This document shows positions 1-64,000 of a stretch of DNA of 64,000 nt, piece after piece. A program made the translations under genes and the position numbers. The stretch is taken from NCBI RefSeq assembly GCF_030384885.1, contig NZ_CP128613.1; one strand, written 5' to 3'. The DNA comes from Escherichia coli (GTDB lineage: Bacteria; Pseudomonadota; Gammaproteobacteria; Enterobacterales; Enterobacteriaceae). The number at the start of each line of letters is the position of its first letter. The first letter of the stretch is position 1. The notes under the pieces were generated by a model, which was given only the letters and a program-made list of their open reading frames with translations, was not told the DNA's origin and did not search any database.

Positions 1-67
1 TTTTTTAAACATATTTAACATAGCCAAACGGCAGACGGCATCATCTTCTCTCACTGCGGGAATCAAA

Positions 68-472
68 TCAGTAGGTGGCTGATTTACTCCGAATCACCTC
101 AATTATCCCCGTCGTCGACACCGACGGCGTGCGCGGGAAATAGACCACCTCACAAATATACGCAAAGCTATCAAACTTCCCTGCCCAGTCATCGCCCATC
201 ACCAAAGCATCCGCACTGTACCCCCGCAGATATTCCGCTTTCTGCGCCAGCGACTCCTCCAGAAATACGCCATCCACGCACGCCAGCCCGGCGATAATCG
301 CCATGCGGTCATCCTGAGGGTAAACCGGTGCCCTGCCCTTTTTGGCGATATTTAAAGCATCAGAGGATACGCCGACCAGCAGCCGTTCGCCCAGCGTGCG
401 GGCGCGTTGTAAAAGGCGCAGATGACCGACATGAAACACATCGAAGGTGCCGAAGGTGATGACCGTTTTCAT
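68..472 (-). CDS. cytidylyltransferase-like protein (nucleotidyltransferase HxGH motif, glycerol-3-phosphate cytidylyltransferase-like), accessory gene in lateral flagellar cluster
   Basis: ORF 68..505 trimmed to the internal Met of MKTVITFGTFDVFHVGHLRLL; the TFGTFD..HxGH signature is typical of cytidylyltransferases. Confidence 0.55.
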   Translation of the reverse strand: MKTVITFGTFDVFHVGHLRLLQRARTLGERLLVGVSSDALNIAKKGRAPVYPQDDRMAIIAGLACVDGVFLEESLAQKAEYLRGYSADALVMGDDWAGKFDSFAYICEVVYFPRTPSVSTTGIIEVIRSKSATY

Positions 473-474
473 GG

Positions 475-909
475 CTACTCCGCTAATTTTTGCCGCAGCC
501 AGCACTGAACGGCGATGTCATCCACCGCTTTTTGCGCTTTCGCCGTGGCACTTTCTTGCTGCTCGCGGCGTTTGTCATCCAGCGTCAGGGTCACCACTTT
601 TTCTTCGCATGCCGCCGCCGTCAGGTTTTTCTGCATTCGCGTAGCCTTGATGTTTGCCAGCGTTTTTTCCTGCTCCTGCCAGGCGATCACTTTGCGCAAG
701 GTGCCTTTGTAGCCGCTGACGTTTTTCAGCGATTCCACCGACGCCGCCGCGCCCGCAGATGTTTTCTCCACCAGGTAGCCTAACGCTTTGATATTGTTGT
801 CATAGCCCGCGCAAATCTGTTTTTGCTTTGCCAGCTCGACGGTTTTGTCTTTGACCGATTTATCCCGCAGGCGCTGCAATTGCGCGAGGGTGTCGATGAT
901 TTGTCGCAT
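475..909 (-). CDS. lfiJ: flagellar export chaperone FliJ-like (lateral system)
   Basis: 144 aa coiled-coil-type protein directly downstream of and overlapping the FliI-like ATPase gene; position in fliE-F-G-H-I-J order. Confidence 0.6.
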   Translation of the reverse strand: MRQIIDTLAQLQRLRDKSVKDKTVELAKQKQICAGYDNNIKALGYLVEKTSAGAAASVESLKNVSGYKGTLRKVIAWQEQEKTLANIKATRMQKNLTAAACEEKVVTLTLDDKRREQQESATAKAQKAVDDIAVQCWLRQKLAE

Positions 910-911
910 AG

Positions 912-2249
912 TTACTGTTCTGCCTTTTTGGCACCAGGAAAGAGGATTTGCAGGCGGCTTTGTACCAGTTCGAGGGAGGCGGGTTCGCGCATCTCCTGGC
1001 GTAAAAATCGCTCGATGGCCGGGAACATTTTCACCGCTTTGTCGACGCTGGCATCCGCGCCTGCCACGTAGCCACCGAGTGGGATCAGCGGTTTGATCTC
1101 CATATAGGCGGCGTAGTTTTGCTTTAACGCGCGAGCGGATTGCTGATGTTCCGGGCGGGTGACCTGGTTCATGCAGCGGCTGATCGACTGGCCGATATCG
1201 ATGGCCGGATAGTGCCCCGCTTCCGCCAGTTTGCGGGTTAATACGATATGCCCGTCCAGCACCGCGCGGGCGCAGTCGACGATGGGATCTTGCTGATCGT
1301 CGCCTTCCGCCAGCACGGTGTAGATGGCAGTCATCGATCCCGCGCTTTCGCTGTTGCCTGCGCTTTCGACCAGTTTGGGGATCATGCCGAATGCCGACGG
1401 CGGATAGCCTTTGGTGGCGGGTGGTTCGCCAAGCGAGAGCGCAATTTCACGTTGCGCCATCGCATAGCGGGTCAGGGAATCCACCAGCAGTAAAACATGA
1501 TGCCCGCGGTCGCGAAACCAGGCGGCGATGGAGTGGCACAGTTCGGTGGCTTTCAGGCGCATCAGCGGCGATTCATCGGCGGGCGCGACGACGACGATAG
1601 ACTTCGCCAGCCCGTCCGCGCCCAAGGAATGGTCGATAAACTCTTTCACTTCACGCCCGCGTTCGCCAATCAGCCCAACCACCACGATGTCGGCTTTAGT
1701 CTGGCGGGTGATCATCCCCAGCAGCACGCTTTTCCCGACGCCGCTGCCCGCCATTAGCCCGACGCGCTGGCCTTTGCCGATGGTCAGCAGGCCGTTGATC
1801 GCTTTCACGCCCACATCTAAGGGTTCGTCCACCGAACGGCGGGTTAAGGGATTGACCGAGGGCGGTAGCGGCGGCAGAAGGTCGTTGCCGTTCAGGCGGC
1901 CTTTACCATCCAGCGGTTCGCCGAGGCCATTCACCACGCGGCCTAACCAGCTTTCGCCAATCAGGATGTCGTGGGCTTTTTCTTCCGGGAAGACACGCGC
2001 CCCCGCCATCAGGCCAACTGGCTGTTTGAATGGCATTAAATAGGTGATGTCGCGATTAAAGCCCACGGCCTGCGCGTCAATCAGCGTATGATTGGCGCTT
2101 TCTATGCGGCACAGTTGTCCGGTCATTAATGGGCAGCCGACGCTCTCCAGCAGAATGCCGTTCAGGCGCACCAGCCGTCCGGCGACGCGAGCCAGCGGGA
2201 TCGACTCCAGCGAGCGCAGGGCGTTATCGAAAGCAGAAAAATCACTCAC
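912..2249 (-). CDS. lfiI: flagellum-specific ATP synthase FliI-like (lateral system)
   Basis: 445 aa with Walker A GSGVGKS and F1/T3SS-ATPase-like sequence; follows FliH homologue. Confidence 0.9.
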   Translation of the reverse strand: MSDFSAFDNALRSLESIPLARVAGRLVRLNGILLESVGCPLMTGQLCRIESANHTLIDAQAVGFNRDITYLMPFKQPVGLMAGARVFPEEKAHDILIGESWLGRVVNGLGEPLDGKGRLNGNDLLPPLPPSVNPLTRRSVDEPLDVGVKAINGLLTIGKGQRVGLMAGSGVGKSVLLGMITRQTKADIVVVGLIGERGREVKEFIDHSLGADGLAKSIVVVAPADESPLMRLKATELCHSIAAWFRDRGHHVLLLVDSLTRYAMAQREIALSLGEPPATKGYPPSAFGMIPKLVESAGNSESAGSMTAIYTVLAEGDDQQDPIVDCARAVLDGHIVLTRKLAEAGHYPAIDIGQSISRCMNQVTRPEHQQSARALKQNYAAYMEIKPLIPLGGYVAGADASVDKAVKMFPAIERFLRQEMREPASLELVQSRLQILFPGAKKAEQ

Positions 2250-2952
2250 CCTGCGACTCCGGCGTTAGCGTCTCTTGCAGTGCGGTCATGCATTGTTCAA
2301 GGCGATGCTCGCAGCCGATATCCAGTTCTGATTTATCGGTAATCACCCGGCATTCCCCCGGCGGCAAATCCGGCGAAGGCGTCAGCCCCCATTCGTTGAC
2401 CTTTACCGGCACCGCATCGCGCAGGCGGTTAAACTCTTCCGTGCTCAGCATCACTTGCAGGGTTTCCGGCATCGCCGGGAAGGCCGCCAGCGCCTCTTCC
2501 ACCAGCGCCAGTAACTGCGTCGGTTGCAGCGCCAGTTCGCAGCGAATCACCTGGCGGGTGACTTTCTCCACCAGTTGCAGCAAATCTTCCCGCTGTTTAC
2601 GTTCGATATGGGCGAGGAAGTCGTTCACTTTACCGCTGATGGCCTCCAGCGGCTGCGCCGCTTCAATAAACTGCTTGCGCCCTTCCTGCTGCCCGGCGAG
2701 GCTGCCTTCGGTGTAGCCCTGACGTTGCCCCTCGGCAAAACCTTGCTGATGACCTTCGCTAAAGCCCTGCTCCTGCCCCTCGGTCATGCCCTGAGCAAAC
2801 CCTTTTTGCAGCCCTTCCTGAAAACCGTCCATCAACTGGCGCTGGTAATCGGCGGCGCTAATGCTGGCAGTGAGCGGTTCTCCGGTCACCGCACGCTGGC
2901 GCGGCGGGAAACGGTGCAGGCGATAGCGCCCGCGCAGTGTTTCAATGGTCAT
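2242..2952 (-). CDS. lfiH: flagellar assembly protein FliH-like
   Basis: 236 aa, Gln/Glu-rich repeat region, overlaps fliI start by 8 nt; operon position. Confidence 0.65.
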   Translation of the reverse strand: MTIETLRGRYRLHRFPPRQRAVTGEPLTASISAADYQRQLMDGFQEGLQKGFAQGMTEGQEQGFSEGHQQGFAEGQRQGYTEGSLAGQQEGRKQFIEAAQPLEAISGKVNDFLAHIERKQREDLLQLVEKVTRQVIRCELALQPTQLLALVEEALAAFPAMPETLQVMLSTEEFNRLRDAVPVKVNEWGLTPSPDLPPGECRVITDKSELDIGCEHRLEQCMTALQETLTPESQGE

Positions 2953-2955
2953 GGG

Positions 2956-3966
2956 TTACTCCGCCGTCTGTTCCGCAAAGAGCTGTTGCTGAATTTCGCC
3001 CGCCTCTTCCAGTTCACGGGCGATACCCATGATTTCGCGGCGGATTTGTTCGATACGGCTAACCGGCACCGGACCCAGGCGCGCGGTGATCGCTTCCAGT
3101 TGCTGCACCTGACGTTTTGGCATCACCGCATAAATGGAGCGACGTAACAGGGCTTCGGTGCCTTTCAGCGCCACCGCCCAGTCTTCCATTGGCACTTCGT
3201 CGAGCAGGCGACGGCGTACCTCTTCGTTCTGGCGGCTGAGAATAAAGAAGTCGTACATCTCATCCTGCAACTGCTCCAGCACGTCTTCGTCGCGCTCGCG
3301 CATCTGGTCGAGGATCACCTGCTGGTTTCCCTGGAAGCGGTTGACAATATCCGCCGCCTGTTTGATGCCCTTCACCTTCGAGCCGTGCTCTGAAAGCACC
3401 GACAGGCCGCGTTCGATCAGACGATCCAGTTCATCCACCACGTCGCGGTTGACGTCGTTGAGTTTCGCTACCCGGTAGAGAATTTCGTTTTGCACCGATT
3501 CGTTGAGATAAGAGAGCACCGCCGCCGAGATTTCCGGCGTCAGAAACGCGAGGAATACCGCCTGCAATTGCAGATGTTCTTCGGAGATCAGCATCGCCAG
3601 CTGGCGCGGTTCCACCCATTGCAGGCGCGCCATCCGCGAGCGAATCTCATCGCCGTAGATGCCATTGATCACGCTGCTGGCGATCTCGGTGCCCAGCGCC
3701 TTGTTAAGAATGCCCTGCAACATGGATCGCGATGCGCCGTTGATCCCGCTCTGTTCGCGGAACTCATCAAAGAAGTTATTGATCACTTTGCGTGCCATGC
3801 TGGTTTTGACGCCGGAAAGCCGCGCCATGTTTTCGCTCAGGCGCACCACTTCTTCGCGGCTGAGTTTTTGCATCACCGTTGCCGCCGCTTCTTCGCCCAG
3901 ACACAGCAGCAGAATCGCCGCCTGTTCGAGATAGCTGTTGCTCTTATTTATTGTCAATTCGCTCAT
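2956..3966 (-). CDS. lfiG: flagellar motor switch protein FliG-like
   Basis: ORF 2956..3999; N-terminus MSELTINK..AAILLLCLGEE resembles FliG; start trimmed to second Met, uncertain. Confidence 0.8.
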   Translation of the reverse strand: MSELTINKSNSYLEQAAILLLCLGEEAAATVMQKLSREEVVRLSENMARLSGVKTSMARKVINNFFDEFREQSGINGASRSMLQGILNKALGTEIASSVINGIYGDEIRSRMARLQWVEPRQLAMLISEEHLQLQAVFLAFLTPEISAAVLSYLNESVQNEILYRVAKLNDVNRDVVDELDRLIERGLSVLSEHGSKVKGIKQAADIVNRFQGNQQVILDQMRERDEDVLEQLQDEMYDFFILSRQNEEVRRRLLDEVPMEDWAVALKGTEALLRRSIYAVMPKRQVQQLEAITARLGPVPVSRIEQIRREIMGIARELEEAGEIQQQLFAEQTAE

Positions 3967-5590
3967 TGCTGGTAATCCATTGTCTGAGAACTTCGGCAAC
4001 GCGATCGGTGTCGCTCATGGCCAGTTTTTGCAGGAACTCGAGTTTCACTTCGAGGCCAGAACTCTGGGACGGCAGGCTGTCATCGCCAGGCAGCGACGGC
4101 AGGTCGACATTTTTACGCTCCTCTTCCGGCACGGCGATCCACGGTTCGCTGATGGCTTCCGGTTCTGGTGTGATAACCGGCGCACGTACCGCCGTCAGCC
4201 GTTTCATCAGCGGGCGCACCACAAAGAACAGCAGCAACAGCGCCAGCAGGCCGCAGCCAATCAGCCGCCCCCACGCCAGTACACTGTCATCTTTCCACAG
4301 TGGAATAACCGGTTCGACAGGCACCGCCTGCGGCACAAAGTTGAGCAGTGATAAGGTGAGATTGTCACCACGCTGGGCGTCGATTCCGGCGGCATTATTC
4401 AGCAACGCGGTCAGTTGCGTGGTTTGCTCCGGCTTCCAGTTTTTCAGCGCCGGGGCGTTTTGATTGAGCACCACCGCCACGTTGAGGCGTTTCACCGCAA
4501 AGCCGGGATGCTGAATATGCTGGACGCTGCGGTCGTAAGAGTAGTCGCGCTTACTTTCGCTGTGTTTGGAAAGCGCTTCCGGCGAGCGGTTTTCTTCCGC
4601 ACCGTTGGTCATCTGATTCGCTGCAATCGGCGGACGGTTACTGAGCGAACCGGGCACGCCCATCGCCACCTGATTAGTGTCGCTGTCCAGCACGCTCTCT
4701 TCGCGGTTGATTTTCGGCGCGTCACCGTAGTGTTCCTGAGTTTCGTCGATGGTGCTGAGGTCGAGATCCGGCATCACACTGACGCGGTAATTCCCCATGC
4801 CAACCAGCGAATCCAGCACGTTCGCCACGCTGGCACGGGTTTTGTCCTGAATATCTTTGAGGATCTGATCGCGTTTACGGGTCGCGGCAGAAACCGCCTC
4901 GCCCGCGCCAATGCCGTCGGTCAGCAGATTTCCCGCCTGATCGACGACGCTGACTTTGCTGGCCTGTAGCCCCGGAATACTGCCGGACACCAGATGCACA
5001 ATGGCGTTCACCTGGTCCATATTCAGCTTCGCGCCGTAATGCAAGCGCACCACCACCGAGGCACTGTTTTGCGGCTCATCGCTGACCACAAACGAGCTTT
5101 CTTCGTTGAGCGCCAGATGCACCCGCGCGCTTTCCACCGCGTCCAGCGACATGATGCTCTGCGCCAGCTCCCCTTCGAGGCTGCGTTTATAGCGCACGTT
5201 CTGCACGAACTGACTGCTGCCGAGCATTTCGTCTTTGTCCATCAGCTCGTAGCCGCTGGGCAATATCGCCTGCACGCCTTTCGCGGCAAGGGTCATGCGC
5301 GTTTTCGACAGTTCGTCTTCCGGCACCAGTATCTGCCCGCTTTGCGGGTCGATGCGGTAGGTGAGCTTTTCGCCGTCCAGCACGGTGACAATCTGCGACA
5401 CGGGCAGATTTTCCTGGCGTCCGTAGAGCGAGACGTAGCCGCGATTCCCCGTCCATAGCACGCTGACGATAATCGCCGTCGCCGCAACGGCAAGCCCCAC
5501 ACCCGCCATCAACGCCCAGCGTTTGTTATCTGCGAGCCGCAGTCGAAACGCCGGAAAGGCCTGGGTTAACTTCTTTATTTGTGCATTCAT
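3944..5590 (-). CDS. lfiF: flagellar MS-ring protein FliF-like
   Basis: 548 aa, N-terminal TM segment and FliF/YscJ-like domain; operon position. Confidence 0.85.
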   Translation of the reverse strand: MNAQIKKLTQAFPAFRLRLADNKRWALMAGVGLAVAATAIIVSVLWTGNRGYVSLYGRQENLPVSQIVTVLDGEKLTYRIDPQSGQILVPEDELSKTRMTLAAKGVQAILPSGYELMDKDEMLGSSQFVQNVRYKRSLEGELAQSIMSLDAVESARVHLALNEESSFVVSDEPQNSASVVVRLHYGAKLNMDQVNAIVHLVSGSIPGLQASKVSVVDQAGNLLTDGIGAGEAVSAATRKRDQILKDIQDKTRASVANVLDSLVGMGNYRVSVMPDLDLSTIDETQEHYGDAPKINREESVLDSDTNQVAMGVPGSLSNRPPIAANQMTNGAEENRSPEALSKHSESKRDYSYDRSVQHIQHPGFAVKRLNVAVVLNQNAPALKNWKPEQTTQLTALLNNAAGIDAQRGDNLTLSLLNFVPQAVPVEPVIPLWKDDSVLAWGRLIGCGLLALLLLFFVVRPLMKRLTAVRAPVITPEPEAISEPWIAVPEEERKNVDLPSLPGDDSLPSQSSGLEVKLEFLQKLAMSDTDRVAEVLRQWITSNERIDNK

Positions 5591-5594
5591 AGGG

Positions 5595-5936
5595 TTAGAT
5601 CGACATACTCATCAGATCGTTAAATCCGGTGGCGATTTTGTTGCGCACCTGCACCAGCGCGGAGAAAGAGAGCGACGCCTGCTGGCTGGCGATCATCGCC
5701 CCGGCGAGGTCATCACTTTTGCCCGTGTCGACAGCCGTTTGCTGCTGCTCCGCCACCTGCTGGAACTGGTCAACGTGACCGAGCGCGCCGAACATAATAC
5801 GGTTAAACGACACGTCCGGGTCGGTGGAACTGAAGGTCATGGCGGGTAGCACTGGCGCCTGGGCGTTGGCCTGCATCCGCTGCACGTCCTGCATAATTTG
5901 CGCCTGCATGGTGCTGTTGATTGTGGTAATGCTCAT
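5595..5936 (-). CDS. lfiE: flagellar hook-basal body protein FliE-like
   Basis: ORF 5595..6158 trimmed to MSITTINSTMQ (113 aa); the untrimmed ORF would overlap the upstream regulator gene. Confidence 0.7.
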   Translation of the reverse strand: MSITTINSTMQAQIMQDVQRMQANAQAPVLPAMTFSSTDPDVSFNRIMFGALGHVDQFQQVAEQQQTAVDTGKSDDLAGAMIASQQASLSFSALVQVRNKIATGFNDLMSMSI

Positions 5937-5950
5937 TTTTAACTTCCGGG

Positions 5951-6937
5951 TCAGGAGAAAACTTCGATACCGTGCTTGCGCATGGAGGCCAGTCGATAGC
6001 GCAGGGCACGTGGGGTAATGCCTAACAGGTCGGCGATTTTGCTGCGGTTGCCCTGATATTTGCGCATCAGGTCGGCGATATATTGATACTGCGCGCTTCG
6101 TCCGTGCTGGCCTAAATCGCCGGTTTCGGCAATGTGGACGGCGGGCTGAACAGGCCATTGCAGTTCACTGTGGTCAGCAATATCGGTGTCCGGCAGGCCT
6201 AATGCATCCGGGTAAATTACGCCGTCGCGATTTAAAATCATTCCCCGCTGAATGGCGTTTTCCAGTTGGCGCACGTTACCGGGCCAGCGGTAATTAAGCA
6301 GCGCACGGCGGGTGGATTCGGACAGGGTGATATTTTTCACCAGCACCGTGGAGTATTTTTTAATAAATGACTCTGCCAGCGGAATAATATCGTTCAGGCG
6401 TTCACGCAGTGGCGGCATGGTAATAGGGATAACCGCCAGACGATAATAGAGATCTTCACGAAAACGTCCGGCGGCAACTTCCTGCTCCAGGTTTTTATTG
6501 GTGCAGGCAATCAGGCGAAAATTGAGTTTGATTTGTCGGTTACTGCCTAATCGCTCAACCTGTTGTTCCTGCAATACGCGTAATATTTTGGCCTGTAGCG
6601 CCAGCGGCATTTCACCAATTTCATCGAGTAATAAGGTGCCGTTATTTGCCAGTTCCATTTTTCCTGGCACGCTGGCAATTGCGCCGGTAAATGCACCTTT
6701 GTCGTAGCCAAATAACGTCGATTCCAGCATATTTTCCGGGATCGCCGCGCAGTTCACGCCGATATAGGGCGCATTATCATTTTCACCAAAGGCTACGGTG
6801 TGAATATACTTCGCCACGCACTCTTTCCCCGCGCCGGTTTCGCCCTGAATCAGGACCGGCACGTTAAAGGCGGCGACACGCTTTGCCAGAGTAAAAGCGT
6901 TAATGCTGGAGGCGGCAGATGCAATAAGTTCAGACAT
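5951..6937 (-). CDS. lafK: sigma54-dependent transcriptional activator (AAA+ and C-terminal HTH, no receiver domain), lateral flagellar regulator
   Basis: 328 aa; Walker A GETGAGKE near the N-terminus, GAFTGA motif (YDKGAFTGAI), C-terminal HTH; no room upstream for a receiver domain. Confidence 0.85.
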   Translation of the reverse strand: MSELIASAASSINAFTLAKRVAAFNVPVLIQGETGAGKECVAKYIHTVAFGENDNAPYIGVNCAAIPENMLESTLFGYDKGAFTGAIASVPGKMELANNGTLLLDEIGEMPLALQAKILRVLQEQQVERLGSNRQIKLNFRLIACTNKNLEQEVAAGRFREDLYYRLAVIPITMPPLRERLNDIIPLAESFIKKYSTVLVKNITLSESTRRALLNYRWPGNVRQLENAIQRGMILNRDGVIYPDALGLPDTDIADHSELQWPVQPAVHIAETGDLGQHGRSAQYQYIADLMRKYQGNRSKIADLLGITPRALRYRLASMRKHGIEVFS

Positions 6938-7061
6938 AGGGTGAACAATATAAGTAGCGACAATAATCAGGATGTTCTGAAGCGTATCACCGGCGGGATT
7001 AACAAGTTTGAATTAAACGATAATAAAAATATTATTTGTTTACAAACAACGAGTTATCCAT

Positions 7062-7144
7062 GTAGGCCGGATAAGGCGTTTACGCCGCATCCGACAATCT
7101 TGCACCGGTGCCTGATGCGATGCTGCGCGTCTTATCAGGCCTAC
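7062..7144. repeat. BIME: two inverted REP elements (GCCGGATAAGGCGTTTACGCCGCATCC and GCCTGATGCGATGCTGCGCGTCTTATCAGGC types)
   Basis: Canonical E. coli REP sequences read directly in the lafK/lfiM divergent intergenic region. Confidence 0.7.
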
Positions 7145-7323
7145 TGTTCGTGCAATGTTTTATGACGATGCCTGATATCTCACCCTTTAATAATTTAATT
7201 ATTTTTTCACCCTATTAATAATTTGCCCCTTTCACGCCCCGTCTATTTAATACCTCACCTTGTGTCACTGCCGGAATTGCATGCACAAAAACGCCCATAC
7301 CATTACAGCAGAGAAAGTAAGCC

Positions 7324-8175
7324 ATGCTGAAGTACAGTAAAACGCCAGGCATCTTTAAATTAGAAGGTAATCGGCTCGGACGCCCCTACCATCGCCTGCC
7401 GACCCTGTTTACGGGGAATTTTGACGTGATTGATTCGCATCTTGGCAGCTACTTTCTCAAAAAGCATCGCAGCAATATCACTTTAAAAAAGATTGGTTGC
7501 GAAATGGATATTATTAATAAAAACGCCGAGTTGATGGTTTCCCAGGTCGGGCATCTGGCGTTTGATATTGATCGTTCCTTATTGTTAATGCTGCTGGGTA
7601 ATTTTTATGGTCTGGAATCGTCTCTTGAAGAGGCGAAAGCGCATAACGGCCTACCGACCAAAACCGAAACACGATTAAAGAACCGACTCGCGCTGGATAT
7701 CTGCACGCTGATATTTAATCTGCAAACCTCCGGTATTGCACTGAAATTAAAACTGGACAGCAGCACAGTGATTACCCACTGGGCGTATCAATTAACCTTT
7801 ACCCTCGCGGGCGATGAAGAGAGCCGTTTTCGTATTTTGCTCGACGATGCCCACACCGATTTTATTTTAAATCTGATCCGCCACAGTGAGCACAGTAAAC
7901 CGCAGCAGGTGGCGAAATCCGTCAACAAGCCGGCACTGATTAAAGAGATCATCCGCTCCCTGCCGTTGACCCTGAACGTCAAAATCGCCGAGCTGTCGAT
8001 GAATGTTGCCGATCTGGCGCAGGTAAAAGCCGGAGATATTTTACCCATCTCGCTGGGAGAAACGTTCCCGGTGGCGATTGGGCAATCTGAATTATTTAGC
8101 GCCCTGATAGTGGAAGACAAAGACAAACTGTTTTTGTCGGAGCTGGCGGGCAAAAATGAGAATAGCCATGAGTAA
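7324..8175 (+). CDS. lfiM: flagellar motor switch protein FliM-like
   Basis: 283 aa, C-terminal SpoA-like region; precedes fliN homologue with overlap. Confidence 0.65.
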   Translation: MLKYSKTPGIFKLEGNRLGRPYHRLPTLFTGNFDVIDSHLGSYFLKKHRSNITLKKIGCEMDIINKNAELMVSQVGHLAFDIDRSLLLMLLGNFYGLESSLEEAKAHNGLPTKTETRLKNRLALDICTLIFNLQTSGIALKLKLDSSTVITHWAYQLTFTLAGDEESRFRILLDDAHTDFILNLIRHSEHSKPQQVAKSVNKPALIKEIIRSLPLTLNVKIAELSMNVADLAQVKAGDILPISLGETFPVAIGQSELFSALIVEDKDKLFLSELAGKNENSHE

Positions 8176-8539
8176 GCAAGAAGATATTTTAGCCGGGGAT
8201 TTTGGCCTCACCGATGACGTTGCGCCTGTCACGAAATCCGCCGACGCCGAAACGCTGGTCACCCGCCTGGAGGACCGTTTTTCCGACTCGATGACGCTGC
8301 TGAAACGCATTCCGGTGACCTTAACGCTGGAAGTCTCCTCGGTGGAAATCATGTTAGCCGACCTGCTGAACATCGACGATGACACGGTGATTGAACTGGA
8401 TAAACTCGCCGGGGAGCCGCTGGATATCAAAGTGAACAATATCCTGCTGGGCAAAGCGGAAGTGGTAGTGGTCAACGAGAAGTACGGCCTGCGCGTGCTG
8501 GAGTTTAACACCCGCGATATCAACGACCTGGCGCCATGA
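8156..8539 (+). CDS. lfiN: flagellar motor switch protein FliN-like
   Basis: 127 aa, SpoA/FliN C-terminal domain. Confidence 0.8.
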   Translation: MRIAMSKQEDILAGDFGLTDDVAPVTKSADAETLVTRLEDRFSDSMTLLKRIPVTLTLEVSSVEIMLADLLNIDDDTVIELDKLAGEPLDIKVNNILLGKAEVVVVNEKYGLRVLEFNTRDINDLAP

Positions 8540-9288
8540 AACGCCGCACTCAACTGACGCTGGGCCTGGCGCTGCTGGCGCTCGCGCCGCTGGCATTAGC
8601 CCAGGGCGGCGATATTGCGCTGCTTAATGTGGTCACTCACGGCAACACTCAGGAGTACAGCGTCAAAATTCAGGTACTGATTCTGATGACCCTCGTCGGT
8701 TTGTTGCCGACGATGGTGCTGATGATGACCTGCTTTACGCGCTTTATTATCGTGCTTTCACTACTGCGCCAGGCGCTGGGGCTGCAACAAACGCCGCCAA
8801 ACCGCATTCTGATTGGCATTGCGCTCTCCCTCACCCTGCTGGTGATGCGCCCTGTCTGGCTGAATATTTACGACCACGCGGTGGTGCCGTTCGAAAACGA
8901 TCAGATTACCCTGACCGATGCGTTAAGCACCGCCGCGACGCCGCTGAAACGCTTTATGCTGGCGCAGACCGACAAAAAAGCGATGGCGCAAATCATGACC
9001 ATCGGCGGCGCAAAGGGCAATGCCGCCGACCAGGATCTCTCCATCGTGGTGCCCGCCTATGTGCTGAGCGAACTGAAAACCGCTTTCCAGATTGGCTTTA
9101 TGATTTACATCCCGTTTCTGGTTATCGACCTGATTGTCGCCAGCGTATTGATGGCGATGGGGATGATGATGCTGTCGCCGCTGATCGTTTCGCTGCCCTT
9201 TAAGCTGATGCTGTTTGTGCTGATCGACGGCTGGTCGTTGACCATCGGCACGCTCACCACCAGCATTCGCGGACTGGGGCTGGGCTGA
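8536..9288 (+). CDS. lfiP: flagellar export apparatus protein FliP-like
   Basis: 250 aa, signal peptide plus FliP-type membrane segments; 4-nt overlap with fliN. Confidence 0.9.
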   Translation: MKRRTQLTLGLALLALAPLALAQGGDIALLNVVTHGNTQEYSVKIQVLILMTLVGLLPTMVLMMTCFTRFIIVLSLLRQALGLQQTPPNRILIGIALSLTLLVMRPVWLNIYDHAVVPFENDQITLTDALSTAATPLKRFMLAQTDKKAMAQIMTIGGAKGNAADQDLSIVVPAYVLSELKTAFQIGFMIYIPFLVIDLIVASVLMAMGMMMLSPLIVSLPFKLMLFVLIDGWSLTIGTLTTSIRGLGLG

Positions 9289-9290
9289 TT

Positions 9291-9563
9291 ATGCTGACCG
9301 TTGACGTAGCCGCCGACATTGTCGCCAGCGGCATAAAAGTGGTGATTTTACTGGTTTCGGTACTGGTGGTGCCAAGCCTGCTCGTTGGCCTGCTGGTGAG
9401 CGTGTTCCAGGCGGTGACGCAGATTAACGAACAGACCCTGAGCTTTTTGCCGAGGCTGATTGTCACGCTGGTGGTGCTGGGGATATGCGGCAAATGGATG
9501 ATTACCCAGTTGCATGACCTGTGCATTCACCTGTTTAGCCAGGCCGCGTTGCTGGTGCATTAA
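9291..9563 (+). CDS. lfiQ: flagellar export apparatus protein FliQ-like
   Basis: 90 aa two-TM protein, FliQ-like. Confidence 0.85.
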   Translation: MLTVDVAADIVASGIKVVILLVSVLVVPSLLVGLLVSVFQAVTQINEQTLSFLPRLIVTLVVLGICGKWMITQLHDLCIHLFSQAALLVH

Positions 9564-9564
9564 G

Positions 9565-10347
9565 ATGCGCACAAGCGACGTTACGCAACTGACGGATCTG
9601 GCGCTGGGGCTGTGGTTTCCCTTCGTGCGCATTATGGCGTTTCTGCGCTATGTGCCGGTGCTGGATAACAGCGCCCTGACTATGCGCGTGCGGATTATTT
9701 TGTCGCTGGCGCTGGCAATCATCATCACGCCGTTGATCCCCCATCCCATTCCGCATGATTTGCTCTCGCTCAACAGTTTGATCCTGACGGTGGAGCAAAT
9801 CTTATGGGGCATGTTATTCGGGCTGATGTTTCAGTTTCTGTTTCTGGCGCTGCAACTCGCCGGGCAAATTCTCTCGTTCAATATGGGGATGAGCATGGCG
9901 GTGATGAACGACCCGAGCAGCGGCGCATCGACCACCGTGCTGGCGGAGCTTATCAACGTCTACGCGATCCTGCTGTTTTTTGCCATGGACGGGCATCTGT
10001 TGCTGGTGAGCGTGTTGTACAAGGGCTTCACCTACTGGCCGATTGGCAACGCGCTGCATCCGCAAACCCTGCGCACCATTGCGCTGGCCTTTAGCTGGGT
10101 GCTGGCGTCCGCATCGCTGCTTGCGCTGCCGACCACTTTTATCATGCTGATTGTGCAGGGCTGCTTTGGCCTGCTCAACCGCATTGCGCCGCCGCTGAAT
10201 CTCTTTTCACTTGGCTTTCCCATCAACATGCTGGCAGGGCTGGTCTGCTTTGCCACCCTGCTCTACAACCTGCCGGATCACTATCTGCATATGGCGAATT
10301 TTGTGTTGCAGCAGCTCGACGCGCTGAAAGGTCACTATGGCGGATAG
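9565..10347 (+). CDS. lfiR: flagellar export apparatus protein FliR-like
   Basis: ORF 9514..10347 trimmed to the ATG just after the fliQ stop (260 aa); polytopic membrane protein. Confidence 0.85.
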   Translation: MRTSDVTQLTDLALGLWFPFVRIMAFLRYVPVLDNSALTMRVRIILSLALAIIITPLIPHPIPHDLLSLNSLILTVEQILWGMLFGLMFQFLFLALQLAGQILSFNMGMSMAVMNDPSSGASTTVLAELINVYAILLFFAMDGHLLLVSVLYKGFTYWPIGNALHPQTLRTIALAFSWVLASASLLALPTTFIMLIVQGCFGLLNRIAPPLNLFSLGFPINMLAGLVCFATLLYNLPDHYLHMANFVLQQLDALKGHYGG

Positions 10348-11476
10348 CAGCAGCGAAGAAAAAACAGAGAAACCCTCGGCGCAAAAGCTGCGTAAAGCGC
10401 GTGAAGAGGGACAACTGCCGCGCTCAAAGGATATAGGGCTGGCGGCGAGCCTGTTTGCGGCGTTTGTGGTGATCTCCAGCAGCTTCCCGTGGTATGCCGA
10501 TTTTGTACGCGAGAGTTTTATCAGCGTGCATCAGTACGCGCAGGAGATTAATAACCCGGAGGTGATCGGCCAGTTTCTGCGCCATCACCTGTTAATTCTC
10601 GGCAAGTTTATTCTCACCTTGCTACCGATGCCCGCCGCCGCGCTGCTCTCTTCGCTGGTGCCCGGTGGCTGGCTGTTCTTGCCAAAAAAAATCCTCCCGG
10701 ATTTCAGCAAAATCAGTCCGTTAAAAGGGATTGGGCGGCTGTTCTCCAGTGAACATCTTGCGGAAACAGGCAAGATGACGGCGAAGTCGGTGGTGGTGCT
10801 GGTGATGCTGTGGATTAGCCTGCGCAATAACTTTGCCGCCTTCCTCGGCCTGCAAGCGCTGCCGTTCAAACTGGCGATGAATGAGGGTTTGTCGCTCTAC
10901 GCCAGCGTGATGCGCAACTTTGTCATCCTGTTTATTTTCTTCGCGCTTATCGACGTGCCGCTGGCGAAAGCCCTGTTCACCAAAGGGCTGAAGATGACTA
11001 AGCAGGAGCTGAAAGAAGAGTACAAAAATCAGGAAGGCAAGCCGGAAGTGAAGGCGCGCGTGCGGCGGCTGCAACGGCAACTGGCGATGGGGCAAATTCG
11101 CAAAGTGGTGCCGAAAGCCAACGTGGTGATCACCAACCCGACCCACTACGCCGTGGCGTTGCAGTATGACCAGTCACGCGCCGCCGCGCCGTTTGTGGTG
11201 GCAAAAGGTACCGATGAAATCGCCCTCTATATTCGTCAGGTCGCCACTGAAAATCAGGTGGAAGTGGTCGAGTTCCCGCGACTGGCGCGCTCGGTTTACT
11301 ACACCACCCAGGTGAATCAGCAAATTCCGTTTCAGCTTTACCGGGCCATCGCCCACGTTCTGACCTACGTCCTGCAAATGAAACACTGGCGCGACGGCGC
11401 ACAGCCGCGCCCGGCTCTGAACAGACATATTTCCATTCCCAAAGAGGTGCTTAAACTGGATGGCGAAAACAACTAA
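10337..11476 (+). CDS. lfhB: flagellar export apparatus protein FlhB-like
   Basis: 379 aa, contains the FlhB autocleavage motif NPTHY. Confidence 0.9.
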   Translation: MADSSSEEKTEKPSAQKLRKAREEGQLPRSKDIGLAASLFAAFVVISSSFPWYADFVRESFISVHQYAQEINNPEVIGQFLRHHLLILGKFILTLLPMPAAALLSSLVPGGWLFLPKKILPDFSKISPLKGIGRLFSSEHLAETGKMTAKSVVVLVMLWISLRNNFAAFLGLQALPFKLAMNEGLSLYASVMRNFVILFIFFALIDVPLAKALFTKGLKMTKQELKEEYKNQEGKPEVKARVRRLQRQLAMGQIRKVVPKANVVITNPTHYAVALQYDQSRAAAPFVVAKGTDEIALYIRQVATENQVEVVEFPRLARSVYYTTQVNQQIPFQLYRAIAHVLTYVLQMKHWRDGAQPRPALNRHISIPKEVLKLDGENN

Positions 11477-13553
11477 ATCGTTCCTCGCGCTACTGCGCGG
11501 CGGCAATCTCGGCGTGCCGCTGGTGATCTTGTGTATTCTGGCGATGGTTATTTTGCCGCTGCCGCCTGCGCTGCTGGATATTCTGTTCACCTTCAACATT
11601 GTGCTGGCGGTGATGGTGCTGCTGGTGGCGGTGTCGGCGAAACGTCCGCTGGAATTCAGCCTGTTCCCGACTATTTTGCTGATCACCACCTTAATGCGCC
11701 TGACGCTTAACGTTGCTTCTACGCGCGTGGTGCTGCTGCACGGGCATCTCGGCGCGGGCGCAGCGGGTAAGGTGATTGAGTCGTTTGGTCAGGTGGTGAT
11801 TGGCGGCAACTTTGTCGTCGGTTTCGTGGTGTTTATCATCCTGATGATCATCAACTTTATTGTCGTCACCAAAGGGGCCGAGCGTATTTCCGAGGTTTCT
11901 GCCCGCTTTACCCTAGACGCGATGCCCGGCAAGCAAATGGCGATTGACGCCGATCTTAACGCCGGGTTGATCAACCAGGCGCAGGCGCAGACCCGCCGCA
12001 AAGATGTTGCCAGCGAGGCCGATTTCTACGGCGCGATGGACGGGGCATCGAAGTTTGTGCGCGGGGATGCCATCGCCGGGATGATGATTCTGGCGATCAA
12101 CCTGATTGGCGGCGTTTGTATCGGGATCTTCAAATACAACCTGAGCGCCGATGCCGCCTTCCAGCAGTATGTGCTGATGACCATCGGTGACGGGCTGGTA
12201 GCGCAGATCCCGTCCCTGCTGCTCTCTACCGCGGCAGCGATTATCGTCACCCGCGTCAGCGACAACGGCGATATCGCCCATGACGTGCGCCATCAGTTGC
12301 TGGCAAGCCCGTCGGTGCTCTACACCGCCACCGGGATTATGTTCGTGCTGGCGGTGGTGCCGGGAATGCCGCACTTCCCGTTCCTGATGTTCAGCGCCTT
12401 GCTTGGCTTTACCGGCTGGCGAATGAGCAAACGCCCGCAGGCGGCGGAGGCGGAAGAGAAAAGCCTCGAAACGCTGACCCGCACAATCACTGAAACCAGC
12501 GAGCAACAGGTCAGTTGGGAAACCATTCCGCTGATCGAGCCCATCAGTTTAAGCCTCGGTTACAAGCTGGTGGCGCTGGTGGACAAAGCGCAGGGCAACC
12601 CGCTCACCCAGCGTATTCGCGGCGTGCGGCAGGTGATTTCCGACGGCAACGGCGTGCTGCTGCCGGAGATCCGTATTCGCGAAAACTTCCGCCTCAAGCC
12701 CAGCCAGTACGCCATTTTCATCAACGGCATTAAGGCTGATGAAGCTGATATTCCGGCGGATAAACTGATGGCGTTGCCCTCCAGCGAAACCTACGGCGAG
12801 ATAGACGGCGTGCTGGGGAACGACCCGGCGTACGGGATGCCGGTCACCTGGATTCAGCCCGCGCAGAAGGCGAAGGCGCTGAATATGGGGTATCAGGTGA
12901 TCGACAGCGCCAGCGTGATTGCTACCCATGTTAATAAGATTGTGCGCAGCTATATTCCTGATTTGTTTAACTATGACGACATCACGCAGTTGCATAACCG
13001 TTTGTCGTCAATGGCACCGCGCCTGGCAGAGGATTTGAGTGCGGCGCTGAATTACAGCCAGTTGCTGAAAGTGTACCGGGCACTACTGACCGAAGGCGTT
13101 TCCCTGCGCGATATCGTCACCATCGCCACCGTGCTGGTCGCCAGTAGCACCGTCACCAAAGATCATATTCTGCTGGCGGCCGATGTGCGCCTGGCACTGC
13201 GGCGCAGCATTACCCATCCGTTCGTTCGCAAGCAGGAGCTGACGGTGTATACGCTGAATAATGAGCTGGAAAACCTGCTGTCCAACGTGGTGAATCAGGC
13301 GCAACAGGCTGGCAAAGTGATGCTCGATAGCGTGCCGGTGGACCCGAATATGCTCAACCAGTTCCAGAACACGATGCCGCAGGTGAAAGAGCAGATGAAA
13401 GCGGCAGGGAAAGACCCGGTGCTGCTGGTGCCGCCGCAGTTGCGCCCTTTGCTGGCGCGTTATGCGAGGTTGTTTGCGCCGGGGTTGCATGTGCTGTCGT
13501 ATAACGAAGTGCCGGACGAGCTGGAGTTGAAGATTATGGGGGCGTTGAGTTGA
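11460..13553 (+). CDS. lfhA: flagellar export apparatus protein FlhA-like
   Basis: 697 aa, FlhA/InvA-family N-terminal membrane domain and cytoplasmic domain. Confidence 0.9.
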   Translation: MAKTTKSFLALLRGGNLGVPLVILCILAMVILPLPPALLDILFTFNIVLAVMVLLVAVSAKRPLEFSLFPTILLITTLMRLTLNVASTRVVLLHGHLGAGAAGKVIESFGQVVIGGNFVVGFVVFIILMIINFIVVTKGAERISEVSARFTLDAMPGKQMAIDADLNAGLINQAQAQTRRKDVASEADFYGAMDGASKFVRGDAIAGMMILAINLIGGVCIGIFKYNLSADAAFQQYVLMTIGDGLVAQIPSLLLSTAAAIIVTRVSDNGDIAHDVRHQLLASPSVLYTATGIMFVLAVVPGMPHFPFLMFSALLGFTGWRMSKRPQAAEAEEKSLETLTRTITETSEQQVSWETIPLIEPISLSLGYKLVALVDKAQGNPLTQRIRGVRQVISDGNGVLLPEIRIRENFRLKPSQYAIFINGIKADEADIPADKLMALPSSETYGEIDGVLGNDPAYGMPVTWIQPAQKAKALNMGYQVIDSASVIATHVNKIVRSYIPDLFNYDDITQLHNRLSSMAPRLAEDLSAALNYSQLLKVYRALLTEGVSLRDIVTIATVLVASSTVTKDHILLAADVRLALRRSITHPFVRKQELTVYTLNNELENLLSNVVNQAQQAGKVMLDSVPVDPNMLNQFQNTMPQVKEQMKAAGKDPVLLVPPQLRPLLARYARLFAPGLHVLSYNEVPDELELKIMGALS

Positions 13554-13636
13554 TTGAGGATTCTTTTCCATACTTTGCAGCACCTGACACCATTAATTGA
13601 CGTCACACTGCAAAGAGACTACGATGACACCATACA

Positions 13637-13936
13637 ATGACGTCATGGATTGATAGTATGATTAAGGTCAGCGCGCTAGGCTCTCGTCATAGAAAAACAT
13701 TCGACGATGTAATGACGGAGCCGCCAAAATCTGGAATTAAATGGGATGATGTTGTTGCTCTCATTAAAGCGGTGGGTGGCTCAATAAAAAATAACAACGG
13801 CTCCAGACGAAAATTTCAGATTGGAACGACCAAATTCAGCACACATGAGCCGCATCCAAAGAATGTGATGGATAAAGGCGCAGTAGCAGGTCTTAAGGAG
13901 TGGTTTGTTAACTGTGTAGGGGTAGATTATGAATAA
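13637..13936 (+). CDS. HicA-like toxin candidate (mRNA interferase fold) with N-terminal extension
   Basis: 99 aa; ALIKAVGGSIK..GSRRKF..THEPHPKNVMDKGAVAGLKEW resembles the HicA pattern; overlaps the downstream gene by 8 nt; true start may be an internal Met. Confidence 0.45.
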   Translation: MTSWIDSMIKVSALGSRHRKTFDDVMTEPPKSGIKWDDVVALIKAVGGSIKNNNGSRRKFQIGTTKFSTHEPHPKNVMDKGAVAGLKEWFVNCVGVDYE

Positions 13937-14285
13937 AGCATCGAACATTATCACAATTAAAGGTCAACCAGCCGCAGTGACATTTGAAGCCGATATCAAC
14001 GCATTTCGCGGCAAGTTCCTCAATGTAAACGGTTATTGTGACTTTGTAGCCACAAGTATTGAGGCATTATATCGTGAAGGCGAAAGCGCTCTGGATGAGT
14101 GGATGGCGGATTGTGAAGAGGACGGTATTGCCCCTTTTCGTGAAGAAGAAGAGCAAAAACGCCTGACGCTTCGTGTGCCGCATCACATCGATTCGCGGCT
14201 GACCATCGTCGCCAGACAACATTCCATTTCAAAAAACCAGCTCATTATTGATGTCTTAGAACGTGAGTTTTCAGCCCAGATGTAA
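13929..14285 (+). CDS. HicB-like antitoxin candidate with C-terminal ribbon-helix-helix DNA-binding domain
   Basis: 118 aa; C-terminus KRLTLRVPHHIDSRLTIVARQHSISKNQLIIDVLEREF is RHH/CopG-like; coupled to the upstream small gene. Confidence 0.45.
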   Translation: MNKASNIITIKGQPAAVTFEADINAFRGKFLNVNGYCDFVATSIEALYREGESALDEWMADCEEDGIAPFREEEEQKRLTLRVPHHIDSRLTIVARQHSISKNQLIIDVLEREFSAQM

Positions 14286-14317
14286 ACAGGTCGGATGCCG
14301 CGTGGCATCCGACCTGT
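14286..14317. terminator. perfect 14-bp stem hairpin between convergent genes (bidirectional terminator candidate)
   Basis: ACAGGTCGGATGCC-GCGT-GGCATCCGACCTGT read directly. Confidence 0.4.
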
Positions 14318-14341
14318 TGCCAGTTCGTCAATATTACCCAT

Positions 14342-15100
14342 TTACAAAATCGTCTCTTCCGTCAAAATCCGCCGCGCGCCTAAAAAATGATCATGCCAGA
14401 AAGGTTCAGCTAACCGACTTACCCGAATGGTTTCCCCGGTGCGCGGCGACTCGATAAACTGACCGTCTCCCAGATACACGCCCATATGGTCGGCAATCTC
14501 GCGGCTGTGAATATGGAAAAACAGCAAATCTCCCCGGCGCAGGTCGTTATTTGCCACAATGGTTGCCCGACGGTAGTGATACATCTCATTGGCCGTGCGC
14601 GGGAGTTTCGCCTCGAGGATCTTGTTGTAGGCATAAAAAACCAACCCGCTACAGTCGAAGCCTTGATCGGGTCGCGTGCCGCCCCAGACGTATGGCTTGC
14701 CAAGCTGCTGCTCCAGACGGTGAATCGCCACTTCGGTGATATTATGCAGGTGGTTACTGCTGAGGAAATGATTGTTTTCCGCCAGCGCCTGCCAGCGTCT
14801 GTCACTCGCCTTGAGCGGCGCAGGAAACCATTCTGGATGCTGTTTTATCTGTTCGCGGTTGTGTTGCCGCAGTGCCCTTCTGCTTTCGGCATTGCCTTCC
14901 ACAATATAGCTGGCCTGCTTTTTCAGATGAATTTGGTACTGTTTTAATAAACGCGCACGGTTTTGCATCCGCTGGCGGGCGGCGTAGCTGAAAGAGATAT
15001 GTGATGTGGTGGCGCTGGCGAGTAAAGGGAGCAAAACGCATAACGAAAACACGCCTGGATGCAGAAATCTGCCGAGCAAGAACGAAGACATGAAGGACAT
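14342..15100 (-). CDS. yafL: NlpC/P60-family peptidoglycan endopeptidase
   Basis: 252 aa; NlpC/P60 catalytic region GFDCSGLV; synteny with yafK. Confidence 0.8.
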   Translation of the reverse strand: MSFMSSFLLGRFLHPGVFSLCVLLPLLASATTSHISFSYAARQRMQNRARLLKQYQIHLKKQASYIVEGNAESRRALRQHNREQIKQHPEWFPAPLKASDRRWQALAENNHFLSSNHLHNITEVAIHRLEQQLGKPYVWGGTRPDQGFDCSGLVFYAYNKILEAKLPRTANEMYHYRRATIVANNDLRRGDLLFFHIHSREIADHMGVYLGDGQFIESPRTGETIRVSRLAEPFWHDHFLGARRILTEETIL

Positions 15101-15391
15101 AAACCGGCTGAATGAAGGTGAGAATTTTAAAAGACCGGAGGAGTAAACGGGATTATTAATTGCTTATTTGCATATTACTATTGAGGTTTCATAATCTTAG
15201 GAAATAAATGATACATGCGCTTTTCGGACTAATGAAAACTGCCCTTGTGCTAAATTTGTAAACCCTGCGCCGACAGGCTTGCGTAAAACTCTTTTGGTGA
15301 TAATGTGAGCCTTCCAAATCCAGACTATTCCGATTTGGGATCCATTTTGCCGTCCTGGCGTGTGTAACCGTTTTATCAAGGAATAAGCAGT

Positions 15392-16132
15392 ATGCGTAAA
15401 ATCGCATTAATTCTTGCGATGTTGTTGATCCCGTGCGTTTCGTTTGCCGGTTTGCTGGGCAGCAGTAGCTCGACCACGCCAGTGAGCAAAGAGTATAAGC
15501 AGCAGTTGATGGGATCCCCTGTCTACATCCAGATCTTCAAGGAAGAACGTACGCTCGATCTCTACGTCAAAATGGGCGAGCAATATCAACTGCTCGACAG
15601 CTATAAAATCTGTAAATATTCCGGCGGCTTGGGGCCAAAACAGCGTCAGGGCGATTTCAAAAGCCCGGAAGGGTTTTATAGCGTCCAGCGTAATCAGTTA
15701 AAACCAGACAGCCGTTACTACAAGGCGATTAATATCGGTTTCCCCAATGCCTATGACCGTGCGCATGGTTATGAAGGGAAATACCTGATGATCCACGGCG
15801 ATTGTGTTTCCATCGGCTGCTACGCGATGACCAATCAGGGTATTGATGAGATCTTCCAGTTCGTTACTGGTGCGCTGGTGTTTGGTCAGCCGAGCGTGCA
15901 AGTGAGTATTTACCCGTTCCGCATGACCGACGCCAATATGAAGCGCCATAAATATTCCAACTTTAAGGACTTCTGGGAGCAACTGAAGCCGGGCTACGAC
16001 TACTTTGAGCAAACCCGTAAGCCACCGACCGTTTCTGTGGTCAATGGCCGTTACGTGGTCAGCAAGCCGTTAAGCCACGAAGTTGTGCAACCACAGCTGG
16101 CATCAAACTACACGCTCCCCGAGGCAAAATAA
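15392..16132 (+). CDS. yafK: L,D-transpeptidase-like periplasmic protein
   Basis: 246 aa with signal peptide and YkuD-like region ([12 protein letters not shown]). Confidence 0.85.
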
Positions 16133-16870
16133 GCGCCATTCGCCTGGCATAATCTTTTGCCAGGTTTCATTGCCCGTCAGCGGCTGTGTTGCAATCACCG
16201 TGACCACATCATTCGGTGTGGTCTGCGAGCTGAAGTCGATTTCCACATCCTGATCCAGCAACGTTGCCACGCCAAACGGCGCGCGGCGGGTGATCCAGTG
16301 TAAATTAGTCGAGCAATACGCCATTACATAGCGCCCGTCCGAAAGCAGCATGTTGAAAACGCCCTTCTGCCGCAGTTCATCCGCCAGTGAGGCGATATAT
16401 TTAAATACCGCCGCCATGTTGCCCGGTGTGCGCGGGTAACGCTGCGTTAATTTATGTAGGAGCCAGCAGAAGGCTTTTTCGCTGTCGGTTTCGCCTACCG
16501 GGCGGAAGTTGCCGGTTTCCAGTGATTTGTAGCCCGTCAGTTGTCCGTTATGGGCATAAGTCCAGTTACGCCCCCATAACTCGCGGGTAAATGGGTGAGT
16601 ATTTTCCAGCGCCACCTCGCCCCGATTAGCCTGGCGAATATGAGCCACCACCGAACAGGATTTTATCGGGTAGTCCTGGACAAGTTTGGCGATGGGGGAA
16701 TTAAAGCTGGGTTGTGGATCTTTAAATGTGCGACAGCCTTTACCTTCGTAAAAGGTAATGCCCCAGCCATCTTTATGTGGCCCGGTTCCACCACCACGCT
16801 GTACAAGTCCGGTGAAACTAAAGCAGATATCGGTAGGGACGTTGGCGCTCATCCCGAGCAATTCGCACAT
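16103..16870 (-). CDS. yafJ: class II glutamine amidotransferase-like protein
   Basis: ORF 16103..16885 trimmed to [11 protein letters not shown]; N-terminal Cys after Met is typical of class II GATase. Confidence 0.85.
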
Positions 16871-16958
16871 CGGTAACCTCCACAACAGCGGGAGCGCATG
16901 GCCCCCGGCGAAGATTGATTAAAAAGTAATAAGGTGCAGGCTGTTACCCTCACCCCGG

Positions 16959-16981
16959 CCCTCTCCCTGATAGGGAGAGGG
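16959..16981. terminator. perfect 9-bp hairpin CCCTCTCCC-TGATA-GGGAGAGGG downstream of gmhA (no clear U-tract)
   Basis: Read directly from sequence between gmhA and yafJ. Confidence 0.35.
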
Positions 16982-16991
16982 AGAAAAGCCC

Positions 16992-17570
16992 TTACTTAGC
17001 CATCTCTTTTTCAATTAACTGGATCAGGATATGGATCACTTTAATGTGAATCTCCTGAATGCGGTCGGCATAACCAAAGTGCGGAACGCGAATTTCGATA
17101 TCCGCCGTGCCAGCCATTTTGCCGCCGTCTTTACCGGTCAGGGTGATCACTTTCATCCCCTTCTCACGCGCCGCTGCGATCGCTTTGATCACGTTTGCAG
17201 AGTTACCAGAGGTGGAGATCCCCAGCAGTACATCGCCTTCGCGACCTACCGCTTCAACGTAACGGGAGAAAATATCATTGAAACCGAAATCGTTACCGAC
17301 GCAGGAAATATGACTAACGTCAGAAATGGCAATCGCCGGATAGCCCGGACGGTTTTCACGGTAGCGCCCCGTCAACTCTTCGGCAAAGTGCATGGCGTCG
17401 CAATGGGAACCGCCATTACCGCAGGAAAGCACCTTACCACCGGCTTTAAAGCTATCTGCTAACAGGACCGCCGCGCGCTGAATGGCGTGAATATTGGCGT
17501 CATCTTTTAAAAAGTTAGCCAGCGTTTCCGCCGCTTCGTTCAGTTCGTTACGAATAAGATCCTGGTACAT
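16992..17570 (-). CDS. gmhA: D-sedoheptulose 7-phosphate isomerase
   Basis: ORF 16992..17732 trimmed to [10 protein letters not shown] (192 aa); SIS domain. Confidence 0.9.
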
Positions 17571-17809
17571 GAGGATATCCTTCAGCATAAATGTAATAGA
17601 CAAAATGCAGTGTACCGGATACCGCCAAAAGCGAGAAGTACGGGCAGGTGCGATGACCAGGACTTTTTGACCTGAAGTGCGGATAAAAACAGCAACAATG
17701 TGAGCTTTGTTGTAATTATATTGTAAACACATTGCTAAATATTTTTACATCCACTACAACCATATCATCACAAGTGGTCAGACCTCCTACAAGTAAGGGG
17801 CTTTTCGTT

Positions 17810-20254
17810 ATGATGATTTTGAGTATTCTCGCTACGGTTGTCCTGCTCGGCGCGTTGTTCTATCACCGCGTGAGCTTATTTATCAGCAGTCTGATTTTGC
17901 TCGCCTGGACAGCCGCCCTCGGCGTCGCTGGTCTGTGGTCGGCGTGGGTACTGGTGCCTCTGGCCATTATCCTCGTGCCATTTAACTTTGCGCCTATGCG
18001 TAAGTCGATGATTTCCGCGCCGGTATTTCGTGGATTCCGTAAGGTGATGCCACCGATGTCACGCACTGAAAAAGAAGCGATTGATGCAGGCACTACCTGG
18101 TGGGAAGGCGACTTGTTCCAGGGTAAGCCGGACTGGAAAAAGCTGCATAACTATCCGCAGCCGCGCCTGACCGCAGAAGAGCAAGCGTTTCTCGACGGCC
18201 CGGTAGAAGAAGCCTGCCGGATGGCGAATGATTTCCAGATTACTCATGAGCTGGCTGATTTGCCGCCGGAGCTGTGGGCGTACCTTAAAGAGCATCGCTT
18301 CTTCGCGATGATCATCAAAAAAGAGTACGGCGGGCTGGAGTTCTCGGCTTATGCCCAATCTCGTGTGCTGCAAAAACTCTCCGGCGTGAGCGGGATCCTG
18401 GCGATTACCGTCGGCGTGCCGAACTCATTAGGCCCGGGCGAGCTGCTGCAACATTACGGCACTGACGAGCAGAAAAATCACTATCTGCCGCGTCTGGCGC
18501 GTGGTCAGGAGCTCCCTTGCTTTGCACTGACCAGCCCGGAAGCGGGTTCCGATGCGGGCGCGATTCCGGATACCGGGATTGTCTGCATGGGCGAGTGGCA
18601 GGGCCAGCAGGTGCTGGGGATGCGACTGACCTGGAACAAACGCTACATTACGCTCGCGCCAATTGCTACCGTGCTTGGGCTGGCGTTTAAACTCTCCGAC
18701 CCGGAAAAACTGCTGGGTGGTGCAGAAGATTTAGGCATTACTTGTGCGCTGATCCCGACCACCACGCCAGGCGTGGAAATTGGTCGTCGCCACTTTCCGC
18801 TGAACGTACCGTTCCAGAACGGACCGACGCGCGGCAAAGATGTCTTCGTACCGATCGACTACATTATCGGCGGACCAAAAATGGCCGGGCAAGGCTGGCG
18901 GATGCTGGTGGAGTGTCTCTCCGTGGGCCGCGGCATCACCCTACCTTCCAACTCAACCGGCGGCGTGAAATCGGTAGCGCTGGCAACGGGCGCGTATGCG
19001 CACATTCGCCGTCAGTTCAAAATCTCTATCGGTAAGATGGAAGGGATTGAAGAGCCGCTGGCGCGTATTGCCGGGAACGCTTATGTAATGGATGCTGCGG
19101 CATCGCTGATTACCTACGGCATTATGCTCGGTGAAAAACCTGCCGTGCTGTCGGCTATCGTTAAGTATCACTGTACCCACCGCGGGCAGCAGTCGATTAT
19201 TGATGCGATGGATATCACCGGGGGCAAAGGCATTATGCTCGGGCAAAGCAACTTCCTGGCCCGTGCTTACCAGGGCGCACCGATTGCCATCACCGTTGAA
19301 GGGGCCAACATTCTGACCCGCAGCATGATGATCTTCGGTCAGGGAGCGATTCGTTGCCATCCGTACGTGCTGGAAGAGATGGAAGCGGCGAAGAACAATG
19401 ACGTTAACGCGTTCGATAAACTGCTATTCAAACATATCGGCCACGTCGGCAGTAACAAAGTTCGCAGCTTCTGGCTGGGCCTGACGCGCGGTTTAACCAG
19501 CAGCACACCAACCGGCGATGCCACTAAACGTTATTATCAGCACCTGAACCGCCTGAGTGCCAACCTCGCCCTGCTTTCTGATGTTTCGATGGCGGTGCTG
19601 GGCGGCAGCCTGAAACGTCGCGAACGCATCTCGGCACGTCTGGGGGATATTTTAAGTCAGCTTTACCTCGCCTCTGCCGTTCTGAAGCGTTATGACGACG
19701 AAGGCCGTAATGAAGCCGACCTGCCGCTGGTGCATTGGGGCGTACAGGATGCGCTGTATCAGGCTGAACAGGCAATGGACGATTTACTGCAAAACTTCCC
19801 GAACCGCGTGGTTGCCGGGCTGCTGAATGTGGTGATCTTCCCGACCGGACGCCATTATCTGGCACCGTCTGACAAACTGGATCATAAAGTGGCGAAGATT
19901 TTACAAGTGCCTAACGCCACCCGTTCACGTATTGGTCGCGGTCAGTACCTGACGCCGAGCGAGCATAACCCGGTTGGTTTACTGGAAGAGGCGCTGGTGG
20001 ATGTGATTGCCGCCGATCCGATTCATCAGCGGATCTGTAAAGAGCTGGGTAAAAACCTGCCATTTACCCGTCTGGATGAACTGGCGCACAACGCGCTGGC
20101 AAAGGGGCTGATTGATAAAGATGAAGCCGCTATTCTGGTGAAAGCTGAAGAGAGTCGTCTGCGCAGTATTAACGTTGATGACTTTGAGCCGGAAGAGCTG
20201 GCGACGAAGCCGGTAAAGTTGCCGGAGAAAGTGCGGAAAGTTGAAGCCGCATAA
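17810..20254 (+). CDS. fadE: acyl-CoA dehydrogenase
   Basis: ORF 17732..20254 trimmed to [11 protein letters not shown] (814 aa); N-terminal TM segments plus acyl-CoA dehydrogenase domains. Confidence 0.9.
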
Positions 20255-20262
20255 TTGAATAA

Positions 20263-20286
20263 CGGAGCCGAAAGGCTCCGTTTCAT
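20263..20286 (+). terminator. intrinsic terminator after fadE
   Basis: CGGAGCC-GAAA-GGCTCCG followed by TTTC. Confidence 0.5.
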
Positions 20287-20296
20287 TATCCGCTAA

Positions 20297-20770
20297 TTAT
20301 TTAAAATTAAAGCCATCCGGATGATTTTCCAGGCTGCCGGTCAACGCCGCGAATAGCACCGTTTTACCATCAATCGAAAGCGCATCATTCACATTCAACC
20401 AGGTGAGTTTCTCTTGCGACGTTTTCTCATCAATGGTCGAGAACAGCCCCGTCATCTGATTAGATTTCTCGGACCACATCACAGCGATACGTTGCGAGCC
20501 ACAGTCATGCGGTTTGCACGCGCTCATCACCTGATACGTCTCATCTCCCAACGTTACGGTTTGTGCAGGGGTATAAGTCCCGCCTTTCATCACCCAGGCA
20601 GGCAGCTTATGCCCTTGCACCATCTGATTAAACGCAGCTTTGGTGGTTTCGCCCTTTGCAAGGCTGCTAATGGTTAAATCATCCTGCGCCATTGCACTGG
20701 TGGCGATGACCAGAGCGGCGACTGTTGTTATTGCCTTAAACATCATTCCTCCCGAGCTTATCCTGCCCAT
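20297..20770 (-). CDS. ivy: inhibitor of vertebrate (C-type) lysozyme, periplasmic
   Basis: 157 aa with signal peptide; contains the Ivy loop motif CKPHDC. Confidence 0.85.
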   Translation of the reverse strand: MGRISSGGMMFKAITTVAALVIATSAMAQDDLTISSLAKGETTKAAFNQMVQGHKLPAWVMKGGTYTPAQTVTLGDETYQVMSACKPHDCGSQRIAVMWSEKSNQMTGLFSTIDEKTSQEKLTWLNVNDALSIDGKTVLFAALTGSLENHPDGFNFK

Positions 20771-20923
20771 GTTATTAACCTCCTAAAGCCTGGCGATAAC
20801 ACGATAATTTGCAAATCAGATATTTCCAATATCAGCATTTGTTATCAATTTATTCTGCGCTAAGGCAACTGCCTGATAAGGTGTTAAAGTTATAAAACCC
20901 TTCACATAAAGGAGTTGTACACC

Positions 20924-21694
20924 GTGCCTGGCTTGAAGATTACGCTTTTGCAGCAACCACTGGTGTGGATGGATGGTCCTGCCAACCTGCGCCATTTTGA
21001 TCGTCAACTAGAAGGTATTACCGGGCGCGATGTGATCGTTCTACCGGAGATGTTTACCAGCGGCTTTGCCATGGAAGCGGCAGCTTCGTCGCTAGCACAA
21101 GATGACGTAGTGAACTGGATGACAGCTAAAGCGCAGCAGTGCAATGCGCTGATTGCAGGCAGTGTTGCATTACAAACGGAGTCTGGTTCGGTTAACCGCT
21201 TTTTGCTGGTTGAGCCGGGCGGCACGGTACATTTTTATGATAAGCGTCATCTGTTCCGAATGGCAGATGAGCATCTGCATTATAAAGCGGGCAATGCGCG
21301 AGTGATTGTGGAATGGCGCGGCTGGCGTATTTTGCCGCTGGTGTGCTACGACCTGCGTTTTCCGGTGTGGTCGCGCAATCTCAACGATTATGACCTCGCC
21401 ATCTACGTTGCCAACTGGCCTGCACCGCGCTCTCTGCACTGGCAGGCATTGCTGACGGCCCGCGCGATTGAGAATCAGGCGTATGTGGCGGGATGCAATC
21501 GCGTCGGCAGCGATGGCAACGGCTGCCATTATCGCGGTGACAGCCGGGTGATTAATCCACAGGGCGAGATTATTACTACTGCCGACGCGCATCAGGCAAC
21601 GCGCATTGATGCCGAGTTGTCGATGGCGGTGTTAAGGGAATATAGAGAAAAGTTTCCAGCATGGCGGGATGCGGATGAGTTTAGGTTGTGGTGA
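20924..21694 (+). CDS. yafV: nitrilase-family omega-amidase (2-oxoglutaramate amidase)
   Basis: ORF 20915..21694; GTG start at 20924 preceded by AAAGGAG gives 256 aa; CN-hydrolase fold motifs. Confidence 0.85.
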   Translation: MPGLKITLLQQPLVWMDGPANLRHFDRQLEGITGRDVIVLPEMFTSGFAMEAAASSLAQDDVVNWMTAKAQQCNALIAGSVALQTESGSVNRFLLVEPGGTVHFYDKRHLFRMADEHLHYKAGNARVIVEWRGWRILPLVCYDLRFPVWSRNLNDYDLAIYVANWPAPRSLHWQALLTARAIENQAYVAGCNRVGSDGNGCHYRGDSRVINPQGEIITTADAHQATRIDAELSMAVLREYREKFPAWRDADEFRLW

Positions 21695-21734
21695 GTGGGG
21701 GTTGTGTTTAGGGCCGGGGAGAGTCGGGGTAAGA

Positions 21735-22808
21735 CTACGAAAGCCCGCTCCCAGCAAGGACTGACGCCAGATAGTTTCTGTCCATGGCTGCTTTTCGCAT
21801 CTTACGTCTTAACCCTGCCTTGAATACCTTATCATTCGTTAAAATATTAATAGCGATGTGCCGTATCCCTGAAAATAATTCTGCGGCGTTTCCTCTTCGT
21901 ATTTTGCAGTCGTCTTCATTCATTACCACGTCCAGACGCCAGTGCAGCTTATTCTCCACGTGCCAGTGATTTCGGATCGCTGTGGCGAACTTTTCTGCGG
22001 TTAAATCAGCAGAACTGATATAATATCTGACCGTCATTTCTGGCTCTTTCTTTTGTTCTGCTATTATTGACCGAAAGGAGAATGCCACGCATAATTTCTT
22101 CAGTCCTTTCCATTCAAACGTGAAATCAATAAGTTCATCACGGACATCGCAAACAATATGAAGACGGATTTCTTCTCTGCCGTGACTCTTTTCACTCATT
22201 GCGTAACTGTCATGCTCTGGATTATTTAATTCTTTCAGCGGAAATTTTTCCTCGAAGGCTTTATTTAGCCGCCCCTGGTTTCCTTTTACAGCGAATAAAT
22301 AATCACCTCCCTGTTTTTGTATCTTCTCTGCAATATCTTTCTGGCAACCCATCGCATCAGTTGTGATGATTTTTCCTTTAATATCCAGAATGTTAAGAAG
22401 TTCTGGGATAGCTGTAATCTCATTGGATTTCTCATCCGTCCTGATCTGTCCGATGACCAGACTGTGCATTGTTGAGAATGCACTAATGACATGAATCGCT
22501 CCCCTGCGGCGACTCTTGTCATAAGAATGCCGGAGTGTTTTTCCATCAATTGCGATGACGTCTTTATCATCTGAAGTATGGCAATCTCGCATCCAGTTAA
22601 TAAAGCACTCGTGAAATTTTGAAGGACTGATACAGGATACAACTCTGGCGATGGTATCGTGAACAGGAATACCATTTTCAAAATCACCATATTGTTTTAA
22701 AAAATCGCGATGTGCTTCCCCAAACTCCTCTATATGTTCCCAGCCTTCTGCACCAGAAATAACGGCACAAATAGTCAACAGTAGAATATCCGACAATTTA
22801 TGTTTCAC
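21735..22808 (-). CDS. H-repeat-associated protein (ISAs1-family transposase-like); N-terminus apparently frameshifted
   Basis: 357 aa ORF starting at GTG; an ATG with strong SD (AAGGAG) at 22872 opens a 24-codon ORF ([24 protein letters not shown]) in another frame that stops at the start of the long ORF. Confidence 0.8.
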
Positions 22809-22999
22809 TTTTGCAGGATTGTCTGTAATCGGGAATAACAGAAATATGTTCCATCAATTTTTTAAGTTCCATTCTTTTCTCCTTAATTATGTAAGGAGTA
22901 TTTGATCATGTATAAGCAATAAAAAAACAGCTTCAGGCAATGAGGAATATCTCAATTTTTAAACATAAAATGCGAATTGTTTAGTACAAAAAAGCAGCG

Positions 23000-24889
23000 T
23001 TAAGTGAGTAGGCCACCGGAACCTCCCCGACAGCCTCTCGCAGAACCGTACGTGAAACTCTCGCTTCATACGGCTCCCGTCAGGCAAACGCGCTTCCTGG
23101 TCCTGCTTTCCAGTGGGCAAACAACTCCGGCTTCTCTTTTGACAGCCTTTCCATTAGCTGACACGCCTTCGTCTTTCTATACCGCAGGGTTTTATATTTC
23201 TTTCTCGCCCACGCAATCAGCGTCAGATTAATATATCTGCATACTTTCTTCATCGCTGATTTGTGGTATCTCGCGTAATAATTCAGCCACCCCGATATTA
23301 TCGGATTCAGCCACTTCGCAATATCTTCGAGACTCATCTCCACCCTGCGTCTGATCCACAGTTTCCTGAGTTTTCCAATCATGCCTTTCTGCGCACGGTT
23401 ACTCGCCGCCGGGCTGAAACTCGTAAAGAGGTTTCCCCGCCGGTGGTTACGTGCTCTTCGCGCTCTGAACGTATACCCCAGAAAATCAAACTGCACTGTT
23501 TCATGGTTCGCCTGTCGTTCGCTGTCTTTGCAGTAAACTATTTTCGTTTTCTCCGGATGTAATTCCAGTCCACATTCCTGAAAACGTTTTGCCAGCTTAT
23601 TCAGTAATTCCTCTGCCTGTTGTTTACTGCCACAATGAATTAATCCATCATCTGCATAACGGCACCAGGGAATTTCCGGATAATGTAACGTCAGCCATTT
23701 ATCAAACACATAGTGCAGAAATAAATTCGCCAGTACCGGGCTGATGACTCCACCCTGTGGCGTACCTTTATTTCTTTCCTTCAGTGTTCCATCCGGCATC
23801 TGCACCGGCGCTGTCAGCCACCGGCGAATAGACAGTCTTACCCATTTATCCGCACAATGTTTATCCACTGCCCTGAGTAATAAATCGTGGGGGATATTAT
23901 CGAATAACCCTTTAATATCAAACTCAAGACACCAGTCGTATTGCCAGCAACGTTTTCTGGTGACTGCTATTGCATCCAGCGCTGATTTTCCATGCCGGTA
24001 TCCGTATGAATCATTCAGGAAATAACGCTCCACTAATGGTTCAAACGTTACCAGCACCGTCATCTGCGCTATTCGATCGCTTACTGTCGGTATTCCTAAA
24101 AGTCTTTTGCTGCCATCCTTCTTCGGAATTTCCACCGCACGCACTGGCGGCGGCATCCAGCTTCCCGACGATAACCTGTTCCAGATTTTGTACAGATTTC
24201 CTTTCAGATCCCGCTCAAAATCTTTCAGCGTCTGGTTATCCACTCCGGCAGCTCCGGCATTCGCCTTTATCCGCCGGTACGCTTCCACCACATGCAATTT
24301 ACTGACCTGAAACGGTTTTGTCTGTTCACACACAGCCTCCTCCTGCCTACAGTTGGGCTGTGATGCAGACTGCCCGACGCTGTCCCTTCGCTCCACGTTC
24401 ATTACAAACGCTTCCTCACTACTACGAACAGCTCTGCCCCGGTTTCGCACATCGATACTCTCATACTCATAATTTCGGTTATTTGTATTTCTCTCTTGAC
24501 ATTGCGACGACCGGTTCCCGTAGTTCCTGCAAAGAGCCCGATACAGCGTCATGCCTGCTATACACCGGACATCATTCACGCAGCATTCGGAATTCACCCG
24601 TAAATTAATCCCGGCGGTATCACGAAACCTCCGGTTTTGATGTCACTTAGGACTAACGACGTTTCAACACAGGTTCGGGTTTACTCATCTCACTGTATCT
24701 CACATAGGATCAGATCTCGTCTGATCGTTCCCCCTGCGCTCACTACCATGGCTCTTTACCACAGCAGCCGGGGTTGTTTGGGACCGACTTCCGACAGCAG
24801 ATCCCGGTGGGCCTGCCACCATCTCTTCACAAGCTTATGCTTATTACATGCAAAACGTCCCGTTTTGCATCTTTGTGCCTACGGCACAC
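23000..24889 (-). mobile_element. group II intron (approximate boundaries), carrying an intron-encoded protein
   Basis: Minus strand: candidate 5' end GUGUG at 24889; domain V GAGCCGTATGAAGCGAGAGTTTCACGTACGGTTC at 23078..23041 immediately after the IEP stop; 3' end not precisely mapped. Confidence 0.6.
23080..24402 (-). CDS. group II intron reverse transcriptase/maturase, no endonuclease domain
   Basis: ORF 23080..24597 trimmed to MNVERRD; RT motifs including YADD (CRYADDGLIHC) and a maturase (X) domain; ends without an HNH region. Confidence 0.85.
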   Translation of the reverse strand: MNVERRDSVGQSASQPNCRQEEAVCEQTKPFQVSKLHVVEAYRRIKANAGAAGVDNQTLKDFERDLKGNLYKIWNRLSSGSWMPPPVRAVEIPKKDGSKRLLGIPTVSDRIAQMTVLVTFEPLVERYFLNDSYGYRHGKSALDAIAVTRKRCWQYDWCLEFDIKGLFDNIPHDLLLRAVDKHCADKWVRLSIRRWLTAPVQMPDGTLKERNKGTPQGGVISPVLANLFLHYVFDKWLTLHYPEIPWCRYADDGLIHCGSKQQAEELLNKLAKRFQECGLELHPEKTKIVYCKDSERQANHETVQFDFLGYTFRARRARNHRRGNLFTSFSPAASNRAQKGMIGKLRKLWIRRRVEMSLEDIAKWLNPIISGWLNYYARYHKSAMKKVCRYINLTLIAWARKKYKTLRYRKTKACQLMERLSKEKPELFAHWKAGPGSAFA

Positions 24890-25138
24890 CGTGATCTTTC
24901 CCTAGCATATCGCCCTGACGCGCCGCTGGTTTTACGCTCATGGTATCTCCTTAAATTATTTTGGGCTGTATTCTGGCACCATAGACTCTGATTTATCACC
25001 AATACTCAAAACACCATTAATCAGAAAAATCAGCATCTACATATAATTAATTAGAATAATTCAATAAATTATTTTTCTGCCATTATTGACTTGGCTTTTT
25101 ATTGAATGAAATAAAAGAAAAAATCATCACCTAAAAAT

Positions 25139-25756
25139 TTAGTAGACGTTTCTTGTTACTATATGCGCATCATCAACCAAACGCCCGGAACTATCTGTTT
25201 CCTCATGATCAGATACACACATTTCTGGTGCATATCCTGAAAAATCAGAAGTCGCATTCGGATAATTTGTGACATCTAATCTTAATTTAAAACTATATAT
25301 CTCCCAAAATAATTCAGGAGATCTTTCAGGCAAAAAATCATAAATATCAATAAGTATCTTCATCCCCCTTACACGGAACTCCCTCCTGTGTCCATATAAC
25401 GGATGATCTTTACATCCACCAATGATTTGGGACAGAAAAAATCTTGCTCGTGTTTCTGTTACTCCCCAATTAGCAACAGGTTGAAAAATTTCAGAACCAT
25501 CTTTCACACTAAAAAATTTACATTGGTAAAAGCCTGAAAACGTACCATATTCTCCAATATATTTTTCTGATTCATTATAATCCATGCAAACAAAAACATA
25601 TTCAATATCTCCATTTTTTGCCATAACATCATGGATAATAAATGGATTGTTTTGTGATACAGAGAAAATACTATGTACGTTCTGCACTTCAACATTTAAA
25701 GCCCATATATCACTGGGAAAGAAAATCAAACATATCAAATACAACCAAAATTTCAT
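25139..25756 (-). CDS. putative immunity protein for the upstream Rhs C-terminal toxin
   Basis: 205 aa, low GC, hydrophobic N-terminus; start overlaps the Rhs stop (TAATG); the usual position of rhsI genes. Confidence 0.45.
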   Translation of the reverse strand: MKFWLYLICLIFFPSDIWALNVEVQNVHSIFSVSQNNPFIIHDVMAKNGDIEYVFVCMDYNESEKYIGEYGTFSGFYQCKFFSVKDGSEIFQPVANWGVTETRARFFLSQIIGGCKDHPLYGHRREFRVRGMKILIDIYDFLPERSPELFWEIYSFKLRLDVTNYPNATSDFSGYAPEMCVSDHEETDSSGRLVDDAHIVTRNVY

Positions 25757-26748
25757 TATTGCGTACCACTCGGACAACTCATATCATCAGGTATAGTAAT
25801 TATTACATCTTGAATGCCCATATCCTTCTCTAGCCCTGGTATTTCAAGAATCAACTTTCCGGGATTTTTATCCATTAACTTTTGCTGAGGGTTTATATTA
25901 TTTCTACGCAAAGCCGAATCATCAACGATGTCCCTGACACAACTAAACAGCTGAGTACCATCAGCTTTTAATTTTCCGCTAATAGAATTTATTTTATTTC
26001 TGGCAGATGGTTTATCCCTAAATCCCCATTGAGAAGGGATAATTGCTGTCGAGTCAGTTGTTACTCCGTATTTATCCAAATTTGAAGGACTAGTGTTATA
26101 TCCACCACCTTTCCCAACTAGTCTCGAATTTCCTTGTAATACTCGTGCGCTGCCTATACATTCTTTTAACCCCAAAGGATCTATATACCCCACAGGATCC
26201 AGCGGATACGCATACAGGTTCCAGCCCCCCTTCAGCCCTATCGGATCCTGGGTAATATACCTCCCCTGCAACGGGTCATAGTACCGGTGATGGTTGTAAT
26301 ACAGTCCCGACTCCTCATCATACTGCTGCCCCGGCAGACGGAGTGACTGTTGCAGGTGCAGCGTGCTTTCCTCTCCCAGCAGGTTTCCCCACTCGTCATA
26401 CTCCCCCTGCCACGCCGTTTCCCCTTCCGGGCTGATGAGCGCCTGCGGCAGCCCACGGTGGTCACAGTGGTAAAGATGAAGTTTCCTCTCCGGGATGTAT
26501 TCCGCCTCCATCTGCGCCGCCATCTGTTCCGCCGTCAGCCCGCACTGCGCAAGCCACTGCTGGCTTTCCTCACTCACCGCGCCCGTGCGCAGCTCCCGCT
26601 CCAGCCTTCCCAGCATCACCGCCAGCTCCGCCGGTAGCGTCACCCCCGTGTCCTCCTGCAACATCTCCGCCAGGCTATCCTGCATCGCCGTCTGGCCGGA
26701 AAGCCTGCAACAGCAGCAGGCTACGACACAATGGAATGAAGCACTCAA
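25756..26748 (-). CDS. orphan Rhs fragment: C-terminal part of Rhs core plus variable toxin tip
   Basis: Contains the Rhs core end [52 protein letters not shown] followed by ~139 aa of low-GC unrelated sequence; the large N-terminal Rhs body is absent. Confidence 0.8.
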
Positions 26749-27079
26749 AACCCGCGCACAGAGTAGCCCACAGTTGCGTGGCTGGTTGCAGACCCGCCAG
26801 GACTTACATGCTTTTGCAGATCTCGTGATGCAGCGCGAGAAAGAGGGATTAACCCTTTCCTATATCAAAAATGTCATCTGGCAGGCGGAGCGGGGGCTGG
26901 GGCAGGAAACGCCTGTGGAATCTCTGCTGACGCAGTACCAGGATGCCCGTGCGCAGAAGCAGAATACAGATGCGCTGGAAAAACAGATTAACGAGCGGAT
27001 GGACGGCGTGTTAAGTCGCTGGCTGCTGCTGAAGAATAATACGATACCGACGATAAAAAAAGACATTGAATTTCAATAA
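26705..27079 (+). pseudogene. 3' remnant of an unidentified gene, abutting the truncated Rhs fragment head-to-head
   Basis: ORF 26495..27079; only the part beyond ~26705 has plausible coding character, the upstream part is antisense to the Rhs core. Confidence 0.3.
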
Positions 27080-27105
27080 CATTCATGAATACAAAGGAGC
27101 TTTAA

Positions 27106-27585
27106 ATGGCGAATTTAATTTATTTAACACTAAATGGTGATAATCAAGGGCTCATTTCAAGTGGTTGTTCATCACAACCATCCATTGGAAATAAAGCTCA
27201 AACAGCACACATTGATCAAATTATGATTTATGAATTCATGCATGGATTAAATCGAGATCAAAACGTCAACCATCATCATTTGACAATAAAAAAACCTATA
27301 GATAAAGCATCACCCTTATTAGGCAAAGCAATTTGCGACAATGAATTATTGACATGTGATTTTTCCTTTTATCGTACAAATAAATTTGGAATTAATGAAC
27401 TGTACTATAAAATCAAATTAACTGGAGCAAAGATAAGCGACATTCATGTCTCTATATCACATATTGTTGTTGATAACAGCGTTCAACCCGAAGAGTCAGT
27501 TTCTTTCAGTTATGAGTCAATTATATGGGAGCATTGTTCCGCTGGCACTAGTGCATACAGTTTATGGGAAGATCGTCTTTTTTAA
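27106..27585 (+). CDS. hcp: Hcp-family protein (type VI secretion tube/effector-carrier)
   Basis: 159 aa; Hcp-like pattern LIYLTLNGD..HHHLTIKKPIDKASPLLGKAI..SVSFSYESIIWEH; SD AAAGGAG upstream. Confidence 0.8.
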   Translation: MANLIYLTLNGDNQGLISSGCSSQPSIGNKAQTAHIDQIMIYEFMHGLNRDQNVNHHHLTIKKPIDKASPLLGKAICDNELLTCDFSFYRTNKFGINELYYKIKLTGAKISDIHVSISHIVVDNSVQPEESVSFSYESIIWEHCSAGTSAYSLWEDRLF

Positions 27586-27605
27586 AAATATCTGGGATTA
27601 TTATA

Positions 27606-28502
27606 ATGGCTAACAATATTTTACACTCTTCAACATCAGACAGTGAAAACAAAAATACAAGCACTGACAGTACGTTATTTAATGAAAAATTCCCATTTCA
27701 ACTAAGGCAAGATTTCGCATCAAGAATAACAGAAGATGAAAGTGATTTTTTTAAATGGAAAAAAATAAGAGAGTTGGCATTTGTGAGCAATCATAAAGAA
27801 TGGAATAAATATGACTTATTAATTTTAAAATCTGTTAATGAAATCAACATTCATTTGTCCAGCACTCCATACTTTCAGCCGTTGGATTGGTATATAATAA
27901 AAGCCATGCTCTGGACTGAAAACGATGCGGCAAATACTTCTCAGTGGAATGGTTATCCATTACAAATTGGTCGTTTTCGGAAAGATAAAGCGATGCCTGC
28001 TTTAATTTCTGGAGAAAAATCCACAGCCCTTGTTACCCCCCCACAATGGAGAAACAAAGCATTCAATGGGTTAAAAGATCCAGAAAGAAATTACTGGGCA
28101 AAAGAACAAATAACTGGCTCTCCAGAAGAGAATATCAAAGCAGCAATTACTTACTTAATGATGAAACTTTCTAATACAAAGGAAGAGTCAACTATCGTTC
28201 AATATGACTCAACTCTATATAGCACCATTGTCCAAAAAGGCGATTTGGCTGACAACATCAGAAAAGAGAGAAAAACGACCATACCTAACTTAACGAAAAA
28301 CAACCCTGGAAAAAATCTCGATAAAATACACCCGGGAGATATTTTATATTATCAAAAAGCATCCATGAAAGTAATAATTACTGGATGGAAACCTATCACA
28401 ATAAAAAATGTAGCGATGAATTATAATGGTGGTGGAGATCCCAAGTATGCAATAAAACTTCAGTTCGTTTATACATTGCTCACAAAAAACAGAGTGTTAT
28501 AA
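27606..28502 (+). CDS. candidate Hcp-linked effector: cysteine-free protein with putative lysozyme-like region and C-terminal LysM-like segment
   Basis: ORF 27564..28502 trimmed to MANNILHSS (298 aa); no signal peptide, no Cys; segment WTENDAANTSQWNGYPLQIGRF and TIVQKGDLADNI..IHPGDILYY; family assignment tentative. Confidence 0.4.
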   Translation: MANNILHSSTSDSENKNTSTDSTLFNEKFPFQLRQDFASRITEDESDFFKWKKIRELAFVSNHKEWNKYDLLILKSVNEINIHLSSTPYFQPLDWYIIKAMLWTENDAANTSQWNGYPLQIGRFRKDKAMPALISGEKSTALVTPPQWRNKAFNGLKDPERNYWAKEQITGSPEENIKAAITYLMMKLSNTKEESTIVQYDSTLYSTIVQKGDLADNIRKERKTTIPNLTKNNPGKNLDKIHPGDILYYQKASMKVIITGWKPITIKNVAMNYNGGGDPKYAIKLQFVYTLLTKNRVL

Positions 28503-28504
28503 GA

Positions 28505-28954
28505 ATGGGAAAAATAACAATTATTCTACTGCTTACATTCTCATGTACAAAAGGTCTGGCATTTGACATTTCCATGTCTAAAGAATGTAGTGGCGTTGAT
28601 GAACTTGAATTTGTTGATTGTGTTAAAAACTCATTTATTATGAGCACTATTACACTTAAAAAAGCAGAAGTAAATATAAAAGAGAAAATTAAAAAATGGA
28701 ATAACGATGAGGACGAAGCAATAAGAAAAGAAGCAGTTATTTCTTTAAAAAGACTAGAATCTTCTAATCGGGAATTTATACGTTACAGATTTGCTCAATG
28801 CTCTTTTGCTCTAACCTGGGGGGCCAGAGTAGGACGTCTGGCATTCTCTCGACTATATCCATGCTATACTGAGTTAAACAAAATTAGAGCCATGCAACTA
28901 AACAATGCTTTCATTTCAGATTTTCAAAACCCAGATGAGATATCCAGCAAATGA
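28505..28954 (+). CDS. secreted small protein, candidate immunity protein (DUF1311/LprI lysozyme-inhibitor-like pattern)
   Basis: 149 aa; Sec-type signal peptide MGKITIILLLTFSCTKGLA; conserved-Cys pattern with REFIRYRFAQC. Confidence 0.4.
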   Translation: MGKITIILLLTFSCTKGLAFDISMSKECSGVDELEFVDCVKNSFIMSTITLKKAEVNIKEKIKKWNNDEDEAIRKEAVISLKRLESSNREFIRYRFAQCSFALTWGARVGRLAFSRLYPCYTELNKIRAMQLNNAFISDFQNPDEISSK

Positions 28955-29307
28955 TTATTATAAAATTAAGATTAACATTACTATTTATACTGGCCACAAT
29001 TACATATTCAGTACAATCAGACGAATTCGATGATCAAACCACTTACACGAAATACCGTTATTTTTCCACAGCCATACCAGAAGATATACGTAGATTTATG
29101 TTCTACGTAGATTATTGCTTTGTAGATTTAGCATTCGATATCGAAACTGACTCAATGACAGCTAAAAATGATATTATTAATGAATGTACTCCATTAAAAG
29201 AAAGAAACAAAACATTAAAAGAAAAATATAAAAAAGATGAAGAGATAATAGCAATTCTTTCCATTGCAGATGATACCATTTTAATTTATGAAGAATTAAA
29301 AAAATAA
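28951..29307 (+). CDS. secreted small protein, second candidate immunity protein
   Basis: 118 aa; signal peptide MIIIKLRLTLLFILATITYSVQS; 4-nt overlap with the upstream gene; very AT-rich. Confidence 0.35.
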   Translation: MIIIKLRLTLLFILATITYSVQSDEFDDQTTYTKYRYFSTAIPEDIRRFMFYVDYCFVDLAFDIETDSMTAKNDIINECTPLKERNKTLKEKYKKDEEIIAILSIADDTILIYEELKK

Positions 29308-29433
29308 CTCACATGCAATTCACTGGCAATATATATTATAATTTTATAAAAAAAATAATATTTACATTATAGAAATACTCAGCTCCTGTTTGCTGCCCGC
29401 CCTAAACTACAGGCGGCAGCATAACAATAACGA

Positions 29434-30234
29434 TTACTGGAATCGACTCACCAAGTCTTTCACCATCGATACATATGTTTTTTGTTTCAAATTAAACAGT
29501 TGCACTTCCGTAACATGGTCCTTTGATAGTTCTTTATTGCTCGTTTTTGTTATTCCAGCCGGCGGAAAAATTACTCTCGATTCATAATTCACCGGCGACC
29601 AGGTAGCCCACTCACCTGTTGCCACATCCACCAGCGTGAAACGTACCAGGTAGCGCAGGGAGATAGTGTCAGTGAGTTTTTCATTTTTATAGTCGGACCA
29701 TACTGTTGATTTCAGCGCAGAGTCATATTTTCCTGTCTGCAACGTATCATGGTAAACAATAATCGCTTTCTGATGCCCTTTCGCAGCCACAAAACGCAAT
29801 GCCTGCATCCAGTTCATATTTTCAGCACTGGCAACATCCTCGTTCTCATTTTTATCTTTATTTTTGTTACAAGTCAGAGGCTTTTGCCTGTCCGGGATAC
29901 CAGAGAATGTGGAAACAGTATAATATTTTCTCATCTCCTCCTGCATAATGGTTTCCGGTGCGCGACTGCCAGACTGGACAAGTATTACGGGAGAATTGAG
30001 AGGCACACGAAACTCATCTCCTTCAAGCGCAGCCTGAATATCCTCCTCGGATACAGCCAGAGTGGTTTCATTACCGAATAAATCTTTGTCTGTCAGTTGC
30101 GGGGGAATGTTTTTATTAATATTACTTTGTGTAACTTGAGCTTTTTTCTTTTTTTCATCAATAGAAGATTGAGAGGCACATCCTGCAAGCAGCGAGAATA
30201 ATACACATATGCAACAAACTTTTTTTGAATTCAT
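29434..30234 (-). CDS. yafT: lipoprotein of unknown function
   Basis: 266 aa with lipobox LLAGC; position adjacent to the tRNA-Asp gene. Confidence 0.7.
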
Positions 30235-30500
30235 AATCGGACACTCCCTCGCCTGTCATAATGATTAGAATATTTAGCACTGATAACGGACTCTAATTAT
30301 ATACCCCACTTAAATAATAACAAACAAAATCAACATGAAATATACATTCATTTAGTCAATATAAAATTATTCTCTAAAAATATATTTAAGTTGAATGGTT
30401 CGATATCATTATTGAATTTTAATAAATGAGACAACAAGCGAGAGTTACGCACTTACGCCAGAGTAAAATCATTGAACAGAGAAATAGCGGGATTTAAATG

Positions 30501-30532
30501 CAAAAAACCGCAAAATTAAAAATCTTGCGGTT
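30501..30532 (-). terminator. intrinsic terminator downstream of tRNA-Asp (aspV)
   Basis: On the minus strand AACCGCAA-loop-TTGCGGTT followed by TTTTTG. Confidence 0.5.
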
Positions 30533-30559
30533 CTCTGAACTCATTTTCATGAGTAAATT

Positions 30560-30636
30560 TGGCGGAACGGACGGGACTCGAACCCGCGACCCCCTGCGTG
30601 ACAGGCAGGTATTCTAACCGACTGAACTACCGCTCC
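30560..30636 (-). tRNA. aspV: tRNA-Asp (GUC)
   Basis: Exact 77-nt match to the remembered E. coli tRNA-Asp sequence, CCA-encoded. Confidence 0.95.
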
Positions 30637-30768
30637 GCGTTGTGTTCCGTTGGGAACGAGGCGAATATTACGGATTGCCTCACCCTTCGTCAACGGTTTT
30701 TCTCATCTTTTGAATCGTTTGCTGCAAAAATCGCCCAAGTCGCTATTTTTAGCGCCTTTTACAGGTAT

Positions 30769-31500
30769 TTATGCCCGCCAGAGGCAGCTTCCGCCCTTTT
30801 TCTGCACCAGATCGAGACGGGCTTCATGTGCCGCAAGCTCTTCATCTGTCGCAAAAACAACGCGTAACTTACTTGCCTGACGCACAATGCGCTGAATTGT
30901 TGTTTCACCTTGTTGCTGTTGTGTCTCTCCTTCCATCGCAAAAGCCATCGACGTTTGACCACCAGTCATCGCCAGATAAACTTCCGCAAGGATCTGGGCA
31001 TCGAGTAATGCCCCGTGCAGCGTTCGTTTACTGTTATCTATTTCATAACGAGCACATAACGCATCAAGGCTGTTGCGCTTGCCAGGAAACATTTTCCTCG
31101 CCACCGCAAGGCTATCTGTGACCTTACAGAAGGTATTGGTCTTCGGAATATCGCGCTTGAGCAACGAAAACTCATAGTCCATAAAGCCGATATCGAACGC
31201 TGCGTTATGGATCACGAGCTCCGCGCCGCGAATATAGTTCATGAACTCATCGGCTACTTCGGCAAATGTGGGCTTATCGAGCAAAAACTCATCGGCAATA
31301 CCATGTACGCCAAAGGCTTCTGGATCCACCAGCCGATCGGGTTTGAGATAAACGTGAAAGTTATTGCCCGTCAGGCGACGGTTCACCACTTCAACGGCAC
31401 CAATCTCAATGATCTTGTGGCCTTCATAGTGCGCACCAATCTGGTTCATACCGGTGGTTTCGGTATCGAGAACGATCTGGCGTGTAATTGCAGTGCTCAT
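30769..31500 (-). CDS. dnaQ: DNA polymerase III epsilon subunit (3'-5' proofreading exonuclease)
   Basis: ORF 30769..31509 trimmed to [17 protein letters not shown] (243 aa). Confidence 0.95.
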
Positions 31501-31564
31501 AGCGGTCATTTATGTCAGACTTGTCATTTTACAGTTCGATTCAATTACAGGAAGTCTACCAGAG

Positions 31565-32032
31565 ATGCTTAAACAGGTAGAAATTTTCACCGATGGTTCG
31601 TGTCTGGGTAATCCTGGACCCGGGGGTTACGGCGCTATTTTACGCTATCGCGGACGCGAGAAAACCTTTAGCGCTGGCTACACCCGCACCACCAACAACC
31701 GTATGGAGTTGATGGCCGCTATTGTCGCGCTGGAGGCGTTAAAAGAACATTGCGAAGTCATTTTGAGTACCGACAGCCAGTATGTCCGCCAGGGGATCAC
31801 CCAGTGGATCCATAACTGGAAAAAACGTGGCTGGAAAACAGCAGACAAAAAACCAGTAAAAAATGTCGATCTCTGGCAACGTCTTGATGCTGCATTGGGG
31901 CAGCATCAAATCAAATGGGAATGGGTTAAAGGCCATGCCGGACACCCGGAAAACGAACGCTGTGATGAACTGGCTCGTGCTGCGGCGATGAATCCCACAC
32001 TGGAAGATACAGGCTATCAAGTCGAAGTTTAA
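31565..32032 (+). CDS. rnhA: ribonuclease HI
   Basis: ORF 31454..32032 trimmed to [23 protein letters not shown] (155 aa); divergent from dnaQ. Confidence 0.95.
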
Positions 32033-32751
32033 GCCTGTGGTTTACGACATTGCCGGGTGGCACCAACCGCCTGGCGAATTCGTGGCTTGTTTTTACTCTG
32101 TTTCATCGGATTTAGCGTTAAAGGAATAGTCCGTTTCCGGGCAACGATAAGTTGTAAGCAACCAAGCGCAGGAATATGCGCATTCAATAGTTTTCCACCG
32201 TGTTTGTTCCACGGGAGAACGTGGAAACGGCTGGCGTGCAGCACTTCAAAATTCAACAAAGAGAGCCAGTCCAGTTGCCGCATCAGAGTAAACATCCGGC
32301 TGTTATAGGGCGAGTTTTTTCGCAATACCGGCACAAGTTTGCGCAATCCCATTAAACTGATGGGATTAAAGCCACTAATGACCAGCCAGCCATCATCAAT
32401 CAATACCCGATCGGTTTCACGCAATAAACGATGCGGATCGGTGCACCACGGCAATGTATGTGCCAGTAGACAAACATCAACGGATTTATCGGCAAAAGGA
32501 AGATGAAGTGGGTCCGCCTGCACCTGGACGGGCATTCCTTGCGCAGAAACATTCACTTGATGAGAAACCGCGCACGCTTCGCAATTGATTTCTGCGCTTA
32601 AATTGCCAATCTTAAGCAGATGAAAACCATACATTTTAGTGAACCACGGGTTGAGCTGGCGCTCCAGCGCCTTGCGATAAAGCTCTCCCCAGGGCAAATC
32701 GCCCCAGCAATCAGGAGCCACGACAGTTTGAGGGACTCTTGCTGGTTTCAT
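32029..32751 (-). CDS. yafS: SAM-dependent methyltransferase-like protein
   Basis: ORF 32029..32769; start possibly the internal Met; synteny between rnhA and gloB. Confidence 0.8.
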
Positions 32752-32781
32752 CACAACCTTCCGTTTCACACTGAGAGGTAA

Positions 32782-33540
<759 letters not shown>

Positions 33541-33611
33541 TAAAACTTTCTTGTCATCGGCTCCGTTCGCCGTTATGATCGGTCGTCTTTTAAGCAACTA
33601 TTGACACACAC

Positions 33612-34970
33612 ATGAAGGCAAAAGCGATATTACTCGCCTCTGTCCTGCTCGTGGGTTGCCAGAGTACCGGCAACGTTCAACAGCACGCACAGAGCCTTTC
33701 TGCAGCTGGTCAAGGGGAAGCAGCAAAGTTTACAAGTCAGGCACGATGGATGGACGATGGGACGTCTATCGCGCCAGATGGTGACTTGTGGGCTTTCATT
33801 GGCGACGAGCTAAAGATGGGAATTCCGGAAAATGACCGGATTCGCGAACAGAAACAGAAATATTTACGCAATAAGAGCTATCTCCACGATGTAACTTTAC
33901 GGGCAGAGCCGTATATGTACTGGATAGCTGGGCAAGTTAAAAAACGTAACATGCCTATGGAACTGGTACTACTACCCATAGTGGAGAGCGCTTTTGATCC
34001 TCACGCGACGTCTGGCGCCAATGCCGCAGGCATCTGGCAGATCATTCCGAGCACGGGGCGCAATTATGGTTTGAAACAGACCCGCAATTATGACGCGCGT
34101 CGCGATGTTGTTGCTTCAACGACTGCCGCGCTGAACATGATGCAGCGTCTGAACAAGATGTTTGACGGCGACTGGCTTCTGACCGTAGCGGCTTATAACA
34201 GCGGCGAAGGTCGGGTCATGAAGGCAATTAAAACGAACAAAGCGCGTGGGAAATCCACGGACTTCTGGTCGTTACCGTTGCCGCAGGAAACGAAACAGTA
34301 CGTGCCTAAAATGCTGGCATTGAGTGATATTCTCAAAAACAGCAAGCGTTATGGTGTACGTCTGCCAACGACTGATGAAAGCCGTGCTCTGGCGCGTGTG
34401 CACCTGAGCAGCCCGGTTGAAATGGCGAAGGTTGCAGATATGGCGGGAATTTCCGTCAGCAAGCTGAAGACATTCAACGCTGGCGTGAAAGGCTCCACGC
34501 TGGGCGCAAGTGGCCCGCAGTACGTGATGGTGCCAAAGAAGCATGCAGATCAACTGCGTGAATCTCTGGCTTCAGGCGAAATTGCTGCTGTACAGTCGAC
34601 GCTGGTTGCCGACAATACGCCGCTTAACAGCCGTGTTTACACCGTACGCTCTGGCGACACGCTTTCAAGTATCGCTTCACGTCTCGGCGTAAGCACCAAA
34701 GATTTGCAGCAGTGGAACAAACTGCGCGGATCTAAGCTGAAGCCAGGCCAAAGTTTGACGATTGGTGCAGGCAGTAGCGCACAGCGGTTGGCAAACAACA
34801 GCGATAGCATTACGTATCGTGTGCGCAAAGGCGATTCGCTTTCAAGCATTGCTAAACGCCACGGCGTGAACATCAAAGATGTGATGCGCTGGAACAGCGA
34901 CACTGCGAATCTGCAACCAGGCGATAAGCTGACGTTGTTTGTGAAAAACAACAACATGCCAGATTCCTGA
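33612..34970 (+). CDS. mltD: membrane-bound lytic murein transglycosylase D
   Basis: 452 aa; lipoprotein signal (LLVGC), SLT domain and two C-terminal LysM repeats. Confidence 0.9.
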   Translation: MKAKAILLASVLLVGCQSTGNVQQHAQSLSAAGQGEAAKFTSQARWMDDGTSIAPDGDLWAFIGDELKMGIPENDRIREQKQKYLRNKSYLHDVTLRAEPYMYWIAGQVKKRNMPMELVLLPIVESAFDPHATSGANAAGIWQIIPSTGRNYGLKQTRNYDARRDVVASTTAALNMMQRLNKMFDGDWLLTVAAYNSGEGRVMKAIKTNKARGKSTDFWSLPLPQETKQYVPKMLALSDILKNSKRYGVRLPTTDESRALARVHLSSPVEMAKVADMAGISVSKLKTFNAGVKGSTLGASGPQYVMVPKKHADQLRESLASGEIAAVQSTLVADNTPLNSRVYTVRSGDTLSSIASRLGVSTKDLQQWNKLRGSKLKPGQSLTIGAGSSAQRLANNSDSITYRVRKGDSLSSIAKRHGVNIKDVMRWNSDTANLQPGDKLTLFVKNNNMPDS

Positions 34971-34985
34971 CAAACCAGATAATAA

Positions 34986-35016
34986 AAAGGCACCGATTCC
35001 CCCGGTGCCTTTTTTA
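34986..35016 (+). terminator. intrinsic terminator after mltD (bidirectional with yafE)
   Basis: GGCACCG-ATTCCCC-CGGTGCC followed by TTTTTTATTT. Confidence 0.6.
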
Positions 35017-35017
35017 T

Positions 35018-35788
35018 TTATGCCGCTTTATGTGCTTCTACCATGATGATATCACTGGTGAAAGAGCCATCATTCTGCAAGGCAAAATACGTTTTCACCT
35101 CTGTCGATGCGCTCTGTTGGTAAATGCGAATAGCGTCTACTAACGCTTCTGGCGTACGCATTCTCACGACCCATGAAGAAAATTCCAGCGGTAACTTATC
35201 TGTAATTAAATTATCAACTATCAGATTGGCTTCATTGATTAACGTCAACCACTCACCGCTGGCGTAGTTTCGTACGTGTGAGGTATCGCGTAATGCTTCT
35301 GCCGTCTGTAACCAGATGTCGCGCACTGGGTGACCCGGAGACATTACGTCCATCACAATCAGCTTACCGCCAGGTTTCAATATCCGATTCACTTCACGCA
35401 GTGCTGCACCAACATCATGCCAGTGATGGGCAGAATAACGGCTGATAACAATATCAAATGCGTTATCGGCAAATGGCAGACTTTCGGCATAACCCTGGCG
35501 GGTGGTGATATTTTTCAGTTGCCGGGCTTCCGCAGCTTGTGCCACGACATCCAGCATTTGGGCAGATAAGTCATACGCCACCACCGCGCTAACGTTCTGC
35601 GCAGCGACAAAGCTGGCATGCCCTGCTCCGCAGCCCATATCAAGTACACTTGCATCAGGATAATCAGCCAGACGCACCGCCAGGCGCTGTAAATCTCGCC
35701 CGGATGCATGTACGGTACTGGTTAAATACTCACTGGCCTGCGAGCTAAACTGCTTTTCTACGTGGTCATGGTGGGATTGTGTTGTCAT
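35018..35788 (-). CDS. yafE: SAM-dependent methyltransferase
   Basis: 256 aa; methyltransferase motif I VLDMGCGAGH. Confidence 0.8.
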   Translation of the reverse strand: MTTQSHHDHVEKQFSSQASEYLTSTVHASGRDLQRLAVRLADYPDASVLDMGCGAGHASFVAAQNVSAVVAYDLSAQMLDVVAQAAEARQLKNITTRQGYAESLPFADNAFDIVISRYSAHHWHDVGAALREVNRILKPGGKLIVMDVMSPGHPVRDIWLQTAEALRDTSHVRNYASGEWLTLINEANLIVDNLITDKLPLEFSSWVVRMRTPEALVDAIRIYQQSASTEVKTYFALQNDGSFTSDIIMVEAHKAA

Positions 35789-35864
35789 TGCGCTGTCCTT
35801 TTATTGTTTGATTAAAAAGGGCAGCGCCAAACGTTGGTCTGCCCTGTGGCAGACCTGACATACC

Positions 35865-36716
<852 letters not shown>

Positions 36717-36905
36717 CTACTGTTATAGGGATTTTAGCTCACTCTTTCAACGAGCAATTGTATATTGTTATGTAAGCAAGTGCTTACACCGGTCAGAAAT
36801 TTGCTCATTATTGAGAACATTAAATCGGATGACATATCACGCATCCTGATGGTTTAATGACAAATAAATTCAAAATATCTCATCTATTTTGCAACAGGAG
36901 CAAAA

Positions 36906-37820
36906 ATGAAAGCCACGTCGGAAGAACTCGCCATTTTTGTTTCGGTCGTCGAAAGCGGCAGCTTTAGCCGGGCAGCGGAACAATTAGGGCAAGCAAACTC
37001 AGCGGTAAGCCGGGCGGTGAAAAAGCTGGAGATGAAACTTGGCGTTAGCCTGCTTAATCGGACCACGCGGCAACTTAGCCTGACGGAAGAAGGCGAGCGT
37101 TATTTTCGTCGCGTACAGTCAATTTTGCAGGAGATGGCAGCGGCAGAATCAGAAATTATGGAGACGCGTAATACACCGCGTGGACTGTTGCGCATCGATG
37201 CCGCAACTCCAGTGGTGCTGCACTTTCTGATGCCGTTAATTAAGCCTTTCCGTGAACGCTATCCGGAAGTTACTTTATCGCTAGTCTCCTCCGAAACGAT
37301 TATTAATTTGATCGAAAGAAAAGTGGATGTCGCGATACGCGCCGGTACGTTAACGGATTCCAGCTTACGTGCCAGGCCGTTATTTAACAGTTATCGAAAA
37401 ATTATCGCCTCCACCGATTATATTTCCCGCTATGGGAAGCCAGAAACGCTCGACGATTTAAAGCAACATGTTTGCCTGGGATTCACTGAACCCGCTTCCC
37501 TTAATACTTGGCCGATAGCCTGTAGCGATGGACAATTACATGAGGTGAAGTACGGTTTGTCATCCAATAGTGGGGAAACACTGAAACAGCTTTGCCTGAG
37601 TGGCAACGGGATTGCGTGTTTGTCCGACTACATGATCGACAGAGAAATCGCTCACGGAGAATTGGTGGAGTTAATGGCAGATAAAGTGTTGCCAGTGGAA
37701 ATGCCATTTAGTGCAGTCTATTACAGCGACCGTGCGGTAAGTACGCGTATCCGGGCTTTTATCGATTTCCTTAGCGAGCATGTAAAAACAGCTCCCGAAG
37801 GAGCTGTCAGAGAGTCTTAA
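36906..37820 (+). CDS. yafC: LysR-family transcriptional regulator
   Basis: 304 aa; N-terminal LysR HTH. Confidence 0.85.
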
Positions 37821-38620
37821 TCCCATTCAGGAGCCAGACCTGCCGGGCTAACCAGGCGGTCGTTGCAATCCAGTGCGGCGATCGCTTTTTTATCTTCGGC
37901 ATCAAGCTGTAAATTTTGTGCCTTAAGATTACTCTCCAGGTTTTCACGTTTAGTAGAAGAAGGAATTACTGAGTAACCTTCCCCCATAGCCCACGCCAGA
38001 ATCACTTGTGCCGGAGTCGCATTGTGTTTAGCTGCAATACGAGCAATAACCTCATCTTTCAGGGCATTCCCATATGCCAGCGTCATATAGGAAGTAATAT
38101 GGATGCCGTGCTGTTTAGCCCAATCGACTACTTTACGGTATTGCAGATAAGGAGAGAGTTCAATCTGGTTGGTAGCGATATTTTCAGCGCCAACAGCAGC
38201 AATCGCTTTTTCCATCAATGGGATCGTGAAGTTGGAAATACCGATCTCACACGTCAGACCTTGTTTTTTGGCTTCCAGCAGCGCCTGCATAAACTCTTCA
38301 ACAGAGACTTCATCGTTTGGTGACGGCCAGTGGATTAGCGCCAGATCAACATAATCGGTACGCAATTTTTGCAGACTCTCTTTCAGACTCGGGATCAGTT
38401 TGTCTTTGCTGAGATTTTCAATCCAGATTTTAGTGGTGATATAGAGTTCATTACGAGGCACGCCACTTTCTGCAATCGCCTGACCTACTGCGGCTTCGTT
38501 ATCATAGATTTGTGCGGTATCGATTGCGCGATAACCAAGTTCAAGCGCCGTTTTCACAGATGAAATAACAACGTCGTCTTTCAGACGAAAAGTACCTAAA
38601 CCAAATGCAGGGATAGCCAT
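37817..38620 (-). CDS. dkgB: 2,5-diketo-D-gluconate reductase B (aldo-keto reductase)
   Basis: 267 aa aldo-keto reductase; convergent 4-nt overlap with yafC. Confidence 0.9.
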
Positions 38621-38742
38621 AATATGCCTCTTTTGATGCTATGTTCGTTAACTGAGATGATTATGGACTTTAGACTGTTGCGGGAAAAGGGCGTAAAACG
38701 CAGAGGATTTTTGCGATTTTGGCAATAATAGAAATACAGACG

Positions 38743-38771
38743 AAAAAAAAACCTCGAGCGTTAACTCGAGG
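38743..38771 (-). terminator. rRNA operon terminator
   Basis: Minus strand CCTCGAG-TTAACG-CTCGAGG followed by a T9 run. Confidence 0.55.
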
Positions 38772-38783
38772 CTTCTTAATAAG

Positions 38784-38860
38784 TGGCGGAACGGACGGGA
38801 CTCGAACCCGCGACCCCCTGCGTGACAGGCAGGTATTCTAACCGACTGAACTACCGCTCC
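38784..38860 (-). tRNA. aspU: tRNA-Asp (GUC), distal gene of the rRNA operon
   Basis: 77 nt, identical to the aspV copy at 30560..30636. Confidence 0.95.
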
Positions 38861-38912
38861 ACCGAATTCTTTTACAACCACCGGTTTTATGACCGGCTTA
38901 CTGCTTAATTTG

Positions 38913-39032
38913 ATGCCTGGCAGTTCCCTACTCTCGCATGGGGAGACCCCACACTACCATCGGCGCTACGGCGTTTCACTTCTGAGTTCGGCATGGGGTC
39001 AGGTGGGACCACCGCGCTAAGGCCGCCAGGCA
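38913..39032 (-). rRNA. rrfH: 5S ribosomal RNA
   Basis: 120 nt matching E. coli 5S (TGCCTGGCGGCC...GCCAGGCAT). Confidence 0.95.
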
Positions 39033-39130
39033 AATTCTGTTTATCAACACGTCATGTTCTGACCTGTCGATGTCATCTGTATCAAGCTTACTTGTCGATG
39101 TCTCTTCCGCCAAAACACCTTCGGCGTTGT

Positions 39131-42035
<2,905 letters not shown>

Positions 42036-42218
42036 TCACAACCCGAAGATGTTTCTTGCGATTCATCATCGTGTTGCGAAAATTTGAGAGACTCACGAAC
42101 AACTTTCGTTGTTCAGTGTTTCAATTTTCAGCTTGATCCAGATTTTTAAAGAGCAAAACTTCGCAGTGAACCTTTGCAGGTACACTCTGAAGTATTTTTT
42201 ATTTAATCACTACAGAGA

Positions 42219-42294
42219 TGGTGGAGCTATGCGGGATCGAACCGCAGACCTCCTGCGTGCAAAGCAGGCGCTCTCCCAGCTGAGCTATAGCCCC
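42219..42294 (-). tRNA. alaV: tRNA-Ala (UGC), spacer tRNA
   Basis: 76 nt, GGGGCTATAGCTCAGCTGGGAGAGCGCCTGCTTTGCACGCAGG... Confidence 0.95.
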
Positions 42295-42336
42295 ATAACA
42301 TGTAGTTAAAACCTCTTCAAATTTGCGGTGCAAATT

Positions 42337-42413
<77 letters not shown>

Positions 42414-42481
42414 GTAGAGGTTTTACTGCTCATTTTCATCAGACAATCTGTGTGAGCACTGCAAAGTACAGTTCTTTAAGG

Positions 42482-44023
<1,542 letters not shown>

Positions 44024-44190
44024 AAAAGTTTGATGCTCAAAGAATTAAACTTCGTAATGAATTACGTGTTCACTCTTGAGACTTGGTATTCATTTTTCGT
44101 CTTGCGACGTTAAGAATCCGTATCTTCGAGTGCCCACACAGATTGTCTGATAAATTGTTAAAGAGCAGTTGCGACGCGGCTTTCAGCTCA

Positions 44191-44237
44191 CTGTCGCGAG
44201 GTGGCGTATATTACGCTTTCCTCTTTCAGAGTCAACC
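44191..44237 (-). promoter_or_regulatory. rRNA operon promoter P2
   Basis: Minus strand TTGACTCTGAAAGAGGAAAGCGTAATATACGCCACCTCGCGACAGTG (-35 TTGACT, -10 TAATAT). Confidence 0.6.
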
Positions 44238-44304
44238 CTGAATTTCAGGATTTTTTCTCTTCAACCGAACCGGCTGTTTGTGTGAAGTGATTCACATCCG
44301 CCGT

Positions 44305-44375
44305 GTCGATGGAGGCGCATTATAGGGAGTCGTCTCAGGAAGACAAGCGGAAAAATGCATTTTTATTTCAACCGC
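44305..44375 (-). promoter_or_regulatory. rRNA operon promoter P1 with AT-rich UP element
   Basis: Minus strand CTTGTCTTCCTGAGACGACTCCCTATAATGCGCCTCC; AT-rich tract upstream. Confidence 0.6.
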
Positions 44376-44389
44376 TCATCTTTTAATCA

Positions 44390-44962
44390 TTACGCCGGTT
44401 TTTGCTGCTTTTTTATCGCTTGCGGCAGGTCTGCCAGGCTATTTAACACCCAATCCGCCGCGTTTTCTGCTTCAGGCGTAATAGGTTTTCCCGTACGCAC
44501 CAGCACTTTTGTTCCCACGTTCGCCGCAGCCGCTGCCTGCATATCTTCTAATTTATCGCCCACCATATAAGAAGCGGCCATATCAATATGCAAATAATCG
44601 CGTGCTGACAAAAGCATCCCCGGATGTGGTTTGCGGCAGTCGCAGACCTGGCGAAACTCTTCAACACTACCCTGCGGATGATGCGGGCAATAATAGATAC
44701 CATCCAGATCGACATCGCGGTCCGCCAGCGACCAGTCCATCCACTCGGTCAGCGTTTCAAACTGTGCTTCAGTAAATTTACCGCGAGCAATGCCAGACTG
44801 GTTGGTTACTACCACCAGCGCAAAGCCCATTTTTTTTAGCTCGCGCATGGCGTCAATAACACCGTCGATAAATTCAAAGTTGTCGATCTCATGGACATAG
44901 CCGTGATCGACATTAATGGTGCCATCACGGTCAAGAAAAATTGCGGGTACGCTCTTCGCCAC
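44390..44962 (-). CDS. gmhB: D-glycero-D-manno-heptose 1,7-bisphosphate phosphatase
   Basis: 190 aa HAD-family; DRDGT motif. Confidence 0.9.
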
Positions 44963-45043
44963 CTTTTATAGCTCCTTAATAAGGCATGTGACGCTAGTAT
45001 CGCATGTTTCGACCTGCAAGAAAGTGCTCTTCGCATAAACCTG

Positions 45044-45075
45044 ATTGATTTAGACGTCTGGATGCCTTAACATCC
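45044..45075 (+). promoter_or_regulatory. putative MetJ operator (tandem met boxes) upstream of metN
   Basis: AGACGTCT consensus box at 45052..45059 followed by degenerate 8-bp repeats (GGATGCCT, TAACATCC). Confidence 0.45.
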
Positions 45076-45149
45076 ATTTCATTGACGGCTTTGACCGTTT
45101 CAGGCATTCGAAATGCCACGACTAACTTAATGACGATAATAAATAATCA

Positions 45150-46181
45150 ATGATAAAACTTTCGAATATCACCAAAGTGTTCCACCAGGGCACCCGCACC
45201 ATCCAGGCGTTGAACAACGTCAGCCTGCATGTGCCAGCTGGACAAATTTATGGCGTTATCGGTGCCTCAGGTGCGGGTAAAAGTACGCTTATCCGTTGTG
45301 TAAACCTGCTGGAGCGCCCAACCGAGGGTAGCGTGCTGGTCGATGGTCAGGAACTGACCACGCTGTCAGAATCCGAGTTGACCAAAGCTCGCCGCCAGAT
45401 TGGTATGATTTTCCAGCATTTTAACCTGCTCTCTTCGCGCACTGTTTTTGGCAACGTGGCACTGCCGCTGGAGCTGGACAACACGCCGAAAGACGAGATT
45501 AAACGTCGCGTGACAGAATTACTGTCATTGGTTGGTCTTGGCGATAAGCATGATAGTTACCCGTCTAACCTTTCCGGTGGGCAGAAACAACGTGTGGCGA
45601 TTGCCCGTGCGTTAGCCAGCAATCCCAAAGTATTGCTGTGTGATGAGGCCACCAGCGCGCTGGACCCGGCAACAACACGTTCTATTCTCGAACTGCTGAA
45701 AGACATCAATCGTCGTCTGGGTTTGACGATTCTGTTGATCACCCACGAAATGGACGTTGTGAAGCGCATTTGTGATTGCGTGGCGGTGATCAGTAATGGC
45801 GAGTTGATCGAGCAGGACACGGTAAGTGAAGTGTTCTCGCATCCGAAAACGCCGCTAGCGCAGAAGTTTATTCAGTCGACCCTGCATCTGGATATCCCGG
45901 AAGACTATCAGGAACGACTGCAAGCGGAACCATTCGCTGACTGCGTGCCGATGCTGCGTCTGGAGTTTACCGGTCAATCGGTCGATGCCCCGCTGCTTTC
46001 TGAAACCGCGCGTCGTTTCAACGTCAATAACAACATTATTAGCGCGCAGATGGATTACGCCGGTGGCGTTAAGTTCGGCATCATGCTGACTGAAATGCAC
46101 GGCACACAACAAGATACGCAAGCCGCCATTGCCTGGCTGCAGGAACACCATGTAAAAGTAGAGGTACTGGGTTATGTCTGA
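45150..46181 (+). CDS. metN: methionine ABC transporter ATP-binding protein
   Basis: 343 aa; Walker [13 protein letters not shown] signature LSGGQKQR. Confidence 0.95.
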
Positions 46182-46827
46182 GCCGATGATGTGGCTGCTG
46201 GTTCGTGGCGTATGGGAAACGCTGGCAATGACCTTCGTATCCGGTTTTTTTGGTTTTGTGATTGGCCTGCCGGTTGGCGTCCTGCTTTATGTCACGCGTC
46301 CGGGGCAAATTATTGCTAACGCGAAGCTGTATCGTACCGTTTCTGCGATTGTGAACATTTTCCGATCCATCCCGTTCATTATCTTGCTGGTATGGATGAT
46401 TCCGTTTACTCGCGTTATTGTCGGTACATCGATTGGTTTGCAAGCAGCGATTGTTCCGCTGACAGTTGGTGCAGCACCGTTTATTGCCCGTATGGTCGAG
46501 AACGCTCTGCTGGAGATCCCAACCGGGTTAATTGAAGCTTCCCGCGCAATGGGTGCCACGCCAATGCAGATCGTCCGTAAAGTGCTGTTACCGGAGGCGT
46601 TGCCAGGTCTGGTGAATGCGGCAACTATCACCCTGATTACCCTGGTTGGTTATTCCGCAATGGGTGGCGCAGTCGGTGCCGGTGGTTTAGGTCAGATTGG
46701 CTATCAGTATGGCTACATCGGCTACAACGCGACGGTGATGAATACGGTACTGGTATTGCTGGTCATTCTGGTTTATTTAATTCAGTTCGCAGGCGACCGC
46801 ATCGTCCGGGCTGTCACTCGCAAATAA
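46174..46827 (+). CDS. metI: methionine ABC transporter permease
   Basis: 217 aa polytopic permease; 8-nt overlap with metN. Confidence 0.95.
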
Positions 46828-46866
46828 CGTTCAACACAACATAAATAATTGAAGAAGGAATAAGGT

Positions 46867-47682
46867 ATGGCGTTCAAATTCAAAACCTTTGCGGCAGTGG
46901 GAGCCCTGATTGGATCACTGGCACTGGTAGGCTGCGGTCAGGATGAAAAAGATCCAAACCACATTAAAGTCGGCGTGATTGTTGGTGCCGAACAGCAGGT
47001 TGCAGAAGTCGCGCAGAAAGTCGCGAAAGACAAATATGGCCTGGACGTTGAGCTGGTCACCTTCAACGACTATGTTCTGCCAAACGAAGCATTGAGCAAA
47101 GGCGATATCGACGCCAACGCCTTCCAGCATAAACCGTACCTTGATCAGCAACTGAAAGATCGTGGCTACAAACTGGTCGCAGTAGGCAACACGTTTGTGT
47201 ATCCGATTGCCGGTTACTCCAAGAAAATCAAATCGCTGGATGAACTGCAGGATGGTTCGCAGGTTGCCGTGCCAAACGACCCGACTAACCTTGGTCGTTC
47301 ACTGCTGCTGCTGCAAAAAGTGGGCTTGATCAAACTGAAAGATGGCGTTGGCCTGTTGCCAACAGTTCTTGATGTTGTTGAGAACCCAAAAAACCTGAAA
47401 ATTGTTGAGCTGGAAGCACCGCAGCTGCCGCGCTCTCTGGACGATGCGCAAATCGCTCTGGCGGTTATCAACACCACCTATGCCAGCCAGATTGGCCTGA
47501 CTCCGGCGAAAGACGGTATCTTTGTCGAAGATAAAGAGTCTCCGTACGTAAACCTGATCGTGACGCGTGAAGATAATAAAGACGCAGAGAACGTGAAGAA
47601 ATTCGTCCAGGCTTATCAGTCTGACGAAGTTTACGAAGCAGCGAACAAAGTGTTTAACGGTGGCGCTGTTAAAGGCTGGTAA
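46867..47682 (+). CDS. metQ: methionine-binding lipoprotein
   Basis: 271 aa; lipobox LVGC; NlpA-family. Confidence 0.95.
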   Translation: MAFKFKTFAAVGALIGSLALVGCGQDEKDPNHIKVGVIVGAEQQVAEVAQKVAKDKYGLDVELVTFNDYVLPNEALSKGDIDANAFQHKPYLDQQLKDRGYKLVAVGNTFVYPIAGYSKKIKSLDELQDGSQVAVPNDPTNLGRSLLLLQKVGLIKLKDGVGLLPTVLDVVENPKNLKIVELEAPQLPRSLDDAQIALAVINTTYASQIGLTPAKDGIFVEDKESPYVNLIVTREDNKDAENVKKFVQAYQSDEVYEAANKVFNGGAVKGW

Positions 47683-47717
47683 TTTTTAGGCTGTTTCCAC
47701 AATTTGTAATATCATTC

Positions 47718-47748
47718 AGGACGGGCGCTTGCCCGTCTTGTCATTTTT
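47718..47748 (+). terminator. intrinsic terminator after metQ
   Basis: GACGGGC-GCTT-GCCCGTC followed by a T-rich tract. Confidence 0.55.
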
Positions 47749-47799
47749 ACAAGCTCCTGATTCAATATTGACGTTTTGATCATACATTGAGGAAATACT

Positions 47800-48204
47800 A
47801 TGCGTGCTTTACCGATCTGTTTAGTAGCACTCATGCTAAGCGGCTGTTCCATGTTAAGCAGATCCCCTGTCGAACCCGTTCAAAGCACTGCACCCCAGCC
47901 GAAAGCGGAGCCTGCAAAACCGAAAGCACCGCGCGCCGCGCCGGTCCGAATTTATACCAATGCAGAAGAATTAGTCGGCAAACCATTCCGCGATCTCGGT
48001 GAAGTCAGTGGCGATTCTTGCCAGGCCTCTAATCAGGACTCTCCGCCGAGCATTCCAACCGCGCGTAAGCGGATGCAAATCAATGCCTCTAAAATGAAAG
48101 CCAATGCGGTATTACTGCATAGCTGCGAAGTTACCAGCGGTACGCCAGGCTGCTATCGTCAGGCTGTATGTATCGGTTCTGCGCTTAACATTACGGCGAA
48201 ATGA
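47800..48204 (+). CDS. rcsF: outer membrane lipoprotein sensor of the Rcs phosphorelay
   Basis: 134 aa; lipobox LSGC, Pro-rich linker, four Cys in the C-terminal domain. Confidence 0.9.
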   Translation: MRALPICLVALMLSGCSMLSRSPVEPVQSTAPQPKAEPAKPKAPRAAPVRIYTNAEELVGKPFRDLGEVSGDSCQASNQDSPPSIPTARKRMQINASKMKANAVLLHSCEVTSGTPGCYRQAVCIGSALNITAK

Positions 48205-48908
48205 GCAGTTTCCAGTTCGAGCAAATAGGCGTTATTCGCTCGCCCTATAAAGAAAAATTCGCCGTTCCGCGCCAGCCAGGTCTGGTAAAAAGCGCCAACG
48301 GTGAACTGCATCTCATTGCTCCCTACAACCAGGCCGACGCCGTTCGCGGCCTGGAAGCGTTTAGCCATTTATGGATCCTTTTTGTCTTTCATCAAACAAT
48401 GGAAGGCGGCTGGCGTCCGACTGTGCGTCCACCGCGCCTCGGCGGTAACGCCAGAATGGGCGTTTTCGCCACACGCTCTACTTTCCGCCCTAACCCGATT
48501 GGTATGTCGCTGGTAGAGCTGAAGGAAGTTATTTGTCATAAAGATAACGTGATTCTGAAGCTCGGCAGTCTGGATCTGGTCGATGGTACGCCGGTGGTAG
48601 ATATCAAACCGTATCTTCCCTTTGCCGAATCGCTTCCTGATGCCAGTGCCAGCTATGCGCAAAGTGCACCAGCGGCAGAGATGGCGGTGAGTTTTACCTT
48701 AGAGGTCGAAAAGCAGCTTTTGACATTGGAGAAGCGCTATCCGCAGTTAACGCTGTTTATCCGCGAAGTACTGGCGCAGGACCCGCGTCCAGCCTATCGT
48801 AAAGGTGAGGAAACGGGCAAAACCTATGCCGTCTGGCTGCATAATTTTAACGTTCGCTGGCGCGTCACCGACGCTGGTTTTGAAGTCTTTGCGCTGGAAC
48901 CGCGTTAA
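48201..48908 (+). CDS. tsaA: tRNA (adenine37-N6)-methyltransferase
   Basis: 235 aa; 4-nt overlap with rcsF; YaeB-family. Confidence 0.9.
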   Translation: MSSFQFEQIGVIRSPYKEKFAVPRQPGLVKSANGELHLIAPYNQADAVRGLEAFSHLWILFVFHQTMEGGWRPTVRPPRLGGNARMGVFATRSTFRPNPIGMSLVELKEVICHKDNVILKLGSLDLVDGTPVVDIKPYLPFAESLPDASASYAQSAPAAEMAVSFTLEVEKQLLTLEKRYPQLTLFIREVLAQDPRPAYRKGEETGKTYAVWLHNFNVRWRVTDAGFEVFALEPR

Positions 48909-49018
48909 ATTCGCGCCCTTCTCTTTTGACATTTCTTTTGCACTGGTAAACTAAATCACTTTTTTTGTCCCAGGCTCGCCTTGAGCCTGCTCTACCTTCC
49001 AACTGGAACCGTAACAAC

Positions 49019-50737
49019 ATGCGTACTAGCCAATACCTGCTCTCCACTCTTAAGGAGACACCTGCCGACGCCGAGGTGATCAGCCATCAGCTGATGTTAC
49101 GCGCCGGGATGATCCGCAAGCTGGCCTCCGGGTTATACACCTGGCTGCCGACCGGCGTGCGCGTTCTGAAAAAAGTCGAAAACATCGTGCGTGAAGAGAT
49201 GAACAACGCCGGTGCGATCGAGGTGTTAATGCCGGTGGTTCAGCCATCTGAACTGTGGCAAGAGAGTGGTCGTTGGGAACAGTATGGCCCGGAATTGCTG
49301 CGTATTGCTGACCGTGGTGACCGTCCGTTCGTACTTGGCCCAACTCATGAAGAAGTGATTACCGACCTGATTCGTAACGAGCTGAGCTCTTACAAACAGC
49401 TGCCGCTGAACTTCTATCAGATCCAAACCAAGTTCCGTGATGAAGTACGCCCGCGTTTCGGCGTCATGCGTTCCCGCGAATTCCTGATGAAAGATGCTTA
49501 CTCTTTCCATACCTCTCAGGAATCCCTGCAGGAAACCTACGATGCAATGTATGCGGCCTACAGCAAAATCTTCAGCCGCATGGGGCTGGATTTCCGCGCC
49601 GTACAGGCCGATACCGGTTCTATCGGCGGCAGCGCCTCTCACGAATTCCAGGTGCTGGCGCAGAGCGGTGAAGACGATGTGGTCTTCTCCGACACCTCTG
49701 ACTATGCAGCGAACATTGAGCTGGCAGAAGCTATCGCGCCGAAAGAACCGCGCGCTGCTGCTACCCAGGAAATGACGCTGGTTGATACGCCGAACGCGAA
49801 AACCATCGCTGAACTGGTAGAACAATTCAATCTGCCGATTGAAAAAACGGTTAAGACTCTGCTGGTTAAAGCCGTTGAAGGCAGTAGCTTCCCGCTGGTT
49901 GCGCTGCTGGTTCGCGGTGACCACGAGCTGAACGAAGTTAAAGCTGAGAAACTGCCGCAGGTTGCAAGCCCGCTGACTTTCGCGACTGAAGAAGAAATTC
50001 GTGCCGTGGTTAAAGCCGGTCCGGGTTCACTGGGTCCGGTAAACATGCCGATTCCGGTAGTAATTGACCGTACTGTTGCGGCGATGAGTGATTTTGCTGC
50101 TGGTGCTAACATCGATGGCAAACACTACTTCGGTATCAACTGGGATCGCGATGTCGCAACCCCGGAAGTTGCGGATATCCGTAACGTAGTGGCTGGCGAT
50201 CCAAGCCCGGATGGACAGGGTACGCTGCTGATCAAACGTGGTATCGAAGTCGGTCACATCTTCCAGCTGGGTACTAAGTACTCCGAAGCACTTAAAGCCT
50301 CCGTTCAGGGTGAAGATGGCCGTAATCAGATCCTGACTATGGGTTGCTACGGTATCGGCGTAACGCGCGTAGTAGCGGCGGCAATTGAGCAGAACTACGA
50401 CGAACGCGGCATCGTATGGCCTGACGCTATCGCACCTTTCCAGGTGGCGATTCTGCCGATGAACATGCACAAATCCTTCCGCGTACAGGAGCTGGCTGAG
50501 AAACTGTATAGCGAACTGCGCGCACAGGGTATCGAAGTGCTGCTGGATGATCGCAAAGAACGTCCGGGCGTGATGTTTGCTGATATGGAACTGATCGGTA
50601 TTCCGCACACTATCGTGTTGGGCGACCGTAACCTCGACAACGACGATATCGAATACAAATACCGTCGTAACGGTGAGAAACAGTTAATTAAGACCGGTGA
50701 CATCGTCGATTATCTGGTGAAACAGATTAAAGGCTGA
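49019..50737 (+). CDS. proS: prolyl-tRNA synthetase
   Basis: ORF 48965..50737 trimmed to [20 protein letters not shown] (572 aa); class II aaRS. Confidence 0.95.
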
Positions 50738-50743
50738 TGCCAG

Positions 50744-50772
50744 AAAGGGTCCTGAATTTCAGGACCCTTTTT
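50744..50772 (+). terminator. intrinsic terminator after proS
   Basis: GGGTCCTGAA-AT-TTCAGGACCC followed by TTTTTT. Confidence 0.6.
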
Positions 50773-50789
50773 TACATGGATTGTATAAA

Positions 50790-51614
50790 ATGGATAAACC
50801 AAAGGCGCACTGGTGCCTGCTTCTCCCCTGCTTTCTTTTACTTTCGGCCTGTACCGTTGATATCAGCCAACCAGACTCATCAGCCACAGCGGTAGATGCC
50901 AAGGCAAAAACATGGGCAGTCAAATTCCAGCATCAAAGCTCTTTCACCGAACAATCAATAAAAGAAATAACAGAACCTGATCTCAAACCCGGCGATTTAC
51001 TGTTCTCCTCAAGCCTTGGGGTAACTTCATTTGGTATCCGCGTCTTCAGCACTTCCTCAGTGAGCCACGTTGCAATCTTTTTGGGAGATAATAACGTTGC
51101 AGAAGCGACAGGAGATGGCATCCAGATTGTTTCCCTTAAAAAAGCGATGAAGCATAGTGATAAGCTTTTCGTCTTACGAGTCCCGGATCTTACCCCGCAA
51201 CAAGCCACAGAAATTACCGCGTTTGCCAATAAAATCAAAGATAGCGGTTATAACTATCGCGGCATTGTCGAATTTATTCCATTTATGGTGACTCGCCAGA
51301 TGTGCTCACTGAATCCGTTCTCCGAGGATTTTCGCCAACAGTGCGTCAGCGGCCTGGCGAAAGCGCAGTTAAGCAGTGTGAGCGAAGGAGACAAAAAGTC
51401 GTGGTTTTGTTCGGAATTTGTCACTGATGCATTTGCCAAAGCCGGACATCCGCTTACGCTGGCACAGTCTGGCTGGATTAGCCCTGCCGATCTGATGCAT
51501 ATGCGTACTGGCGATGTCTCTGTGTTTAAGCCAGAAACGCAATTAGAGTATATTGGGCACTTGAAGCCAGGGATTTATATCAAAGCGGGTCGCTTCGTTG
51601 GGTTGACTCAGTGA
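50790..51614 (+). CDS. yaeF: lipoprotein, putative papain-like peptidase
   Basis: ORF 50781..51614; lipobox LLSAC; start trimmed to MDKPKAH, uncertain. Confidence 0.8.
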   Translation: MDKPKAHWCLLLPCFLLLSACTVDISQPDSSATAVDAKAKTWAVKFQHQSSFTEQSIKEITEPDLKPGDLLFSSSLGVTSFGIRVFSTSSVSHVAIFLGDNNVAEATGDGIQIVSLKKAMKHSDKLFVLRVPDLTPQQATEITAFANKIKDSGYNYRGIVEFIPFMVTRQMCSLNPFSEDFRQQCVSGLAKAQLSSVSEGDKKSWFCSEFVTDAFAKAGHPLTLAQSGWISPADLMHMRTGDVSVFKPETQLEYIGHLKPGIYIKAGRFVGLTQ

Positions 51615-51628
51615 TAAAAGCCAGCCTC

Positions 51629-51739
51629 GTCCACAAAATACCGGATGAGGCGTGAGCGCCTTACCCGGCCTACAAAATCGTGCTAATACAAAATGTTGCA
51701 TTATTGGCTGTAGGCCTGATAAGCGCTGCGCATCAGGCA
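51629..51739. repeat. BIME-like pair of REP elements between yaeF and nlpE
   Basis: CCGGATGAGGCGTGAGCGCCTTACCCGGCCTAC and GTAGGCCTGATAAGCGCTGCGCATCAGGCA. Confidence 0.65.
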
Positions 51740-51769
51740 ATTTTTCGTTTGTTTCTGTCTCACGATGGC

Positions 51770-52480
51770 TTACTGCCCCAAACTACTGCAATCCTGGTGC
51801 GGGTAAAATTTACCTGCCGTATCGGGCGCAAATACTTTGGTCGGCGCACCAGTATCCGGATTAGCCTCAAGCGTAAAGTGACCTTCTACTGACAGTAACA
51901 CCGGTTTCTCGCTGTTGCCGCGGGCAGCCAAATAGCCCCGTTCCAGCTCAGCGTTATTCGCTACCATGAAACGTTTTCCGGTCGCACAATCAGTAAAGGT
52001 TGCCGCATCAGCCATATAAAAATACATGCCGCGTAGAGTCATCGGCGTCACTGGCAGGCTGGATTTTGCCGGTTCCAGTGTATAGTTGAACTGCGATTCG
52101 ATCGGATTGCCTTCACGATCGAGCATCTCCAGCGCATCTCCTTTCGCCCGATAATATGACTTTTCACCTTTACTGTCGGTTAATACCAGTTTGTCAGCGG
52201 TTCGCGCCCATGTACCGTAGGAGGCGAAAGAGGAAGGCTCTTCACGCGCGCCCAGATAACGTTCATTCATCACCCATGTTCCGTCTTTTTCGAGGAACAG
52301 TGAGGTTTCGATACCTTCGCAATCAGCACACGGCAGCACGCCGCGCCAGCTTTGCGGCATCGGCTTCAGTTCAGCGGCCTGCGCCGGGGAAAGCGTATCG
52401 ACTTCGGCCCGATTATTACATCCCATCAGTGTAAAGAGGCTGATTACAGCCATCGCTGTCACTATCGCTTTTTTCACCAT
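51770..52480 (-). CDS. nlpE: outer membrane lipoprotein (envelope stress sensor)
   Basis: 236 aa; lipobox LMGC; CxxC motif. Confidence 0.9.
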   Translation of the reverse strand: MVKKAIVTAMAVISLFTLMGCNNRAEVDTLSPAQAAELKPMPQSWRGVLPCADCEGIETSLFLEKDGTWVMNERYLGAREEPSSFASYGTWARTADKLVLTDSKGEKSYYRAKGDALEMLDREGNPIESQFNYTLEPAKSSLPVTPMTLRGMYFYMADAATFTDCATGKRFMVANNAELERGYLAARGNSEKPVLLSVEGHFTLEANPDTGAPTKVFAPDTAGKFYPHQDCSSLGQ

Positions 52481-52493
52481 CCATTCCTTCTTT

Positions 52494-52916
52494 TTATTCC
52501 CGACCGCCGCGCACTTTGCCGCGCAACGCCTTCACGCTTGATTTTTGTGCTTTCGATACCAGCCTGCGCTCTTTTGATGCGCGGGTAGGTCGTGTCGGTC
52601 GCCGGGTTTTTTGTTCTGTTGTTAATTCTTTAATCACTGCCACCAACCGTGCCAGCGCCGCTTCGCGGTTCAGTTCCTGGCTGCGATATTCCTGTGCCTT
52701 GATGACAATCACTCCATCGCTGCTAATCAGATGATGGCTGGCAGCGAGCAGGCGCTCTTTGTAATACTCTGGCAGGCTGGACGCTCGAATGTCAAAACGT
52801 AGATGAATAGCCGTTGAGGTCTTATTCACATGCTGCCCGCCCGCGCCCTGCGCACGAATGGCGGTGATCTCAAGCTCGCCATCGGGGATAGCAACATGTC
52901 GGGAAATCATAATCAT
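52494..52916 (-). CDS. arfB: peptidyl-tRNA hydrolase ArfB (alternative ribosome rescue factor)
   Basis: 140 aa; GGQ motif ([10 protein letters not shown]); basic C-terminal tail. Confidence 0.9.
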
Positions 52917-53458
52917 GAAGGTTGTTGCCAGGCGATTAAGTTTACTTCCAGATTATTCTTATCATCCGATAACCAAATCACCCCATCCTGAATCGTTGCC
53001 TGCAGCGTCATGGTACGATCGGCAAAGGCGCTCACTTTTGCCAGTTGCTCGTCGTCCAGATACCAGATGGAAAGATTGGCAAACTGCGCACATTTGCTCT
53101 GATTTTGCTGCCACCAGATTTGCGCTGCCCGACTATTATAGGCAAACAGCGCCACTTCTGCGGCCTGGGTGCAGGCTTTCTTAATCCGCCGCTCATCCGG
53201 CAATCCCAGTTCAATCCACAAATCAATGCCCAGATGATCATTACGCAGCCACGCTTCCGGCTCATCATCGGCACACAAACCTCGGGTAAATTGCAGACGC
53301 TCATCGGCATATTTCAGCCACGCCAGCAGGCGCAGCATCATGCGCTCCTGTGTTTCTGAAGGGTGGCGCGCCAGCGTCAGAGAGGCATCGAGAAACTGGT
53401 TGCGGTCGAGATCGGCCACATTAACCGTCGCTTTATAAATTGTCGCTTTAAGCGCCAT
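52913..53458 (-). CDS. yaeQ: YaeQ-family protein
   Basis: 181 aa; 4-nt overlap with arfB; synteny. Confidence 0.85.
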
Positions 53459-53623
53459 AAGAAAACTCCTTTCGAATCAGGAGGCCATTGTAACGGAATA
53501 CGTGCAGTTGCGACGCTGATATTGCAGAAATGAGTGTGGTATAGTCACCTTGCGAAACAGAGTTTATCTTCGTAGGCTTAGACTTGCATCCACGGTTAAG
53601 TCAGAGTGCTGACAGGAGGGCAT

Positions 53624-53824
53624 GTGGAAAAATATTGTGAGTTAATACGCAAGCGGTACGCGGAAATCGCCAGCGGAGACTTAGGATACGTTCCGGACGC
53701 GCTGGGCTGCGTTTTGAAAGTGCTGAATGAAATGGCTGCCGACGATGCCCTTTCTGAGGCTGTCAGGGAAAAAGCAGCATACGCTGCGGCAAACTTACTG
53801 GTGAGCGATTATGTCAATGAATGA
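53624..53824 (+). CDS. yaeP: small protein YaeP (UPF0253)
   Basis: ORF 53606..53824; GTG start at 53624 preceded by AGGAGG gives 66 aa ([12 protein letters not shown]...). Confidence 0.8.
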
Positions 53825-54071
53825 TACGTATCAACCAATCAATTGTGATGATTACGATAATCTTGAGCTCGCCTGCCAGCATCATTTAATGCTGACACTT
53901 GAGCTGAAAGATGGCGAAAAACTGCAGGGGAAGGCCAGCGATTTAGTCTCCCGCAAAAATGTGGAATATCTGGTCGTCGAAGCTGCTGGCGAAACCCGCG
54001 AGCTACGTCTGGATAAAATTACCAGCTTTAGCCACCCGGAAATCGGTACGGTGGTGGTGAGCGAGTCCTGA
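53817..54071 (+). CDS. rof: Rho-binding antiterminator Rof
   Basis: ORF 53811..54071 trimmed to [13 protein letters not shown] (84 aa); overlaps yaeP end. Confidence 0.85.
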
Positions 54072-54123
54072 TTTACTTTCGCCGGATGCGACGTTTGATG
54101 CGTCTTATCCGGCTTTCACTTAA

Positions 54124-55419
54124 CTAAGCGTTTCGCCGCCAGACAAAACTTACGCCATTCTCACCTTCAGCCACACCTTCTTGCGTCACAAATACCTCTG
54201 CCGCTGCAATCAGCGTTTCGCCATAAAACAGCAGTGGCGTGGTGTCACGCAACCACGGCGGTACGCCCAGTTCCTGCCAGATTTTCTTTAACTTACGCCC
54301 ACCATTGCGCCCGACAATATGCAGCAATCCTGGCGCTTTGAAACGCACACTGACCGCTTCGTCTGCACGCGGAGGGCGAATATCGCCTCCCGCAGTAAGC
54401 TGTACACTTCCCAGCGCCGCCGGTAATTCCAGCGGTTGTAACCACGTCTGCCACGGCACAATGGTTTCGCTTTGCCCAGTGACGGATTTAATCCACCACA
54501 GTTGCGATTGATAGCGGCGGATTTCAAACGCCCCCAAACGTAAACAGGGGGAAGCATCTTCTCGCGCCAGCGCCACTTCCTGCCAGATCCTCACCAACGC
54601 GTCGCGGGAAGGCATCGGTGCATTCTGCCCTGCCAGCCAGCGGCGGATAATCGCCGCGCGACGGGCATCACTCATCGCCAGCATTGGCGCAATCTGCAGC
54701 GTCCCCTGCGGCGTTTGACAGTGTGCTAAATCATCTGCCAGCAGTTCATCCAGCAGGCTCTCTTGCTCAGCACAAAGTGCAGCGCTGCGGGCCGTTGCTT
54801 CGGCAAAATGCGGCCAACGCTGCTGCAATAACGGCACTACGCGTAGGCGCAGGAAGTTACGATCGTATGAGTCGTCCTGATTACTTTCGTCTTCAATCCA
54901 ACGTAAACCATGCGCCAACGCCCACTGCTCCAGTTCTCCCCGTGTGCGGGCGAGCAACGGTCGGATCAGCCGCGTTCCGGCAAACTCCGAGACTTCCGCC
55001 ATAGCCGAAAGCCCTGCAGGGCCGCTACCACGTTTTAACGCCAGCAGAAACGTTTCACATTGATCGTCGAGATGTTGCGCTGTAACCAGCACTTCACCAG
55101 GTAACAGGGTACGAGCAAATGCCTGATAACGTGCCTGCCGCGCCTGAGCCTCAATACCTAGCCCCTCTTGCGCAAGTTGCACACGCTCAACCACCAGCGG
55201 CACCTGCCACTGCTGGCAGATATTTTCACAATGTTTCACCCAAGCATCAGCGTTGGCACTTAAACCATGATGCACATGAATAGCGCGCAGGGTGACGCCC
55301 GGATTTTCCGTCCGCCACTGCACCAACTGATGCAGCAGAACGGTGGAGTCAAGCCCGCCGCTAAAGGCCACCAGAATCTGGCGTGAGATGAGAAGTTGTC
55401 TATTGAGAGTGAGTGTCAT
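54124..55419 (-). CDS. tilS: tRNA(Ile)-lysidine synthetase
   Basis: 431 aa; PP-loop SGGLDS near the N-terminus. Confidence 0.9.
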
Positions 55420-55483
55420 GATGGTGCGATTTTACAGTAGCAATGCCCGGCACGTTACCGGGCAAATATGGCGATGACAAGCC

Positions 55484-55873
55484 TTACTGCTCATACAGTT
55501 CCAACGGCAGTCCGTCCGGATCGTTAAAGAATGTGAAGCGCTTTTGCGTGTAGGGATCGACACGTATGGCTTCACATTTCACGTTATGGCTTTCAAGATG
55601 CGCCACTGCCGCATCGATATCATCAACGCTAAAAGCCAGATGACGCAGGCCGCAAGCTTCCGGTCTGCTGGGGCGCTCCGGCGGGAACGGAAATGAGAAA
55701 AGCTCAATCACATATTGCCCATTAAGCGCCAAATCCCCTTTCCACGAATCGCGCGCTTCGCGATAGACTTCGCTTTGCAGCGTGAAACCGAGAATATCGC
55801 AGTAGAAAGCTTTGCTCACCGCATAATCCGTCGCAATAATCGCAATATGGTGAACCTGTTTTAAACCCAGCAT
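55484..55873 (-). CDS. yaeR: glyoxalase/VOC-family protein
   Basis: ORF 55484..55900 trimmed to MLGLKQVHHIAIIATDY (129 aa). Confidence 0.8.
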   Translation of the reverse strand: MLGLKQVHHIAIIATDYAVSKAFYCDILGFTLQSEVYREARDSWKGDLALNGQYVIELFSFPFPPERPSRPEACGLRHLAFSVDDIDAAVAHLESHNVKCEAIRVDPYTQKRFTFFNDPDGLPLELYEQ

Positions 55874-55929
55874 AACGCCTCCTTTATTTGTTAACAGCAC
55901 GTTACTCGCCCGGAAGCCGCTCTGGCAAG

Positions 55930-58071
55930 TTATCCCGCCATTTTTAGGACTCGTACGCGGTAAACGCCATCTTCGTCCTGTTTCGCGCCGTGAATATCCG
56001 TTTCAAAGCCGGGGTAGCGCTGGCCCACTGAACAGAGCATCAGCAGAAAATCGAGTACCGTGCGGCTCTCCTCGGTCAGCATTTCTCCTGGCATCAGTAG
56101 CGGTACGCCAGGCGGATAAGGCAGGATCATATTTGCCGATACTCTACCGACCAGTTGTTCCAGCGCAATGGTTTCTACTTCGCCTTTAATCTGCCGTTGC
56201 CATGCCTGATGTGGCGTCATGATCATCTCCGGTAAAGTATCAAATGCTCGCAACATCAAACCGGGAAGATCGTGTTTACGAATCAGCTTATGGATCCCTT
56301 GCGCCAGATCCTGAATACGCATATTGCGATAAAAATCGGGATCTTCTGCATAGAGATCGGGCAGCATATTTTTGATCCGCAGGTTGAGATCGTAAGAGCG
56401 CTTAAATTCCGTCAACCCACGCAATAATCCCATTGCTTTGGTTTTATCGATGCCAATACTAAAGAGAAACAGCAGGTTATAAGGGCCGGTTTTCTCTACT
56501 ACGATCCCACGTTCGTCGAGGAATTTTGCCACCAGCGCCGCCGGGATCCCCTCATCGCTCATATTGCCCTGCTCGTCCATCCCCGGTGTCAAAATAGTGA
56601 CTTTAACCGGATCGAGAAACATATGATCGGCATCCGCATCGTTAAAGCCGTGCCACTGTTCGCCAGGCGCAACGGGCCAGCATTCGGCTTCATCCACCTG
56701 CGGCGGTTGCCAGATATCGAAAAACCAGCCGTCAGACTCTTCCCGCAGCCGCTGGACCTCTTTGCGAAAATGCAGCGCTCGTTCTACTGAACGGTTAATC
56801 AGCCGTTTGCCCGGATTACCACGCAGCATCGCCGCCGCTGTCTCAACCGAAGCAACAATGGGATAACTGGGCGAAGTGGTGGTATGCATCATAAAGGCTT
56901 CATTAAACGCCTCTTCGTCGTACTCACCTTTAATGTGGATCAGTGATGCCTGCGACAACGCCGCCAGCATTTTGTGGGTCGATTGCGTTTCGAAGAAAAC
57001 TTTTCCTGCCACCCGATCGCCACTCATACCACTTTTGCCCTGATAGATCGGATGAAAATGAGTATACGGGACCCAGGCGGAATCGAAGTGGATCGAGGGG
57101 ACATCCAGCGTCTGTTTGATCCAGTCGGTGTTGTAGAGCAAGCCATCATAGGTTGAGTTGGTGATCACCGCATGAACCGGCCATTGTGCCTGCGTGGTAG
57201 CAGCGACTTTCTCTTCGATACTGTCGCGGGTAAATTCTCGTCGCGGGATCCCACCCAGAATCCCCAACGCATTACGTGTTGGTTTTAGCCAGACCGGCAC
57301 GACATCGTTCATCATCAACAGATGCGCCAGCGATTTATGACAATTGCGGTCAATTAACAGCGTACTGCCGGATGGCGCGGCGTACATACCCACAATTTTG
57401 TTCGACGTCGATGTTCCGTTGGTGACGATATAACTCTGTTCCGCGCCGAAAGTCCGTGCGATGTACTCTTCCGCTTCCAGATGTGGCCCGGTGTGGTCGA
57501 GCAACGAACCTAGCTCGGTTACCGAAATAGAGACGTCCGCCTTGAGGGTATTCCCGCCGAAAAAATCATAAAACAGACAGCCTACCGGGCTTTTCTGATA
57601 CGCGGTACCACCCATATGCCCCGGCGTACAAAAGGTGTACTTCCGCTCTTTGACATAAGTAAACAAGGCTTTAGTGAATGGCGGGGTAATGTTATCGAGA
57701 TATTCGTTGGTGTACTGACGCATACGAATGGCGATATCTTCTGCCTGCCCCAGCGCATATTCAAAGAACCAGAGCGCCATCCGCATATCCTGCACGCTGA
57801 CATCCATCGTCGAGTGAGTATTGATGAAGGCATAAAGCGGGAGATATTCATTAAGTTGATTGATATCGCTACATAAATCGAGACTGTATTCATCCCAGTC
57901 AAAAATCACGCCGCATATTCGTGGGTTGTGTTCGATAAATTTCAGCAAATCAACGCTGTTTTGTGGCCAGATAATCTGAAAACCTTGCGCCACCAGCGCC
58001 GACTCCAGTTCTTTGATGGGCTCATCTTTATAAAAGACGCCATGCGGTCCCATAATGGCAATGATGTTCAT
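55930..58071 (-). CDS. ldcC: lysine decarboxylase, constitutive
   Basis: 713 aa Orn/Lys/Arg decarboxylase; identified as ldcC rather than cadA by its position next to accA. Confidence 0.9.
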   Translation of the reverse strand: MNIIAIMGPHGVFYKDEPIKELESALVAQGFQIIWPQNSVDLLKFIEHNPRICGVIFDWDEYSLDLCSDINQLNEYLPLYAFINTHSTMDVSVQDMRMALWFFEYALGQAEDIAIRMRQYTNEYLDNITPPFTKALFTYVKERKYTFCTPGHMGGTAYQKSPVGCLFYDFFGGNTLKADVSISVTELGSLLDHTGPHLEAEEYIARTFGAEQSYIVTNGTSTSNKIVGMYAAPSGSTLLIDRNCHKSLAHLLMMNDVVPVWLKPTRNALGILGGIPRREFTRDSIEEKVAATTQAQWPVHAVITNSTYDGLLYNTDWIKQTLDVPSIHFDSAWVPYTHFHPIYQGKSGMSGDRVAGKVFFETQSTHKMLAALSQASLIHIKGEYDEEAFNEAFMMHTTTSPSYPIVASVETAAAMLRGNPGKRLINRSVERALHFRKEVQRLREESDGWFFDIWQPPQVDEAECWPVAPGEQWHGFNDADADHMFLDPVKVTILTPGMDEQGNMSDEGIPAALVAKFLDERGIVVEKTGPYNLLFLFSIGIDKTKAMGLLRGLTEFKRSYDLNLRIKNMLPDLYAEDPDFYRNMRIQDLAQGIHKLIRKHDLPGLMLRAFDTLPEMIMTPHQAWQRQIKGEVETIALEQLVGRVSANMILPYPPGVPLLMPGEMLTEESRTVLDFLLMLCSVGQRYPGFETDIHGAKQDEDGVYRVRVLKMAG

Positions 58072-58121
58072 GTGTTCCTCCTGGAAAATCCTTCCTTAAT
58101 CATAGCCCGCTCAAACCATGG

Positions 58122-58150
58122 CGATAAAAAAGGGCCACCGAAGTGACCCT
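58122..58150 (-). terminator. intrinsic terminator after accA
   Basis: Minus strand GGGTCAC-TTCG-GTGGCCC followed by TTTTTTAT. Confidence 0.5.
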
Positions 58151-58168
58151 TTTCAGAACATTTGCGAA

Positions 58169-59128
58169 TTACGCGTAACCGTAGCTCATCAGGCGCTGAT
58201 AACGACGATTTTTTAAATCTTCAGTGCTTAACACGTCGAGATCGGCCAGATCCGCCAGCAGCTGCGCTTTCAGAGACGCCGCCATCGCTTCCGGGTTACG
58301 GTGAGCACCGCCCAGCGGTTCCGGGATGATGGAGTCGATCAGTTTCAGTTCTTTCAAACGCGGAGCGATGATCCCCATCGCTTCAGCCGCCAGCGGCGCT
58401 TTGTCGGCGCTCTTCCACAGAATGGACGCACAACCTTCCGGCGAGATAACAGAATAGGTGCTGTATTGCAGCATATTCACTTTATCGCCCACGCCAATCG
58501 CCAGCGCGCCGCCAGAACCACCTTCACCGATAACGGTGCAAATAGTCGGTACGCTAAGGCGAGACATTTCACGCAGGTTGCGTGCAATGGCTTCAGACTG
58601 ACCGCGTTCTTCTGCGCCCACACCCGGATAAGCCCCCGGGGTGTCGATAAAGGTGATGATTGGCATCTTAAAGCGTTCAGCCATTTGCATCAGACGCAGT
58701 GCTTTGCGGTAACCTTCTGGCGCTGGCATACCAAAGTTACGGCGAATTTTTTCTTTGGTTTCACGACCTTTTTGATGACCAATGATCATCACCGGACGAC
58801 CATCGAGACGGGCGATACCCCCGACGATAGCTTTATCGTCTGCATACGCGCGGTCGCCAGCCAGTTCGTCAAATTCATCAAAGGCCAGGCGAACGTAATC
58901 CAGGGTATAAGGACGCTGTGGATGGCGTGCCAGTTGCGCAATCTGCCATGCACCGAGATCGGCGAAGATTTTACGCGTCAGTTCTACGCTTTTTTCACGC
59001 AGACGATGCACTTCTTCATCGATATTAATATCCAGTTTCTCATCCTGGCGGCTAACCGCAGTCAGAGAATCGATTTTCGCTTCCAGCTCTGCAATCGGCT
59101 GTTCAAAATCAAGGAAATTCAGACTCAT
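58169..59128 (-). CDS. accA: acetyl-CoA carboxylase carboxyltransferase alpha subunit
   Basis: 319 aa; [23 protein letters not shown]-terminus. Confidence 0.95.
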
Positions 59129-59140
59129 AGTATTCCTGTA

Positions 59141-62100
59141 TTAGTCAAACTCCAGTTCCACCTGCTCCGAACCAATGAGGCCACGGAGATCGTTTAATAA
59201 ACGATCGCTCGGAGAGACACGCCACGTCGCGCCAAAACGCAACCGCGCGCGTGCATCCGCCCTCTGATAGTAGAGATGTACTGGAATTGTCCCAGAGCGG
59301 TGGGGTTCCAGAGACTGACGGAGTCGGTTTAAAAGCTGGTCATCAATTTGCCTGTCCGTCAGCGAGATAGCAAGCCCGCGAGCATATTTTTCCCGGGCTT
59401 CGTCAATATCCATCACTTCGCGAGCGGTCATTTTAAGCCCACCGCTGAAGTCATCAAAGCTGACCTGTCCGCTGACGATAAGTATGCGGTCTTTTTCCAG
59501 CAATTGCTGGTATTTATCCAGGGCGTCAGTAAACAACATCACTTCCAGCCGCCCGGAACGGTCATCCAGCGTGCAGATACCGATACGATTGCCGCGCTTG
59601 GTGACCATAACCCGCGCAGCAACAACGAGCCCCGCAGCCGTGGTGACTTTACCACGTTCTGTCGGGTGCATGTCTTTCAGCCTTACGCCTCCGACATAAC
59701 GCTCAATCTCTTTTAAATACTGGTTGATAGGGTGTCCCGTCAGGTACAGACCTAACGTTTCACGTTCCCCATCTAACACCACCTGCTCCGGCCACGGTTG
59801 GCAACTGGCGTAGGATTGTTCAATTTGTTCCGGCTCTTCTGCCAGCACGCCGAACATATCAGCCTGACCGATGGCTTCTGCTTTCGCGTGTTGATCAGCC
59901 GCCTTTAACGCATCGCCCAGCGAGTTCATCAGCGCCGCGCGGTGTGGCCCAAGACGGTCAAACGCCCCGGACATGATCAGTTTTTCCAGCACTCGCCGGT
60001 TTAACTTTTTGGTGTCTGTACGGGCGCAGAGATCAAACAGTTCACGGAAATAGCCGCCTTTATTACGGGCTTCGATGATCGCCTCAATCGGACCTTCACC
60101 TACCCCTTTGATCGCGCCAATACCATACACGATTTCGCCGTCGTCGTTGACGTGGAAATGGTAAAGACCGGAGTTTATATCTGGTGGCAGGATTTTCAGC
60201 CCCATCCGCCAGCACTCATCCACCAGGCCCACCACCTTCTCGGTGTTGTCCATATCGGCGGTCATTACTGCCGCCATAAACTCCGCTGGATAGTGCGCTT
60301 TCAGCCATAACGTTTGATATGAAACCAAAGCATAGGCCGCAGAGTGCGATTTGTTAAATCCGTAACCGGCGAATTTCTCCACCAGGTCGAAGATTTTCAT
60401 CGCCAGTTCGGCGTTGATCCCGTTCTTTTCTGCGCCTTCAGCAAATACAGAACGCTGCTTGGCCATCTCTTCCGGCTTTTTCTTACCCATCGCACGACGC
60501 AGCATATCCGCGCCACCGAGGGTATAACCAGAAAGCACCTGGGCAATCTGCATGACCTGTTCCTGATACAGGATGATGCCGTAGGTTGGCTCCAGTACCG
60601 GTTTCAGGCTTTCATGCTGCCACTGCACATCCGGATAGGAGATCTCTTCGCGACCATGTTTACGGTCGATAAAGTTATCCACCATCCCTGATTGCAACGG
60701 GCCGGGGCGGAACAGTGCCACCAGTGCGATCATATCTTCGAAGCAGTCAGGTTGCAGACGCTTGATCAGGTCCTTCATGCCGCGCGATTCAAGCTGGAAT
60801 ACCGCCGTGGTTTCCGAGCGTTGCAGCATGTCGAAACTTTTCTTGTCATCCAGCGGGATCGCGGCGATATCCAGCGGCGGCTCGCCATTCTTCGCCCGCC
60901 GCTTGTTGATCATCTCCAGCGCCCAGTTGATGATGGTGAGCGTACGCAAACCAAGGAAGTCGAACTTCACCAGCCCGGCGTATTCAACGTCGCTTTTATC
61001 AAACTGGGTAACCGGATGTTTGCCCTCTTCATCGCAATAAAGCGGCGCAAAATCGGTAATTTTGGTCGGCGCGATAACCACCCCACCGGCGTGCTTACCA
61101 GCGTTACGGGTGACCCCTTCCAGTTTGCACGCCATGTCGATCAGCGCCTTAACTTCTTCGTCCGCTTCGTAGATTTCCGGCAGTTGCGGCTCGGCTTCAA
61201 ACGCTTTCGCCAGCGTCATCCCCGGATCGGGCGGGATCAGTTTCGAGATACGATCGACAAAGCCGTATGGATGCCCCAGCACGCGGCCTACGTCGCGGAT
61301 CACCGCTTTTGCCGCCATTGTACCGAAGGTGATGATCTGCGATACCGCATCACGACCGTACATGTCTGCCACGTGTTCGATAACCTGATCGCGTTTCTCC
61401 ATACAGAAGTCAACGTCAAAGTCAGGCATGGAGACACGTTCCGGGTTAAGGAAACGTTCGAACAGCAGGTCAAATTCCAGCGGATCGAGGTCGGTAATTT
61501 TCAGCGCGTAGGCCACCAGTGACCCTGCACCGGAACCACGGCCAGGCCCTACCGGTACGCCGTTATCCTTCGACCACTGGATAAATTCCATAACGATGAG
61601 GAAGTAACCCGGGAAGCCCATCTGGTTGATAACCTGAAGTTCAGTATCCAGACGCTCGTCATACTCCGGGCGACGCTTAAGACGTTCTTCCTCGTCAGGG
61701 AATAAAAACGCCAGACGCTCTTCCAGGCCTTCTTTTGCACGCTTGACCAGATAATCTTCGGTGCTCATGTCCCCGGTCGGGAACTGCGGCAGGAAGTATT
61801 CACCCAGACGCACAGTCACGTTACAGCGTTTGGCGATCTCAACAGTGTTGGCAAGGGCTTCGGGGATGTCGGCAAACAGCTCGCACATCTCCTCTTCGCT
61901 GCGCATATATTGCTGCGGCGAATAATTACGCGGGCGTTTGGGATCGTCGAGAGTAAAGCCGTCATGGATCGCGACGCGGATTTCGTGCGCGTCAAAGTCG
62001 CTGCTGTCGATAAAGCGCACGTCATTGGTCGCCACGACGGGCAAACCGCGCGCTTCCGCCAGCTCCACTGCCGCGTGCAGATAACTTTCTTCGTCCGGCC

Positions 62101-62623
62101 TGCCGGTGCGGATCAGCTCGAGAAAATAGCGATCCGGGAAGTGCTCTTCATAAAATGCAACGCACTCATCTACCAGCGCGCTGTTACCACGCAAAAGGCT
62201 GCGCCCGACGTCGCCCATGCGCCCGCCGGAAAGGAGGATCAGCCCTTCGTTTAATTCGATAAGCCAGTCGCGATCGATGATAGGCCCAGCGGCACCGTAC
62301 CCGCGCTGATACGCTTTTGAGATCAGCAACGTCAGATTCTGATAGCCGGTATTGTTTGCCGCCAGCACCGTCAGGTGGGTTAACTCATCACCCAGCAGGT
62401 CGCACTGGACATTAAAATCTGCCCCGACGATAGGCTTAATCCCTGCGCCATGTCCCGCTCCGTAGAACTTCACCAGACCGCAAAGGTTGGTGAAATCGGT
62501 GATCGCCAGTGCTGGCATACCCAACGCCGCCGCCTTTTTTACCAGCGGCGCGGTTTTGGCCAGGCCATCGATCATCGAGTAGTCGCTGTGCACCCGCAGG
62601 TGTACGAAACGTGGTTCAGACAT
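59141..62623 (-). CDS. dnaE: DNA polymerase III alpha subunit
   Basis: 1160 aa; PHP domain N-terminus [20 protein letters not shown]. Confidence 0.95.
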
Positions 62624-62659
62624 CTTCAGATTCCGGTTTACTTAATCTCGACACAAGAA

Positions 62660-63256
62660 TCAGGACGCAAGTCCCAGTGCGCGTTTGACAGGCCCAAAGC
62701 TGCGACGATGATGTTCAGTCGCGCCATATTCAGCCAGTTTTTCCAGATGAAAAGCGGTTGGATACCCTTTGTGCTGGGCAAAACCATATTGCGGGAAAAC
62801 AATATCCAGCGCCGCCATTTCAGCGTCGCGCGTCACTTTCGCCAGGATAGACGCAGCACTGATTTCCGGTACGCGGCTATCGCCTTTCACCACTGCCATC
62901 GAAGGCATCGGTAATTTTGGGCAGCGGTTACCATCAATCAACACATATTCCGGCGCAATATGCAGCCCCGCGACGGCGCGCTGCATCGCCAGCATGGTCG
63001 CGTGTAAAATATTCAGTTCGTCGATTTCGTGGGGTTCCGCGCGGCCCAGACTCCAGCTTAACGCTTTCTCTTTGATCTCTTCGCAGAGCGCCAGACGGCG
63101 TTTTTCGCTCAGCTTTTTGGAATCATTCAGCCCAGCAATCGGGCGCGCCGGGTCAAGGATCACCGCAGCGGTAACCACCGCGCCAACCAACGGCCCGCGT
63201 CCAACTTCATCCACACCCGCAACCAGCTGCGTGTGTGGATAAACAAATTCGATCAT
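62660..63256 (-). CDS. rnhB: ribonuclease HII
   Basis: 198 aa; [27 protein letters not shown]. Confidence 0.95.
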
Positions 63257-64000
63257 TGTGCTAACTCCAGAACGGCTTGTGCCGCCTGCTCATCGGCATT
63301 GCAGCGGATCTGCTGATGCAGTTCACGGAAGGTATCGTGCATCGCGTGGCTGGTTTTCCCGTTCGCCAACAGCGGTAACAGCGCCGCAGCCAGTTTTTGC
63401 GGCTCACACTCTTCCTGCAATAATTCTTTGACTAACTCTCTGCCCGCCAGCAAATTTGGCAGCGAGACATACTCGGTTTTCACCAGCCTCTTCGCCAGCC
63501 AGAAGGTAAAAGGCTTCATGCGATATCCCACCACCATCGGGCATTTCGCCAGCATGCACTCCAGGGCTGCCGTACCCGACGCCAGTAGCGCCGCATCACT
63601 GGCGACCATCGCCTCACGGCCCATCCCATCCAGCAGATGAACCGAAAGATCTGGCGCAACTTCCGCTTTGATACGCTCAAACTGCTCACGGCGTTTGGCA
63701 TTCACCAGCGGCACCACGATCTCCAGATCGGGGTACGTCTGGCGCAAAAGCTGGGCCGTTTTCAGGAAATCGGCACTAAGCATCTCCACTTCCGCACCAC
63801 GACTTCCCGGCAGCAACGCAAGACAGTGAGCATCGTGAGGGATCCCCAGCACATCACGGGCGGCATTTTTATCTGGATCTAACGGCATGGCATCAGCCAT
63901 GGTGTGACCGATAAAACGGCACGGCACGTTGTATTTGTCATAAAACGCTTTTTCGAAAGGCAGAAATGCGAGCACCAGATCGGTGGCTCTGCCTATTTTG
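63253..64000 (-). CDS. lpxB: lipid-A-disaccharide synthase (3' part; gene continues beyond the window end)
   Basis: Open frame to the window edge; 4-nt overlap with rnhB; lpxB-rnhB-dnaE synteny. Confidence 0.9.

Follow-up and report, generated by a model that had tools for sequence, protein, structure and literature searches.

In EHEC, the T6SS island at aspV comprises 37 kb and is organised as a tssB operon and an hcp3 operon that diverge from a bidirectional promoter, the tssB operon being polycistronic (PMC5363993, PMC13141884). This island is the T6SS-2 of EHEC, and its fate bears on the locus described below: degeneration of T6SS in E. coli has been described, and in EHEC O157 the decay of T6SS-2 proceeded via point mutations and a 28-bp duplication, not via a large deletion (PMC12981562). 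From the same source come the name Hcp1/Z0248 for the hcp gene, the effector/immunity function of Etse4 and Etsi4, as established in EHEC, and the splitting of the O157 etse4 gene by a nonsense mutation into Z0247 and Z0246 (PMC12981562).

The 64,000-nucleotide stretch of DNA analysed here (the window) carries the E. coli aspV/dnaQ island, with dnaQ (30769-31509), the tRNA-Asp gene aspV (30563-30636) and a yafT-like gene (29434-30234), all on the minus strand, and with fadE, ivy and yafV to the left of the island. The closest complete genome, and one with an intact arrangement, is that of E. coli 2013C-4282 (NZ_CP027579.1; coordinates of its locus are prefixed L003 below), the flanks of which are about 99.98% identical to those in the window; 2013C-4282 is to be taken as a close relative and not as the parent. 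Positions 18443-26677 of the window (8.2 kb) are collinear with this genome with four mismatches, and positions 26692-39042 (12.3 kb) with a single mismatch; in 2013C-4282, the two collinear blocks lie 25,892 bp apart. There, the order is immunity gene, rhs, vgrG and hcp, the last three on the minus strand, followed on the plus strand by tssB through tssM, vasL and hcp. The interval missing from the window contains, on the rhs side, the 5' 3.26 kb of the 4185-nt rhs gene, vgrG and hcp (all minus strand) and the divergent intergenic region; on the plus side, it contains tssB, tssC, tssE, tssF, tssG, tagH, tssJ, tssK, icmH/tssL, tssH, vasI, tssA and tssM, and it ends within the VasL-domain gene, of which it takes in codons 1-321. 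None of this DNA was found elsewhere in the 64-kb window, tssM and the other tss genes being absent. We consider it highly probable (roughly 0.9) that the region is a non-functional scar of a 25,892-bp deletion in the aspV T6SS island, produced by a microhomology-mediated, RecA-independent event.

The course of events can be envisaged as follows. The ancestral island would have had two arms that diverged from a bidirectional promoter, the minus-strand arm made up of the immunity gene, rhs, vgrG and hcp, and the plus-strand arm of tssB through tssM, vasL, hcp and an effector/immunity pair. A RecA-independent, microhomology-mediated event would then have removed 25,892 bp, beginning at about codon 1087 in rhs and extending as far as codon 321 in the ImpA_N + VasL gene. 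Three-quarters of rhs, counted from its 5' end, would have gone with this piece, together with vgrG, one of the hcp genes, the promoter region and every tss structural gene. Since the outermost genes are convergent around the divergent operons, the 3' ends of rhs and vasL would now lie head to head; left behind would be two pseudogene fragments, a spurious 194-aa ORF and the intact hcp, etse4-like and etsi4-like genes, all three deprived of a promoter.

The alignment to 2013C-4282 places the breakpoint at 26677/26692. On the left, the Rhs homology ends at 26677 (…CCGCCAGGCTA); on the right, identity with the VasL gene begins at 26692 (CTGGCCGGAAAG…). The first-pass annotation had proposed that two gene remnants meet here, which proved right; its location of the meeting point, 26.70-26.75 kb, did not, the actual breakpoint being about 15-60 nt further left. 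Neither is the junction a clean two-way join, as the remnants are separated by 14 nt (26678-26691, TCCTGCATCGCCGT) that match neither flank and have one exact occurrence in the reference interval, inside tssM; by our own arithmetic, the chance expectation for an exact 14-mer is about 2e-4 in 25.9 kb, both strands considered. The filler is bordered by microhomologies, TA (26676-77) with the Rhs flank and CTG (26692-94) with the VasL flank, and the resulting plus-strand 19-mer TATCCTGCATCGCCGTCTG (26676..26694) equals L003 30219-30237, within the deleted interval and inside tssM (29707-33141), in the same orientation. The join can be read as rhs, TA, 14 nt of tssM, CTG, vasL, which implies one jump of about 22.0 kb and another of about 3.9 kb. 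Each nucleotide of the junction can be assigned to rhs, tssM or vasL, and neither extended homology nor an IS end nor a recombinase site is present; what is found are collinear flanks, microhomology in the range of 1-10 nt at each breakpoint and a templated insertion, as befits a deletion junction. A different Rhs allele was considered as the source of the 14 nt and rejected: the Rhs matches in 2428 E. coli records all stop at 26676-26680, and the 14 nt correspond to tssM exactly. Only 14 nt from the junction, at 26664, the window shows a private C>T substitution, which changes Val to Met in the dead Rhs frame; the base is C in every other Rhs copy examined, and not one of the 2428 matching records reaches 100% identity over this stretch.

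Most likely, the junction was produced by one template-switching event of replication or repair. The first jump would have led from rhs to tssM at TA and the second from tssM to vasL at CTG, with 14 nt of tssM copied in between. This reading is preferred because the two tssM breakpoints are only 14-19 nt apart in an interval of 26 kb, because the private C>T substitution lies so close to the junction, and because 5426 complete genomes contain no intermediate junction, i.e. neither rhs|tssM nor tssM|vasL joined at the same nucleotides, although the lack of intermediates in one genome collection is weak evidence against two successive deletions. The chance of a substitution falling this near to the junction is about 0.7% by our own estimate (flank density, 5 in 20.6 kb); still, the change at 26664 could be an unrelated SNP. 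The main competitor, which we regard as unlikely yet deserving of attention, is a succession of two independent illegitimate deletions (e.g., tssM-vasL of 3.9 kb, then rhs-tssM of 22 kb) that left 14-19 nt of tssM in place. Each of the two joins, taken singly, resembles an ordinary microhomology deletion, rhs|tssM and tssM|vasL deletions are known in other strains that carry the island, and the island decays repeatedly. However, this scenario requires that two unconnected breakpoints lie no more than 19 nt apart although 26 kb were available to them, for which we calculate a chance of roughly 1e-3, and the rhs|tssM and tssM|vasL joins of other genomes are at different nucleotides: the searches for intermediates returned other deletions (rhs|tssM in 2018-10-1CC and tssM|vasL in SW07091), with the pieces 233-515 nt further apart. 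That both joins show microhomology, that the short insert is templated and that a mutation lies nearby, taken together, favours a single event over two deletions.

To the right of the junction, the plus-strand segment 26693..27079 retains codons 322-449 and the stop codon of a gene of the ImpA_N + VasL type (TagA-like), the bases 26693-27076 being the 128 final codons of this parental T6SS gene. The first-pass annotation had taken the stretch from about 26705 to 27079 for real coding sequence, possibly the tail of the gene that originally preceded hcp, and both suggestions are borne out. The translation of 26705-27076, i.e. the last 124 residues of the 194-aa ORF discussed below, matches Pfam VasL (PF12486; E = 1.4e-15) over profile positions 36-146 of 147, so that the first 35 profile positions are missing and about three-quarters of the domain are kept. 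From L003 34114 on, the DNA is 100% identical to the 3' end of the gene for a 'VasL domain-containing protein' in 2013C-4282, and in intact loci the gene that precedes hcp is, indeed, one with ImpA_N and VasL domains. A profile search could thus name the parent as a VasL-domain T6SS gene; the segment does have homologues, and no intact gene was found to span the region. The distance to hcp is likewise as first reported: with the stop codon occupying 27077-27079 and hcp starting with its ATG at 27106, the spacer measures 26 nt.

The intact homologue of O157 combines ImpA_N (6.5e-20, residues 12-113) with VasL (6.9e-23). In the window, the C-terminal VasL domain is present, whereas the ImpA_N residues fall in the deleted DNA and there is no complete frame with its own start; the position after tssM in a T6SS structural operon is seen in relatives and is not found in the window. 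Judged from its sequence, the segment is a pseudogene remnant of the ImpA_N + VasL (Pfam PF06812 + PF12486) family. In 2013C-4282, the parent gene is open for 449 aa, and the 'frameshifted' flag on it reflects only a one-base 3' difference from the 469-aa O157 form. This difference follows a run of A (window 27050-27079; L006 2830-2910), GACATT here versus GCATT in O157, and there are two natural VasL C-termini: the 449-aa form of the window and 2013C-4282 stops 26 nt before hcp, and the 469-aa form of O157 extends beyond the start of hcp, with an overlap of 35 nt.

To the left of the junction, on the minus strand, lies the Rhs remnant, a core part at 26167..26677 (Pfam RHS, PF03527, 2.6e-15) followed by a C-terminal variable (toxin) region at 25759..26166. 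It had been noticed before that this fragment lacks a proper 5' region; core end and CT region together account for the final 306 codons of a parent gene that has 1393. The remnant is 99.9% identical to rhs of 2013C-4282 as far as L003 8235. The core terminates in the DPLGL motif (26181-26167), in line with the conserved PxxxxDPxGL end of RHS cores, and about 136 codons follow it; the G+C content drops from 62% in the core to 38% in the CT region. A domain search of the parent protein finds DUF6531 and 12 RHS_repeat stretches, whereas the fragment in the window yields no Pfam match to RHS_repeat and has no N-terminal domain or YD/RHS repeat shell, since about 1087 codons are deleted. No further Rhs sequence was found in the 64-kb window. 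As far as sequence comparison goes, the fragment is the main rhs gene, cut by the deletion, and the locus keeps no full-length rhs.

Directly downstream, a 205-aa gene (25139..25756, minus strand, 33% G+C), the ATG of which overlaps the rhs stop codon (ATGA), is presumed from its position to be the Rhs immunity gene. In 2013C-4282, its counterpart, annotated as a 618-nt hypothetical CDS, lies directly downstream of the full-length rhs. The low-GC CT region and the overlapping 205-aa ORF make up a putative toxin/immunity arrangement, and neither the toxin tip nor its partner matched a family in Pfam or NCBIfam. The minus-strand segment 25139-26166 can be described as an uncharacterised putative toxin/immunity pair, and the full-length Rhs of 2013C-4282 bears the same pair. 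Two mobile elements are located further to the left. At the left edge of the island, beside yafV, there is an ISAs1-family (H-repeat) transposase ORF (21735-22808, minus strand), the counterpart of which is annotated as frameshifted in the near-identical 2013C-4282; ISAs1-family (H-repeat) elements are usual companions of Rhs elements. A group II intron at 23003-24820 (minus strand) separates the ISAs1 element from the Rhs immunity gene, with an ltrA reverse transcriptase/maturase ORF at 23080-24597 and with Rfam matches to group-II-D1D4-2 at 24703-24820 (93 bits) and to Intron_gpII at 23003-23078 (63 bits).

The 194-aa plus-strand ORF at 26495..27079 is present in the mechanical ORF list as the first-pass annotation had it, and so is its chimeric make-up, with the antisense of the Rhs core in front. 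The bases 26495-26677, codons 1-61 of the ORF, are antisense to the Rhs core; the tssM filler and the VasL tail follow. On the opposite strand, the list contains a 330-aa Rhs ORF (25756..26748) which overlaps the 194-aa one and of which the initial 24 codons are antisense of filler and VasL, not Rhs; both frames are open through the junction. The G+C content is 62-69% in the region of Rhs overlap and 66-69% at 26400-26700, as against about 30% to each side. The 194-aa ORF is a chimera without biological meaning and not a gene, since inspection of the sequence at its ATG (26495) finds no Shine-Dalgarno element, 61 of its codons are Rhs antisense, and a look-up among about 15 billion proteins found neither its exact sequence nor that of the 330-aa ORF. 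In annotation, neither the 194-aa nor the 330-aa ORF should be called a gene, the real content of the region being two pseudogene fragments.

These observations bear on the possibility that the remnant is functional, be it as a VasL C-terminal peptide, as a new chimeric protein or as a truncated Rhs toxin translated from an internal start. The open frames across the junction and the intact Rhs CT/immunity module speak for it, as does a precedent from Salmonella, where Koskiniemi and colleagues reportedly found in 2014 that recombination can reactivate orphan rhs-CT modules. Against it stand, besides the missing Shine-Dalgarno element, the 61 antisense codons and the lack of matches among 15 billion proteins, the loss of the ImpA_N domain and the transmembrane part of the VasL parent, the failure of an (insensitive) scan to find a plus-strand promoter-like site in 25962-27385, and the disappearance of the T6SS apparatus that either product would need. 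We regard a function of this kind as very improbable. The remnants are most likely silent, save for possible internal promoters of the immunity gene; the strain has, with high probability, lost the T6SS apparatus of the aspV island, and the scar itself very probably does nothing.

The first-pass annotation had considered the arrangement consistent with recombination or inversion, and of these the rearrangement scar stands, in the form of the 25,892-bp deletion, whereas the inversion does not. An inversion, alone or with a deletion, that moved the Rhs fragment from elsewhere to vasL would fit the look of the place, as an inversion breakpoint can resemble two head-to-head truncated genes and as Rhs elements, together with the nearby ISAs1 and group II intron repeats, can promote rearrangement. 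However, even in the intact reference, rhs is a minus-strand gene and comes directly after the T6SS genes; all three retained pieces, i.e. the flanks of 8.2 kb and 12.3 kb and the tssM filler, keep the reference orientation and order, so that neither flank is reversed; and no second breakpoint was found in the window. The head-to-head junction needs no inversion, because rhs (minus strand) and vasL (plus strand) already face each other in 2013C-4282. With both flanks collinear with this intact locus, inversion was rejected and we give it hardly any weight.

That the junction is an artefact of assembly or of a chimeric contig, as its absence from the 5426 complete E. coli genomes and from the JGI metagenome contigs could suggest, is least credible of all, given that it recurs in four separately assembled contigs (one of them seen in 8 samples), that it is not located at a repeat and that analogous junctions exist in finished genomes. 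The identical 31-nt junction CAGGCTATCCTGCATCGCCGTCTGGCCGGAA occurs in GCA_025467095.1, GCA_036346665.1, GCA_038513185.1 and the Logan contig ERR2987533, i.e. in three NCBI assemblies and one Logan/SRA contig (the one with 8 samples) from different projects; a search for exact copies of the adjacent 298-aa protein led to these drafts. They are 99.99-100% identical to the window, and each has T at 26664. The scar is genuine and fixed in a lineage, as follows from its identity in four independent draft contigs, and the 31-nt junction offers a clean marker of this lineage. All four contigs start inside or just to the right of the 5' end of the group II intron (24573-24905), for which reason the intron is probably a multi-copy repeat in the genomes that bear the junction.

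On the plus strand to the right of the scar, the hcp module has been retained. The hcp gene (27106..27585; Hcp1/Z0248 homologue) is intact, with matches to TIGR03344 (1e-58) and Pfam T6SS_HCP and with an AAGGAG ribosome-binding site. It is followed by an effector/immunity pair (27606..28954) consisting of a 298-aa 'LysM' protein, the Etse4 homologue (27606-28502), and a 149-aa DUF1311/LprI-like protein, the Etsi4/Z0245 homologue (28505-28954). The etse4-type gene is uninterrupted in the window and also in 2013C-4282 (L003 35028-35924), the two differing by one missense change (28198 T/A, Val/Asp); a PDB sequence search with the 298-aa effector gave no significant match. RefSeq splits the 2013C-4282 homologue into a partial pseudogene and a 597-nt CDS, a model apparently patterned on the nonsense-bearing O157 allele. 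Next to the pair, a 118-aa AT-rich ORF (28951-29307, plus strand) overlaps the stop of the DUF1311 gene; it is hypothetical in relatives and matches neither a Pfam nor an NCBIfam family, and it could represent a further immunity-like gene in the module linked to hcp. The promoter scan, in which sites were no more numerous than in shuffled sequence, is insensitive and uninformative rather than negative; it returned no consensus sigma-70 site upstream of hcp. Since, in addition, the known promoter region is deleted, hcp and etse4 have probably lost their expression. For the purpose of scoring, strains of this lineage should be regarded as devoid of the aspV T6SS apparatus, yet as carrying hcp, an intact etse4-type effector gene and the immunity gene that goes with it.

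The process is a recurrent one. Among 5426 complete E. coli genomes, 3238 have VasL at close to its full length and 248 have only a part of it. Independent deletions in three other strains also have an endpoint in vasL, with microhomologies of 3-5 nt. In L003 coordinates, E. coli C joins Rhs 8675 to VasL 33879 at TTATC, LR-64-1 joins Rhs 8642 to VasL 34062 at CGGTA, and ETEC4079 joins tssH 27069 to VasL 34114 at CTG; in the window, Rhs 8235 is followed by the 14 nt of tssM and then by VasL 34114, with TA and CTG at the joins. The tssH|vasL deletion of the unrelated strain ETEC4079 (L004 8990-9010) ends at the same vasL nucleotide as that of the window (CGCTG|GCCGG, L003 34114). The two deletions are independent, given that the vasL remnant of ETEC4079 is only 93% identical. 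The shared endpoint could be a coincidence or a preferred deletion endpoint; the chance of one shared endpoint among about seven breakpoints is some 8% by our own arithmetic, and we do not claim a hot spot. A more ambitious reading, according to which the locus is a natural-lineage record of one multi-jump, error-prone (MMBIR-like) event and CGCTG|GCCGG in vasL may be a recurrent deletion endpoint, strikes us as possible and, at present, rather doubtful.

The deletion is an ordinary, known kind of gene-cluster decay that leaves Rhs and VasL pseudogene stubs, and the scar adds one more independent case to the repeated erosion of the aspV island in E. coli. The window resembles other degenerate aspV islands of this species in its insertion site, on the aspV-dnaQ side, and in the retention of hcp, the effector/immunity pair and yafT. 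With E. coli C and LR-64-1, it shares the 5'-truncated rhs that lies head to head with a 5'-truncated vasL and the short microhomology at all junctions, and the remnants in these two strains and in ETEC4079 are partial pseudogenes in RefSeq; it differs from E. coli C and LR-64-1 in its breakpoints and in the templated insertion of 14 nt of tssM, which only the junction of the window has.

Compared with orphan rhs-CT/immunity modules, the Rhs fragment has the same components, namely a 5'-truncated rhs with the core end, the DPxGL motif, a low-GC CT region and an overlapping immunity gene. Classical orphan rhs-CT modules, however, originate by C-terminal displacement and follow a full-length rhs, whereas the fragment in the window is the 3' end of the main rhs itself, which is full-length in 2013C-4282, and no full-length rhs precedes it. 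Similarly, the parent of the VasL remnant, with ImpA_N and VasL domains and a position after tssM in the tssB operon, is like the TagA/TssA-family accessory proteins; unlike the members of this family, the 128 residues kept in the window, with neither ImpA_N nor a start codon, cannot function. Finally, the junction itself, with its microhomologies of 2-3 nt, a templated insert in direct orientation and a nearby mutation, is comparable to MMBIR/FoSTeS-type junctions and to RecA-independent illegitimate deletions in E. coli. It differs from the MMBIR/FoSTeS type in having a single small insert and not multiple large segments, and the mechanism suggested for it is read from the sequence of a natural isolate. 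No new mechanism or gene is indicated; the locus is a neat case, found in nature, of a complex microhomology junction.

What the first reader, a model, noticed from the sequence alone, without database searches (positions are those of the whole stretch)
45044..45075. Candidate MetJ operator upstream of metN
A perfect AGACGTCT met box followed by two degenerate 8-bp repeats lies about 90 bp upstream of the metN start, consistent with MetJ repression of the metNIQ transporter operon.
Basis: partly seen in the sequence, partly recalled or inferred. Interest (0 to 1): 0.15.

Follow-up and report, generated by a model that had tools for sequence, protein, structure and literature searches.

The report
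Known MetJ operator of metNIQ promoter

Summary
The window is E. coli. The gmhB-metN intergenic region matches K-12 except for three bases downstream of the site. Three contiguous 8-bp met boxes lie at 45052-45075: AGACGTCT, GGATGCCT, TAACATCC. This is letter for letter the metN (b0199) MetJ site in Augustus & Spicer 2011 (3 boxes, 20.45 bits, 74 bp from the ATG). With their weight matrix I get 20.43 bits. It is the only site in the 64-kb window that passes their thresholds, and 0 of 200 random 64-kb sequences reach that score. The first 8 bp of the reported span (45044-45051) are not a met box; they hold most of the -35 hexamer. A site passing the same thresholds lies upstream of metN in 21 of 21 Enterobacterales and 15 of 17 other loci from MetJ-bearing lineages, against 0 of 42 loci from other taxa. 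A published start-site map puts the metN TSS at window 45081. The operator therefore spans -29 to -6, filling the spacer and -10 of TTGATT-N17-TAACAT. The inferred mechanism is promoter occlusion by SAM-bound MetJ. Published reporter data (repression ratio 0.05) and delta-metJ RNA-seq show MetJ dependence. Novelty: none.

The parts
45052..45059 (.). Met box 1, AGACGTCT (perfect consensus, 12.58 bits)
   Evidence: Mean identity to the window is 0.97 across 22 Enterobacterales sequences. It is part of the published site.
45060..45067 (.). Met box 2, GGATGCCT (5 of 8 matches, 4.22 bits)
   Evidence: It is the most variable box (0.85). Variants in other genera (AGACGCCT, AGACACCT) move towards the consensus and raise the site score.
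45068..45075 (.). Met box 3, TAACATCC (4 of 8 matches, 3.63 bits); its first six bases are also the -10 hexamer
   Evidence: It is nearly invariant (0.99) despite its weak MetJ score, which fits a double constraint from operator and -10.
45045..45050 (+). -35 hexamer TTGATT (TTGACT in Yersinia, Pectobacterium, Photorhabdus, Hafnia and others), at -36 to -31
   Evidence: Inferred from conservation, from the 17-bp spacing to TAACAT, and from the position relative to the mapped TSS. The simple scan did not flag it because it matches only 8 of 12 positions.
45068..45073 (+). -10 hexamer TAACAT, at -13 to -8
   Evidence: Inferred from its position relative to the mapped TSS and from invariance across Enterobacterales.
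45081..45081 (+). metN transcription start site (A)
   Evidence: Kim et al. 2012, PMC3415461, supplementary file 2: NC_000913 position 222714, minus strand, 83 reads, 69-nt 5' UTR. The listed upstream 51-mer is identical to window 45031-45081. K. pneumoniae metN has a start site (71-nt UTR) after the same core sequence. I mapped the coordinate through the K-12 annotation.
45081..45149 (+). 69-nt metN 5' leader, with no Shine-Dalgarno sequence
   Evidence: No Rfam family matches 44900-45300 even at E = 10.
45150..46181 (+). metN, the ATPase of the methionine ABC importer (ABC_tran + NIL domains)
46174..46827 (+). metI, the permease
46867..47682 (+). metQ, the substrate-binding lipoprotein

Best explanation
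Window 45052-45075 is the MetJ operator of the metNIQ (formerly metD: abc-yaeE-yaeC) methionine ABC importer operon of E. coli. It consists of three contiguous 8-bp met boxes, one perfect and two degenerate. Each box would bind one MetJ dimer carrying the corepressor S-adenosylmethionine, and neighbouring dimers bind cooperatively (established MetJ biochemistry; not tested here). The array sits inside the metN promoter. It fills the 17-bp spacer and covers the -10 hexamer of TTGATT-N17-TAACAT, which is -29 to -6 relative to the mapped start site at 45081. Bound MetJ would therefore exclude RNA polymerase, so methionine uptake is switched off when SAM is plentiful. Shown: the sequence is identical to the published site; the matrix score and its rarity; the conservation; the position relative to a published start site; and published MetJ-dependent repression of the identical K-12 promoter fragment. 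Inferred: occlusion as the mechanism, the -35 and -10 assignments, and three dimers as the stoichiometry.
For: The locus is E. coli gmhB / metN-metI-metQ. The intergenic region differs from K-12 at only 3 bases, all downstream of the boxes. The published Table S1 entry reads b0199 metN agacgtctggatgccttaacatcc, 3 boxes, 20.45 bits, gap 74. My re-scoring with the published matrix gives 12.58 + 4.22 + 3.63 = 20.43 bits. It is the only passing site in 64 kb, and 0 of 200 null sequences reach it. [quoted passage not shown] In 80 MetN-encoding loci from GTDB species representatives, a passing site lies within 300 bp upstream of metN in 21 of 21 Enterobacterales, 10 of 11 Vibrionaceae, and one locus each of Orbaceae, Psychromonas, Haemophilus, Aeromonas and a gammaproteobacterial MAG. 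None is found in the 42 loci from Bacteroidota, Halomonadaceae and relatives, Negativicutes, Bacillota and Skermanella. In the Enterobacterales alignment, 45045-45075 is the most conserved block: operator 0.94 and -35 0.93, against 0.56 for both flanks. The TSS at 45081 comes from Kim et al. 2012; I had predicted about 45080 from the alignment beforehand (note). metJ is present in 5425 of 5426 complete E. coli genomes.
Against: Nothing found contradicts it. Caveats follow. The weight matrix was seeded with known E. coli sites including this one, so the score is slightly circular; the final matrix rests on 832 half-boxes from many genera. I could not read the primary papers (Merlin 2002, Gal 2002, Marincs 2006). 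I could not see the gel-shift figure, so direct binding to this fragment is not verified here. No footprint or point-mutant data were seen, so which boxes are actually occupied is not shown. Boxes 2 and 3 are only just above the per-box threshold (4.22 and 3.63 against 3.15). Which lineages carry MetJ was taken from the paper and from taxonomy, not checked genome by genome.
Confidence: 0.96

Rival explanations
1. The conserved block is only a sigma-70 promoter (-35, spacer, -10). Its resemblance to met boxes is incidental, and MetJ affects metNIQ indirectly.
For: TTGATT and TAACAT are promoter hexamers at the right distance from the mapped TSS. Box 3, the weakest MetJ box, is the most invariant, as expected for a -10 element. 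Indirect MetJ control does exist elsewhere: metH is repressed through MetR.
Against: Spacers of sigma-70 promoters are normally free to vary, yet box 1 inside the spacer is 0.97 conserved. Box 2 variants move towards AGACGTCT. Vibrionaceae, with a different promoter context, carry 3-4 strong boxes upstream of metN, and taxa outside the MetJ-bearing lineages carry none. No MetR-like TGAAN5TTCA site with up to one mismatch lies in the intergenic region. The array score is not reached by chance.
Confidence: 0.02
2. It is a chance occurrence of AGACGTCT with no regulatory role.
For: A single AGACGTCT is expected 0.72 times per 64 kb.
Against: The three-box array is unique in the window and unmatched in 200 null sequences. 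It is conserved at the same place across Enterobacterales. Published repression data exist for the identical sequence.
Confidence: 0.01
3. The inverted repeat TGGATG-N6-CATCCA (45059-45076) acts as an RNA hairpin or terminator-like element, not as a protein-binding site.
For: The consensus scan lists it as terminator-like: 6 pairs followed by TTTCATTGAC.
Against: It lies upstream of the metN TSS at 45081, so it is not in the metN mRNA. The gene on its 5' side, gmhB, is transcribed away from it, so there is no transcript to terminate. The dyad follows naturally from two adjacent palindrome-derived met boxes. There is no Rfam match.
Confidence: 0.01

Closest known systems
MetJ operator of E. coli K-12 metN (b0199; metD locus), as listed by Augustus & Spicer 2011 (PMC3228920, Table S1)
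   Same: The 24-bp sequence, the number of boxes, the bit score and the 74-bp distance to the start codon are identical. The gene neighbourhood is the same.
   Different: Nothing differs within the operator or promoter. The window carries three substitutions in the 5' leader relative to K-12 (45090 T for G, 45094 A for C, 45112 A for G).
Other E. coli MetJ operators (metA, metB/metJ, metF, metC, metE/metR, metK, mmuP, ybdH/mtnE)
   Same: They have the same architecture of 2-4 contiguous 8-bp met boxes and comparable totals of 15-31 bits.
   Different: In the metN site nearly all the information sits in one perfect box, with two boxes close to threshold. It lies further from the start codon (74 bp) than metA (19), metC (18) or metF (41).
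metN operators of Vibrionaceae
   Same: They also lie upstream of the orthologous metN and contain AGACGTCT-type boxes.
   Different: They have three or four stronger boxes, for example ATACGTTTAGACGTCTAGACGTAAAAATATCT at 35.1 bits, and lie 74-171 bp from the ATG.

Membership tests
MetJ operator (met-box array) | Two or more contiguous 8-bp repeats related to AGACGTCT, with no spacing between them | tested here: met
   There are three in-register boxes at 45052-45075 with 8, 5 and 4 of 8 matches.
MetJ operator (met-box array) | Weight-matrix score: each box at least a quarter of consensus (3.15 bits) and the site at least consensus (12.58 bits), the criteria of Augustus & Spicer 2011 | tested here: met
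   The boxes score 12.58, 4.22 and 3.63, total 20.43 bits. It is the only passing site in the window, and 0 of 200 nulls reach it.
MetJ operator (met-box array) | The site overlaps or adjoins the promoter of a methionine-related gene | tested here: met
   The operator spans -29 to -6 relative to the published metN TSS (window 45081), and metNIQ is downstream.
MetJ operator (met-box array) | The site is conserved upstream of orthologues in MetJ-bearing lineages and absent in lineages without MetJ | tested here: met
   Found in 21 of 21 Enterobacterales and 15 of 17 other loci from MetJ-bearing lineages, against 0 of 42 other loci. The operator block is 0.94 conserved against 0.56 for the flanks. 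The distribution of MetJ was taken from PMC3228920 and not re-tested per genome.
MetJ operator (met-box array) | The cognate repressor gene metJ is present in the same genome | tested here: met
   metJ is outside the window, but it is present in 5425 of 5426 complete E. coli genomes, and the window is 100% identical over 2 kb to E. coli 2013C-4282. I did not check that genome individually.
MetJ operator (met-box array) | MetJ- and methionine-dependent repression in vivo | not testable with these tools
   Published for the identical K-12 sequence: lacZ repression ratio 0.05; delta-metJ RNA-seq shows metNQI upregulated.
MetJ operator (met-box array) | Direct, SAM-dependent binding of MetJ to the DNA in vitro | not testable with these tools
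   The paper reports gel shifts for the operators it tested, but the figure is not held as text. I could not confirm the metN lane.

The most novel reading that the evidence does not exclude
The operator itself is known. The most novel reading my evidence leaves open concerns the metN leader downstream of it. The leader is 69 nt long and has no Shine-Dalgarno sequence in any of 12 Enterobacteriaceae examined. It carries two conserved blocks, AAAATGCCACGGCTAAC (45110-45126) and ACGATAATAAATA (45132-45144). These could form an undescribed post-transcriptional control or translation-enhancer element acting on metNIQ in addition to MetJ.
Probability: 0.1. Interest if true: 0.3.

Novelty: already known. 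Interest (0 to 1): 0.04.

Why it matters
It matters only as annotation. It correctly places the MetJ operator and the core promoter of the high-affinity methionine importer in this strain. It also shows that the first-stage reader can recognise a real operator from sequence alone. The one modest addition is putting two published data sets together, the met-box list and the start-site map. Together they show that the operator fills the spacer and -10 of the promoter, and this may explain why the weakest MetJ box is the most invariant.

Tried and rejected
- **Primary papers not held.** I tried to read Merlin et al. 2002, Gal et al. 2002 and Marincs et al. 2006; none is held.
- **Literature search empty.** A full-text search for metNp / metNIQ / transcription start site / MetJ found nothing. 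The start site came from the supplement of Kim et al. 2012 instead.
- **Scan-tool promoter rejected.** The only + strand promoter the simple scan proposed was ATGCCA-N16-GATAAT at 45113-45140. It would start transcription about 3 nt before the ATG, and no start site is listed there. A constitutive promoter at that spot would also be hard to reconcile with the 20-fold MetJ repression.
- **Terminator-like hairpin rejected.** The hairpin at 45059-45076 lies upstream of the start site.
- **No MetR site.** No MetR-type site (TGAAN5TTCA, up to 1 mismatch) lies in the intergenic region.
- **No known RNA family.** No riboswitch or other Rfam family matches 44900-45300, even at E = 10.
- **Leader hairpins unsupported.** Two small hairpins are predicted in the leader (alifold -6.3 kcal/mol). 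The second stem is broken without compensation in several genera, so I do not claim a structure.
- **No fourth box.** 45044-45051 scores -9.93 bits and 45076-45083 scores -19.42 bits.

Full report
**What is there.** The window is E. coli. A 2-kb stretch around the finding is 100% identical to strain 2013C-4282 and is present in 5424 of 5426 complete E. coli genomes. The genes match the K-12 annotation in reverse orientation: gmhB at 44390-44962 (-), then metN 45150-46181, metI 46174-46827, metQ 46867-47682, rcsF, trmO and proS on the + strand. The 187-bp gmhB-metN intergenic region (44963-45149) differs from K-12 MG1655 at three positions only: 45090, 45094 and 45112. All three lie downstream of the reported site.

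**Checking the observation.**
- AGACGTCT lies at 45052-45059 and is the only copy in the window.
- GGATGCCT follows in register at 45060-45067, and TAACATCC at 45068-45075.
- The reported span starts 8 bp too early. ATTGATTT at 45044-45051 is not a met box (-9.93 bits).
- A single perfect box means little on its own: 0.72 are expected per 64 kb, and 55 of 100 shuffles contain at least one.
- I therefore re-implemented the weight matrix and thresholds of Augustus & Spicer 2011 (PMC3228920, Table 3). The three boxes score 12.58, 4.22 and 3.63 bits, 20.43 in total.
- This is the only site in the window that passes. None of 200 first-order Markov simulations of the window reaches it; the best scores 19.69.

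**It is already published.** Table S1 of that paper lists, for E. coli K-12 b0199 metN, 'agacgtctggatgccttaacatcc', 3 boxes, 20.45 bits, 74 bp from the start of translation. That is the same sequence and the same spacing as window 45052-45075 relative to the ATG at 45150.
- The paper treats the metNIQ boxes as known sites, which it used to seed its matrix.
- It reports that a 400-bp metN upstream fragment driving lacZ has a repression ratio of 0.05 in wild type versus delta-metJ.
- A 2026 RNA-seq study lists metNQI among the genes upregulated in delta-metJ E. coli.
- A review summarises Merlin et al. [quoted passage not shown]
- A second comparative study places metNIQ in the core MetJ regulon.
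- I could not obtain the 2002 and 2006 primary papers.
- The gel-shift figure is not held as text, so I cannot confirm the metN lane.

**Independent comparative test.** I fetched 80 loci encoding MetN relatives from species-representative genomes. I scanned the 300 bp upstream of each with the same matrix and thresholds.

| Group | Loci with a passing site |
|---|---|
| Enterobacterales | 21 of 21 (61-103 bp from the ATG) |
| Vibrionaceae | 10 of 11 (none in Salinivibrio) |
| Orbaceae, Psychromonas, Haemophilus, Aeromonas, one gammaproteobacterial MAG | 1 locus each, all positive |
| Rodentibacter | 0 of 1 |
| Bacteroidota, Halomonadaceae and relatives, Negativicutes, Bacillota, Skermanella | 0 of 42 |

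The last row covers lineages outside the five orders in which MetJ occurs according to PMC3228920, so it serves as a natural negative control. I did not check metJ genome by genome. Within E. coli, metJ is present in 5425 of 5426 complete genomes.

**Anatomy and mechanism.** In an alignment of the 200 bp upstream of metN from 22 Enterobacterales sequences (21 species representatives plus the window), the outstanding conserved block is TTGAyTT-AGmCGTCT-rGAyrCCy-TAACATCC (window 45045-45075).

| Segment | Mean identity to the window |
|---|---|
| TTGATT (45045-45050) | 0.93 |
| Box 1 | 0.97 |
| Box 2 | 0.85 |
| Box 3 | 0.99 |
| Intergenic sequence to the left | 0.56 |
| Leader to the right | 0.56 |

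- TTGATT, 17 bp, then TAACAT reads as a sigma-70 -35 and -10. From this I predicted a start site near 45080 (note).
- Kim et al. 2012 (PMC3415461, supplementary file 2) map the E. coli metN start site at NC_000913 222714 (-), with 83 reads and a 69-nt 5' UTR. The listed upstream 51-mer is identical to window 45031-45081.
- K. pneumoniae metN has a start site (71-nt UTR) after the same core sequence.
- That start site is window 45081. TAACAT therefore lies at -13 to -8, TTGATT at -36 to -31, and the operator at -29 to -6.
- The operator thus fills the spacer and covers the -10 hexamer. The best-supported mechanism is that SAM-bound MetJ dimers, one per box and binding cooperatively, exclude RNA polymerase. 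The stoichiometry and cooperativity come from established MetJ biochemistry and were not tested here. Occlusion is my inference from position.
- The double duty of box 3 as the -10 element may explain why the box with the weakest MetJ score is the most invariant.
- Box 2 varies, but it varies towards the consensus (AGACGCCT, AGACACCT), which raises the site score in those genera. A spacer that is merely tolerated would not be expected to behave this way.

**Rivals.**
- *Promoter only, with incidental met-box similarity.* This does not explain the conserved spacer, the strong boxes in Vibrionaceae, or the absence of sites outside MetJ-bearing lineages.
- *Terminator-like hairpin at 45059-45076.* It lies upstream of the start site, and no gene reads into it. 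It is simply the dyad formed by adjacent boxes.
- *Another regulator or RNA element.* There is no MetR-type site in the intergenic region and no Rfam match even at E = 10.
- *The scan tool's promoter at 45113-45140.* No mapped start site supports it.

**Verdict.** Novelty is nil: this is the known MetJ operator of metNIQ. The only small addition is the explicit placement of the operator inside the core promoter, obtained by combining two published data sets with the alignment.

**Other things seen.**
- A group II intron with its reverse-transcriptase/maturase ORF lies at about 23003-24820 (-).
- A second conserved intergenic block at 44995-45009 reads on the minus strand as an extended -10 (TGcGATACT) suitable for gmhB.
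- The metN leader has no Shine-Dalgarno sequence in 12 of 12 Enterobacteriaceae and carries two conserved blocks.
- The window's three leader substitutions are a rare allele: 17 of 5424 genomes share the 84-bp version. All three states are shared with E. albertii.
- MetN relatives in Bacteroidota are more similar to E. coli MetN (62-72%) than those of Halomonadaceae (55-59%).

Noticed in passing
window 23003-24820 (- strand): A group II intron. Rfam group-II-D1D4-2 matches 24703-24820 and Intron_gpII matches 23003-23078. Between them a 505-aa ORF (23080-24597) carries RVT_1 and GIIM maturase domains. It lies beyond the tRNA-Asp gene at 30560-30636. I did not compare this region with K-12.
   Followed up: partly
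window 44995-45009: TAGTATCGCATGTTT is the second most conserved block of the gmhB-metN intergenic region (0.86 identity across 22 Enterobacterales sequences). On the minus strand it reads AAACATGCGATACTA, an extended -10-like TGcGATACT about 35 bp upstream of the gmhB start codon, so it is a candidate gmhB promoter. No start-site data for gmhB were found.
   Followed up: partly
window 45081-45149: The 69-nt metN leader has no Shine-Dalgarno sequence in the window or in 11 other Enterobacteriaceae. It carries conserved blocks AAAATGCCACGGCTAAC (45110-45126) and ACGATAATAAATA (45132-45144). Two small hairpins are predicted, but covariation does not support them.
   Followed up: partly
window 45090, 45094, 45112: The window has T, A, A where K-12 has G, C, G. 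Only 17 of 5424 complete E. coli genomes share the window's exact 84-bp version of 45022-45105. E. albertii has the same three states, so this looks like the ancestral allele retained in a divergent lineage. The 2-kb region around it is only 95-99% identical to most E. coli.
   Followed up: partly
window 38784-44023 (- strand): A complete rRNA operon (16S 42482-44023, tRNA-Ile, tRNA-Ala, 23S 39131-42035, 5S 38915-39030, then tRNA-Asp 38784-38860) lies next to gmhB, as rrnH does in K-12. A StyR-44 match lies in the spacer just upstream of 23S at 42043-42151. Many of the fetched loci end at a contig edge upstream of gmhB, probably because of this repeat.
   Followed up: no
loci L023, L034, L037, L039-L041, L043, L045, L046 (Bacteroidota): MetN relatives in Pedobacter, Flavobacterium and related Bacteroidota are 62-72% identical to E. 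coli MetN, more than those of Halomonadaceae (55-59%). This hints at horizontal transfer between Gammaproteobacteria and Bacteroidota. None has met boxes upstream.
   Followed up: no
loci L053 (Salinivibrio sharmensis) and L035 (Rodentibacter rarus): These are the only two loci from MetJ-bearing orders with no threshold-passing met-box site within 300 bp upstream of metN. This may be loss of MetJ control, as reported for Haemophilus ducreyi metNIQ, or a site that is further away or weaker.
   Followed up: no
window 7065-7141 (+ strand): A match to Rfam naRNA4 (nucleoid-associated noncoding RNA 4, CssrE) at 73.5 bits.
   Followed up: no
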